Positions 1-64,000 of a stretch of DNA of 64,000 nt are shown in pieces; within the stretch, counting starts at the first letter, position 1; every line of letters starts with the position of its first letter. The translations under genes were made by a program, and so were the position numbers. Under the pieces are notes generated by a model. It searched no databases. It saw nothing but the letters and a program-made list of their open reading frames with translations, and was not told the DNA's origin. This stretch comes from Nemertoderma westbladi (Eukaryota; Animalia; Xenacoelomorpha), in assembly GCA_032718475.1 (NCBI GenBank), contig JAUCBJ010008638.1, positions 26,405 to 90,404 on the forward strand. Direction: 5' to 3'.

Positions 1-265
1 ATATAATTATTTATCAACATTTGGTAGCTTATACAGTACGTGTTCTAATATAATATTTAACAATATTTATAATATTTATCAAACTTTATAGCTAGCACTT
101 CTTTTATAATATTTATTAAAAAAATAGCAAAAACTAGCTAGTATAATAAATCTGGTAAATGGGTACCCAAGGTGTATTACATAATGCCATTCACTTGCAC
201 TGTTATAACCCATGCACTGCAATTTTGTTCCATAATTCTAAATAAAATGCTCAAGTAAAATGCAA

Positions 266-930
266 TTTTTACTCTCGATATTTTTCAACACTCGATATTT
301 TTCAACACTCGATATTTTTTAACACTCGATATTTTTCAACACTCGATATTTTTCAACACTCGATATTTTTCAACACTCGATATTTTTCAACACTCGATAT
401 TTTTCAACAGTCGATATTTTTCAACACTCGATATTTTTCAACACTCGATATTTTTACTCTCGATATTTTTACTCTCGATATTTTTCAACACTCGATATTT
501 TTACTCTCGATATTTTTACTCTCGATATTTTTCACACTCGATATTTTTTCTCTCGATATTTCTCAACACTCGATATTTTTCAACACTCGATATTTTTACT
601 CTCGATATTTTTCAACACTCGATATTTTTCAACACTCGATATTTTTACTCTCGATATTTTTCAACACTCGATATTTTTACTCTCGATATTTTTCAACACT
701 CGATATTTTTACTCTCGATATTTTTCAACACTCGATATTTTTACTCTCGATATTTTTCAACACTCGATATTTTTCAACACTCGTTATTTTCGATATTTTT
801 CATCTCGTGTTATTTTTACTCTCGATGTTTTTTAATCACGTTAATTTTCAACACTCGTTATTTTTACTCTCGATATTTTTACTCTCGTTATTTTTACTCT
901 CGATATTTTTAAAGTCTCGATATTTTTCAC
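266..930. repeat. Minisatellite of interspersed 17-bp (CTCGATATTTTTCAACA) and 15-bp (CTCGATATTTTTACT) units
   Basis: Directly visible head-to-tail units that degenerate after ~780; no unique spacers. Confidence 0.95.
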
Positions 931-2394
931 CATTACCATATTTCTGCCTCTAAGGCCATCCTTAGAGTATGCAATGCCTAACCGAACTAGACTACACTAG
1001 ACTAATTAAATGGAATAAGCCTGTCTGACGGTCGTCAGACTGTCTGATTTTATTTTATTAGTCCAGTATTTGTATTCTTAAAAAAGGCAATAAATATTCC
1101 ATCCTATAAGCCATCAACCATTTTACAGCTATTATTATTAATTAATTATTAATTAATTATTATTAATTATTATTATTATTAATTATTACAAGTCATTCCA
1201 GATTTATCTTTCCATTTCAAAAATGGTCCATTGTAATTTGAGGGGATTCCTGGCGATTCACCTGGTATTGGGTTGCCCATAGGTCTAACTCCCTCAGTTT
1301 CATCAGTGCCAATACCGAACAACAAGAGCTGTAAATCCGCAGCTTGTTTCTGCATCTGATGCATTATTATTAGGTTGGATCATTCTGCCTGTTGCTGCAG
1401 TTGCTGCTGTATAAAATCTATAGCTGTAGTGGGATCCGCCAGAACTGCATTTTGCTGCCAATATCGCCGAATTATTTTTACCAACCTTCGCTTCATTGAT
1501 ATTGTACTCAATTTGGATTCATACTTCACTCCAATAATATAGAGGTGTGATTTCACTTCATCCCAACCTAATAAATCAACATTGCTCTCTTCCAGGAAGG
1601 CAAGCAATACAAAGTATAATATGACCTTAATTAAACCTATTTTCCTAACTATACATTGATCGCACAATATTTCTGATCTTTGGTCTAACAAATGAAACAC
1701 AACTTTTTATGGCTAGATTTCACAATGATTTGCTCCAATACCTGGTTAGCCTTTCGCTTGAAATCTGCACTTGAGTCAGATCTTTGAAGCAGACAACAAC
1801 ATATAACACATTAACACCTCAAAATAATTTCTCTGGAAATTTTCATGGTAATATTTAGATGCCACCTTACATGGATAACTCCGATTAAAACCTTTTATCT
1901 GCCATTGTTCCCATATGGGAACATGTACTTGTTGCTAATAAATAAGTACTATAATATATAATATTCTTCTTAACTTGCAATATGGGACAACATAATAAAT
2001 ATGTTTTGTCAGATTAACTGAAAATTTACCAATGATTGACAAAATTTTCGGAACAGTGGACCTCTACTTTCATGCAAAAATATGAATTTTGAACAGGATA
2101 ATTTATTTGCATTAAATATAATATACAAATAACATAGAGTTATTGTAGTAGAAAGTCCTCAAATGTTGAATCAAGTCATTTATTTGTTGTTTAAAACAAT
2201 ATATATGAATGTGCAATGATTTTATGAGATACTTTACACATCTTTTTATCTCATGTTCCGATATGGGAACATTGGCCAAATGAGAGACCTAAGTAGGCCC
2301 ATTGCTGCATAATGAGTACAGCACGTATTTCTAACCCTATAATTCTACAAGTAGTATCATATTTCTACATTCTTGATCAATTCTGCATTCTACA

Positions 2395-2500
2395 TAGTGT
2401 TAGACCGGAGCTCCGGCTCCGGTCCGGATCCGGCCGGGAAAATGGTGCTCCGGTTCCGGTCCGGCTCCGGCAATAATAAGACCGGAGGACCGGAGCTCCA
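2395..2500. mobile_element. CCGG-rich probable DNA-transposon (hAT-like) terminus; partner end not found
   Basis: TAGTGTTAGACCGGAGCTCCGGCTCCGGTCCGGATCCGGCCGG is a TAG-starting GC island with clustered CCGG motifs, resembling hAT-type subterminal repeats. No matching inverted end seen. Confidence 0.35.
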
Positions 2501-2710
2501 GTATAAAACTGTAAAAGACAGACAGAGACACACAATGCACAATGTACAATGCACAATCAGTTGTCCACGTCACAATCATCTAGGCCATCATACATCATAG
2601 TATAGCTACACTGCCTACTGCTGTACTGGCCTACCAGGTGCCAGGCTGAGGCTACAAAGACAGGCCAGTCAGCAGTCAGTACACTAGTACCTACAGTACT
2701 GCTATGCAGC

Positions 2711-4206
2711 TCATAATAAGTAAGTTCAAGTTCTAAAGTACACTGCACAGCACACTACTGCATACTTACCTACTAAGTTACTCATAATAAGTAAGTTCAA
2801 GTTCTAAAGTACACTGCACATCACACTACTGCATACTTCACTTACCTACTAAGTTACTCATAATAAGTAAGTTCTAAAGTACACTACACAGCACACTACT
2901 GCATACTTACCTACTAAGTTACTCATAATAAGTAAGTTCAAGTTCTAAAGTACACTACACAGCACACTACTGCACTCACTTACCTACTAAGTTACTCATA
3001 ATAAGTAAGTTCTAAAGTACACTACACAGCACACCACTGCATGCTTACCTACTAAGTTACTCATAATAAGTAAGTTCAAGTTCTAAAGTACACTACACAT
3101 CACACTACTGCATACTTATCCTACTAAGTTACTCATAATAAGTAAGTTCTAAAGTACACTACACAGCACACTACTGCATACTTACCTACTAAGTTACTCA
3201 TAATAAGTAAGTTCTAAAGTACACTACACAGCACACTACTGCATACTTACCTACTAAGTTACTCATAATATAGTAAGTTCTAAAGTACACTACACAGCAC
3301 ACTACTGCATACTTACCTACTAAGTTACTCATAATAAGTAAGTTCTAAAGTACACTACACAGCACACTACTGCATACTTACCTACTAAGTTACTCATAAT
3401 AAGTAAGTTCTAAAGTACACTACACAGCACACTACTGCATACTTACCTACTAAGTTACTCATAATAAGTAAGTTCTAAAGTACACTACACAGCACACTAC
3501 TGCATACTTACCTACTAAGTTACTCATAATAAGTAAGTTCTAAAGTACACTACACAGCACACTACTGCATACTTACCTACTAAGTTACTCATAATAAGTA
3601 AGTTCTAAAGTACACTACACAGCACACTACTGCATACTTACCTACTAAGTTACTCATAATAAGTAAGTTCTAAAGTACACTACACAGCACACTACTGCAT
3701 ACTTACCTACTAAGTTACTCATAATAAGTAAGTTCTAAAGTACACTACACAGCACACCACTGCATACTTACCTACTAAGTTACTCTAAGTTCTAAAATAC
3801 ACTACAAAGCACACTACTGTATACTTACCTACTAAGTTACTCATAATAAGTAAGTTCTAAAGTACACTACACAGCACACTACTGCATACTTACCTACTAA
3901 GTTACTCATAATAAGTAAGTTCTAAAGTACACTACACTGCACACTACTGCATACTTACCTACTAAGTTACTCATAATAAGTATAATAAGTAAGTTCAAGT
4001 TCTAAAGTACACTACACATCACACTACTGCATACTTACCTACTAAGTTTCTCATAATAAGTGAGTTCTAAAGTACACTACACAGCACACTACTGCATACT
4101 TACCTACTAAGTTACTCATAATAAGTAAGTTCTAAAGTACACTACACAGCACACTACTGCATACTTACCTACTAAGTTACTCATAATATGTAAGTTCTAA
4201 GTAAGT
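2711..4206. repeat. 65-bp tandem repeat, about 22-23 copies
   Basis: Unit ACTCATAATAAGTAAGTTCTAAAGTACACTACACAGCACACTACTGCATACTTACCTACTAAGTT; period 65 measured at 3131 to 3196; central copies near-identical. Confidence 0.97.
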
Positions 4207-4439
4207 TCATTAATTCTGATATATTTATATCTAAATAAACTATTTTAATTATATTATAATTATATTATAAATTATTTAATTTCTCAAAATATTTTATAAT
4301 CAAATGTCAATAAATACACTGCTGTGCACGATTATCAGAATAACAAACTGTGATAAATTGAAAAAAGCTGAACTGTAAATTTGAACTTTAAAAATAAAAA
4401 ATTTCAAAAATAATATATAATAAAAATCTTACTTTGTAG

Positions 4440-4574
4440 CAACATATCAGGAGTGTAAGCGCAATCACAGGAATCCATGTCACTATTTTGCGCACTGCAA
4501 ATATTCTGGTATTCATGGATATAACTGTACATGCAAGAAAGGCTTCAGTGGTGATGGCAGATATCGTTGTGATG
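4440..4574 (+). CDS. Host gene internal exon, EGF-like domain (absent from the ORF track)
   Basis: TTTGTAG acceptor and GTAAGT donor; 135 nt, phase 1-1; reads TYQECKRNHRNPCHYFAHCKYSGIHGYNCTCKKGFSGDGRYRCD with six-Cys EGF spacing. Confidence 0.9.
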
Positions 4575-5220
4575 GTAAGTATTAATTATTTATCTATATT
4601 ATTAAGATATATTTATTTTTTACTTTTACTATCAATATACAAGATATAATAAATATTTACATATCAATATTATAATTAACAGTAACAACTAATTATTATT
4701 GCAAGTGTTGGGCCTTCTGGTAGTAAAACTACAAGCCTTATATCTCAGCAGACAATTATATTTGTACTATGGCTTCCTTCTATGGAACTGCTATGGCTAC
4801 TACTATGGCTTATACTATACTATGACTATGGTTTCCGACACACGTACACCAACACCCACGCAGACATTTGGAAAGCAGCTAGCTATAGTTTAATTATAAC
4901 CGTTCGCTGATGGTTCGCAGTTAAGACTCGCCCCGCAGTCTGTACAAATGTAACTATGACACAATGTATTACCTATATACCTGCATTGCCTGGGCTTTCG
5001 CGCAATACATAGCATACTAAACAGATGTGATGAATACAACACGACTGATAATAAAAGTTATTTAGCCATGAATAATAACATCACTCTGCCCTCTGTAGTG
5101 TATATATTAACATTACCATGGTATTCGCTTCAGGGTATTTTATATTACTTCACTTAAATCTGTGTAGTTGGGGGTTGTGAACAAACCCAAATCCTAAAGT
5201 GCTTAACTAACTAACTATCT

Positions 5221-5420
5221 AATAGATAGCTAAAGTGCGTAATTAGGTAGCTAATAGATAGCTAAAGTGCGTAATTAGATAGCTAATAGATAGCTAAAGT
5301 GCGTAATTAGATAGCTAATAGATAGCTAAAGTGCGCAATTAGATAGCTAATAGATAGCTAAAGTGCGTAATTAGATAGCTAATAGATAGCTAAAGTGCGT
5401 AATTAGATAGCTAATAGATA
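5221..5420. repeat. 32-bp tandem repeat, about 6 copies
   Basis: AATAGATAGCTAAAGTGCGTAATTAGATAGCT units; period 32. Confidence 0.9.
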
Positions 5421-5426
5421 AATAAA

Positions 5427-5760
5427 GTGCTACCCGAAGGTAGGAGTGGGCGCTACTCCTATCTGCTACCCGAAGGTAGGAGTGGGCGCTACACCTATCT
5501 GCTACCCGAAGGTAGGGGTGGGCGCTACTCCTATCTGCTACCCGAAGGTTGGAGTGGGGGCTACTCCTATGTGCTACCCGAAGGTAGGGGTGGGCGCTAC
5601 TCCTATCTGCTACCCGATGGTAGTGGTGGGCGCTAGTTTTACTCCCAGTAACTCAACCGGTCTTCCTTTTATCGACCCCAGGGATAAGCGGCTCCTGGCA
5701 GGGCTCGAACGTACAAGAAATAGATTGCAAGCCTGGCGATCAACCAACTGAGCTACCCCG
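5427..5760 (-). mobile_element. tRNA-derived SINE whose body segment is amplified as a 36-bp tandem repeat (about 6 copies, 5427-5636)
   Basis: Minus strand has A box TAGCTCAGTTGG and B box GTTCGAGCCC, then GGGGTCGATAAAA and GGAGTAGCGCCCACCCC, which are shared with the copies near 17515 and 47620. Confidence 0.8.
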
Positions 5761-5937
5761 CCTTCCTCCTTGCCGAGTCATAAAAAATAGATTAATTTTT
5801 ACCGAATCTCGCAAGTTGCTCTGGTCTTCTTTAATACAGAACGCATATGCTGACCATTTACCATAATGAATACAAGGTCAATGTTTGCTCTAATTTGATT
5901 AGAGACGTACTCTGAATAATAAGATTTTACTTTATAG

Positions 5938-6060
5938 ATATTAATGAATGTGATGGTGATCATGATTGCCAGGGACCACGTGATAGGTGCTCCAATCATC
6001 TTGGTGGCTACACCTGTCGATGCAAGGCAGGGTTCACAGGACATGCTAATGGTTGTAATG
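5938..6060 (+). CDS. Host gene internal exon, calcium-binding EGF domain
   Basis: TTTATAG acceptor and GTAAGT donor; 123 nt, phase 1-1; (D)INECDGDHDCQGPRDRCSNHLGGYTCRCKAGFTGHANGCN. Confidence 0.93.
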
Positions 6061-6268
6061 GTAAGTGTATTAAATACGTTATTCATTTTATTCCACAGTT
6101 ATAACTTAGAACATTGTGATTCTTGTTTGAATATACTGTGGGATTTTGGTGAATTAATTAACTGTAAATTAATTAACATAAATTAATGTGACTCAGCTAG
6201 TAATTGAATGAAAAGTTATTTCAAATACTGTTCACTTTTAAACGATAATTATTGTTATTTTATTGTAG

Positions 6269-6397
6269 ATATAAATGAATGTGAATCGCGTTGGTCGAAT
6301 AGATGTCCACGAACATCTAACTGTATTAACGAGTTTGGCAGCTACAAATGTGAATGTAAGAAGGGTTTCAGGCAGCCAAAGCCATTCAAATGTGAAG
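6269..6397 (+). CDS. Host gene internal exon, calcium-binding EGF domain
   Basis: TTGTAG acceptor and GTGGGT donor; 129 nt, phase 1-1; (D)INECESRWSNRCPRTSNCINEFGSYKCECKKGFRQPKPFKCE. Confidence 0.93.
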
Positions 6398-6799
6398 GTG
6401 GGTTGTGTAATTATTAATGTGAAAGTTACAATTATAAAAAAGAGTCACAATTATAATTGTGAAAGTGTTGGTTCACACCATACATGATGGGTGGACAAAA
6501 CAAAATCTACGATTTCACACCTTTACCACTATAAAGTATAGTTTCTGGGTGAATACAATGAAACAAAGATCTAAAGGTGTTGTTCACCAGGCAGACCCTA
6601 AAATATAGTGTTTTTTTTGTTCTGATAGTAGAAATTTTGTTTATTTTTTGGCAACTGCACATCACAAATAATAATGAATACAAAACCATTATTGCATCAT
6701 TTTTTTAACCAATATGTATATTTGAATAAAAACCTTAATATTAGACCATTACACAAATTAAAATTACAAATACAAATACCCGTCACCGCACAAAGCGAC

Positions 6800-9557
6800 T
6801 CAGAACTGGTCTGCCAGCCCCGCACCTCGCAGACCGGCCCCGTCCCTGAAACCCAAGCCTCGCCACGACCGTCGGCCGCCCCGGAGGCAGAGGGAGCTGG
6901 ACCGGAGGAGCGCGAACTGCAGCCGCTGTCGAACACCACCCATGACACACGCGAGGCCCCTCTCTCGCATTCCATCCCGCCAGGCCACGAGTGTCTCGCC
7001 GAGATGGCGGATGAGGATCTGGGCCTCGGCGCTCCAAACACCATCGGTGGTGCCCACCAGAGGGGTGAACGACATCCTCCGGTCTTCACAGATGGTCCGG
7101 TAATGCATCTTCTTTAACTGGCACCGCTGCTCCAGGAGGGACTCGGTCGAGCGGTTGGTCTGGGCATAAGAGGTGGCGTCAGCGTTAATTACCGCAATAT
7201 CAAACGACGCCACTCTCTGGTTCGCCCAGACCCCCCGCGCGACCAAATCCGCCCGCACTCCCCCTACCTCCCTACCTTCCCTGTCGAGGTACCCCCGGGA
7301 CAGGGTCACCTCCCGCTCAACGCTGGGCGCACCGAACGCCGACGCCAGGAGTTCCCTGAAAACATCGCGCACCTCATCGTGGCGTTTCACAATGAGGCTG
7401 CCGGACTTGCAGCTGAGCGCGTGCGAGGTGGAGAACGTCCCCCGACAACCCTCGCACTTGGACGGGAGTCCTGGTGGGACGAGAACATACCGGAGGTTCA
7501 GGCTGTCCCGGGACTCCTCGGCACTGAGGTCGGTGGCGTCCAGGATGCTTGGCTGGGCCGTCAACCAGCCGCCGGTTTTGTTTAGGACCGCTCGCGTCGC
7601 AGTTCGCCTGTGGTCTGCCGGTAGAGCTCCCAACGCAGCCTCCCGCTTCTCCTTGTAGGCCTCGTCCTGGGAGATGCAGCTAGCTGCGAGGACGGCTCGC
7701 AAATTGGCTGTGTGGTCGGCCACGTGGAGAGGTTGCGTCCTCTGGATCGCCTCGGCAACTACCGCGGTGCCTTCCATGGACGCAGAGCGTGCCGCGGTCT
7801 GCCGCATTGTAGGGTCCCGCAGTCCGATGCCGCCGTGGCGGGCTGGGAGGAGGGTGAGATCCTCGTCAGCCGGTTGCAGACTAGAACACCCGAAGAGGGA
7901 GGGGATGAACTTATGTAGCAATGCAGTCCGAATTGGGGTGACATCCTCGGCGTGGGTGGGTACGACCCGCAGCAGGTAGTCCCATTCCGCCTGCACACAG
8001 CGGGACATTCCCGTGTGGGCGGTCTGGGGGTACTCTGTTGCAACCCTCGAGAGTTTCCCGATATTGCCAACCCAGCCATCGACTTTCTTGGCAACGAACT
8101 CCTTCCGGCCAGCCTCATCTCCGATATATCCCCCGAGGAAACGGTGACTGGCACAGATCCGAATTCCACTCGGACTGAACATCGCCTGGGCCTCGTCTTC
8201 CAACCCCGGTTTGACCATGAGGTAACTCTTGGTCGGTTCGGGGTTGTAGCCGATGCTGGGGCCCAGGCGAAGTAGCTCTGTCCACCACTCCCAGATACCC
8301 AATAATCGACCTGCTGACGAGGCATCGTCAGCGTACCAACATTGGCGTTGCGATCTGCAGGAGGGTTGGCCGGTTGGTTCTGTAGCGCACCGCGTTGAAA
8401 CCGGTTGGGTGCTGGTGGGCGTTGAACTACCCGGTTGGGCACTGGTGGGCGTTGGTGAGCCCGGTTGGGTGTCAACGGGTGTTGGTGAGCCCGGTTGGGT
8501 GTCGGCGGGTGTAGTTGAGCCCGGATGGGTGTCGGTGGGTGTTAGTGGGCCCGGTTGAGTGTCGGCGGGTGTTAGTGAGCCCGGTTGGGAGTCGGCGGGT
8601 GTTGGTGAGCCCGGTTGGGTGTCAGCGGGTGTTGGTGAGCCAGGTTGGGTGTCAGCGGGTGTTGGTGAGCCCGGTTGGGTGTTAGCGGGTGTTGGTGAGC
8701 CCGGTTGGTTGTCGGCGGGTGTTGGTGAGCCCGGTTGGGTAGAGAACTGGACCTTGCGTAGCTTGCGAACCATGGGTAGTGTTCCGCAGCCATAGCCCAG
8801 CATGGCGAGGGGGTCGCCCTGGGTCATACCCTCCTGGCTCCAGATGGGAGATGAGGAACCAGAAAGGTATAGGGCCGCGTGACCGTTGTAGGCATTGAAT
8901 AAAAATCGTGAACACCTATGCCAATAAACGCGGCAGTTCCACAGGGCGACTGGTCGGCTCAGACTATTAAACGCATTGCTCGCGTCCACCATCAGAATGG
9001 CCTGAGTCGACTCTTCCTCAAAGATGTTGGACATCGCGTGAACGGCACCCTCTATCCCCGCCTTCACCCCAGCACACAGTTGATCGGCGCCACACTGAAT
9101 GACGATGTCGGCCTTTGTTGCCAGCTGTGAGGCAGCTGTGGCGATACTCCCAGATCGGGTCGGTGGATGAGCCGGGGCCGTTGAGCCAGATGCCACCGAA
9201 TGCGGCCTCTAAAGTGTCGGACGTTGATCCGGTGCTGGTTGCTGCGGTTGGGGGAGCGGGAGAATTCGTGGGGGCACCGCTTGGGGGCGCCTCCTGCGAA
9301 AACGTTGGTCGCAGAGTCTGAGTGAAGCCATCTACATCGTCACTGTCGTTTAGGGTAGAGGGGTCAGGAAGCAAAGTTGCATCCAGGTCGACTGGCACAA
9401 TGGGGGATGGGGTAGGGAGGTGCCGGTTCTTGCATTTCCCGATTGAGCTGGGGCCGCAGTTGGAACACGGCCGCGATGTCCGCACGCAGCCACAGCGGCT
9501 GGATGGGGAACACGAAGAGGCCGCACACTGGCAACAGCGTTGCGAGCCCTGGGACAT
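6800..9557 (-). pseudogene. Disrupted single ORF of CRE copy 1 (N-terminal Cys-rich domain, RT, RLE)
   Basis: ORFs 9018-9557 and 6800-9196 join out of frame near 9127. Relative to copy 2, roughly 0.8 kb (RHTRLT... to ...CIAFVTK, including the RPIGVGE motif) is missing. Confidence 0.85.
8390..8742 (-). repeat. In-frame 30-bp minisatellite (TQPGSPTPAD, about 12 copies) inside the RT domain
   Basis: Repeat visible in both DNA and protein between QGDPL and WYADD. Confidence 0.95.
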
Positions 9558-9830
9558 TGCACTCCCACTAAACTGCTAAATGCAGCGCGAAATATAGGAA
9601 ACAGGTAGGCCTATCTGTTAGTGTTACTCAGTTCGTCTGAGTTCGTTGAGAATCTTAATTAGTTATCCACTGCACTGAATTCCAACATTCGAACATTGCA
9701 TCATTTTTTAGCTCAAATAACCACTGTGGTAAAAAGATTAATAACTGTTTAACCCTGATGATCATGTTTGCTTATGTTTATAATATTAATTTGTTAATTA
9801 TGTCTCGTGTAATAATGTTAAACATTGCAG

Positions 9831-9956
9831 ATATAAACGAATGTCGAGAAACACCAAATATATGCGCCAATGATGCTATTTGCATAAACGGGCATGGATG
9901 GCACTTATGCCAATGTCCTACTGGTTACATGGGTGACGGATATAGTCAATGCATAA
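9831..9956 (+). CDS. Host gene internal exon, calcium-binding EGF domain
   Basis: TTGCAG acceptor and GTGGGT donor; 126 nt, phase 1-1; (D)INECRETPNICANDAICINGHGWHLCQCPTGYMGDGYSQCI. Confidence 0.92.
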
Positions 9957-10339
9957 GTGGGTAATATTCATTAAATAACATAAAAAAATTCTCAGTACAA
10001 GTAATTAAGATAAAAAAACAATTATTAATTCAAATTTACTTATTTTTCATTCTAACATTATGCAATTTATGATGATGTGGGTAGAGGTTAAGATAATTAA
10101 TGGGTAATAATTATCCCATTCACCTAAATAAATACATACATTCGAATACATTCAAATCTATATATATATCTAAAATATACATTCACATCCTTAGAACATG
10201 TAGAACATGTAGATAGATTTCCTCGTAAGTAAAGATATTTATTTTCAGTCAATTAGTTAGGTGGCGCCTGGTTCGTTATATATTTATATTTATAATATAC
10301 AGTATGTTACAAGAAAACGTAGAAAATCAAAATAATCAA

Positions 10340-11420
10340 AATCAAATCCAAATTATTTAAACATCGTCAATATATGCACAGAGGGTGTGAGAGTTACAAT
10401 TATAAAGAGTATTCAAGTGCCTGGCAAAATCAAGAGTGGTATTTTAAACGTAAATCTTTTGAGAGTGGGCACATGCATGAAACGTGCAACTCATCTTGTA
10501 CAGAGTTGTTGTCACATATACACGTTCTGCCTAATCGTGGTATGCTCCAAGACATTTTTCATTTTTCTTTAGTAATATTTTTCTGACTGTGCAGTCAACA
10601 GAATCTGCCGCTGATCTTCCCATGCAAAATAGCACGATGTCGCGGATGTGAAATTTGCTACCTACCCAATCGATAATTCACCTGTTTGGAATGTTGGATA
10701 TCTTCATAATGTGATTATTGTTGGATTTAGGGACTTTCTTCCATGATGTCAGAGATTCACTGCATGAATCAGCCTGTATATGAATGTCTTTGTCTTGAAA
10801 CTTTGCATCGGTCAATGTTTACAAAATTAATGAGATTAGCTTTGAAAACACACCCCAGATCATTATCTCATCTAACTTACAATGCTATTTACAACCAATC
10901 AACTGAACCTGTGACTGTGCCCATTCTCAATTCGTATGAAATCGCCTTTTGAACCATTAATTTGTGTACTCTTTCAGTGATTTAAAGTAAACAATATTTG
11001 GCCATATTATTTTTACGAAAATGAATTTAGATAATGGAATTTGCTTTAATGTTAGCAACCATTTAGGCTTTGATCTAGACTTATTTGGTAATCGTAATCT
11101 TCCTCCATTGTTTAATTCTTTAAGAGTATATTTCGAAATGGTATTTAAATCGAAGTAGGTTGCAGCAACTCTTCCAAGGGAATGTTTGTTTTCATCAATA
11201 AGGAACTACTTACTGTAAGCATTGAGGAAAATGTTGAGAAGATTTCCTATTTGTTGAATTCGACTCGAAGCATAAGAGTTTGCAATTCGAAAATTGATAT
11301 TGATACATTGTAAACATGATGCTCGCTTAACCGAAGCCTTCTGGAAACTCCACCTTTTAAATACTACAAAGCAAACCCTGACGTTGACAATGTTCGTGGT
11401 CAATTCCGCATATGGAGAGT
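10340..11420 (-). pseudogene. Degenerate APE-type LINE remnant
   Basis: Minus strand ~10465-10550 reads WSIPRLGRTCICDNNSVQDELHVSCMCP, like the C-terminal Cys/His motif of LINE ORF2. The upstream part is only weakly recognisable and the boundaries are approximate. Confidence 0.5.
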
Positions 11421-11508
11421 AGGAAGTAAGATTTCTTATAGATATTAACTTATAGCAGTGCTGTTATCAGTTATAGTAGATATCCTCTTTTTTCCTCCCT
11501 CCATTTTC

Positions 11509-11975
11509 TGTGAGACGTTCCCGTGTCTGACACTCATTCTGTCTGACTGCCAGAAATTCATAAAGTTGAAATTACTTGTGTCATTGCGGTTTTGACGGAC
11601 AACTGAACATAAAACCGTCACTCACTGTGCTTATAAAAGGACCCAAATTCTCCAACAATAAGTACAATCTGGCTCCAGGTAGACTTCCTGGATGCCAAGG
11701 CCTAACATAGAGCAAAAGGGACAGTGGACCTCCGAGCAGCGCCAGTTAGCGTAGCACGCGCCTGAAAAGGCATCGCGCCATGATGGCACTAGGCAAAGCA
11801 AGGGTCAGACCTATAGACTAGGACTGCCCGAGCGGCACCGGTCAGCTTGGAGCAAACCTGCGAAGCCTTCGAGCCATGATGACACCAGGCGTCGTAAGGG
11901 AAAGACTACCGACAGACTTCCAACGGCCTTCAGACCGACTTATAACAGACACGGACTAGACAGACGGGTTTCACA
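11509..11975 (+). mobile_element. Possible solo LTR
   Basis: TGTGAGAC...GTTTCACA inverted termini, TATAAAAG at ~11632 and a GC-richer island; no TSD found. Confidence 0.35.
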
Positions 11976-13410
11976 AGTAGTTTGGGGGGTTAAAATCTAA
12001 CTAAACTAAAGTCCACTGCCTGATTAAATAATTTTGTACTGTAGGCTTATTATTATTATGCTAAAATCATTTACTGTGTATATTCTATTTATATTGGCGT
12101 ATTGGGGAGTCCCATATATTTGGAATCAGTGTTAAAATTGTTAGAAAACAAGATCAGTTAGAATAAATTGATGATTCAAGCCCACTCGTTCCTTTTAATT
12201 TTTGCCTGCACTATCCAACCACACCCCAACCCAATACTGGTGACCAATATCGCTGAGATCGCAAACCCTCTCGAACTTACATCGGCGTTAAGGAATTAAC
12301 GGCAACACAGACACTATGTTATTGCAGAAAGAGTATGTAGTTTGTTAGTAAATGAAGGGAAAACCTGCTCATTATGATTGATTCCAGTTGTTCCCATCGT
12401 GTCTGCATTATTCACAGCAGCTTTTCCTCTTTGTAAGGGAACTCCTCCAGTAAAGGTCACTAAAGGGAAATCTTTTGTCGGGTGTGTGAGAAGTTCGAAA
12501 GACACTTATCCGATTCTTAGGTGATTCCCCAGCAGAATACCTACCTCACTTCCTACTAGACGATGATGTGTACTAGAGCCCGGAATCAGTGTCATAAATA
12601 AGGAGATTTAGTTTGACTTGCAATATATTGGCATATACTGGAACAATAGCTACTATATCTCACCAATAGAAGCTATTACACTTATGGTGCGAATAACGCA
12701 ATACCAATAACACAATAATATATAATAAATAGGAGAGTAAGTAATAGTAAACAGGTTATAGAGAGTGAGCTGACATTTAATGTAGAAAAGCACCTAAGAA
12801 TGAAGTTCTATATCAAACACAATATTATATACGCCATGACTTTGTCAATAATCTTCACTAAACATCTGACTAATCTTGCAATTAACACCTTCACCTCTGA
12901 ACACCCAAAATGTTAGTTATCTTTCAGCCGTGAGTACTTGTTGGCAATCGCCCCAATCTAATAATAGTTCCTTTCACTACTGATACAAATAATCGGATAC
13001 ATTGTCCTTACTACTGTATTGCAACTCCTACAGTACTTTATAGCACCAATGTTCGGTTTATCGATACGCAATATCTAAACTGGGTTTGGTCCCACTCTGT
13101 ATTCATACCTCACTTCACAGCTTTATTAATCATAACACACTATTACTCACTCTATTTGCCAGAGTTATATCCACGGTTGTTACTCTATTATTTACATCGT
13201 TTTTTGATTTGGGATTACTCACTAACACTTTCAAATATTTGCTTTTTTAATTATGCGAACCTATTTTTGTCACTATTACCTTTCTATCAATCTTTCTCCT
13301 TAATATGTACTATTATTAGATTAATCTTTATAAAACAGTTGTTATTGATGACACAGTTGCCTATCAGCACAACCTTATATATATTGTGGATCGATTTATA
13401 TTTAATTTGG

Positions 13411-13446
<36 letters not shown>

Positions 13447-13569
13447 TTTAATTATTTTAATATTTTAATAATTATATAATTAATATATTCAATATATTTG
13501 CCACAAATATATGTAGAATAAATGATTAATAAATACTGATAAATTTACTTAATACAATAATTACTGTAA

Positions 13570-16500
13570 TCAGTAGTTACCCAAATCAGCGCCACGCAAA
13601 CCCGCACCGTCTCCAAATCCCAAGCCCCGCAATGGACGCCGACCTCCACGGAGGCAGAGGGAGCTAGACCGGAGGAGCGCGAACTGCAGCCGCCGGCAAA
13701 CACCCCCCAGCACGCACGCGAGGCCCCTCTCACGCATACCATCCCGCTGAGCCACAAGTGACTCCGCTAGATGGCGAATTAGTATTTGAGCCTCGGTGCA
13801 CCAGACACCATCAGTGGTGCCAACCAGGGGGGTGAAGGCCATCCTCCGGTCGTTGCAGACGATCTGGTAGTGTCGCTTCTTCAGCCGACACCTCTCCTCC
13901 AGGAGAGACTCAGTTGAACGGTTGGTCTGGACATACGAGGTGGCGTCAGCGTTGATTAACGCAATGTCGAATGACGCCACCCGTTGATTGGCCCAGACCC
14001 CCCGAGCAACCAGGTCTGCCCGTACGCCCCTCACCTCCCGGCCCTCCCGATCCAAGTACCCCCTGGAAAGAGTCACTTCCCGCTCAACGCTGGACGGACC
14101 AACCACAGAGGCTATCAGCTCCCCGAATACCTCCCGGGCCTCATCATGGCGCTTTATCACCAGCCCACCAGACTTGCAGCTCAAAGCATGGGATGTGGAG
14201 AATGGGCCCCCACACCCCTCACACTTCACAGGCAAATCCGGGGGTACAAGGCCATACCGGAGCGCCAGACAATCCCGGAACTCCTCCGGGCTTAGGTCCG
14301 TGTTGTCCAGCACCGATGGCTGGGCTGTCAACCAGCCTCCGGTCCTGTGCTGGGTTGCCCGCTCCACTGTCCGCCTTCTGTCGGCGGGTAGCTCCCGTAC
14401 GGTCGCCTCCTGTTTCGCCGTATATACGGCATCCTGGTAAACCCGCGCCTCCTTTAGGACTTCTCTGAGTCTGGCGACGTGGTCAGCAGCATGGAGTGGC
14501 TGGCCGGACCGGACAGCCTCAGAGACCAGTGAGGTCCCGTCGGTGGATGCTGACCGGGCTGGACCAACCCGCATTAGCGGGTCTCGTAACCCGACACCAC
14601 CATGACGAGCGGGGAGAAGGAACAAATCTTCCTCAATAGGCCCAACGTGGACACCAAACAGGGACGGGAGATACTCTCGCGTGAGTGCTGTCCGTATGGG
14701 TATGAGGTCTTCCTCGTCAACAGGTACTACACGCAGGAGGTAGTCCCACTCGGCTTGTAGGCATCTCGACATCCCGGTGTGAGCGGTTTGAGGGAACTGT
14801 TTGGCGATTTCGGAAAGCCGCTCGATACTTTTGACCCAGCCAGCTACTTTATCCGCTACATACTCCTTCCGGCCGACCGTTGAACCAATGTAGCCACCGA
14901 GAAACCTCTGTCCCAACACGATCTGGATTCCTGATGGACCAAACAGCGCCTGTGCCTCGTCCTCGAAACCCGGCTTGACGATTAAGAAGCTCTTAGTCGG
15001 CTTGGGGTTGTATCCTATACCAGGTCCCAGTTTACACAGCTCACGCCACCAGCTCCAGACCCCCCTGAGCGAGCTGGCTGAGGAGGCATCGTCTGCATAC
15101 CAGCACTGTCGCTAGGATTCGTTAATGAAACCTGATGACACGTCGAGTGACTCTTGGGCATCATCTGTATATGATCCTGGAACAGGAGAGGAGTCAAATT
15201 CCCTGGAGGAGCCCGGAGTAGGGTCAGGTTCCCATGGAGGAGTGGAGGCGACAGATGTAGCATCCAAACTGGAGGAGCCAGGAATGGAGTCAGGATCCCA
15301 TGGCGGAGTGGAGGCGACCAATGTAGCATCCAAACTGGAGGAGCCCTGAGTGGTGTCAGGATCCCATGGAGCAGTGGAGGCGACCAAACTAGCATCCAAA
15401 CTGGAGGAGCCCGGAGTGGAGTCAAGATCCCATGGCGGAGTGGAGGCGACCAATATAGCGTCCAAACTGGAGGAGCCCTGAGTGGAGTCAAGATCCCATG
15501 GCGGAGTGGAGGTGACCAATATAGCGTCCAAACTGGAGGAGCCCAGAGTGGAGTTCAGATCGCCCGAAGGAGTTGATTCCAAAATGGATGGGCCCTGGGA
15601 GTTGTCAAGTGGGGTGGAGGCAACAGGGGAGGCATATATGTTGGAACCCAGAGATGAGACGGGATGGAGTGAGGCTGAGGCCGTTATCGACCGCAACTTC
15701 CTAATCATAGGGATAACACCCCCGCCATATGCTAGCATAGCGATTGGATCACCCTGGGTCCAACCCTCTTGGCTCCACAGTGGGGGACCTTCACTCCCGT
15801 GAATATAGAGAGAATCGTGGCCGTTGTGGGCGTTATATAGGAACCTAGAAGCCCGGTGCCAATATATCCGACAGTTCCAGAGACCGACTGGACGACTGAT
15901 GCTGTTGAAAGCATTTGTAGCATCGACCAACAGCATTACCTCGGTATCCTCCTCCTCAAAAATGGCCGACATTGCGTGGACCGCACCCTCGATGCCAGCC
16001 TTTACTCCAGCACAGAGTTGATCGGCCCCACACTGGGCGATGAGGTCCATTTTGGTTACAAACGCGATGCAGTTTGATAGAAGCCTGTATAGGACCTCAC
16101 CGACACCAATCGGGCGAACCCCGGGCAGTGTGTCAAGCGCAACCAGGCGACAGGCACGCAGGGCCCTTATCTCGGACCACGGTACGATGGTGTTGGCGAG
16201 TCGACGTGCCAACCCAGACACTGCCACTCGGAGCCGGGCGCTGTGTGCTTCAAAGCGGGTCAATACGGCGCTCCACCACTCGGCATCACCACCGGCAGGA
16301 CCAGCGCTGCCACTGAGAGATCGGGCTACCTTCAACACCACCTGTCCCGTAACATCGACCCCCTCAAAAGGCGGGAGGTCAGGGCAATGTTCGAATGCGT
16401 CTGGCGAAACCGCCATTTGGGGTGGATGTTTCGATTGAAGAACATCACGGACGGTGACTCTCGGGGGCTGACCCACCGCCTGTGCATTCGGGTCGAGGAT

Positions 16501-16985
16501 ACCGCCGGTTTCACGGTCTGTCACGGATCGAACCGCCGCCCGGTTCATACCTGCTAGGATTTTCCTATTATAAACTCTTGCCGCATTATCCATGTTCGAA
16601 CCACGCGTAAACCGGATAGGAAACTTTGAGTTACAACGTTCGGCCTCGGTAAGAAGGGAGTCAAACTCACCCATCTCCCACATCCCCACACGCCTCAGGA
16701 TGGTCCTTCTAATATCTGGGGTCTTGACCACATCAGGGTCCCGCTGGAAGACCATGGCTATGAAGCACATTGGATGCTCAGATGGGAAAACCCCACCTGT
16801 AAGATTATCGATTTCCTGGGTGAGAAAATCGACAACCTTTCTCCCTGCGTTTCCTCCCGGGACGATATAACGGTGGCTGGGTAGGCGGGTCAGGCGGGTG
16901 TGTCGGTCTTCCCACATTTGGTCTGTAGAGGAACCGGGGCTGTTTAACCACACCCCCTCGAACGCGGTCTCCAGAACTTCCGTAG
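13570..16985 (-). pseudogene. RT-RLE ORF of CRE copy 2 with a single premature stop
   Basis: ORFs 15112-17025 and 13570-14919 share a frame. The TAG at 15112-15114 (ES*RQCWYADD) corresponds to Gln in copy 1 (SQRQCWYADD). Confidence 0.9.
15200..15560 (-). repeat. In-frame 66-bp minisatellite (SSSLDAILVASTPPWDLDSTPG, about 5 copies) inside the RT domain
   Basis: Period 66 (15421 to 15487); lies between QGDPI and WYADD. Confidence 0.93.
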
Positions 16986-17514
16986 TTAATTTGGTGATTG
17001 TTATTAAATAACAAATTAATTGCAATAATTAATTAATAATAATTAAATATAATATAAATTAATTATAATTACATAAAATATAATAATAATTGGTACTAAT
17101 GATCACAGACGGATTTTGTTGGTTTAGATTGAATTGATTTTCTCGTACTTCGCCTGTACTGGTCAGGCTGATGAAAGAGTTGAATCTGCAATAATTCTAT
17201 ATGACTTCCTAGCAATGTTTGCCTTTTTATTCGAGGCAATAGCGCATTTGTATTACCATCTGATCACATTTTACCGGTTGTTTCTTTCTAGAATATGAAT
17301 TCCTAACTTGTTCATCATTTTATTAATGCATGCAATTGGGCAACAAATTTGTAAGATAGAGCCTTTTTTTAACACATTCATTAAAAGGACTAGATGATAT
17401 TCTAGAAAATTAATAAACAAAACCCAAAAAAATATGCAAGCAAAAAACATAACATATATATATCATACTCAAAATACCCTCTGTACCACGAAGGGTACAT
17501 GTCTGGGAGCTTCT

Positions 17515-17740
17515 GGTTAGCTTATATGATCTTAGCACTGGTTCAGAAATCTATTAGTTGTAAGTTCGAGCCCTGCCGTGGTCATCTCAACCTTTCATTC
17601 CCTGCGGTCGATAAAATGAGAACCAGTAGAATTACTGGGAGCAAATTATAGGATTAGGAGTAGCGCCCACCCCAATTTCGGGTACCAGTTATTGAAAGAG
17701 AAACCTTCGGGTCGCCTCTGGCTTTGGACAACTGTTTGCT
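17515..17740 (+). mobile_element. tRNA-derived SINE, same family as 5427-5760
   Basis: B box GTTCGAGCCCTGCC, GGTCGATAAAATGAG, TTACTGGGAG and GGAGTAGCGCCCACCCC in the same order. Confidence 0.75.
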
Positions 17741-17878
17741 TTGCTTGTTTGCTACTTCTTAATGGTGAGAGCTAAGGATCGATAACCGTTGAGTAAGATA
17801 TGATGGATGAGTGATGAATGAGGACCAGTAGAAATACTGGGAGCAAAACAGTTTGCGTTTTATGTACCAATGCAACTT

Positions 17879-18421
17879 CAGTTTTAATGTGTTAGTGCGT
17901 GAAATCATGAAGTTAAATAAAATATAAAATATGGTAAATAAATATTTGCCTAGTCCATAAGATGCATAAGTAGCAGTCTTGAACTGCATTTTAATGAATA
18001 TTATTTTTTATGATGGGAACATGTTTGGCAGGGCTAGACACGGAGAAACTATACAGGATCAGTTTTAATGTGTTAGTGCGTGAAATCATGAAGTTAAATA
18101 AAATTTAAAATATGGTAAATAAATATTTGCCTAGTCCATAAGATGCATAAGTAGCGATCTTGGACTGCATTTTAATGAATATTATTTTTTATGATAGGAA
18201 CATGTTTGGCAGGGCTAGACATGGAGAAACTATACAGGATCAGTTTTAATGTGTTAGTGCGTGAAATCATGAAGTTAAATAAAATTTAAAATATGGTAAA
18301 TAAATATTTGCCTAGTCCATAAGATGCATAAGTAGCGATCTTGGACTGCATTTTAATGAATATTATTTTTTATGATAGGAACATGTTTGGCAGGGCTAGA
18401 CACGGAGAAACTATACAGGAT
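17879..18421. repeat. Tandem triplication of a 181-bp unit
   Basis: CAGTTTTAATGTGTTAGTGCGTG recurs at 17879, 18060 and 18241. Confidence 0.95.
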
Positions 18422-18998
18422 ATCTAATGAATCAAAAATCTGTCCACTGGCGCCTAAAACCCTAGGGGGAATACTGCAGATAGGGTGTTCAGTGTATTAT
18501 GGTGGTGATGTTTGCAGCGATCATGTAGGATGCCGATTATGCACAATAGGTATAGTATACTATTTCATTATATATAATTATTTATGAAACAAAAATAGTT
18601 AATTGTTTCCAATTTAATTAATCTCCCAATACTAATCATCTGATTCATATTTGTTCAATCATATTATTAAGTTATAATATAATAAATATACTTAATAATT
18701 TGCTGTGTCTTCGATGTAAAATCATAATTTCATTGATAACTGTAGCTGTATAAAATGATCAACAAATGATCTCATGATCGTGAATTCAATGGTCGTTGCT
18801 TGATTGTATTAAAAATGAACAGAATAATTAATCGATAGGCATTTCATCATAACATAGAGAACTATCTAGCTAAAATTTAACACTACCATGAACTATGCTG
18901 AAAAATTTCCCAAACTATAGAGTGAATCAACGATCCCCGATTACTGCCTTAACTTTATTATTGTGACAAATTAACCTAACTAACTAACTAACTAACAG

Positions 18999-19275
18999 GT
19001 GAATATATAATGGAAAGGCTTGAGAGAAACATCAACAAAAGGTCCCCATCATATTCTGACTGTTTACTAGCCCAAAGGAGTATGTTTGAAGCTTACATAA
19101 TGGGATGCGCTGGCCCAGTCGTGAAAAAGGATATAAATCGTTGCTATTCAGAGTACTGGATACACCGATGGAATTATAAGAAACGAGTTAAATTTGCATA
19201 TTGCAGTGAGATACTCGATTGGTATACGAAAGTATCCTCTGGACAAGATGTCGCATTTGGAAATTACAACATAAA
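18999..19275 (+). CDS. Probable penultimate exon of the EGF-repeat gene (unrecognised Cys-containing domain)
   Basis: CTAACAG acceptor and GTAAGT donor; open frame EYIMERLERNINK...FGNYNI; starts in phase 1 (compatible with the EGF exons) and ends in phase 2. Confidence 0.65.
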
Positions 19276-19456
19276 GTAAGTAAATAATTTATTTATTTAT
19301 TTATTTTTATTTTTTTCAGTTTTTTTTTCTTCTAGAATTTTTTATATATTAGCCTATAATATTATATCAATAGTATTAATATCTAAACAGAAATAGCACA
19401 AACAAACACAAAGCCTTCCAACTAATAATCCCTAAATTTAAAAGTCTAAAAAATTA

Positions 19457-20114
19457 TGTGACGGGATCATATATCCCGACCGGGTTGGATATGTACGGGT
19501 ACGCGTCACCGTCTCGCTGGGCTGTTGCACTATAGTCGTTTTGGCCAGAGGCCGTCGGGAAAATTATGTGGTTTGAGTTTCTCAATATTAATGTTTCCAC
19601 TGACAATAGCACAGGATCAGTATATCAGAAATCAGTAATGACAGCAGAAAATACAGATATTAATTGGTGGCGGTGACGGTCATAAACTATGACCGGTCTG
19701 CAACTGAGTAACTAATGAACTGACCGGTAAATCAGTAGTGCAGAATAATATATGATTAATACACATGGATATTGATTTCACCTCTTACTGTACTTGGCCC
19801 TCTGTACCCAGTGGATGCTTTCCTATCTCTAATCACGTGCTTCCCTCTCCGCTATTGGCTAATATACTAATTGTCACGTTGGCGCTCCCTGCGAGTGCCC
19901 CCCCCCCCCCCGCTGCTAGCCTCTACTAGCTGTATTCCCTCCGAGGTGGTTTGACCTCTCACCTCTCTCTGTGGCTTTAGGGCTTGTGTCCCCCCCCCAA
20001 TGTTGGTTATGAGGCGAGATTAATATTGGTAATCTCGTATCCCCAACTATATTGGAAAAATGCCACTGGTCCTATTCTAAGGTGGATAGTGCAATGGAAT
20101 TGAATCCGCTTACA
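19457..20114. mobile_element. Solo LTR (family A)
   Basis: TGTGACGGGA...CCGCTTACA termini; perfect 5-bp TSD AATTA at 19452-19456 and 20115-20119; homologous to the split LTR at 23735-23923 plus 41402-41877. Confidence 0.85.
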
Positions 20115-20129
20115 AATTAAAAGTGAAGC

Positions 20130-20664
20130 AGTCTGGTCCGCAATGGGTGTATGGGCTTGGGGAGCAGAGAGAAGATCATAGAGACCCTCCAATAGTGCAG
20201 GGTCTGCGGTCCCGAGGATGGAGGCTGTGTTGCCGTTCAGGATGGCTATGAGGGTGCCTTGGAGGAGAAACCAATGGGATCTCGGTCCAAGGTGGTTGCC
20301 CACCTCCTTTAGGATTGCAGCCGTTTCGGGGCTGGGTCAACAGAAGGTGTCGAAGGCTACCAGGTGGAATAAGTAGCTTTGGTCGACTAGTTCCACATAC
20401 TTCGCGATCTTCGTGTTCTCTGCCTCCTCGACAACACGGCGGATAGCCACTGCACTCGCAGCGAGATGACTGGGAGTGAGGGGGGTCTTCGATGGTCGCA
20501 TCCCAGGTCAGCATGCGGCCGTGGCTCCATGGGACAAGGGTGATGCTATCGATGTTGCCATGGCTCGCCACACTATGTCGTTCAACATAGAGTGACTTTC
20601 CATCCTTCTGGCGCTTCTCCGACATGACAGAGCGTGGAGGCCGTCTGATCTTACGTCGGTGGTG
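20130..20664 (-). pseudogene. Degenerate RLE-domain fragment of a different CRE-like retrotransposon family
   Basis: Minus strand reads DGLHALSCRR...LNDIVWRA and, in another frame, ITLVPWSHGRMLTWDAT. Frameshifted and interrupted by the hAT derivative. Confidence 0.65.
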
Positions 20665-21239
20665 CAGAGGAGCCGCTAGGGTGGGGCAGGAGGGGGCAGC
20701 CGCCCAGGGCTGCCACTTCAGGGGGGCGAAAAATTTAGAAATATTTAGGAGAGGAAATTGGGACTATATGCAAAATGTAGAAATTTAATCTTTAGTAGTG
20801 GTGGTTACATTATGGCCTGCAAACATAGGAAGACAAGACTTACTGCAGGCAGGCTGGCCTACCTGCCTATTATCTGTTGTAATTGGTATGGGCTCTTTCA
20901 GCAAAATTAAATTAATATTAAATCACTTACGAACTACAATGAAACGCTTGTCTGAACTAGCCCTGCTTAGTATAGAGTCCGCAACAGCTTAGTAACAGCT
21001 TAGAATTCAATTTATTAATTACCGAATTTGCTTCAATCAAATCTCGTAAAGTTTTTTTCTAATTTGGCCTATTTATTTTTGTAACAAATATAATCATGTT
21101 CTTTAAATATACTCAGTTTCCATAATTCTTTTGTGTTATAGTTTGTACAGTATTTATTTTTTTTGGGGGGTGTGGGGGGGGGGGGCGCTCAAAATGGGAC
21201 TCGATGCCCAGGGGCGCAAACAACGAAGCTCCGCCACTG
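20665..21239 (+). mobile_element. Non-autonomous hAT derivative
   Basis: CAGAGGAGCCGC / GCTCCGCCACTG ends; 8-bp TSD CGGTGGTG/CGGTCGTG (1 mismatch); internal remnant SFSKIKLILNHLRTTMKRLSELALLSIE of the hAT dimerisation domain. Confidence 0.85.
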
Positions 21240-22277
21240 CGGTCGTGTTATGGTGGTATAAAACAATGTTATTTAGCTAATAATAATGAGCTGATCTATC
21301 CTCCATTGAGTAGGTCGTCAGCCCAGAATGTGGTTGAGGCGGGGCAGGAGTGGAGGTGGTGTTGTCGACATTGTCTGAGTTGGTGGGGTCACCATGGTGG
21401 GTGTCGAACCGGAACCTGTACAACGGTTCCTGTTCTGTGGACCCATATCCGACCGCTGCAGACGCTAAGCACCGTTGACCTCAAGCAAACTGGGCAGGGA
21501 AGGCGTAGCTGCCTAGATATGCTGCAGTCACTGGCGGTGAACGACGTCGAGGAAGTCATCTACTCCTCCATTTACTGTTCTACAAAATTATTAATAAAAT
21601 ACTGAATTGGTCAACAGTCTGTATGTCTGTACAGCAGTAGGATGAACCGTAATGTAGGTACATTTTTGGTGTATGTGTTGACATGCCTATTACTACTGTA
21701 TTATTATCCGAGATTTTATTTATTTAATTATTTATATTTTCAATTGTTTTAAAAAAATCAAATAAATGTGTTGAATACTTTGGGTTAAATATTACTTAAT
21801 AGATGGCTTAACATATTATAAGAAATTATTATATTATAAGTTAATTATTATCTCACATACGTAGAATACAATACAGAAATAAAAAAATGTTCAGAGCAAA
21901 AGTTTTATTAGGTTTATTATATAAATTACAATATATTTTTTTGTTTTTCTGTTAAGATAATTTATTTATATTATTTAAACCTATGTGGACTAGTATATTG
22001 TACATTTATGGACCCCAGCAAAGTTATAATTGCTAGCAATTTTGGGTGCCTAATCAGCTGTTTTTCAATGAAATCCCCACAAGTTGGATTTTGCATTGAG
22101 TGAAAAATGGCTACTTCCTTCTAAATAATATCGACGGTAAGTCGAAATATTTCGAGCTATTAGATAAACAATAGGTTAAAAATTAGTAGATAATAATTTA
22201 ATAACATATTATATTTTTTATCAGGTACATTTCCTTTCTTCTTTACCTTTTCATTTAATAAATTAATTTAATTTAAG

Positions 22278-22404
22278 GATGTGGTACATGTGGGAGTCAA
22301 CATCGAAAATGTGTGATGCCCCTGAATGCCTACCCGCCTGGGCGAGAGACCCCATCCACCATCCCAATGACGTGAAACCATTACTCCTTGGACCTTATAC
22401 CTAG
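22278..22404 (+). CDS. Probable terminal exon of the EGF-repeat gene
   Basis: TTTAAG acceptor; phase-2 start completes AA+G (Lys) from the previous exon; reads MWYMWESTSKMCDAPECLPAWARDPIHHPNDVKPLLLGPYT*; AATAAA follows. Confidence 0.6.
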
Positions 22405-22470
22405 GTCTACCGACCTTATTTCTGTTCACTATTGCACACAGTTCCAATAGGTTTAAACGTAGTTAGTTCT

Positions 22471-22476
22471 AATAAA
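22471..22476 (+). terminator. Candidate polyadenylation signal of the EGF-repeat gene
   Basis: AATAAA 66 nt after the predicted stop codon, followed by T-rich sequence. Confidence 0.45.
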
Positions 22477-23923
22477 TATTTAAATTATTTTTTTCTTCAA
22501 CATATGTGATGAAACATATGCACTACTGTATAGTAGTAAAATGTAGATAGGCCTTTAGGAGTACATTACAAATATATAGTAAAACAAAAATACATCTAGG
22601 CCTACATGAAGTTAGTCATCAAAGATAGTCTAACAACTTGGGGTATATAAATAGTAATATATAAATATAAACAGCGATTCTGAGTTTGATATTATATTAA
22701 ATAAAACGGGAGGGGTGATTGTCATTTAGTTTAGGCCTATAGTTTTAACAAAACATTATTTTAACATACCAAATGTTGCCGTTAGGCCAGGGATTACGTA
22801 CAGAATCTAACGATTTATTTCCTGTGCAGTCCCCCCAGTACTATACTCCCCGGAGGAAACACCAGTACTCATTTAGCTACCACGTAAGGATGCAAGGCAT
22901 GCGCCCTGGCTAGTCCATTCAAAGCATTCGTGCTGAAACGAAACCCTGACTGACTCATGCGATGACCCCCAAGAAATGTCAATTCAATGCAACTACTACA
23001 TCAAGGACAGTGAAAAAATTGTTTCGTCCAAGTTAAAATTAAACTATATTTAACAATTTTATTTTATAAAAATATTCACAAAATATATTTATGTAATCAG
23101 TGGTGCTACACTCTAAGCTATTGATGTGAAATGAAAAAATGTGGATATTTTCTACAGAAATGATTTAACAAATATCACTATTTTTATCTATTTTTTTACT
23201 TATTTAATTATTTATTTACTTATTTTCTATTTTTTTACAGCTTTCTGTGAAACGAACTATAGTGTGGCCAAATCTCTACTCTTTCAATTCATCAAACAAT
23301 AATTTAGATAAGTTTGTGGAGTACTGTGGCTTTTCAATAATATTATATTCTTTACTGCAAAAATTTCTTTCTTGACTGCATAAATGACGATTTTACTGTC
23401 TTTTACACTTCAATCTAATGATGTTTATTAATTTACTAAATAAACTTGTTGACTTTAACTCCATCGCAAGAATTATATTCAATATCTTGATTAATAGGGG
23501 AAAGAAACTAATTTGAAATCAATTCGAACTAGTTCAAACTAATCTATTGGAACTGAGTTCACATCTATTTTAGACAACTACAACAGTAGCAAGTGCAAGA
23601 CAGGTGGTGGTCACGGGTGGAGGCTGTATATGGAAAATATAATTATATATTGGTTGAAATTTGAAATGAAATATTGTTGACATCTTCAATTTAATTATAT
23701 ATTATATATATACTCAATACATTTTGGTAAATTATGTGACGGGACTGGTGGAGTTGACAGACTCAGTTCCGACCGGTGAAGATTGTACGCGTCGTTACGT
23801 TGTAGGCTGTTGGGTATGTTAGGCCGAAGGCCATTGAAAATAAGAGTTAGATTCTCAGTGTTGTTAATCACAGCAGTTAATAATAGCACAGTCTGAATGT
23901 GATGATATGCTGTGCACAATAGC

Positions 23924-25780
23924 TATTCGAAGAGACAGTAACAAAATACCCTGCAATATCTTACTGTAAAGTTTGTGAATCAAAACATAATCCGACCTTC
24001 TCACCAAAACAGTAAACTCTAAGTAAGCGAATATATATTGCAGTATCGGTCTCTTATAACCGGTGAGGCAGAAAACAGTCTACGAACGGACAAACTTCGA
24101 TAAAACAAAATCCCGCGCAGCGAATCCTAAAATCAGGCTGACTCACTGACGGACTAAGGGGCTCGTATACTTTGCCGCGGTGTGATTTATATGGTTGGGA
24201 TAGAGAGATGCTAGCTAGGTGCAGAAAGGTCTAACTAGCGGGCAAAGCGCAGTATGGACAAAATTATTTTATATATTTTGAGGTGTAAATAATTTCTAAC
24301 GCGCGTGTCTTGATTCTAAACAGTCAAAGTCAGTTTTGCTCCTTCACATATATAATTACTGGGTCCGGTGTGCATTTTACAAATATTCTAATTTTATAAC
24401 TTGTAGGTCCAATACTCACGAATGATAAGGCTCCTTCCCCTTTTGTGTATTTCCAGGACTCAAATTCAGGCATAAGGTTAATACTACGCCCAGAATTCGG
24501 CAATTTAATTTACCAGGTCCCTAATACTAAGAAGAAATGTGTTAGTTTACTACAGTAGGCGTACAGTTACTAATAGCTAGCCTGGTGTTCTTATCTAGAA
24601 TTTTGGTTGCCTAGATGGGCGCGGCAACTTCCTAACAGAATGTTGGCGGGGACACGGTAGATGTTAGTATCCCTAATAGCCTCAATTTATTTGCGCCTAG
24701 TGGTAAACTGCCCTACCGCCTGAACGGTACAATCCTAATTCAGGTAAAACACAGTAACCCTTCTAGCCTACAAGTTCTAATGCAATGGACACCGTTGTGC
24801 TACAAACAGTCGCCGACGCACCTATACTTAGCAAGAGTTAGGCGTACAGTTTGCTGCACCCTACCAATGTGTATGCCTTGTACCGGTGTGCCTGCATCCT
24901 ATCTGTGTACTAGTATCTCTGCCTGCTCTCCCCCGTAGGAATGTGAAGGTCTACTGCGGGTTTTCTCTGAATTAAGACAGTACGGTCCCTAGATGTAATT
25001 TTTAGCGCACAGCGTGTCACTACCTCTACCTTCGATCTTTGGTCTTACACTTAGGTAGCAAGGCATTGAACGCTGTCTAACCTTTCAGGCGATGGGCGAA
25101 TAACTAAGAGTGATATTACGGGTTGTCTCCTTCTACATTCCTCAGATGTTCTCGTTCATTGCTGTGGCCCGATGTTTAGCCTGCCATCCTGTCCCTCAGT
25201 TAAGTTCACCATGGTAAAATATGATAGGAAAAGGGCAGATGTAACAAGTATTTCTAACTTTATTACAAAACTAATATACAATAAACAATACTAAGATACT
25301 ATGCTAAGAGTATAATGCACTGAGAAAGAATAACTAATGAACAAAATCGCACCTTTTATAGCAAATTTGTGCTGCAATCAATCGAGATAAATCTAGATTG
25401 TTCTATGAGTTCTAATAGGTTTTTAAAGATAACTATTGGTCCAGCGAACACGTATCTTGCACGACATTGGTTACTATCTAATAACTGCAATCCTATTGGT
25501 TAATCTACCTTGAGCAAATGCAATTTAATTCGTAGCGGTTAATTTAAATGGGTTGAAATTTAGTACAAAAAATAATTCGCACCTACTAGGATTCAAACTC
25601 AATACCTACTACACGAATTTCCAACGCTTAACCGACTGAGCTACTGAACCACTTGAACAATGTCATACAAATAGATATACTGAATGCAAATGAGGACTTA
25701 ATGTAATCTTTATAGCAAAGTTAATTCGAACAAAATAAAATTTTGAAAATCCACGGCATTTATGAGAATATAATTCTATA
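23924..25780 (-). repeat. 3' LTR of BEL element 1
   Basis: Matches 39544-41401 with about a dozen substitutions and one indel by eye; short purine tract GGAGCGG precedes it on the minus strand. Confidence 0.97.
25575..25650 (-). ncRNA. tRNA-like Pol III module in the 3' LTR
   Basis: A box TAGCTCAGTCGG, B box GTTTGAATCC (one substitution relative to the 5' LTR copy), T6 downstream. Confidence 0.55.
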
Positions 25781-26179
25781 CCGCTCCATGAAAACAGGAT
25801 ATTATCGTGCATAAAATATACGGTTTTCACCAATACTAAATCAAATTATGGAATACTTGGGACGTACTTACATATTATTTTACAAATTAAATCTCAACAA
25901 TAATACCTTTACATAATAATTCGATACAAAATAATTACAAATTCAAACTTTATGTATTTAAGGCTTTATTAAGTAAGTACAATATAAATCTAAATTAAAT
26001 TCACCAAAATAAATCTATTGCATCTCAAATATTGCATAAATTCAAACAATCACAAGTACAAATGCTACTTAAATATAAAACAAATTGCATAAGTTCCTGA
26101 TAATTTCAAATAAATCACAAGAAAGGCTCACAAGTCTTCCGTCTACTCTTGCCTTCTATTTACTGCGAATACAAGTACT

Positions 26180-26560
26180 GCTTCTTTATAAAATATAAAT
26201 TGCATAATATTCGAAACAATAAATTGCGTAAGTTTGGAATGACTACAAATATAGCACTTTCTAAATATAAATCTTTCTAAATGTAAATATAAACTGCATG
26301 AGTTTAGAACAATATAAACTGCATAAGTTTAGAACAATATAAACTCCTTTGGCATCTCAAATATAAATCTTTCAAATATAAATTCCTTCTAAATATAAAA
26401 CTTTCTGAATTTCATAAAATCGGAACAATACAAATACATAAACTTGGGGCAATAATAAATTGCATAAATTTAGAACAATATAAATTGCATAAATTTAGAG
26501 CAATATAAATTGCATAAATTTAGAGCAATATAAATTTTAAACAATACAAATTACACAAAC
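26180..26560. repeat. Degenerate ~25-bp AT-rich tandem repeats in the 3' untranslated region of element 1
   Basis: ATAAATTGCATAAATTTAGA(A/G)CAAT units, clearest at 26455-26535. Confidence 0.75.
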
Positions 26561-26819
26561 AATACATAAGACAAACAATTCATAAGAAAGGCTCACGAGT
26601 CTTCCGTCCATCCTTGCCCTCCCTTTTACCGCTTGGTGGATCGAGCCCTGCCGCGTCCTCGAAAACTGCGTACAGGTGACTTTGCTCGCGGTATGGGACT
26701 TGTGGGGCGAGTCACTAGTTTACCTTGGACGTTGGGAGATGGTGCGACCATTTCCTCACATGCTCGTCTATTTGGCATCCCAAATCCTCGACCGACTCCT
26801 CGTGATCGACCGGTTGTGT

Positions 26820-27779
26820 CTACCATTGGTAAAACGTCTGGGAATGCGCGGGAAGCGGACGACGCAGACCCAAGAGAAACTTGCGCCCCCTTTGATCGGC
26901 TGGTATGTGTCCTAATCCTCCTTGCGGTTCTCTGGGAAGCGAAACCGTATCCCGAGTAATCCGAATAGTCGGTTCGTATCCCCTTCGTTCTTCAACATTG
27001 ATAGTTTTCTTTAATTGTTGGCCCACCTTTTGAACCCTTATGATCCTATGCTGTCCATCCTCCCGAGGGTGACGTGCAGACGGCGCGACCAGAGTAGCTG
27101 GTATATTGGTCGCCTCTAGGACCTCCTCTTCCTCGAATACGCTCGCTCGTATACGTTTATGGTAGAATGCGGCTCGGTACGCCCATGCGACGGTTAACCA
27201 AGCTCCCTTGTTCCGCTTTTCCGTTCGGAAACGATCAAATTCACCATATGTGATACGGTTAACGACTTTCTGGAAATTCCATGTATTCTTATTGTCAGGG
27301 TATATCTGTAACAAGTATTCACGCACAACTCGAAATCCACTATCGTGAGGCAAAATATCAACTACCTCGATGAGTTCGTCATATTGTGGCATGGCGGAGA
27401 TATATCCTTCCGACATCATAGTTTGGGGATTTACCGCCCAAAATCCAAGATGCGCTCTCATCGGGAATCGTCTTCTTTGTGCCGATACATGTTCGTCAGC
27501 TAAATCTTCCCAATCATCAAATAGATTTCGCACGAGTTTTACAGATTCGTGTTCGTAAGGTATGTCTCGCAATTGGCATTCAGATGCTCGATGTCCCTTT
27601 ATATTGCAGTATGTGCATTGAGCCATAAATCTCCAGCAAGTATAAAATGTATGGGACCCTTGATCTCCACACCATCCACAGATTAGTTGAGTCGTAGTAA
27701 TGTGCCTTCCACTGCACTTTGTCGAATGATGTCCAGCGACGCCACATTTACCACACGTCGTATTAGCAGGGTACCACAC
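26820..27779 (-). CDS. Extra ORF in the env position, protein with three CCHC zinc knuckles (probably part of a longer disrupted ORF, ~26626-28341)
   Basis: CGKCGVAGHHSTKC, CGWCGDQGSHTFYTC and CTYCNIKGHRASEC; same strand as pol; no signal peptide or TM segment seen. Confidence 0.7.
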   Translation of the reverse strand: MWYPANTTCGKCGVAGHHSTKCSGRHITTTQLICGWCGDQGSHTFYTCWRFMAQCTYCNIKGHRASECQLRDIPYEHESVKLVRNLFDDWEDLADEHVSAQRRRFPMRAHLGFWAVNPQTMMSEGYISAMPQYDELIEVVDILPHDSGFRVVREYLLQIYPDNKNTWNFQKVVNRITYGEFDRFRTEKRNKGAWLTVAWAYRAAFYHKRIRASVFEEEEVLEATNIPATLVAPSARHPREDGQHRIIRVQKVGQQLKKTINVEERRGYEPTIRITRDTVSLPREPQGGLGHIPADQRGRKFLLGLRRPLPAHSQTFYQW

Positions 27780-28894
27780 TCGCTCATATATAAGATCCTA
27801 TATAAGATTATATAAGATATCTTCCTCCCACACTATAGTCGTAATCATCTGGATCGATAGGTTGGTGTGTTTCAGAAGGTTGTATGCAAACTACAGCATC
27901 TGTTGCTTCTAGTTGTCGAATCTCCGTCTGTTATTTCTTCGGGAGGTTCCTTTCAATCTCAAGAAGTTCCTCTAAAGGATCGTCAATGATCGTTGTTACT
28001 GTCGGAATTATCACCTAAGTGACCGATAGGCGCGCGCGTCTGCCGTGATTCGTCCGTAACCTCCACGATACCGTCGTGTCATATTTAGTCTTTGCGAGTT
28101 TCGCTGTACTTTCTGATAAGTCCTTTATTCCAAATATGGTGTAGTCTTTAGCTCCAAATCGTTCAAATGGCGATGCTGCTTCCTCTTGGATATCATATCC
28201 CCATCTCGGCTCTCCATGTATCCCCTTCGCCATTCTTTGAAGTATGGCTACATAATCATTGCTACTAGAGGGAATACAACAGAGTTTATTGTTAGTTGTG
28301 AGGAGATGTGAGAGTTTTCGTCTGCCCTTTGGGCTCGACAACGCTCTAACCTCCTACCCATAGCCTAAGATCTAGGGTTTCTTTAATGACACGCTGTTTC
28401 TTATCTAAAATTTTTGCCGAAATAAAAACGAATTTGGGCTAAACTGGCTGTGAGTCTAAAATACTCACTTTTTGATCCCAAACTATTATCAGAAAATAAG
28501 CAATCAAGAATTAGTAATAAATATAGGGAAGTCTATTATTCAACGTAACTTATTGAAACAAGACCGTGTAAATTTTATTAAAATTTTAGAAAGGCTCGCG
28601 AGTCTTCCGTTCTCTTGTTTCTCTAATTTTTAAGTTCCACCCGACTGTACCCTGAAATCTATTCACTGGAGAAAATTTTAAAATTTTTCAAATCCAAATG
28701 GATTGCCTAAAATTTTGAAAATGTCTCAATATTGTGAGTTCCAAGTAGAATTCCATTTCTTATACCTACAAATCCCGCTCCTATGTGACACATAAGGGTA
28801 CTACCCTCAATGTTCACATATAAAGACAATGGAATTATACCGCTGTCCTTACTACAGTGTACAGGTACGTGGAAATCTATTTGTAAACTCCTTA

Positions 28895-31800
28895 CTATTT
28901 ACTAACATTAGTTGGAGACTTGTAATCTCCAGACTTGTTTCGCGTCTCTTCAAGAAGTACGAGACGTTGAGTCGGTCTGTCTACTGTACGACCGTCAATT
29001 GTCCGTACCGTCACGGTTCTTGTTACTCCATCCATAGATGGATGTGTGTCTAAAATTACACCTGTTATCCAGAAGCATCTTTTTAAATTCACTTCTGCTA
29101 ACAGCACGTGATCTCCCGGCTTTAAAGCGCGAGTATTGTTGTACCAGGTTGTTCTGGCAGAAATAGAGGGCAAATAATGATTTTGCCATATTTCCCAGAA
29201 TTTGTTAGCCAGTAGTTGCGTGATTTTCCACGCTTTTCTACCGTAGCTATCGCCTTCTATTGGAATAGAAATAGGCATTAATGTCGTCGGTGCCTGCATC
29301 AGCAGGTGTGCCGGTGTTAAAGCAAACTGGGATTGTTTGTCATCGGGTACTAATACTATTGGTCTAGTATTTAGTATTGCCTCGATTTCAACAAACAATG
29401 TTGTCAGTTGGTCGTCTGTCAAGATGTGGTTTACTGGAATTACTTTCGCCATGGCTGTTTTTATAGATCTAATCAATCTCTCCCAGACTCCGCCTCTCCA
29501 TGGACTATCTGGAGGATTAAACTTCCAAACAATCTTGTAAGGACGTAGTTCGTTTGAGATTTGGTCATGATCTAATTTCTTAAAGGCTCTAGCAATTTCA
29601 TTTCGAGCACCAACAAAGTTTGTACCTTGGTCTGAGTACAAGCATTTTACTAGTCCGCGTCTAGCGATAAATCGCCGCAATGCTAGTATAAAGGCGTTGG
29701 TGGAAAGATCCATCACACGTTCAATATGAACTGCCCTACTGGACATGCATGTGAAAATCAGTCCCCAGCGTTTTACTAGTATATGTCCACGTTTCGTATG
29801 TATGGGACCAAAGCAGTCAATTCCAGTCTCTGTGAAAGGTGGTTTGAATGCCTGTAGTCGTGCTTGTGGAAGTTCACTCATTTCTTGGGTACTTATTCTA
29901 GAATGTACCTTTTTACAAATAATACACATACGTGTCACTGAACTTAACGCTTTACTGGGTCTAATTAATACAAATCTTGTACGTAAGTAGGAAAGACAGT
30001 GGTGTCTTCCAGCGTGTTTCAGATGTAAATGTGCGTCCAGTATCATTGCACGTTGTAATTCGTGATGTTGCGGTATTATTATTGGGTACCTAAAATCAGT
30101 ATTAAAGTCGATGTTTTGAAGCCGAGATTTATGACAAATTAAGCCATTATAAATTATCGGACTCCAACTCAATATTGGTGACGACTTGATTGGTTGACCT
30201 TGACTTATGGATGTGAATTCGCGTGCGAAATATCGCAATTGATAATGGCGAATTAATTTAATTTCACATCTGTCAATCTCAGTCAATGTGAGTCGACGTG
30301 TAAAGTTGCGTTTGCCTTTAACGTATTGTACAAAACGTACAATCCACGCTAATTTTCGGCACGCATTTGTCCAAGAATCTGTTAGGTTTATAATACGGTC
30401 GACGTAAGTATTTATGACGTCATCAAGTAAGTCAATGGAGAATTTGGAAGGTTTTGATTTACTAGATGGGCCCACGAGTCCGCCGGTAGGTATTCCCTTG
30501 TTGACTGTTGATCCGTCCGGGTCTACAAGTAATTTGTCCTTCTTCGTCTTCTTACCTTGATTGTCAGTACTTTGTGTGTCGATTCCTAATGGTGGTTTAA
30601 ATTCTATGGGATCACTGGGTTTCGGTAAACTTATTTTTGTGCCGATATTAATCCCAGGTCTCACCGTAGGTTGTAAGGTTGGTATGTCTCTTGAGCGTAA
30701 AGTAACACCTGTATTTACATTTGCGTAGGTACTACCCACATCTGTAATACATGAGGTTTCACTGTAATTATGGTTACTCAAGGGTGTCAAATCTGGTAGT
30801 TTGTCAATAGAAGGCCGCTCCAATAGGGAAACTGCGGCTTTACTATGTGTTAGTATGTTACTAATGTCTAGTAGAACATCTTGTGAAATGTCTGGTAAAA
30901 TGTTTCGCGGAACTTCCGGCGAAATGTCTAGTGACATGTCTGGCAAAATGTCTAGTTGACCGTCTGGTAATGTGTCTGGTTGACCGTCTGACGATACGTC
31001 TGGTAACATGTCTGGTTGACCGTCTGGCGATACGTCTGGTTGAGAAAGGCTCGCAAGTCTTCCTGCCTTAACTTTGTGAGTTATATTTTTCCATTTCGCC
31101 TTTGGTTTCTTCTTAAGTTTCGCCGTTGTCTTTTTCTTTGCTTTACCTTTCTTTGGTTTTTTAATTTCGGCGTCCTTAGGAATAGTATTAGACTTGTTAT
31201 CGTATAGTGGCGGCCAATGTTGTGTTGCTCTTTGTAAGAATTGTGGTCCGTGTTGCCAAAATTCCTTGTTTTCCGGTTTACAGAATTCCTCAGGCATCAT
31301 TCCTCGTGACGCAATATCAGCTGGATTTTGTGGTCCGGGACAATGTCGCCAATCTTCCTTTATTGAACGGTCTAGAATTTCTGCACGACGGTTAGCTACG
31401 AATGTCTTGAATTCAAGTGTGTCGTTGTTTATATAAAATAAAACTAACGCCGCGTCAGTCCAATAAAATATCTGTAAACTTGACTGTAGTTCAGTCTGTA
31501 TGAGGTTTACAATGGTAGTTGACAGAGTTGTGGCTTGTAGCTCAGCGCGTGGTGTCGTCATATACTTAGTAGGCATTGTTTTAGCCTTAGAAGTAATGAG
31601 CGATACATCAAACTCATCTGAGTCTACTTGTCTGCGCAAATACGCTGTCACTCCAAAGCCGTTGTCACTGGCGTCGGAAAAACAATGTAATTCTAAATTG
31701 TCAGGAAATGTTGTCTGTAATGGAAAGTACACCCGGGGTATGGAATAATCCTCTAGCGAAGATAATTGCGCCTCCCAAGTCTTCCATAAGTCCACTTGTT

Positions 31801-33703
31801 CGGATGAGATCGGTTCGTCCCATGTCAGTCCATCTTTCCAAATACTGCGCATATATATTCTTGCTTGCAGTATTATTGGGCTGATGAAACCTAATGGATC
31901 GAACAGTCTGCTTAGTTTCGACAAGCAAGACCTCTTTGTCAGAGAATCCCCTTCAGCGTCCAGTTTTACTTTCACTCGAAAGTTGTCTGTGTTCGGGTCC
32001 CAAAATAGTCCCAACACCTTGGTCGTCGGCAGTGGTTCGAACTCTAAGTCAATGTCACCACCCCCACGTTCAGTCGTTTCGAATGAATTTACTAATTCGG
32101 CACTGTTTGAGGCAAACTTGGTGAGGTTAAAACCTCCGCCTGCTAAACAGTCCCGTAATTGATGTGCTACTGTTATAGCACGTTCTACTGTGTCACAACT
32201 TTGTAATCCATCGTCTACATAAAAATCTCGCTCTATGATCTGGATTACCTCTGGGTCATATTTATGTTTCTGATCCCTAGCGGTTTGCTTTAGGGCGTAC
32301 ATAGGGCAGTTTGGGCTGTCCCTGGCACCGAAAACGCGAACTTGCATTTGGTAAGTCGCCGGTGGTTGACTTAAGTCTCCATCCGGGTACCAGAGGAACC
32401 TCAAACTGTCTCTGTCTCGCTCTAACGCTCGCACTTGGTGAAACATCGCTTCTACGTCACAAGTAAATGCTACTTGGCGCTGACGGAAGCGCATAATCAC
32501 CCCCATGAGATAATTATTCATGTTTGGTCCATCCATCAACTCACTATTGAGAGACATTCCCTCAAACAGAGCCGCGCAGTCATTGACTACACGTACTTTG
32601 TCTGGTTTATCGGGGTGTCTCACGTAGTGATGTGGCAAATAGTATGTCTGGTCAGTCACAATCTCTGGGTTAGTCATTCTGATAGCGTATCCTTTCGTCA
32701 AATATGTCTCCATCTGAGTATTATACTGCAGATGGGCTTTCTCGTCCTTTAATAAACGTTGTCGTATTGAGTGTAACCGTCTTAAGGCTAACGGATAGTT
32801 ATTTATAAGTTTAGGACGTTGGTTACGCCATAGCATCCCTACCTCATAATGTCCGTCTTTCGTCTGGCGGATAGTATCTTCCATGATCTTTAAAGATTGT
32901 TTCTCTTGTTCCGACACACATGGTTCGTAACTACCAGGTTCGGCTGTGTCTTGTTCCAACCACCTGATAGTTTTCTCTGTTAATTCCTTGTCCAGTGCAG
33001 CTTGTTCCACTTGATGATTTCTTAACGCATCTTCATCGACGGGCGTTGTTGAGGTTATTGGTTGAGGTAGACTCACAAGCCTTCCGGCGTTATCATCTAT
33101 CGTTGATGGAACCTCTGCCTGACTCCGCTCCTTCTCAATCTTTATACTAACCTTGTGGATAGGCTGCTCTTTGTGACTTATCGTACGCGCTACACACGTC
33201 GTACTTGTAACATTGTCGTGTTTTGTCGAACGTAGTGTAGTATAGTCCTTGTCGTGTGAAAAGGAATGAGTCGAAGTTATAGTTAATAAACTACATGTAC
33301 TTTGTACATCGTCTTCCTCATCACTTATATCTAGTGTGCGCACAGGCGCTCGAGTGTACCAACCTATCGGAGTTCGACAGGCGTATGCATTTCCTGCTAC
33401 GACTACCGAAGGTCTGGTTTCCCACACTTGATGTAAGTTGAATTGATCTGTCCCGATCAGCATTGCTACTGATCTATAGTTGACAGGACATTCAGGTACA
33501 CCAAGGTGTCTGAAATACTTACGGTCCTCTAAGGATTGTTCCGGCACTGGACCCAGTAGGTTACTAAAGTCCTTGGTGGCTGCAAAGGTTAAATCCTTAA
33601 AGGGTAACAAAGACCTCTCCTTTTCGCTGTGTTGCGATTTCGGAAGAAGAGTGTCTAAGTTTAACTTAACTCGTGTCACTGGTATTGCACGTTGGCCATG
33701 CAT
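28895..33703 (-). CDS. pol: BEL/Pao Pol (RT, RNase H, integrase)
   Basis: YYLPHH..KVRVVNDCAA, FYVDD, LHCFSDAS, NPADIASRG, HHCC finger, GIDCFGP, SDQGTNF and GGVWERLI. Confidence 0.97.
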   Translation of the reverse strand: MHGQRAIPVTRVKLNLDTLLPKSQHSEKERSLLPFKDLTFAATKDFSNLLGPVPEQSLEDRKYFRHLGVPECPVNYRSVAMLIGTDQFNLHQVWETRPSVVVAGNAYACRTPIGWYTRAPVRTLDISDEEDDVQSTCSLLTITSTHSFSHDKDYTTLRSTKHDNVTSTTCVARTISHKEQPIHKVSIKIEKERSQAEVPSTIDDNAGRLVSLPQPITSTTPVDEDALRNHQVEQAALDKELTEKTIRWLEQDTAEPGSYEPCVSEQEKQSLKIMEDTIRQTKDGHYEVGMLWRNQRPKLINNYPLALRRLHSIRQRLLKDEKAHLQYNTQMETYLTKGYAIRMTNPEIVTDQTYYLPHHYVRHPDKPDKVRVVNDCAALFEGMSLNSELMDGPNMNNYLMGVIMRFRQRQVAFTCDVEAMFHQVRALERDRDSLRFLWYPDGDLSQPPATYQMQVRVFGARDSPNCPMYALKQTARDQKHKYDPEVIQIIERDFYVDDGLQSCDTVERAITVAHQLRDCLAGGGFNLTKFASNSAELVNSFETTERGGGDIDLEFEPLPTTKVLGLFWDPNTDNFRVKVKLDAEGDSLTKRSCLSKLSRLFDPLGFISPIILQARIYMRSIWKDGLTWDEPISSEQVDLWKTWEAQLSSLEDYSIPRVYFPLQTTFPDNLELHCFSDASDNGFGVTAYLRRQVDSDEFDVSLITSKAKTMPTKYMTTPRAELQATTLSTTIVNLIQTELQSSLQIFYWTDAALVLFYINNDTLEFKTFVANRRAEILDRSIKEDWRHCPGPQNPADIASRGMMPEEFCKPENKEFWQHGPQFLQRATQHWPPLYDNKSNTIPKDAEIKKPKKGKAKKKTTAKLKKKPKAKWKNITHKVKAGRLASLSQPDVSPDGQPDMLPDVSSDGQPDTLPDGQLDILPDMSLDISPEVPRNILPDISQDVLLDISNILTHSKAAVSLLERPSIDKLPDLTPLSNHNYSETSCITDVGSTYANVNTGVTLRSRDIPTLQPTVRPGINIGTKISLPKPSDPIEFKPPLGIDTQSTDNQGKKTKKDKLLVDPDGSTVNKGIPTGGLVGPSSKSKPSKFSIDLLDDVINTYVDRIINLTDSWTNACRKLAWIVRFVQYVKGKRNFTRRLTLTEIDRCEIKLIRHYQLRYFAREFTSISQGQPIKSSPILSWSPIIYNGLICHKSRLQNIDFNTDFRYPIIIPQHHELQRAMILDAHLHLKHAGRHHCLSYLRTRFVLIRPSKALSSVTRMCIICKKVHSRISTQEMSELPQARLQAFKPPFTETGIDCFGPIHTKRGHILVKRWGLIFTCMSSRAVHIERVMDLSTNAFILALRRFIARRGLVKCLYSDQGTNFVGARNEIARAFKKLDHDQISNELRPYKIVWKFNPPDSPWRGGVWERLIRSIKTAMAKVIPVNHILTDDQLTTLFVEIEAILNTRPIVLVPDDKQSQFALTPAHLLMQAPTTLMPISIPIEGDSYGRKAWKITQLLANKFWEIWQNHYLPSISARTTWYNNTRALKPGDHVLLAEVNLKRCFWITGVILDTHPSMDGVTRTVTVRTIDGRTVDRPTQRLVLLEETRNKSGDYKSPTNVSK

Positions 33704-36700
33704 ACTACTTACGGTATAACTGACGTTCTTACCTTGTCAGAGATCCGTCACGACATCAGCTACCTTCTCGTCCACATAGCTGTGAGATGAGGCTGAATCC
33801 AGGATAGCGTAGATCCTTTTGCTCCCTTTGGTGCCAGTAATCTTAATAGGAATTACGCTGAAACCTTTTAGTTGGTCAGTCGTCAGAAGCGCGATCGATG
33901 GTTGTTCGTCTCCATCTGAGTATACGTCGTCGTCCTCGGTTTCTTCGTCAGAAGACCCGGATTGCTCTGGGAAATAATCCCGAATATGCGTCACGAACGT
34001 TGGAGTCGTTCTCGATTCACGATTCTTGTCGGCCGTATTACATTTCGCTGCTGCTTCTGGGTGTTCCCTAGTGAAGCGTTTGGTCGGCGTATGGCTGTCC
34101 GTATGGAGCAAACCGTCGTGGTTGCGTCCACAGGATGGACAAGTGTCCGTATTTGGACAATCTTTGCGGACGTGTCCGTGTTGAGTACACCGCCAACAAG
34201 AGTCCAATGGCCGTATCTGCAGCCATCGTTCTTCCGAGTTTAACTCGCGAAACAGCTGACAACCTCTTAACTTGTGAGTGGTGTGCCGCTTGCCTAGCTG
34301 CTCGCAGTATTGGCAACCGCTAAAGTCTGCACTCAATTGTTGTCTGGTCTGTTTGATCCCAATAGGTGCGGATACTCTACTACCGTCCAAAAATTGTCGG
34401 GTTTCTGTCGATGTGGCGTAAGTGGCCATCTTGGTGGATGTTGTCTGGGGTTTTTGTCGGTTTGAGGATGGTAAGGTGATTCCTTCTGCTACGATGTGTT
34501 GGTCAGTGTAGTTGGATCGAGTCTCCACTACCGCTTCCCTGGATATTAATAGGTATACATCCTCTAGTTTCAAGAATCCACCCCGTTCTTCCCGCTGGTA
34601 TTCGATCTTCCTCCACTCCCGACGAAGTCGATGGTGGAGTCTCCCTATGATCTTTAATAGGACTGTAGGGGTGTTCCCGTAATCGAGTTGTCCAATAGAT
34701 CTCAATGTAGTGATAGTGTTTTTTATTTCGTCAGCTAGCTTTAGTAAGTCGACTGGTTTAGTAATAGCCCCCCCTTACAGAGTTCCTCTATCACTGACTT
34801 GGCCATGCTGACTGTACCTCCGTAGATTGAAGTTAAGCGATCGTACGCTAACTCGAAGGCATCTGGTACACCAACGAAAGTCTCCGCTAAGCGTTTTGGT
34901 TCTCCCGTCAAGGTTTGAAGCAGATAGTTGAACTTTTCCCTTGAGGTAAAAGCGCACGCCGCAATTTGAGATTCGATGTAGTCTACGAACGTGTGCCAAT
35001 GTTTAGAGTTACCGGAAAACTTAGGTGGTTGTTGCACCGGTAGTCCTTGTCTGGCTGCGAATTTAGCTATCTCCTCGGCTACATTCAAAGTTTCGCGTCC
35101 TTGGTTGGCAATCGAGTTGATGTTCTCCCGTCTTGGCGCTTTTCTTTGATACGAGGTGGTTTTTGAAGTTATCACTCTTTGCGGTTCCTTCGTGTTTCTA
35201 TTGTGTTCGAATTCGGTGTTTCTCGAACTATCAGTTTGAACTTCCTCCAAGCGTTCCTCGATCTGAGCCAACTTGTTAACAACTGTTCGCTTGTTAACAA
35301 CATTCTGTCGCAGAATGTCGGCGAATTGTTGTGTACTGATCGCGTCCTTTGGTTGTAACGCTTTCTGTGTTGGTGTATTTTGTGGAGGATTGTCTATAAA
35401 GGAATTGTCTGAACGCTCGCATTTATATTCATCGGCCGCTCCCGTTCTAAACACTTCGCGTTCCGGGTAATCCGATTCACTCGAAGTACTACTATCACCT
35501 GGATACGGTGGCCGACGTGCTCGCGTCCGTTGGGTTGTCCGGATTCTAACATTCCTTTTCGAAACATCGTCTACTGGTTTCCGTCGTTCGGTAGGCTCGC
35601 AGGTCTTCCTCGAAGTCGTAGAATGCGATGTAAACTGGTTAAGCGGTCGCGTATCCACTGGTCTCCGTTGTTCGGTAGGCTCGCAGGTCTTCCTCGAAGT
35701 TGTAGAATGCGATGTAAACTGGTTAAGCGGTCGCGTAATGGCGTTTGAGTCCAAAGTCCTCGTAGGTCTAAACACAGTTGGGTTTACGTTGTGCGTGACC
35801 GGTTTTGGTGTCGACGGTTGACTCCGCTTTCGTCCTTCTGGGCTCCTCTCGGAGGCGCACCCATGAGGCGGACGTGTTTCCACCACCCCTGGGGCCAGTC
35901 CGACTGATGTTATTATCAGACCGGGCCGGATGGTGGCCCGATGCTTCCCGGGTTCTGTTTTCGGTCCCCCGATCACACCGGCACAGCTCGTCGAACGTGT
36001 AGCCAGATGGGCGGCTACTGTCAACTTACTGTGGCCTGACTGTACATTGAGCCAACTCAAAGTATAACAAAGAGTCAACCGGCAGGTGGACCAGTCGATA
36101 GCGATCGAGCACCAAGGTCGCCCTTGGGCCTAACCGACGGTCTTGTCCCACGTGGGCTTGCGCTACCCAACATTGGAATTTTGACACGTTTTCACCTGCC
36201 TCGCCGGCAATATTGAGGGGAAGTAAGTTCCACAAACAATATTGACTAGCTCGAAAGCTAGGAACAAGTAACCACTTACCCGTCCTGTACACGTGTACTC
36301 AACAGATGCTCACAATATCAAGTACACTACGGTAAACACAAATTCTGACACATACCATGCACACACAGAGGACATAATCGGGTAAGACAAAATCCGTGTC
36401 AAAATCGGGAAAGACAAAATCGGAGGGGACAAAATTGTATCGACCAGCAACAAAAATCGAGAGTACCTTATTTTACCGACAGGGTAAAATAACTTTGTGT
36501 GCACAAAGTATGCTGGGGCGCAGTAAAGTATGGTCCTACTAATACCAGCGGCGTCTGGACCAACTGGCAAGGGTTCCCATACTCACTCGCAGTGGCCACA
36601 CATACAATCACGTGCACTCACGTACCCACAGCAACAGAAAGCTCAAAGACCCAGACAGTTTATTCCAATGCCACCAAAGACCAAATCAGCTGAACATGGA

Positions 36701-38736
36701 GACAATAACATATAGTATCAAAAAAACGGAACAGCTGATGGCCAATGGAACCATCCAAGCCCCAAGCAAACTGCCACTGATCGCCCACATACAAAACATA
36801 GTTCACACCACATAAACCACAAATCACGCCATGCCACCACCCCTACTGTGTACAGGACTGGCAGTACGGCAACAGGCCGACTAGACGGTACCACGGCACC
36901 ATGTCGATTCATGGTTCGCTAGACACGAGGGCCTTAAGTATCTCCCTTGCACTTAGACGACAATTTTAACGTGCCCCCAGACCCTCACGAGTCTGCCGCC
37001 GCCTGCTACAGGCACCCCTATAGAGACCTCACCTCTTTAGGTACCTGTTTAGTCGTCATTAATGCAGGCCCTGCCAATAAACTACTACGATCTGTAATCG
37101 GCGGGTTACTTACCTTGACTCTCGGAATAGGCGATGACGTTGCTCTCGGCGGTACAAACTTGTCCGGAATAACATACCTTGCATCGTGTATAGGAGATAT
37201 ACTGCTACTACCAGCAATCGAAACAGGTCTTTTATTCGTAATTGGTGCGAACATTGGAGTTACTTGCAGAAATCGTTGACATAAGTCTTTAACCAATTCC
37301 CGTTCTCGCTCAGGTGCTCCTACGCTTACTTCCTTCATTCGTTCCTGAATTTGACGATGTCTTACCTCTAACCGGTCTAGATCGTGTCCGTCTCGAGATC
37401 TCATTGATCGATCGCGGGCTTGAAGATCCAGATCTTCCTTGGCGTTGGCTAATTCTCTCGCCTTCTTCTCGAGTTCGAAATGAAGTTTAACTTCTTTCGC
37501 GCGTTGTTCCGTCTGTTGTTGTTGCGCCTCGAACTCCGCTAGTCGTATAGCTGATTGAGCCTTTATTTGCCGTTTTTTCATTTCGGCTCTCGCTTCTGAA
37601 ACTAGCCTTTGTCGCTCTAACGCGGCCGCTGCCGCTGCCGTTTGTCGCTCTAACTCGGCCGCTGCCATTTGTCGCTCTAACTCGGCCGCTGCCGCTGCCG
37701 TTTGTTGCGCTAACTCGGCTGCTGCCGTTTGTTGTGCAATGTCCAACTCTAACTTTTCCATCTCGGCTGCTTCCAACTCGGCTTGTTCTTACAGATGAGA
37801 GATTCTCGCAACATTCGCAACGCGTAGTTTCTCTTCCTCTACTGCCGCTTGCACCGTTAACAATTGAGTTTGTTCCTCAATTTCTCGTTGTTGTCTATAG
37901 TACTGTTGTTGCTGTCGAGAAATTTCTGACGTCACTATACTTACCTCGCCAATTTCGCTGCGAATACTCACTAATGAATGGTCCAGTATTCCCGGTACCG
38001 GTTCGATTTGTACGGGTGAAGTTTCCCTCGTATATTCCGGCACGGTTTCCAAATCGCCTACGTCTTCGCCGCACATACGTAAGTGATCCGTCAGATGTTT
38101 CAATTGTCCATCCAGTCGGTACAGTTCCTGTTCTTCCTCGGGCTGTAATAACTCGTCGGAAACCGACTCACCTAATAACTGGTCCGCTTGTTCCTGTTGT
38201 ATCTGTCTAACGGTCGTCTTAAACTGAATCAGTTTCTCCCTAGCGATCATTAATTTCTCGAGGATTCTAAACTGTGTGTCCATATCCTGTCTCTGTCTAG
38301 CTAGATCTTGTAGACCGATTAGGTTATCTACAGACTTATGTACTTTACTCTGTACTCTAACCTGTAGGGTGTAGAACTCGAACCGAGACATCGGAGCGGT
38401 CAACTCGTCTAATATGCGTTGGCCTTCTCCAATACTCCTGGTAATATGCGCCATGTATCCTCCGACGCTTCTAACCACACTCTCCTGGCTTCCTACTGAA
38501 CTTACCATGTCCATTTCCCTGTGTCTAGGTTGCGGGACCGTTAGAAAATTCTCAGTCCTGCCGTCACCTCGTACTACGGCATCCGGTACTCCCGTTGGAT
38601 GTACTGGTGACGCGCACGGTGTAGGTTCGGTAGGCTCACGAGTCTTCCCCTGTGGTTCTTCCGCTTCTGACTTATCCGCGTCACATGAGTCATAGTCGGT
38701 TTGTGTATTCTTCGTATAGTCTTGTTTGTCACTCAT
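33704..38736 (-). pseudogene. gag: Disrupted Gag-protease part of the single BEL polyprotein
   Basis: Collinear with the open sister ORF at 60592. Lesions: TAA at 37789, 1.2-kb insertion at 35839-37031, 1-nt loss in a G run near 34770, TGA at 33737. Has PPKFSGN, three BEL-type knuckles and protease motif ILDSAS. Confidence 0.9.
35839..37031. mobile_element. Probable solo LTR of a third family inserted in gag
   Basis: TG...CA ends; 4-bp TSD CTTC/CCTC (1 mismatch); removing the insert and one TSD copy restores the frame KQVPKEGRKRSQPSTPKPVT; absent from the sister element. Confidence 0.65.
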
Positions 38737-39532
38737 TTCGGTAGTTGTAAGTCAAGTAAAGTGAGTGTCAAAGTATCAAACTTACCGTATTTTATTTCTA
38801 AACGGTATTAATTACAGTCATATAAAATTAGCCTACCGGCCGATTTTATAGCAGATGGATAAAATTAGCCTAGCGGCCAATTTTACAGCAAATAAATGTC
38901 ACAGAATAAGTATATAATAAAATTAGCCTAGCGGCCAATTTTATAACAAATAAATCGGATAACGATATGCGTTATCAAAAGGTAAATTAAATACAATAAT
39001 ACGGACTAATTCAGCAATAAACAAAGAAATCATACGGAATGCATAAATACTTGAGACAGTGGAACCCACAATAGTTTTAACTAATACGGTAATGCCTAAC
39101 TGATTTATGCAACTTTTCGAACTCACCCCTCCAATGATTCTCCAGAAAAACAGATTCCCAGATACAAACCGGACGTGAACCTTTCCGTTTCCAGCGTTGC
39201 GGACGAAGTGCGATTTTCCCAACCAAAGTTGTTGAGTTATCTATCTCCCAAACTTGCTAAACACGGTCTTGCTCTCGTTACAGTCTAGAAATGAGCTCTG
39301 AATCCTGAAAAACAAAAGAGTTAGGTTTTACTTTTACGAAAATTTTGTACCGGTACAATATGGTATTTAAACCCTTTTAAACACCGGTATTAAATTCCAA
39401 ATATTTTACACGCGGTTCAAATCAAAATTTTATTTCAAAAAATTAGCACTTAGCCTATCAAATATAAACTTTTACCTCAAAATACAAAATTTTCAAATAA
39501 CTTTAGTCCTTCCGAACCGTAGTTCAGTAAAA

Positions 39533-39543
39533 CACATTCCTAC
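39533..39543 (-). promoter_or_regulatory. Non-canonical primer-binding site GTAGGAATGTG of element 1
   Basis: Abuts the 5' LTR, lacks TGG, and is the exact reverse complement of LTR positions 40556-40566 and 24935-24945. Confidence 0.7.
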
Positions 39544-40974
39544 TATTCGAAGAGACAGTAACAAAATACCCTGCAATATCTTACTGTAAAGTTTGTGAAT
39601 CAAAACATAATCCGACCTTCTCACCAAAACAGTAAACTCTAAGTAAGCGAATATATATTGCAGTATCGGTCTCTTATAACCGGTGAGGCAGAAAACAGTC
39701 TACGAACGGACAAACTTCGATAAAACAAAATCCCGCGCAGCGAATCCTAAAATCAGGCTGACTCACTGACGGACTAAGGGGCTCGTATACTTTGCCGCGG
39801 TGTGATTTATATGGTTGGGATAGAGAGATGCTAGCTAGGTGCAGAAAGGTCTAACTAGCGGGCAAAGCGCAGTATGGACAAAATTATTTTATATATTTTG
39901 AGGTGTAAATAATTTCTAACGCGCGTGTCTTGATTCTAAACAGTCAAAGTCAGTTTTGCTCCTTCACATATATAATTACTGGGTCCAGTGTGCATTTTAC
40001 AAATATTCTAATTTTATAACTTGTAGGTCCAATACTCATGAATGATAAGGCTCCTTCCCCTTTTGTGTATTTCCAGGACTCAAATTCAGGCATAAGGTTA
40101 ATACTACGCCCAGAATTCGGCAATTTAATTTACCAGGTCCCTAATACTAAGAAGAAATGTGTTAGTTTACTACAGTAGGCGTACAGTTACTAATTGCTAG
40201 CCTGGTGTTCTTATCTAGAATTTTGGTTGCCTAGATGGGCGCGGCAACTTCCTAACAGAATGTTGGCGGGGACACGGTAGATGTTAGTATCCCTAATAGC
40301 CTCAATTTATTTGCGCCTAGTGGTAAACTGCCCTACCGCCTGAACGGTACAATCCTAATTCAGGTAAAACACAGTAACCCTTCTAGCCTACAAGTTCTAA
40401 TGCAATGGACACCGTTGTGCTACAAACAGTCGCCGACGCACCTATACTTAGCAAGAGTTAGGCGTACAGTTTGCTGCACCCTACCAATGTGTATGCCTTG
40501 TACCGGTGTGCCTGCGTCCTATCTGTGTACTAGTATCTCTGCCTGCTCTCCCCCCGTAGGAATGTGAAGGTCTACTGCGGGTTTTCTCTGAATTAAGACA
40601 GTACAGTCCCTAGATGTAATTTTTAGCGCACAGCGTGTCACTACCTCTACCTTCGATCTTTGGTCTTACACTTAGGTAGCAAGGCATTGAACGCTGTCTA
40701 ACCTTTCAGGCGATGGGCGAATAACTAAGAGTGATATTGCGGGTTGTCTCCTTCTACATTCCTCAGATGTTCTCGTTCATTGCTGTGGCCTGATGTTTAG
40801 CCTGCCATCCTGTCCCTCAGTTAAGTTCACCGTGGTAAAACATGATAGGAAAAGGGCAGATGTAACAAGTATTTCTAACTTTATTACAAAACTAATATAC
40901 AATAAACAATACTAAGATACTATGCTAAGAGTATAATGCACTGAGAAAGAATAACTAATGAACAAAATCGCACC

Positions 40975-41120
40975 TTTTATAGCAAATTTGTGCTGCAATC
41001 AATCGAGATAAATCTAGATTGTTCTATGAGTTCTAATAGGTTTTTAAAGATAACTATTGGTCCAGCGAACACGTATCTTGCACGACATTGGTTACTATCT
41101 AATAACTGCAATCCTATTGG
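40975..41120 (-). promoter_or_regulatory. Pol II promoter in the LTR: three CCAAT boxes and TATAAAA
   Basis: ATTGG on the + strand at 41056, 41087 and 41116; TTTTATA at 40975; same layout in the sister LTR. Confidence 0.65.
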
Positions 41121-41195
41121 TTAATCTACCTTGAGCAAATGCAATTTAATTCGTAGCGGTTAATTTAAATGGGTTGAAACTTAGTACAAAAAATA

Positions 41196-41271
41196 ATTCA
41201 CACCTACTAGGATTCGAACTCAATACCTACTACACGAATTTCCAACGCTTAACCGACTGAGCTACTGAACC
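41196..41271 (-). ncRNA. tRNA-like Pol III module in the 5' LTR
   Basis: GGTTCAGTAGCTCAGTCGGTTAAGCG...GAGTTCGAATCC with consensus A and B boxes, then TTTTTT; the cloverleaf is imperfect. Confidence 0.6.
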
Positions 41272-43426
41272 ACTTGAACAATGTCATACAAATAGATATA
41301 CTGAATGCAAATGAGGACTTAATGTAATCTTTATAGCAAAGTTAATTCGAACAAAATAAAATTTTGAAAATCCACGGCATTTATGAGAATATAATTCTAT
41401 AATAGCAGTAACAACGATACAGTAATGATATAATAACGACGACGGTCAAAACTATTCCGGTCTCACAACCGTAACGGAATTAACTAACTCAACTGAACTA
41501 ATAATGAGTGAACACAAGAGTTATACCATTGACTCATATTGGTTTTAGCCCTACACTACTGGGCGGTCTCTAATACGCAATGGATGCGGGTTCTTGTCCT
41601 CCCCAATGTGCTTCCCTGCCCGCTATTGGCTTATATACTAATTGTCACTTCGCCACTCCCTGTTGGTGTTTCCCCCTGGTGCTAGCCTCACTAGCTGGTT
41701 CCTCCCTCTGGGGTGGTTTGACCTCTCACCTCTCTCTGCGGCTTATGGCGTGTATCGCCCTCCCCAGTTGGTTATGAGGTGAGATTATTATTGGTAATCT
41801 CACATCGCCAACTATATTGGTAAAATGCCACTAGTCCCATTTCCGGTGGGTAATGTAGGGAATTGAATCCGCTTTCACTCCCCCCCATGCTATCTTCCCA
41901 GTGAGAAGAAGATAGCATCAACCTTAAGTGCGCTTAAATGCGCAAGAATCCGATCTAATATTGGACGTGGGGTGGAGTACTGTTTTCCAAAACATTATTA
42001 GGGTTTGCCGTTATCAGAATCCACGATTCAGTAACACAACACCATATTTGTTTTGTTTGTCTTCCCATTGATAAATGTTCAGATTTGACCCGTACTCTTT
42101 GCGTTTTAGGTCAATCCAATGGCTTTTGTGGCATGATGGAGATCAATGCCAATGTCTTGTGCCTTAAGTTTAGGAATATTTGTTTGTGTGCAGAATATTT
42201 TTCGTTTGGGCTATTCTTTAGTAGATTTTCAATGAATTATAGTCAGCAAGTACCATACCATGAGGCAGTAGAGTTAACAGTTGCACAAATATCATAATTA
42301 ATACCCACCCTATTAGATTCCCTGTTATTTAACCCGAGGGCAGGAAACAACCCGAGGACGAAGCCTAAGGGTGGGGAGTGTAAATAACTCAAACCAAGGG
42401 AAAATACCTCAATAATAGGTAATAAATAATGATATGAGTATTAACCTATTGAGCCATTGAATATGAAACAATTTCATAATTACATCCTAGAATGTAATTA
42501 ATTCATTAATTACATTAGCAAATTTAAATTAATTATTTTATCTGATCTCTTATTAACCAGTTAGATATAATCATAGATGTAAATGTGGTGTTTATTCAAC
42601 AGCTAACTTTTGGTTTTATCCGAAACTTTGTTTAACTTTGAATGGAGTTTGTTCGGAAACGCACTTATTCACAGACAACATTTACATTAATTATCATTCA
42701 TCATCCTAAGGCTTAGTTAGTTAGTTAGTTGCTCAGTGTTGAAGATTAGATAATAATGGAGGTACATTGAAATAATTGTTATTAACTGTACAGAGTATAT
42801 CTCATAAGATATTGTATTGTTTTAAGGAAAGACAAATAGGAATGGATTTTACTCCTCTACTACTCTTAATTTATATAATAATAATCACTTATTCAAATTA
42901 CTATTTCTCCTCCCAAGTATAATATATTTTCTTAATAGATTTATTTGCAATAGAAAAAAAACATTTACTATAAAACTGTAAACCTGTAAAAGAGTTTTTT
43001 TATTTTGATGCCCATATATTCAAAATGCTTCAAGATTCAAACTGCTCTCACACAGAAGAGTACCAGTGCTATGGTGTGGCTTTCATTCTACTGCCACATG
43101 AATAAACTGAGGCATAATTACAGTAGATTATATTAATTTCCAATTACTTCCTCCCAGTAATTTCCCAGTAGGGGCATCCATCATCCGATACCATGCCTGT
43201 TCTGGACTGGGTCAGTGCACAATCTTAACTAAAAGTGCAGGTCATTTACAAGATTTTCTTCTGGAAATTGAGCTGTTTTTGGCCAGAACAAAATTTCAAA
43301 AATACACTCAGTTAGCTGCAGCAGAAGTAAGTAAGCTGCAAAGACAAATGTTCCTTTGAAGTTACAGAAGTGAAAAAGATTCCATCCCAGACCAAGCATT
43401 CTAGACCTGGAAGATGCATTATTGTA

Positions 43427-44697
43427 CACGAAGTGGGGCCTTCGCGCAGCACGTGAAATGAGTTAATGCTAAGTATCAACTCGAAAGGATTATAAAAACA
43501 TAGGAGAAGATTTTCCCGGAAAACGTTAACCCTCTAGCGGGAGACTGGGTAACTGAAGAAGGAAGGATTAGTTTCCCTACAAAGCCACATCCTATGGTCT
43601 ATTACATATCTACCAAGTTTCCGATTGACGGATCATAAATAACGAAATGTTGGAAGGTTTTCACTTTCATACATTTAGCCCTCTAGCGGCATATTAAAGA
43701 ACTACGGATCGATCACCTTCCTCACAAAGACGAGGCATGTGGTCTAGTACATACCGGTACTGTATATTCCAAAATTCAGCTTAAATAGATTAAGATCAAG
43801 GAATTCGCAAAGGTTATCACTTTCCTACATTTCGCCCTCTAGCGGCAGACTCGAAAACTCCGGACCGATTACTGTCCACACAAAGACTTAGGATGTCTTC
43901 TAGTACATATATGACAAGTTTCAGCGTAATCAGATCATAAACAACTAAATGGAAGAATAATTTCACATTCGGGACATTTCGCCCTCTAGCGGCAGACTGG
44001 AGAACTGCAGACAGATTAGCCTCCTTTGAAATTTACAGCTAATGGTCTAGTACATACTTCCCAAGTTTCAGCTTAAACGGATTAAAAGCAAAGAAATGGG
44101 TGGCCATTTAATGTTTAGACATGTGGCCCTCTAGCGGGAGACTGGAAAACTTCGGACCGATTACAATCCACACAAAGACTCAGGATGTCATCTAGTACAT
44201 ATATGACAAGTTTCAGCGTAATCAGATCATAAACAACTAAATGGAAGAATAATTTCACATTCGGGACATTTCGCCCTCTAGCGGCAGACTGGAGAACTGC
44301 AGACAGATTAGCCTCCTTTGAAATTTACAGCTAATGGTCTAGTACATACTTCCCAAGTTTCAGCTTAAACGGATTAAAAGCAAAGAAATGGGTGGCCATT
44401 TAATGTTTAGACATGTGGCCCTCTAGCGGGAGACCATTGCACTGATGGTGTCTGAAAGTCTCTCAAAAATCTCAACTTTTGCTCATATTGATACCTACAA
44501 ATTTTCAACTTGGCAGCTTTAAATCCGACAAAGTTATTAGCATGTCAAAATCGTAACGACGACGACAACGACGACGACGACAACGACGACGACGACAACG
44601 ACGACGACGACGACGACGACAACTATTTGCATAAATTGACCCACCCCCTAACAGTGTCAATTCGCTAAGGCTCCGCCAACTTCGTGGCTCGCCCCAC
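43427..44697. mobile_element. Helentron/DINE-like non-autonomous element with internal ~147-bp tandem units and an (ACG)n microsatellite
   Basis: Short subterminal inverted repeat CACGAAGTGGGGC (43427) / GCCAACTTCGTG (44675); seven CCCTCTAGCGG-marked units; ACG tract at ~44556-44622 near one end. Confidence 0.6.
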
Positions 44698-45468
44698 AAA
44701 ACCCAAAGAGTATCCATAGCCGACAGATGAATATAAAATTAGTAAAAATACTCAAACAATACTAGCTAATCAATCATCAGGTTGAGATGCTATCAACAAA
44801 GTCTGATGAAAGTGGGAGGAAATCTCCTGAAGACTGTCAAGCAATGGGCATGTTCTCTGGATGAAAAACCGATCAACTGCAAATAAAGATAAAGGCTGAT
44901 TCGTCTCGTGGGCGCTTTGCTGACTGTATGGCTCATTTTGAAAATTGCTAAATAACAATTGATAGCTGACTGACTATTTCACTGTAAAGCATCCATTGGA
45001 TACAATCTTCTCTGACATTCCCATTGGTGATATAAAATTTGAAGAGGTCTTGAATGCTTCAAAGAACATTGAAACAAATAGGTCATTTGGTGTTTGAGTA
45101 TCCTGAGTTCTTTAAGACTAGATACCTTGCAAAGTTGTCTTAAAATAGTTGCGTTTTCATTGGCTCTCAAATTAGGACCAGACCTAATTGATGTTGGCCA
45201 CCAAAAAAAAGAACGTTGTTCCATCTGGTGCAAAGGGCTGCTTTCATCGGGTGTTTCGGGTTTCATTGTCCTAGTACGGTGACTGAGACTGGTCCTAGCC
45301 AGGGCACCGTTATGAATACCACTTCTGCTCGCTTGCTGACCGACCGCTGACCGTTTAAGGATGGACCTAACAAAGTCGGAGACTCAATTTAAGGACTGGA
45401 GTTTAACACTGTCATAAGTCTGGTCATAGTTATTTATTGCACGTTTCCTTGTGTAGTGGAATTAAGTA

Positions 45469-47106
45469 GGGGAGGGTAGGGGCTTTTGGCATGTTTTTGT
45501 CTAAAACGCTAATATCTTCCAATCTATTTACTCATTTCTTTAATACGAGTTCTCATTTTGTTCAGAATTTAATGGGCTATCTTTCAATCATAGTTTGTAT
45601 TGATTGTAAAGAAAGGATCGATTTTGTCGACGGAGGTCAAACATGCCAATTCTCACAACACGTGGGGACATTTGGCAGAGAGAACAGGGATATTTGGCAT
45701 CCTAATTTAAACACCATATTCTATATACATTTACAGCCTATTACATATACATATTACATACATATACATTATACATTTACAGTTAATCTTCTCCAAGTTT
45801 AACATCAAGGTTTATTTTTCGCGTAATTCAAGGAATTCCCCAGGCTGTTGATGGTTCCTTTTCGTTGCTGTTTGCTGTAGGCTGGGGGTGGTATATGGGG
45901 AGTGTTCATGTTCAAATGGATTCTTATTAAATTTAATTTAGTGGGGGGGGGGGGGGGGGGGGGGGCGTTCATATAGATTCTTATTAAATTCGTAGCATAG
46001 AATAACAAATTTAGTACGGATTAGATTAAAAAAGTTGAGGCTAATGCGAATTGACTAATGTTTATGATAATGATAATAATAATATTTAAGTAGCACTATA
46101 ACAATTAAACAATTAAAACAAAATTGAATTTAATTAAATAGGCCTAAGCCTAAAAAAACTCCTTACTCTACTGACAGAGTTGTAGCCCAAACCCTAATTA
46201 AACATGCCAGGCAACCCTAATTCAGTATTAAATAGGCCCTAACTAATTATCCCACCCAACCTGGTACCACGGTATCGGTACTGCGGTAGCTGTAGCAGTG
46301 TAGGCCTACCAGTTTGAGGAATTTTTTTTGACAGTAAGAAGGTTTTACAGCAATAATTTAAATACCAGTAGTCTAGGCACAAGAGCGGTGGTCCCAAATG
46401 ATGCTCTTAAATCAAAGTAATTTTTAGAAAACCGAAAAGTCAGAAAGTGTTGGTTAGCGACCACAATAATAAATCAATTATCCTGTCTAGAGTCTAGAGT
46501 CTAATGATCAGGCTGTCAGCCAATTACTGAATGGTAAACAGTACCTGCAGTAACTAAACAAAAAAATCCAACACTGAGGCCTACAGGTTTCTGGGCTACT
46601 TCAACACTTTGCAGGGTGATTAGGGGCACTGTAGTGAAATGGCAGAAAAACGGGACAACAATAGGCTACTGGCAGACTGTAATGATTATATTGAAATGCC
46701 AAATATCCCCAGCACTCAAATGTCAAATGTCTCAACATGGGAAACTTTGATAAATATGATAAATTGATATACAAGAGTATTGTAAAGACATTATCTGTCA
46801 ACTTAAACATAATACCAAATAGTTGACGATCATTTTCATATATCCAAAAGTACCAGTGCTGATACTTATAAAAGGAGGTTGCGTGGAACACAAAAAATAA
46901 AAAATTATCGTTTTGATTGGAAAAATACAAAATGTTATCCAGAGAATTGCCAGTTCCATTAAATTTAATAATTTTTTCAGTTTCTATATTCAGATATATA
47001 GTATTATGAGTTGAGTAAAAAAAGTTGTTGCAATTCACACCCAGGAAGTCCCTCTAAAGGCATGCATGCCAAATCTCACCACGTGCCAAATCTCCCTGGT
47101 CTCCCC
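45469..47106. mobile_element. Degenerate pogo/Tc1-like DNA transposon derivative
   Basis: TA|GGGGAG...TTTGGCA at the left end and TGCCAAA...CTCCCC|TA at the right end (imperfect TIRs, TA TSD); no intact transposase. Confidence 0.6.
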
Positions 47107-47619
47107 TACAATATAAACCAGGCTGCTGGGATGGTTGCTCTGTTGAAGCAGACCAATAGTAGCAATAAAATATAGTGTAGTAGATTCCCGATTCAATTCA
47201 ATTCAATTATTATTTCCTATTAAAATAATTATATATAATAAGTTACAAAAAATTTAAAATATTGATCTCAAAAATAACGACCTATAATTTTGAAGGTTGA
47301 GACAGGAATAAAACTATGGTCGCTGTGCGCATGTTGAGCTATTGGTTTTGATTGGGATCTAGAACATAAAATATGCCAGAAGGGTTGTTTATCATTTACA
47401 CATTTCTAAATTAACTCATACACTTTCTTTTCTTGATATGATTTATGTTTGCTCGCGATTACGAGTTTGTAAGCTCTTTTAATATCTGCATGATTTTTCA
47501 AGTTTTTAGGGGACAGATCCACATAATATAAAAATGTTGAACTTTATATTTCAAATAATAATATTAATTTATCATTCAACTACGCAAACAGGAGGCAACA
47601 CAACCGCTCCTCTTTCGAT

Positions 47620-47750
47620 AGCTGCTACCTTCCAAGGAGGGGTGGGCGCTACTCCTGTCCCAAGTTTTGCTCCTAGTTATTTAAAACTGATCCCCATTTT
47701 ATCTACCCAGGGGATGAAAGGCTGAGTGGAACTGCTTCGAGATCGGCTGC
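47620..47750 (-). mobile_element. SINE fragment, same family as 5427 and 17515
   Basis: GGGGTGGGCGCTACTCC and TTTTATCTACCCAGGGGATGAAAGG match the family body. Confidence 0.6.
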
Positions 47751-48072
47751 TTTAATGGCTTTTACCTCCAAAACAAAGCCATCCATTAAATCTTGGTTCA
47801 CCCATCCTGCTGATTAACCTGTGATTTAGATGTCAATCGACAAGAGTGTTATAAATAGTTCATATTGAATTTTCCACTATAATTCGCTGTTATTACGAAA
47901 TGTTTTGAAAAATTTCAGTTTACTTTTCCATATTTCTAATAAAACCATTCATTAGTAAATTAAATATAAATGATAAGATATTACTTATGTTATAAGTAGA
48001 TTACGAAGTAAAGCTATTTTTAAAGCATTGTACTAATAACTAAGTTAACAATTATCGTTAATCTTAATAACT

Positions 48073-49380
48073 ATGGCAAGTTATTATAAGAATGCGGATG
48101 CTGTTACTATAGATATAAAAAGAAACAGCAACAATTCAGAATACATAAATGCCAATGATAAGGATGTATTAACCGAAAAAGAAGACGTCGAAGAAGAAGA
48201 TACATATGATGTGATGTATAACAATCCCATAAATGATAATAAAAGGAAAGATGTTGTCGAACATGTTAAGGAATCTAAGTTCCTAGCGAATCGTCAGTGC
48301 CAATGGCTTGGTATTATTGGAGGCTTTATCTGCCTACTGATTTTAATGGTTGCCTTAGCCCCAATAGTGCTTTCAATCACATCAAATCAAACATATGCTG
48401 TTGATACAATCGACCAACTAAACATTGATCTGAATGACGGATATATCTTGTTTATGAATGAACTGAAAACCCAATCAAATCAAATCAATGATCAGCTGGA
48501 ATTGCAGACAGATATATCTATTGACAATATTATACACGAAATGAAAGTGCTAAATGATACACTTGATAAACAAAATGACATAGCTATTGATAAACTAGAT
48601 AGTCAACTTGCAAATTTCGAAGACATTATTCATGCTCAAAATATTAGTTTTACTAAAGGGTTAATGTATCAGTCTGATAAATTCAATGACATGCTTACGA
48701 AGAACTGGAATGATATATGGGATATTTTGGGATACCTGCCACCAGATAATAAGTTCTGTAATTACCAAATAAATAACACAATCGCAATCTACAATTCTGC
48801 CCAATCACAATTTGCTACTAATTTTGGTCTAAATGGTTTAATTCGATGTGACACTACAGTCCCAGACGGCCCTTGGTTTGTTTTCCAACGACGATTTGAT
48901 GGATCAGAGGTTTTCTACCGGGGTTGGATGACTTATAAATCAGGATTCGGTGGTGTTAACGGAGAATTTTGGTTAGGGCTGGATACTATACACAACCTGA
49001 GCGCAGGCGGAGTTAAATTGAGAGTAGATCTTTGGTGGAATGGAGAATACAGATATGCTGAATATTCCTATTTTATGGTGGGTTCGGGTGAAACATTTTA
49101 TGATTTATATTTATCTGGTTATATGGGAACAGCAGGAGATGCAATGGCAGATCACCATGGAAGCCCATTCTCCACCTATGATAAAGACAATGATGCCAGT
49201 CTTGCCAATTGTGTCATGAAATACTCTGGCGCCTGGTGGTACACTGGTTGCCACAGCGCAAACTTGAACGGTCTTTATGGTGCCGGGGATGGCAGAGGCC
49301 CAAGATGGATTACCTTTACTGGACCTAATCCTGCTGATAAAGTAGAAATGAAGCTCCTACATGAAATTGGTTTTAAATAG
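48073..49380 (+). CDS. Intronless type II membrane fibrinogen-related-domain protein (FIBCD1-like architecture), 435 aa
   Basis: Hydrophilic N-terminus, TM segment WLGIIGGFICLLILMVALAPIVLSI, heptad-like stalk, then FReD motifs WFVFQRRFDGS, GEFWLGLD, FSTYDKDND and GAWWYTGCHSANLNG. Confidence 0.93.
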   Translation: MASYYKNADAVTIDIKRNSNNSEYINANDKDVLTEKEDVEEEDTYDVMYNNPINDNKRKDVVEHVKESKFLANRQCQWLGIIGGFICLLILMVALAPIVLSITSNQTYAVDTIDQLNIDLNDGYILFMNELKTQSNQINDQLELQTDISIDNIIHEMKVLNDTLDKQNDIAIDKLDSQLANFEDIIHAQNISFTKGLMYQSDKFNDMLTKNWNDIWDILGYLPPDNKFCNYQINNTIAIYNSAQSQFATNFGLNGLIRCDTTVPDGPWFVFQRRFDGSEVFYRGWMTYKSGFGGVNGEFWLGLDTIHNLSAGGVKLRVDLWWNGEYRYAEYSYFMVGSGETFYDLYLSGYMGTAGDAMADHHGSPFSTYDKDNDASLANCVMKYSGAWWYTGCHSANLNGLYGAGDGRGPRWITFTGPNPADKVEMKLLHEIGFK

Positions 49381-50578
49381 ACCGCCATCCATCGTCATTA
49401 TTTATATTATATATTTTACAAGAATGAATTCATACAACATTTAATTACGATTTCCTATGTATTTGTTATATAATTATTCACTAAAATTATACTAATTATA
49501 CTGGAGTAAACGAGACTAATAATATTTGTACAGTATATAAACATTTGTGTATGTCCGGGAAATTCTTTGCTTTCCACAGAAACCCTTCAGCTAGTCTGCT
49601 TGTATAACTCTAAACGCAAACACTCATGCTTTATATATGAAAGGGGATTCTGGGTTTGTTTGTCTTGGCGGCCAAATCGGACTGATCTGGCCGCTAATAG
49701 CTTGATCAGGCATTCTTTAAGGCTAATATGTAATTTTAACTGTATTTGATCTCAACATTGAATTTGATGTGTGTTTTGTAGATTTAATTTATAATAATTG
49801 CTTATAGTGCAAATGTAATACTTAAAATGTAATTATATTGTCTGGTTTAAATAATAATAAATAGTTGTTCCATTTTCATATTCTAGAAAAGTGGACAAAT
49901 GTATGTATTGTATGTATGTGTGTATATATGTAAATGTACTTGTTGACCAAATCCCAAAACAACGAACCGCAATAAGATGTTAATATAACAGCAGTACATC
50001 TGGTGCAAAATTGACAGAGACACCATTTTAAACGCTTGTGTAGCTAAATAATGAAAGGGAAAATAAAAATTGTTTCTCAATAACAAGTATGATATCTACT
50101 GTATGTTATACACATAATGTTATAATTATTATTGGAATTTTCCCAATTTGATACAAATTTATCCTTACAATTTATATAAAAATTAGGGGGTGGGCATGGT
50201 CTGCACTAAATAGTTTGATCCTAAAAACAATAACTTTGATAACTGGACCTTGACTAGGTTTCAGGTACAACCGCTCAAAACCGACAACTGCATGGCGGAT
50301 GGATTGTAATGACTTGATTTTTGCAAAAAAATTCAAAATTTGATTAAAATCTTAATTACTTAAAACTCAGTGATTAGCGGCGTTTTTGGAAAATAAATTA
50401 TTTCCAATTATAATAGGCCTAGTATATATCCCTGTTATAAAATTTTTAGTCAATTTTTAGTCAATTTAGTTAATTTTTAGTTTAAATTTGAAAGATAACC
50501 ACCAGTTAGATGCACCTTTAGTACCAATTATTCAATTAGAAACATGATATTTATTTATCAAGTTTTCAACAACATATA

Positions 50579-51938
50579 CACCATGACCCGTAATATAGTG
50601 TCATTTTCTGATGACACGGACCCCCCCCCCCCCCCTCCCCCAAAATTTTTTCTACAAATCTTTATCAAATTGCTTGAAATTTGAAACACAACTAGTTCAA
50701 CTCACCGTGGTTGTTACCATGAAGCCGGAATTTTCGATTTCGCCTTTAAATTTTATTTATAATTGTTTTAAAAAAGTGTCTTTTGCGAATTCGCACTAGT
50801 AATTTAGTCGTAATTTTTTCACATCATTAGAAAGCTTTCGTTGAAAGGATTCCAAATATGTAGCAAAATCTGAATTTCATTGAGAAACAGCTGAGAAATA
50901 GGCGTTTAAAGATTACAATAATTATTGATCGCTGCAAGCCATTTATTTATTCTATTTAATAAATACACAATATTCTAGAACGTGTTATTTATTTTATGAG
51001 TTGGTTGGCAACAGCGGTATTCCTTTCCAATATATCTATTGCGTAGCTATTCATACTTAAACAAAATGTTCCAGAACATCGTGTATTTATTAAATATAAT
51101 AAATGGCCTTCAGAGGACAATACTTCTTGCAATCTTTAAAAGCCTATATCTCAGCTGTTTCTCAACGGAATTCAGATAATGTTACATATTTCGAATCCTT
51201 TCAAGGCAAGCTTTTTACTGATATGAAAAAATTACGACTAATATGAAGAATGTCCACGATATGGAGGGTGCGATTTCGCAAAAGAAACTTTTTTAAAACG
51301 CTTATAAAAAAAATTTTTAAGGTAAAATCGAAAATGTGGTCATCGACGGTGAGTGGAACTAGTTGTGTTTCAAATTTCAAGCAAAATGATAAAGATTTAA
51401 GAATCTGGGGGGGGATTACTTCATTGACAGCTCCATAAACAGTGCGTTGGTCAATGTGGAAGGCGTGGGCAATGGTGTGAATTGCTGGCAAGGTAGCGCA
51501 TAGAACTCAAAACCTTTATTCGGGAGCAATCGGAATTTCATCTGCCGATTTTGGTGATGTTGTATCGAATCAAGTCTTTTTCTCTCTGAGTCTTGAGTGC
51601 CTATTTCACATGTGTTTCTCAACGAAATTCAGACATTGTTACATATTTGGAATCCTTTCAACGCAAGCTTTCTATTGATATGAAAAAATTACGACTAAAG
51701 TGAAGAATGGCCACGATACGGAGGGTGCGATTTCGAAAAAGACACTTTTTAAAACGCTTATGAATAAAATTTAAAAGCGAAATCGAAAATTCCGGCTTCA
51801 TGGTAACAACCACGGTGAGTGGAACTAGTTGTGCTTCAAGTTTCAAGCAATATGATAAAGATTTGTAGAAAAATTTGGGGGGGGGGGGGGGGGGTGGTGT
51901 GGGGGTCCGTGTCATGAGAAAATGACACAGTCATGGTG
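50579..51938. mobile_element. Non-autonomous DNA transposon with long (~330-bp) TIRs and TA TSD
   Basis: TA|CACCATGAC...GTCATGGTG|TA; 50598-50900 is the reverse complement of ~51615-51928; extra partial arm copy at ~51140-51415. Confidence 0.8.
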
Positions 51939-52592
51939 TAATAGTTATCGGCCATACAGACAGATCTCCCAGCACAGAGTTACCAGTACCTCCCTCTGCG
52001 ACAGTATCATATTCGTCTGCATTATTCGCTGTTGGTCTCGTCTTCACTCCTATCCGCGTCATTAGTTGCCAGGATACCGTTCTTAGTTATAATATCTGGT
52101 AGAGTCTTCTTTTTATATGAGGAACGTCGACGCTGGAAACAAAAAATATGAATTACACTTTCCAGGATTGGAGTTGACAGTTTATTAAACGCATAAAATG
52201 TAGCCCACTATACTTTTAGGAAAGCGATTTACTCCACTTATAACTCGACAAGGCAGATTTTATATACAGTACGATTCAAAGACCATTGTCGTTTGTAAAT
52301 AAAAGACAAATTTGTTATTATATATTTGTCAAATACTTGTCTAAAACGAAACATTGCTTTCCATATGGGCATTAGACTATTTTTTTTACACTTTTGCTTG
52401 TTAAAGTCAAATCAAGCACTTTTTAGCAGGATTTCACCTTTTCAGTCAAATCACGCAACCAGCCCACAGTGGGAGCTGTTTACAGTGTAAACCTAATTTA
52501 TATTTTCCCTCTGATTATGTGTTAGGTCATAAAAAATGGCTTGCAATTATTGTAGGCAGATCCAAATGCAGAGCGACACACAATGTGTACAT

Positions 52593-55440
52593 TAGGGGTG
52601 GTTGATTTCTCCATTTATCATATAAATTTGAACATTGGTGCGACTTTGCCTTCTAAACATTTCCTCAAAGTTTGACATTGATTTGAGCACAGCTTCCCAT
52701 TACCCCAATGCCCATTTTTTCCTATAATAATACCAGCATATCTCTAGCCATACCGGTGTTGGGGTACGGTACTGTTGTATGTACAATGCAGAATATGACA
52801 CTGCCTGACTCTACTGTAGTACAGCAATATCGGAATATGCATTGCAACTGCAAACTGCTACCCAAGGTGCAGCAGTTGGCACCTTTTTTTGAATCTTAGT
52901 AAGTTCGTTTTAGCTATATAGGCCTACCCTGCTCCGTAGCGTAGGCCTACCGTATTTTAATTGCAATGGTGATATAATTATATGGTTGATTGACATTATA
53001 GTGGATTTTAACCTTATTTATCATTAGGCCTATGCTGTTAATGTTATAATATGGCAACACGAAGTCAGACTGGATGCCTCTTCGGCTTTGCTGCGAAACT
53101 GCCTGGCCACCAACTACCTACAAATGGCGATATTCTACGTTACTGCGAATTAGTAAAAATGCAACATCGGGCGGAGCCAAATGGTAGCCATGAAGAACTG
53201 TCGAATCGAGAAATGCAAAAAATTGTAGCAAGTGAAGTTATTGCAATATACGATTTTGCCACAGTTGCACTGCTTTCAACTGAGCTTTGTCATCAAAAGA
53301 TCATCGAGGAGTGGCGCAAAGCACAACGATTGAACAGTGATAAAGCCAAAAAGTGCTTTCCTACAAAACTGGAATCCGCGAAAATTAATTGGGGCAAGCT
53401 CTTTGATGTTGTCGATTACAAGAATTTAAACCCTCTAGAGAAAGATTTCGTGGATGATCAAGGAAGCGATAGAAAAATGTTCATAGAAAAATTAGATAAA
53501 CAAGAGTTCCAGAAACGTAAAAAGTATCTCAAACGAAAGCAGCAGGAGCTTCAGCGTGAAAGAAAGGAGAAAACGAGAAAGCTAGCCCAAAAAGCTGTCT
53601 GCGAATTACCTAGCTCAAGTGAAACTGACTCTTCATCTGATTCATCCGATAGTGATCCGAATTTCAGGGAGAGTGTCTCAACAAGCAGTGCCTACAATAC
53701 CATCCCAATCCCTTGTGTTGCGAGGGAAGCCGATCGAAAGATGGTTTCTGACGAAACAGTTGCTGCTATTGCCACTGCTACTTTGCAGGATGTATTAGGA
53801 GAAGACTTCTCCAGAGACATCGTTATTGACCCACTGAAAGTGAGACGTAGCCGGGTCAAGAGGCGTACTGGATTGAAACCAACCCATCATGACATAAATA
53901 ATTTGATATCGCTCTATTTCGATGGGAGAAAGGATGAATCATATGTCTTCGATGACTACCACCACAGGAGAAAAATAAAAGAAGACCATTACGTATTGAT
54001 GACACAACCTGGTGACATTTACATTTCTCATGTCACAACACCAAGTGGTCGTTCAATTGACATTTTAAAATCTATAATTGACGAGAATATCAACATGGAT
54101 GGAATTCGAGTAATAGGTTGTGATGGGACAGCAGTGAACACTGGGAATCGTAATGGAGTATTTGCTAGAATTGAAGATCATATCCAGCATGAAGTTCAGT
54201 GGAATATATGTATGCTGCACATTAACGAGTTACCGTTGCGGCATCTATTTGAAATATATGGAAAGACATCTGGTCCAGAAACATTCAGTGGTGAAATTGG
54301 TGATATTCTTGGGTCAAACCTTACAACCTTGGAGATCGCATTGTTTGATAAAATTGAAACTCCCCATTTGGCAACATTGGATAATTCAAAGGACCTAAGC
54401 ACAGACCAGATGTATCTTTTGGAAATCTGTCATGCGATCAGTTCTGGGGAGTGCCCTGAAACACTCTTACACCGAGATCCTGGGAAATGTAGTCATTCAC
54501 GATGGCTCACAGGATCAAATCGAATGTGCCGCTACTATGTTAGTCAAACACATCCAACAGAAGCTGTTAAGACATTGACTCGATTCATTGTAACAGTATA
54601 TGGGCCTGTATGGTTTGCCACTAAGATGGCTACAGATATCAGTGATGCTCCACCAGTACTTTTCCTTATGATAAAACTCAGTCGTGAACTTGAACCAGCA
54701 GAAGTGCAGTCTGTCATCAACAAATCGATAAAGCAAAATTGCTATGCAGCTCACCCCGAAAACTTGCTATATGCCATGTTTCACGACAATAGACCTGCAA
54801 TTCGCGAGCTAGCTGTTAGGCGAATTCTGAAGGCACGAAAGGTTTCATCTACAGAAATACGAAAATTCCATCGCCCTGCTAATCAACTTAACCTTAATGC
54901 TACAGATTATATTCATATGATCGACTGGATGCACATTGACGTTACTGAACCACCATTATTAGCATCTAAGAGTGAGGATCAACTTTGGGATGCTATAAAG
55001 TCAGTCCCAGTAAAGTCGTCGTACACACCACAGACTCAAGCCGTTGAAAGAATGATTCGTGTAGTAGCTGAGGTCATCCTCAAAACTGTCGGAAAGGAGA
55101 AAAGGGACTCTATGATTCATTCTATCTTAGATGCAAGGAAGCAGCGCCCTATGTTTGAATCAAAGAAAGATTATGTTGTTTAGTTTAACATACAGGTTTG
55201 GTTTGAACTCATTAAATTTCAATTGTGTTCAGTTTTCACTGTAGCCTACCGGTTGAATATAATTTACCGTGCAGTAGAAAATTGTATTTTTCCATAACAC
55301 CTGGGGTAAGTGGTTAGGGTCACACTATCAGGATAGGGACACAATTGAAATTTTGACACTTTATTTAGTATGGCAAGCCTCAACTAAATACCAATTTATG
55401 GAACAATCCCACTATTTTGTGTAAAAATCGACTCTCCCTA
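52593..55440 (+). mobile_element. hAT-superfamily (hATm-type) DNA transposon, apparently complete
   Basis: Perfect 8-bp TSD GTGTACAT (52585-52592 and 55441-55448); imperfect TIRs TAGGGGTGGTTGATTT / AAATCGACTCTCCCTA. Confidence 0.92.
53051..55183 (+). CDS. hATm-type DDE transposase, 710 aa
   Basis: LYFDGRKD, IGCDGTAVNTG, CxxH (ICMLHINELPLRHLF), SRWLT and TQAVER; uninterrupted ORF between the TIRs. Confidence 0.92.
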   Translation: MATRSQTGCLFGFAAKLPGHQLPTNGDILRYCELVKMQHRAEPNGSHEELSNREMQKIVASEVIAIYDFATVALLSTELCHQKIIEEWRKAQRLNSDKAKKCFPTKLESAKINWGKLFDVVDYKNLNPLEKDFVDDQGSDRKMFIEKLDKQEFQKRKKYLKRKQQELQRERKEKTRKLAQKAVCELPSSSETDSSSDSSDSDPNFRESVSTSSAYNTIPIPCVAREADRKMVSDETVAAIATATLQDVLGEDFSRDIVIDPLKVRRSRVKRRTGLKPTHHDINNLISLYFDGRKDESYVFDDYHHRRKIKEDHYVLMTQPGDIYISHVTTPSGRSIDILKSIIDENINMDGIRVIGCDGTAVNTGNRNGVFARIEDHIQHEVQWNICMLHINELPLRHLFEIYGKTSGPETFSGEIGDILGSNLTTLEIALFDKIETPHLATLDNSKDLSTDQMYLLEICHAISSGECPETLLHRDPGKCSHSRWLTGSNRMCRYYVSQTHPTEAVKTLTRFIVTVYGPVWFATKMATDISDAPPVLFLMIKLSRELEPAEVQSVINKSIKQNCYAAHPENLLYAMFHDNRPAIRELAVRRILKARKVSSTEIRKFHRPANQLNLNATDYIHMIDWMHIDVTEPPLLASKSEDQLWDAIKSVPVKSSYTPQTQAVERMIRVVAEVILKTVGKEKRDSMIHSILDARKQRPMFESKKDYVV

Positions 55441-56379
55441 GTGTACATCAACAACATAAACATATCAGTGGGATATAGATACAATACAGTTAGTGTACAA
55501 ATTATAACCTGTGAAAAGACAGGTTACGCGAAATTTGTTGCAATAAGATGCGAACTTTGTTACTAAGATGTGAAAATTGGAATTTTGTTCCAATTTTGTA
55601 CAACACTCATGCAGATTGCTGAAATTAACTTGTATGCCGTCAACTTACTATGATTTCTTCATAAGTAACGAGTTCACGATTGTAAATGAGACACTTATGT
55701 TGACGGATTTAGAGACCTGAATTCAAATTTCTGGTTGGGGTTGCACAATATTTACAAGCTTAGTAATAATGGCAAGGTGAAGTTCATAGTCGATAATGAT
55801 GGATATCCCTATGACGACTGCGCCAGACTATGTAAACGAGGATGGTGGTAGACAGACACTGCGGGGACAGCAACTTGAACGGAATCTTCGGTAATGTGAA
55901 TAGGAAAGGTCCTTATTAGTTAGAAAATAACAGACCGGCTACTCGAGTTGAAATTAATATTTTGATTTAGTAAAACTGTAGGATTTATATAAATTAGTAA
56001 AGAATTTCAATAGTGTCAATTTGGCCAAACTATTATTTTTAATGCTCCTCTGGTGTTTGGCAGGTGTGAAGTTCCCTGTTTCTATTATTGGAAGCATCTA
56101 TTGGTTCTTATATATATTTTGTTATTTTATTTAATTTTGTTTAGATGGGAGAATCAGCACAACCCAGATATCGCATTTACATTTTGTCAGGTAAGTCTTG
56201 ATTGTTGCTGTTGTGAGCATTTATATTTCTCTTGGCTGTCTTCATTAGCTTTCGCATCCTTGTTGATGTTTTCGGTTGTTTGTTGTTCAGTTTTTACATT
56301 ATGTGTAAGAAATCTTAAGAAAGAAGAAATCTTAATCTTTTGCTTTTGTTTTTATTAGTATAAATTCAAATTCTTCCAT

Positions 56380-57030
56380 TAGATCTAATAGTAAGCACCC
56401 ATTTCTGTGTTATAGGTGAACCAATTTTGGTCACACACCAGCAATGATTTATAAGTCCAGTGATATCTTTATACAACTTGACTCTTATTTTGGCTCTGAT
56501 GCATTGGTTGGACTGTAGCAACATATTACTGTTGGCTTGAGATTCCCATCAAAAGTTACAATCATGACCCTGTAACGTTTGTTTATAGATTCGATGTTAT
56601 TTAGAGTCTGTAAGTGGGTTTAGAAGAAATCCTGCTCCACCAATTGATGCTGAATTTCTTTCCACTGAGCTTTTTACAAAAGTCCATCAATTGTCAATGT
56701 CATTGTACTTGATGGCAGTGTCTTCATGACAAATCCGATAATCTTTGATACAAAAGATGTCGATGTTCCTTTACCAGAGCTACTGTGCAATGCCACCCTG
56801 TTTAATTTGTGTTTTCAGAGTGAGTGCATTCACTGCAGCACAAAAGACTTCGTGTCTTCTTACATTTCAACAAGTTGGTTCTTCTTTCTTCTCTGTCTTC
56901 TGTTCCAGTAGCCAATTTTTCGTCCCTATCCTGGTGTTCCACTGAGGGACGCGGTCATTGTTGACCCGGGCAGGCTACGACCGAGCCTGTATTTCTTCTA
57001 GAGGGTTCCCATCCCGAGGGTTACCTAACA
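56380..57030 (-). pseudogene. Degenerate 5' fragment (APE endonuclease) of an RTE-like LINE
   Basis: Minus strand reads RNIDIFCIKDYRICHEDTAIKYNDIDN*WTFVKSS...SIGGAGFLLNP, with stop codons. Confidence 0.6.
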
Positions 57031-57399
57031 TACTGATAGTGGAGCATCCTTTATAGTATTATAAGGGGGCCATGCATTACTATAGTAGTATAGTTGCATA
57101 TAAAATTATTTATTTAACATTTTCATTATTTTTTATTACTTATTTTGTAGTATGAATTCCAACTGAATTGCAGAAGTGCAAGTGCTGATACTGTACCAAC
57201 TACAGTATTCCTTAATATAATCATATATTATAACGGTAGTTATAATAATATAATAATAATATAATTATTGATGAATTATTTCACTATAAGGTAGCATTTG
57301 TAGTTTAACTTTAGCGTAAAAACTTTGAAAATCCGACGTATTTTGATTAAGTTACAGTAATGTAATATGCCTATTTATATTTGTACACATAAAACCTTA

Positions 57400-57478
57400 G
57401 GTACTCTCGTGGCGTAGTGGTCAGATGGTTAAGGCGTTGGTTACATTACATAGGTTACGAGTTCGAATCCCAGTCGGG
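57400..57478 (+). ncRNA. tRNA-like Pol III module in the LTR of element 2
   Basis: A box TGGCGTAGTGG, B box GAGTTCGAATCC, TTTT at ~57487; same LTR position as in element 1. Confidence 0.6.
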
Positions 57479-57528
57479 AAATTTGTATTTTGGGGCCATT
57501 TATTTTCGTTTAGGTGCTAATTGGTAGG

Positions 57529-57773
57529 CCAATGAGAGGCGTACAACGTAGCGGATAATGAGCCAGGCCAATCATAGGGCATAAATTACCTTATTGCTCA
57601 AATGTGAGGCAGTGGAAAATTCTGTTAGGATTCCATGTCCCAGATTTAGTGTAAGGGCCGTACTGCGTTAAACGATGAGCTGGGCCAATCATAGGGCACG
57701 AAACACTTTATGGTTCAAATGTGAAGCTGTGGAAAATTCTGTTTGGTTTCCATGTGCAATTTCTAGTATAAAA
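57529..57773 (+). promoter_or_regulatory. Three CCAAT boxes and TATAAAA in the element 2 LTR
   Basis: CCAAT at 57529, 57568 and 57685; TATAAAA at 57767. Confidence 0.65.
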
Positions 57774-60591
57774 GGCCGGTTTGCCTTCGGTTATCACTTC
57801 TATTATCGCTAGTACCACACTTCGTTATGATTTCGTATAACGTTACTCTGTCATTTTATTCTTGTAAAAATTAGTAAATTCGGTTTCTTGTTGAAACTTG
57901 TTTGATAAATCCTTTTGTAAAACTGTAAATATACTGCAATTTCCTGACATGTTTTCTTTTGGTCCAACTTTGGGACAGCCAAACATCAGGGAGATGGCAG
58001 CCTAGATCGTTAGGCCGTAAGCAACGCAGGGAAGAGATGTCCACAACACGCTAGCGCCCACATTGGATCGACCGCGCACCCCCTTTGCCCTTCGAAATAC
58101 TCCACTTGCTATGCAGCGCCCGCTTTGTGAGAAGGTAAGACTTTGTTCGACGCCCTTGCCCGCCGTAAGACCTATAGATCAGGGTAAGCGTGACACCGTA
58201 CTGGACGCCGCAAATTTAGGATCAAATAATTATATCCAGACAACCCCCCCTTTCTTGTCAGTCCTACGAACCCCTGGGTTAACCTGTACTTCCTACAGGT
58301 GCGAACTATTGCTATTCGTCAGTACGCGAGTACACATTAGGTACGGACAGCATATGTTCCATAATTTAGTGATTCATAGTATTGACCGTTTGGTACCGGT
58401 TCGCTTTGTAGAACGTACATTAGTACCCCCCCCCCCCTGTCTGGAGTTAGCTATTTGATCAGGCAAGGAGTATTTCTGCTACCGGCACACTGCTTGGCCT
58501 AGGGAGGTTTATTAATATCCTACCGCGCCTTGCCACGTACTGATAGGTATTGCTGCTAACTACCGCAGCAACAAAGTTCTAGAATTAAATTAGTATACCA
58601 GATCAGCTAACGTACGGTAGCGATTAACCCCTATTCTCATCTTACAACCAGAATCTGGTATTAGTGCCGATCACGGGTTTAGTTACTAACACTGTGGTTG
58701 CCCATTGGGTTGTGAATAGGAAGGAGAGAGCTTTGACGTCATTCGTGAGTATAAAGTTCTACAAACGCGACTAGTTTATTTTAGTAGCTAGCGCACGGTA
58801 TCATTTAGTCAGAAAATCACTAAAACCTAGTAAAAGGAATTACCCGAAATTGTTTTATTTGTAACACACCCACACACACACGCCCTAAAACATATCGCCC
58901 TTAAAGTTCTACTAGCTATAGCGTACTATACATTACGTTAGGTGGAAATTATTTGTATTTGTAAAATTAGGATCTGATTTGATTGCGGCAAGATAAGGAG
59001 TATTTCACTTTCGTTATTAAACTGTTGTTTGTCTGGACAACGGTATTGTTACATTTAGGCCTGACCTTTTAGACTGATTTCGTACAGGGGGATCAGTTAT
59101 TGTTACATTTAGGCACGACCCTTTTTCGACTGATTCAGGACTGTCAGTGTTGTTACGCTAGGCTGTTAACCCACTAGCTCGTATATAACCCATATAAATC
59201 ACACCGCGGCAAGTTACTGTATTTAGGACTGTCAGTGATAGTTAGGATTCGCTGCGCGGGGATTGTTTTCCCGTGAGTTTGGTCTGTTACGGTAACTGTA
59301 CATCTGCCTCACCGGTTAGAGGACAGGTATCCTTCTGTCTAGTACGTAGGCATTCGACCCGCTCACGTACATAGAATAGATACAAGGCTCTGTTCCTCGC
59401 CAGTAGTCGTTTGTGTACTATATCTGTTTGTTTAGATATCCTGGACTGGGATTTGTTGTCAGATACTGTACAAGCCCGTATACATTACTAGAGTCTCATA
59501 GTAAGATACATCGTTACTAGGATCTGGTAAGCGGTATACTACTGGACCCTTACAGTAGGAAGTATTATATAAATTAGTGTATAGTATTTCTACCATAGTG
59601 TATAATATTCCTACCTAACAGTAGGAAGTATATTATACAAATTCTGAAATTAGTGTATAGTACTTCTATCGTAGTGTAAATATTCCTACCTCAGTAGGAA
59701 GTATTATTTCCTTTAGTTTAGAATTGTTAGCTATTGAAAGTAGGAGATATTTAAAATTTAAGGTTAGTAAATTTAGTAATTTAGAACGTCCCCTGCTTCA
59801 GTAGGCTTTTAGGGTAGCTAGTACTTTCGTATTTAATCTTTGACTAGCTAACAGTTAGTTTGTAGCACTTTGTTTTACGCCGTGTGTGTGCGGTGTTACT
59901 TTTCGGTACTTGAAAAGGTACATAGGGTTTAAAGACCAATTTGTATCGGTACCTAGGAAGATTTTTCGTAAGCGTAGAAGTAAAACTCTCACCTTCGACC
60001 TTTTCAGGACTCAAGGACTCATTTCTGGACCGCTTCGAGGATTAGACCGCTTTTCGCAAAGTTTGGGAGACAATAAATTCGTCCGCGCCGCCGAAAAACG
60101 GAAAGACCCACGTCCGGTTTGTATTTGGGAATTTGTACGACTGGAAGATCAAAGGAACGTAAGTTTTACGACTCGCGTCGTTTAAACTTAAGAAAGCACA
60201 GTAGTACTCAAAATTTGTGGGTTTCACTGTCTATTAGTAGTGTTGTTGGTACATATTTTCCCTTTAGACGTTGCTGTTTGGCCTATTGTTTTACTTGTTG
60301 ATCTACATTTTGTTAACGTATACCGTTATCTCACTTATTCGTACAAATTTAGCCGGTAGGCTAGATTACTACTTATTTTATTATATACCTTTGTTAGTTT
60401 ATTCGTACCGGTTAGGGTATATATATGATATATATATATATCAAGGTAAGTTTGACATTTGTACATTTCGACATTTTGACATTTCGACATTCTGACTTGT
60501 TGATTTATTTGTACCGGTTAGGTAAGTTTGACACTTCAACATTCAGACACTTTGACATTTTATTACCCGTACTTGACGTATATAATAAGAC

Positions 60592-63500
60592 ATGAGTGAC
60601 ACACCCCATTCGACGAGATACCCACCTACCGACTATGACTCGTGCGACCCGGACAGATCGACAGTAGACGAACCGAGAAGGAGAACCCGAGATTCCACCG
60701 ATGTCACACCGCTTGCGTCACCGGTACCCCGAACGGAAATACCGGAAGCCGCAACGCGTGGCGACGGCAGAATCGAAGATTTCCTTACCGTCCCGCAGAC
60801 TAGATCGCGGGAACCGGACATGGTAAGTTCGACTGGAAGCCAGGAGAACGTTATTAGAAGTATAGGAGGACACATGGCCCAGATTACTCGGAACCTCGGA
60901 GAAGGTTTTCGCGTTTTACGCGAGTTAACCGCCCCGATGTCGAGATACGAGTTCTACACCTTACAGGTAAGAATAGAACGTAGGGTACATGCCTCCGTAG
61001 ATAAACTTAAAGGTTTGCACGAACTTGCAGAGTTGCGTGGCGACAACTTTACTCAGGTAAAGATAGTAGATAAATTGGTAAGTGCGAGAGAAAGCATTAT
61101 CCAGTTTAAGTCGGTAATAAGCTTGGCTCAACAGGAGCAGTTCGACCAACTGCTAGGTGAGTCAGTTTCGGACGCGTTGTTACAACCCGAAGAGGAAGAA
61201 GAACTCTACTGCCTGGACGGAAGGTTGGAAACGCTGACCAATTTTCTTCGTAGATGCGGCGTACCGATCGACGAACCGGAAGTCGAACCGCGAGGGACGA
61301 CGGAAGTTCTCACTACGGAAGGCTCGCGAGCCTACCAACATCCACCACTGGATAGATCGTTCGTTAGCGTACGGAGCGACGTTGGCAACGTTGGCGACGT
61401 TAGTAGAACAGCGTCTGGAATTACTCGACAACAACAGGAGGTTGCACGCCGACAACAAGTCGCCGAGGAAGAAGCGCGACACCAGATGGCACAGATCGCC
61501 ATCGAAGGAGAGAAACAACGAAGAGAAGACGAGGCAAGAATTGCACAACTGAAGGCGCAAGCTGAATTCGAAGCATCAGAAATGCGCAGACTAGAGGAGG
61601 ACTTAGCGCGAGAAGCTGCAGCCGACGAGTTAGCACGTCAGAAAGCAGCATCCGACGTTCGTGCCAAGTTGGAGGCGCGGCAAATAAACGCTCGTTTAGC
61701 TATACAGGAAGCGGAATTAGCGGCACAACAACAGGACGCAGATCGACGCGAAAGGGAGATGCAACTACAGTTCGAATTAAATCGTAGATCGCGCGAGACA
61801 GCGAACGCGCAAGCGGACCTCGAACTCGACGCGAGAGATAGATCTATGAGATCGCGAACTGGACACGACTTGTCTGCCCTGGATCGTATGGAAGCTCGAT
61901 ATCGCGGAATACAGAAGCGGATCGAGGAAGGAAGCGTGGGAGCGATAGATCGAGGAGAGGAGTTCGTCGAGGATTACTGTAAACGTTTTCCCCAAGTTAT
62001 TCCTATGCTCAAACCCACGACTCCGATAAAACCGGTCTTCGTTACGAAACCTAAGGAAATAACGCCAGTGCGTTCGACGCAAGGCAACAGGTTTGTTGTG
62101 ACGGAATTACCGCAACCTAGGGCGACCTCATCGCCAATTTTAGCAGGTAACATAACTAGTCCACCTACAGTAAGTCGTAGTCTACTTGTAGGAAGAGAGG
62201 AACCTGCGTTTATGACCATTAAACAGGTGAGTAAACCATTACAAGTTAAACCTGTGACGTGCTGTGCAAATCCAGTTATTTACAGACCGACTACGAAACC
62301 CGACTATTTCACTCGACCGTTGACACAATGTTCGACGCAACCTACGACTTCGTGGAAGGCTTGCGAGCCTACCGAACTACGGAGGAGGATGGATGTGGGT
62401 AGTACCCACGGGATCGGACAACGTATAGCGAGACCTACGACTTCGTGGAAGGCTTGCGAGCCTACCGAACGACGGAGAGCCGTGGATTCTGGACCACAAC
62501 GGACGAGACCCAGGATAATACGCCGGACACGAACCCGCCAGCCACCTTATCCGGACGACAGCGATTCATCTAGTGACTCGGAGTCGACGGAACGGGAAAT
62601 ATTCCGTACTGGAGCGGCGGAAGATTGCAAACGAGAGGAACGATCGACGAACCCATACATCGACAATCCTCCACGAGAAACACCCCAACAGAAACCCACG
62701 TTGCAACCAGCGGAAGCGATCAGCACCAACAGACTCGCCGAAATAATGCGACCTGTAGCGGACCGACTAGCTCAGATAGAAGAGCGACTCGAAGCGCAAC
62801 CGTCGGATCGATCACGAACCAGCGTGGAGTTGGAACAACCTAGACAACATCGACCACCGAGGAGAGAACAGGAGACTAGACGGACTCCGACACATCGAGA
62901 GGAAGATCCCGTTAATAATTCCTACCGACGAACAACGCGCGGAAGGGAGCGACTGGACGACGCCACCGAACAGGGACGCGGACAGTTGGATTTAGTTAGC
63001 GAGATTGCGAAATTCGCGGCTAGACACGGATTACCGGCACAGCAACCGCCGAAGTTCTCTGGCAACGCGAAACACTGGCGCACACTGGTAGACTACGTAG
63101 AGTCCCAGATCGCTAAGTGTGCTTTCACCTCGACGGAGAAGTTTAACTACTTGCTCCAAGTCCTGTCTGGTGAGCCGAAACGATTAGCGGAAACCTTTAT
63201 TGGTGTTCCCGATGCCTTCGAATTGGCGTACGACCGTTTGTATTCGATTTACGGCGGTAACGTCGCCATGGCTAAATCCATCATAGAAGACCTCTGCAGA
63301 GGAGGCAACATTTCGAGACCGATCGACCTTTTACGACTCGCGGACGAAATAAAGAACGCTATAGGGACTTTACGGTCCATTGGACAACTCGAGTACGCTA
63401 ACGCACCGACGGTTCTCATTCGAATAATCGGTCGACTTCACCATCGACTACGAAGAGAATGGCGACGCATCGAGTACCAGCGCGAAGAGGCCGGAGGGTT

Positions 63501-64000
63501 ATTAAAACTCACCGATGTCTATCAACTTATTTCACGGGAGGCCGTGATCGAGACTCGATCGAACTATACCGATCACCATATCGCGGCGGAAGGGATAACT
63601 GTTTCTGCGCCGAATCGGACTAAACCATTTCCGACGAACGCGAAAGCCGTTACTTACGCCACCCCTACTGAGACTTCTAAAGTTCTGACGCCTATCGGCA
63701 CCACGCAGCCACGACAACAGTTGCCGGCGGACTTTGTGGGATGCTCATACTGCGAGCGGAACGGCAGAAACCAAAGCGGACATAAACTACGTGCATGTCG
63801 CGCTTTTAAAGAGTTAGGGATCGAGGAAAGGAGACTCCAAATCCGATCTCTAGATTCCTGTTGGAGATGTATGAAGCCAGGACACGTCCGGAAGGATTGC
63901 CCGAGCGATGATACATGTTCTTTGTGTGGACGTAACCATGACGCGTTGCTTCACACAACCAGTCATACTCCGACCAGACGCTTTCGACGAGAGCATCCAG
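60592..64000 (+). CDS. gag: Gag region of the element 2 polyprotein, open to the window end
   Basis: MSDTPHSTRYPPTDYDSCD... aligns with MSDKQDYTKNTQTDYDSCD of element 1; has PPKFSGN and knuckles CSYC, CWRCMKPGHVRKDC and CSLCGRNHDALLH. Its absence from the ORF track is consistent with no stop before 64000. Confidence 0.9.
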   Translation, partial: MSDTPHSTRYPPTDYDSCDPDRSTVDEPRRRTRDSTDVTPLASPVPRTEIPEAATRGDGRIEDFLTVPQTRSREPDMVSSTGSQENVIRSIGGHMAQITRNLGEGFRVLRELTAPMSRYEFYTLQVRIERRVHASVDKLKGLHELAELRGDNFTQVKIVDKLVSARESIIQFKSVISLAQQEQFDQLLGESVSDALLQPEEEEELYCLDGRLETLTNFLRRCGVPIDEPEVEPRGTTEVLTTEGSRAYQHPPLDRSFVSVRSDVGNVGDVSRTASGITRQQQEVARRQQVAEEEARHQMAQIAIEGEKQRREDEARIAQLKAQAEFEASEMRRLEEDLAREAAADELARQKAASDVRAKLEARQINARLAIQEAELAAQQQDADRREREMQLQFELNRRSRETANAQADLELDARDRSMRSRTGHDLSALDRMEARYRGIQKRIEEGSVGAIDRGEEFVEDYCKRFPQVIPMLKPTTPIKPVFVTKPKEITPVRSTQGNRFVVTELPQPRATSSPILAGNITSPPTVSRSLLVGREEPAFMTIKQVSKPLQVKPVTCCANPVIYRPTTKPDYFTRPLTQCSTQPTTSWKACEPTELRRRMDVGSTHGIGQRIARPTTSWKACEPTERRRAVDSGPQRTRPRIIRRTRTRQPPYPDDSDSSSDSESTEREIFRTGAAEDCKREERSTNPYIDNPPRETPQQKPTLQPAEAISTNRLAEIMRPVADRLAQIEERLEAQPSDRSRTSVELEQPRQHRPPRREQETRRTPTHREEDPVNNSYRRTTRGRERLDDATEQGRGQLDLVSEIAKFAARHGLPAQQPPKFSGNAKHWRTLVDYVESQIAKCAFTSTEKFNYLLQVLSGEPKRLAETFIGVPDAFELAYDRLYSIYGGNVAMAKSIIEDLCRGGNISRPIDLLRLADEIKNAIGTLRSIGQLEYANAPTVLIRIIGRLHHRLRREWRRIEYQREEAGGLLKLTDVYQLISREAVIETRSNYTDHHIAAEGITVSAPNRTKPFPTNAKAVTYATPTETSKVLTPIGTTQPRQQLPADFVGCSYCERNGRNQSGHKLRACRAFKELGIEERRLQIRSLDSCWRCMKPGHVRKDCPSDDTCSLCGRNHDALLHTTSHTPTRRFRREHP

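What the first reader, a model, noticed from the sequence alone, without database searches (positions are those of the whole stretch)
39533..40566. Candidate tRNA-independent self-priming in a BEL/Pao family: PBS pairs with the element's own LTR, with covariation between two elements
Seen: neither BEL element has a TGG-starting PBS. In element 1 the 11 nt abutting the 5' LTR (sense GTAGGAATGTG, 39543-39533) are the exact complement of sense CACATTCCTAC inside the LTR (40566-40556; also 24945-24935 in the 3' LTR). In element 2 the PBS position reads GTAGGAAGTA(T) (59555) and its LTR has (G)TACTTCCTAC at 58287-58296, the homologous position downstream of a shared GTAAGACC..AGATC..GTGACAC block. 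The distal bases differ between elements (TGTG/CACA versus GTA/TAC) but pairing is kept. In both, pairing stops exactly at the LTR boundary, with the arm's 3' end pointing into U5 as a minus-strand primer must. The arm may sit in a hairpin loop (ACCTGT..ACAGGT; CCTTC..GGGGG). A chance match of one fixed 11-mer in 1.86 kb is about 1857/4^11, or 4e-4, before counting the second element. Known: self-priming is established for fission-yeast Tf1 and related chromoviruses, where the first 11 nt of the RNA anneal to the PBS and are cut; BEL/Pao elements normally use host tRNA. Inference: this lineage self-primes, and because the arm lies 400-500 nt downstream of the obvious TATA box, it would use an internal or 3'-LTR-derived segment rather than the Tf1-like 5' end. 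I am not aware of a description of this, but I could not search.
Basis: partly seen in the sequence, partly recalled or inferred. Interest (0 to 1): 0.92.

Follow-up and report, generated by a model that had tools for sequence, protein, structure and literature searches.

The report
BEL/Pao retrotransposons with self-made primers
Two jumping genes here have no tRNA landing site and instead carry, at that spot, 10-11 letters that match a stretch of their own terminal repeat; in most relatives examined the match appears only if a predicted intron is cut out of the repeat, so this lineage likely starts copying itself with a piece of its own RNA.

Summary
Confirmed, and wider than reported. Both elements are BEL/Pao (Sinbad-like integrase spacing). 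The 11 nt (E1) and 10 nt (E2) after the 5' LTR perfectly complement a single site in their own LTR.

Relatives from public contigs show the same. 16 of 20 non-TGG elements with defined LTR ends have a 10-13 nt self-match, with unrelated letters between families. Controls: 0 of 234 swapped pairs, 0 of 8 TGG-type elements. In 11 of the 16 the match exists only across a predicted GT-AG intron in the LTR; E1 and E2 have it contiguous. A blind scan hit 11 of 26 further loci (antisense 2 of 26).

Best reading: Tf1-like self-priming (about 0.8), often with a splice-built primer. There is no RNA or biochemical evidence. Folding does not favour the helix in E1 or E2, and their arm lies 1.0-1.3 kb from the LTR end against 44-193 nt in relatives. 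Nine literature searches found no description, but the Saci-1 paper was unavailable. The scan noted this idea before on other genomes; I saw those notes after my own test.

The parts
39544..41401 (-). E1 5' LTR, 1858 nt, TA..TA termini
   Evidence: self-BLAST and end comparison
23924..25780 (-). E1 3' LTR, 12 substitutions and 1 indel from the 5' LTR
41402..41406 (-). target-site duplication GCTAT, upstream copy
23919..23923 (-). target-site duplication GCTAT, downstream copy
39533..39543 (-). E1 PBS position, 11 nt, no TGG
40556..40566 (-). E1 arm (candidate self-primer 3' end, ends in AC), 5' LTR copy
24935..24945 (-). E1 arm, 3' LTR copy
25781..25790 (-). E1 short purine-rich tract before the 3' LTR (likely PPT)
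   Evidence: sequence; role inferred from position
40945..41120 (-). E1 predicted Pol II promoter: three CCAAT, TATAAAA at 40981, initiator-like site about 29 nt downstream
   Evidence: same layout in E2; start site not measured
41185..41275 (-). E1 tRNA-like segment in U3 (A-box and B-box-like), homologous in E2
   Evidence: no ARAGORN or Rfam hit
40588..40669 (-). E1 predicted intron upstream of the arm (GTAAGA..TTCAG); does not split the arm
   Evidence: motif scan; conserved donor block with E2; splicing untested
39730..39814 (-). E1 conserved TATAAA plus GC-stem block late in the LTR (candidate poly(A) region)
   Evidence: alignment with E2 59189-59300; role inferred
39305..39584 (-). E1 predicted intron spanning the LTR end and the PBS (donor GTAAGA at 39584, branch/pyrimidine/CAG acceptor at 39305)
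   Evidence: both sites conserved in E2; splicing untested
28895..38736 (-). E1 gag-pol: DUF1759, RT YVDD, Peptidase_A17/RNase H, integrase D(61)D(49)E, DUF5641; broken by stops near 37790 and 33738, a frame change near 34770 and about 1.2 kb extra at 37012-35823 relative to E2
26820..27797 (-). E1 extra ORF (325 aa, Cys/His knuckle-like N-terminus) between pol and the 3' LTR
   Evidence: no Pfam hit
57269..59554 (+). E2 5' LTR, about 2286 nt, TG..CA, both ends inferred
57405..57495 (+). E2 tRNA-like segment in U3
57529..57800 (+). E2 predicted promoter: three CCAAT, TATAAAA at 57767, initiator-like site about 29 nt downstream
58135..58261 (+). E2 predicted intron (donors 58135/58165/58184, acceptor at 58261 followed directly by TCCTAC)
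   Evidence: untested
58287..58296 (+). E2 arm, 10 nt, ends in AC
59555..59564 (+). E2 PBS position, 10 nt, no TGG
59548..59730 (+). E2 three tandem CA+PBS copies (59555, 59621, 59694) with local complementary hairpin arms; unit number varies among copies
   Evidence: joints
59501..60007 (+). E2 predicted intron spanning the LTR end and all PBS copies
   Evidence: untested
60592..64000 (+). E2 gag, open to the window end, DUF1759; 54% identical to the E1 Gag N-terminus

Best explanation
E1 and E2 are BEL/Pao retrotransposons whose primer-binding position is complementary to a 10-11 nt arm in their own LTR, and they likely prime minus-strand DNA synthesis with their own RNA rather than a tRNA. 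Shown: the complementarity, its position, its polarity and its spread across relatives. Inferred, step by step: transcription starts about 30 nt after the first TATA box; the arm, in the transcribed R region, anneals to the PBS with help from nucleocapsid; the RNA is cut just after the arm's terminal AC, probably by the element's RNase H as in Tf1; the 5' piece primes; the R sequence left downstream of the cut allows strand transfer; plus-strand synthesis copies the arm back into the new PBS, which would keep the two matched automatically. In most relatives the arm would exist only after splicing of an LTR intron, while an unspliced copy of R passes the intron on. E1 and E2 are a long-LTR form with a contiguous arm. 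Given self-priming, I put about 0.6 on the 5' copy being the primer.
For: Window: unique 11 and 10 nt matches at offset 0, cognate pairs 6-7 kcal/mol better than crossed pairs. Relatives: 14 of 16 non-TGG elements (E1 and E2 included) reach 10-13 perfect nt, 10 spliced and 4 contiguous; 0 of 234 swapped pairs reach 10; 0 of 8 TGG elements exceed 7. Four elements first left out add 2 hits and 2 misses, so 16 of 20. The match starts with GT in 12 of 14, and has GT at its second base in the other two, though this was not imposed. Sister families L080/L083 change three exon-1 bases and the PBS follows. Blind scan: 11 of 26 held-out loci, against 2 of 26 antisense, 0 of 15 TGG-clade sense, 1 of 15 TGG antisense and 1 of 104 block shuffles. 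A poly(A)-type hexamer follows the arm within 1-125 nt in 13 of 14 relatives. The helix has mean probability above 0.5 in 5 of 10 spliced models and 0 of 10 unspliced. Non-TGG and TGG elements fall on two sides of a 98% SH-aLRT branch.
Against: No RNA start, end, splice or primer data: no raw RNA run was available. ViennaRNA gives the arm:PBS pairs probability 0 in 1.45 and 1.8 kb models of E1 and E2; forcing the helix costs 3.6 kcal/mol in E1 and 17.8 in E2, whose PBS copies sit in local hairpins. 5 of 10 spliced relatives and both contiguous relatives also fold otherwise. The arm is 1012 and 1258 nt from the LTR end in E1/E2 against 44-193 in relatives. E1 has an AATAAA upstream of the arm (near 40872), absent in E2, that would cut R short if used. 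4 of 20 defined elements (L089, L091, L074, L031) and 15 of 26 held-out loci have no 10-nt match. Splice filters were loosened after first misses (nulls re-run). E1 sits on a long branch.
Confidence: 0.8

Rival explanations
1. The arm:PBS helix is a structural switch (packaging, dimerisation, translation or poly(A) control) and priming uses something else.
For: Long-range pairings in 5' leaders are common in LTR elements (general knowledge); E2's leader has alternative hairpins over the PBS; the E1/E2 distance is long.
Against: The partner is always 0-8 nt from the LTR end with primer polarity and a shared GT start; no tRNA-type site replaces it; matches are perfect Watson-Crick rather than G-U rich, as expected if the PBS is copied from the primer.
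Confidence: 0.09
2. The primer is element RNA but comes from a separate short LTR transcript (solo LTR, 3' LTR read-out or the partner RNA) acting in trans, with its end made by a host nuclease rather than RNase H.
For: The cis helix is not predicted in E1/E2; both families are highly repeated in the laid runs (3804 and 4538 contigs in X1), so LTR-only transcripts could be plentiful.
Against: In short-LTR relatives the cis helix forms in 5 of 10 spliced models; Tf1 shows cis priming with RNase H cleavage (PMC7175516, passages). Perfect matching within each family is easier to keep in cis.
Confidence: 0.07
3. A host tRNA half or other small RNA primes, and the LTR match is incidental.
For: ICTV describes belpaovirids as tRNA-primed (PMC8742986, whole text); half-tRNA primers exist in Copia lineages (PMC6317226, passages). 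Host tRNAs could not be searched: no genome is held.
Against: At least 14 different PBS sequences among the 16 matched elements, each matched by its own LTR and none by another family's (0 of 234); matches across splice junctions cannot come from a host RNA.
Confidence: 0.03
4. Chance complementarity.
For: E2 alone: 32 of 3000 and 30 of 300 in two nulls.
Against: E1 4 of 3000; 16 of 20 relatives and window elements against 0 of 234 swaps and 0 of 8 controls.
Confidence: 0.01

Closest known systems
Tf1/Tf2/Tj1 and the Tf1/sushi group (Ty3/gypsy chromoviruses), self-primed reverse transcription
   Same: No tRNA site; about 11 nt after the 5' LTR complement an R-region stretch; a cut is needed to free a 3' end (PMC7175516, PMC10085805, PMC4600332, passages).
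   Different: Different superfamily. In Tf1 the primer is the first 11 nt of the RNA with two flanking helices; here the arm is about 385-490 nt past the predicted start in E1/E2, and in most relatives it is split by a predicted intron.
Tcn1 clade and TAR/Houba/Osr-1 Ty1/copia lineages of plants, predicted self-priming
   Same: Self-priming inferred from sequence complementarity outside fission yeast (PMC6317226, passages).
   Different: Not BEL/Pao; no splice-built primer mentioned in the passages seen.
Belpaoviridae (BEL/Pao), ICTV profile
   Same: Gag-PR-RT-RH-IN order, LTRs, PPT, Pfam A17/DUF1759/DUF5641.
   Different: Profile states an 18-nt PBS for host tRNA-Arg or -Gly, LTRs 0.2-1.2 kb and genomes 4.2-10 kb (PMC8742986); E1 has no tRNA site, 1.86-kb LTRs and 17.5 kb.
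Sinbad/Saci-1 and the Sailor lineage (Sinbad, Sparrow, Surcouf)
   Same: Integrase DD(49)E spacing as in Sinbad and Saci-1 (PMC554778 passages); nearest named proteins come from molluscs, cnidarians, echinoderms, a nemertean and a brachiopod.
   Different: Term searches in four papers on these clades (PMC554778, PMC3118150, PMC6238403, PMC8556966) found no mention of PBS or tRNA; no reference sequence was in my tree.

Membership tests
BEL/Pao (Belpaoviridae) | Pao-type Gag/Pol domains in PR-RT-RH-IN order | tested here: met
   PF05380, PF03564, PF18701; YVDD at 506, RH motifs 686-804, integrase D/D/E 1307-1419
BEL/Pao (Belpaoviridae) | LTRs with target-site duplication | tested here: met
   E1 LTR pair and 5-bp TSD; termini TA..TA are atypical
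BEL/Pao (Belpaoviridae) | 18-nt PBS complementary to a host tRNA 3' end (ICTV description) | tested here: not met
   No TGG within the bases after either LTR; I treat this as a descriptive trait, the family being defined by Pol phylogeny
Sailor/Sinbad lineage | Integrase DD(49)E spacing | tested here: met
   E1 49; of 34 loci where the pattern matched, 24 have 49, 1 has 50, 4 have 52, and the 5 TGG-type have 53
Sailor/Sinbad lineage | RT/RH or IN tree placement with reference elements | not tested
   No reference Sinbad, Sparrow or Surcouf sequence was in the tree
Tf1/sushi self-priming group | Ty3/gypsy chromovirus Pol | tested here: not met
   Pol is BEL/Pao
Tf1/sushi self-priming group | PBS complementary to the element's own R sequence | tested here: met
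Tf1/sushi self-priming group | Primer is the first 11 nt of the RNA | tested here: inconclusive
   Predicted start is about 385-490 nt upstream in E1/E2; one relative (L005) has a TATA 35 nt before the donor; no start site measured
Tf1/sushi self-priming group | Three-helix 'pretzel' fold | tested here: inconclusive
   Central helix not predicted in E1/E2, predicted in 5 of 10 spliced relatives; flanking helices not tested one by one
Tf1/sushi self-priming group | RNase H cleavage of the RNA duplex frees the primer | not testable with these tools
   needs biochemistry

The most novel reading that the evidence does not exclude
A widespread Sinbad/Sailor-like branch of BEL/Pao has dropped tRNA priming, and host splicing of an intron inside the LTR builds the primer at the exon-exon junction, so the spliceosome gates reverse transcription. 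E1/E2 are a derived long-LTR form with a contiguous arm, in which a second conserved intron across the PBS would separate translated mRNA (no PBS, not self-cleaving) from genomic RNA.
Probability: 0.6. Interest if true: 0.9.

Novelty: new variant of a known kind. Interest (0 to 1): 0.8.

Why it matters
It would move a large, little-studied group of animal LTR retrotransposons out of the tRNA-primed class and add an origin of self-priming in a superfamily where it is not described in the papers searched. A primer assembled at a splice junction would tie reverse transcription to RNA processing, require different fates for the two R copies, and free these elements from tRNA supply and from tRNA-fragment silencing. 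It also gives a simple rule for finding the 'missing' PBS of such elements, and a sharp prediction: RNA ends at the arm's AC.

Tried and rejected
No whole genome is held, so copies and host tRNAs could not be listed. No RNA holder was listed among 7 runs, all contigs; this says nothing on expression. Laying contigs on E1 and E2 showed no variant at arm or PBS among the 40 rows printed each time (185 and 142 rows not shown), so within-family covariation is untested; no joint matched a predicted intron. A conserved LTR motif found nothing in viral or metagenome contigs; the Pol alignment found nothing in viral contigs. ARAGORN found 0 genes in the window and Rfam 0 matches at E<=1 in 39300-60000. 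An initiator plus DPE reading at E1's arm was dropped because E2 lacks it. The second TATAAA as a promoter was rejected: TCAGT lies 41-44 nt away, not about 30. A spliced arm for E2 reaches only 9 nt with a weak donor. My first E2 LTR start (57146) was wrong; searches used it, which only lengthens the searched LTR by 123 nt. L092 was an internal tandem repeat, not an LTR. The careful tree did not finish; the quick tree was used. Look-ups of earlier findings by sequence and by place returned nothing.

Full report
The elements. Element 1 (E1) is a 17.5-kb BEL/Pao retrotransposon on the minus strand. Its LTRs are 41401-39544 and 25780-23924, differ at 13 places, and are flanked by the duplication GCTAT. 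Both LTRs run TA..TA. Pol carries Peptidase_A17 and DUF5641, Gag carries DUF1759, and the integrase spacing is D(61)D(49)E, like the DD(49)E given for Sinbad and Saci-1 (PMC554778). Gag-pol is broken at several places. Element 2 (E2) is a sister family on the plus strand (Gag N-terminus 54% identical), cut by the window end. Its LTR is inferred as 57269-59554 from contig depth and alignment. The host was not identified; the nearest named proteins are 39-44% identical and come mostly from marine invertebrates.

The observation. The 11 nt after E1's 5' LTR are the exact complement of one LTR site (40566-40556), and the 10 nt after E2's LTR complement 58287-58296. Markov-2 shuffles reach this in 4 and 32 of 3000 trials. 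Own pairs are -16.3 and -15.1 kcal/mol, crossed pairs -8.9 and -9.7. The arms lie in homologous blocks, but E2 has a second TCCTAC 29 nt upstream, directly behind a predicted splice acceptor, and aligners disagree on which matches E1's arm. The covariation is therefore real at the level of 'each PBS fits its own LTR', not as countable base changes.

Relatives. A Pol alignment fetched 79 metagenome loci and 27 loci from genome bins. I take these as host-animal contigs; that is inferred. Flanking repeats and cross-comparison defined LTR ends. A distant group (30-32% identity) has a TGG-starting PBS; the label tRNA-Tyr type for it is recalled. The closer group has no TGG and a different sequence in nearly every family. 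Reading those LTRs showed the complement of the PBS split by a GT..AG segment with a pyrimidine tract. A scripted test on 16 non-TGG elements, E1 and E2 included, found 10-13 perfect nt in 14: ten across a predicted intron of 76-451 nt and four contiguous (E1, E2, L002, L084); L089 and L091 reached 8. Swapping PBS between families gave 0 of 234 at 10 nt or more, and 8 TGG elements reached at most 7. The acceptor filter was loosened from 10 to 8 pyrimidines in 15 after three misses, and one donor word was added from L048; the nulls were re-run with the same settings. Four elements first left out for unclear ends gave two hits (L103, 12 nt spliced, 8 nt from the LTR end; L043, 13 nt in the 3' LTR copy) and two misses (L074, L031). 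The total is 16 of 20, 11 of them spliced. L080 and L083 differ at three exon-1 bases and the PBS follows.

Blind test. In 26 further loci not used before, a scan for CA, 0-6 nt, then GT with an arm 40-250 nt upstream hit 11 (8 spliced, 3 contiguous). Controls were 2 of 26 antisense, 0 of 15 TGG-clade sense, 1 of 15 TGG antisense and 1 of 104 block shuffles. GT and the distance window were imposed from the first set. One hit (L088) is probably chance, and I did not check which of the 15 misses contain an LTR at all. A quick RT tree of 108 rows (94 of 107 candidate sequences plus 14 database proteins) puts 20 non-TGG and 15 TGG rows on two sides of a 98% SH-aLRT branch, with E1 on a long branch on the non-TGG side. 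Without an outgroup this is not shown to be a clade.

Geometry. In 13 of 14 relatives a poly(A)-type hexamer follows the arm within 1-125 nt, and the arm ends 44-193 nt from the LTR end. That places it in R with sequence left for strand transfer after a cut, as in Tf1, where the first 11 nt pair with the PBS and RNase H cuts after base 11 (PMC7175516; PMC10085805). E1 and E2 share three CCAAT boxes, TATAAAA and an initiator-like site about 29 nt on, so the arm would lie about 385 and 490 nt into the unspliced RNA and 1012 and 1258 nt from the LTR end. They share a predicted intron just upstream of the arm, a late TATAAA/GC-stem block, and a donor near the LTR end with a leader acceptor that together would splice out the PBS. 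None of this splicing is measured.

Against. Folding gives the arm:PBS pairs probability 0 in full 5' models of E1 and E2; forcing them costs 3.6 and 17.8 kcal/mol. Among relatives the helix passes 0.5 in 5 of 10 spliced models, 0 of 10 unspliced and 0 of 2 contiguous. E1 has an AATAAA upstream of the arm that E2 lacks. E2's PBS is triplicated within hairpins.

Mechanism. The simplest account is self-priming: the arm anneals to the PBS, a cut after its AC frees a 3'-OH, and plus-strand synthesis later copies the arm into the new PBS. The last step follows from the standard LTR scheme (PMC7175516) and would explain perfect matching with free drift between families. Where the arm is split, one R copy must be spliced and another left unspliced for the intron to persist; contiguous arms would arise by intron loss or acceptor shift. 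I give self-priming in cis 0.8, a structural-only helix 0.09, a trans element primer 0.07, a host small RNA 0.03 and chance 0.01. Whether the 5' or the 3' copy primes is open, about 0.6 to 0.4.

What is known. The ICTV profile (PMC8742986, whole text) describes BEL/Pao as primed by host tRNA. Self-priming is shown for Tf1 and predicted for Tf1/sushi, Tcn1 and the TAR/Houba Copia lineages (PMC6317226, PMC4600332, passages). Term searches within PMC554778 (also section 5), PMC3118150, PMC6238403, PMC8556966, PMC8220671 and PMC4558846 showed no self-priming or split primer in BEL/Pao. Nine library searches (listings and abstract starts) found no such description. The Saci-1 paper (DeMarco 2004) and two primary Tf1 papers were not held, Frame 2001 and Repbase/GyDB entries were not seen, and no supplements were opened; any of these could hold an earlier remark. 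The scan's own notes report the same idea on other genomes (seen); they are unchecked and are not counted as support.

Verdict. Real feature; works like Tf1 self-priming but is not a member of that group; a new variant, with the splice-built primer in relatives as the surprising part. Interest 0.8.

Noticed in passing
window 41401, 39544, 25780, 23924: E1's LTRs begin TA and end TA at both copies, with a clean 5-bp TSD, while sister E2 is TG..CA: a symmetric change at both integrase ends in a recently inserted copy.
   Followed up: partly
window 41275-41185 (-) and 57405-57495 (+): Both LTRs carry a homologous tRNA-like segment with A-box and B-box-like motifs and a following T run in U3, upstream of the CCAAT boxes; no ARAGORN or Rfam hit. 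Possibly a Pol III or TFIIIC site acting as boundary or enhancer.
   Followed up: partly
window 39584-39305 (-) and 59501-60007 (+): Conserved donor near the LTR end and conserved leader acceptor predict an intron that removes the PBS from the mRNA.
   Followed up: partly
window 59548-59730: E2 has three tandem CA+PBS units with built-in complementary hairpins; laid contigs show joints that skip a unit.
   Followed up: partly
window 39814-39730 (-) and 59189-59300 (+): Best-conserved LTR block between the two families: TATAAA followed by a GC-rich stem and a U/GU-rich tract; candidate structured poly(A) signal.
   Followed up: partly
window 27797-26820 (-): 325-aa ORF after pol with Cys/His knuckle-like motifs and no Pfam match.
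   Followed up: no
window 9208-6800 and 17028-13570 (-): Two related non-LTR retroelement copies (RT plus Cys/His and restriction-like endonuclease motifs; resemblance to Hero/NeSL-type elements is recalled, not tested), each with a tandem-repeat insert in RT.
   Followed up: no
window 48049-49380 (+): Single-exon fibrinogen C-domain protein with an N-terminal hydrophobic segment (Pfam PF00147, E 3.6e-46).
   Followed up: no
window 53042-55183 (+): 713-aa ORF without Pfam match that looks like a DNA transposase, near inverted repeats at 50598-51928.
   Followed up: no
loci L080-L106: Contigs in several prokaryotic genome bins hold BEL/Pao elements, some with both LTRs, most likely host-animal DNA in the bins.
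   Followed up: no
L054:8175-8379, L103:4290-4678: Other atypical LTR ends among relatives: one copy ending TA and one ending CG in both LTRs.
   Followed up: no
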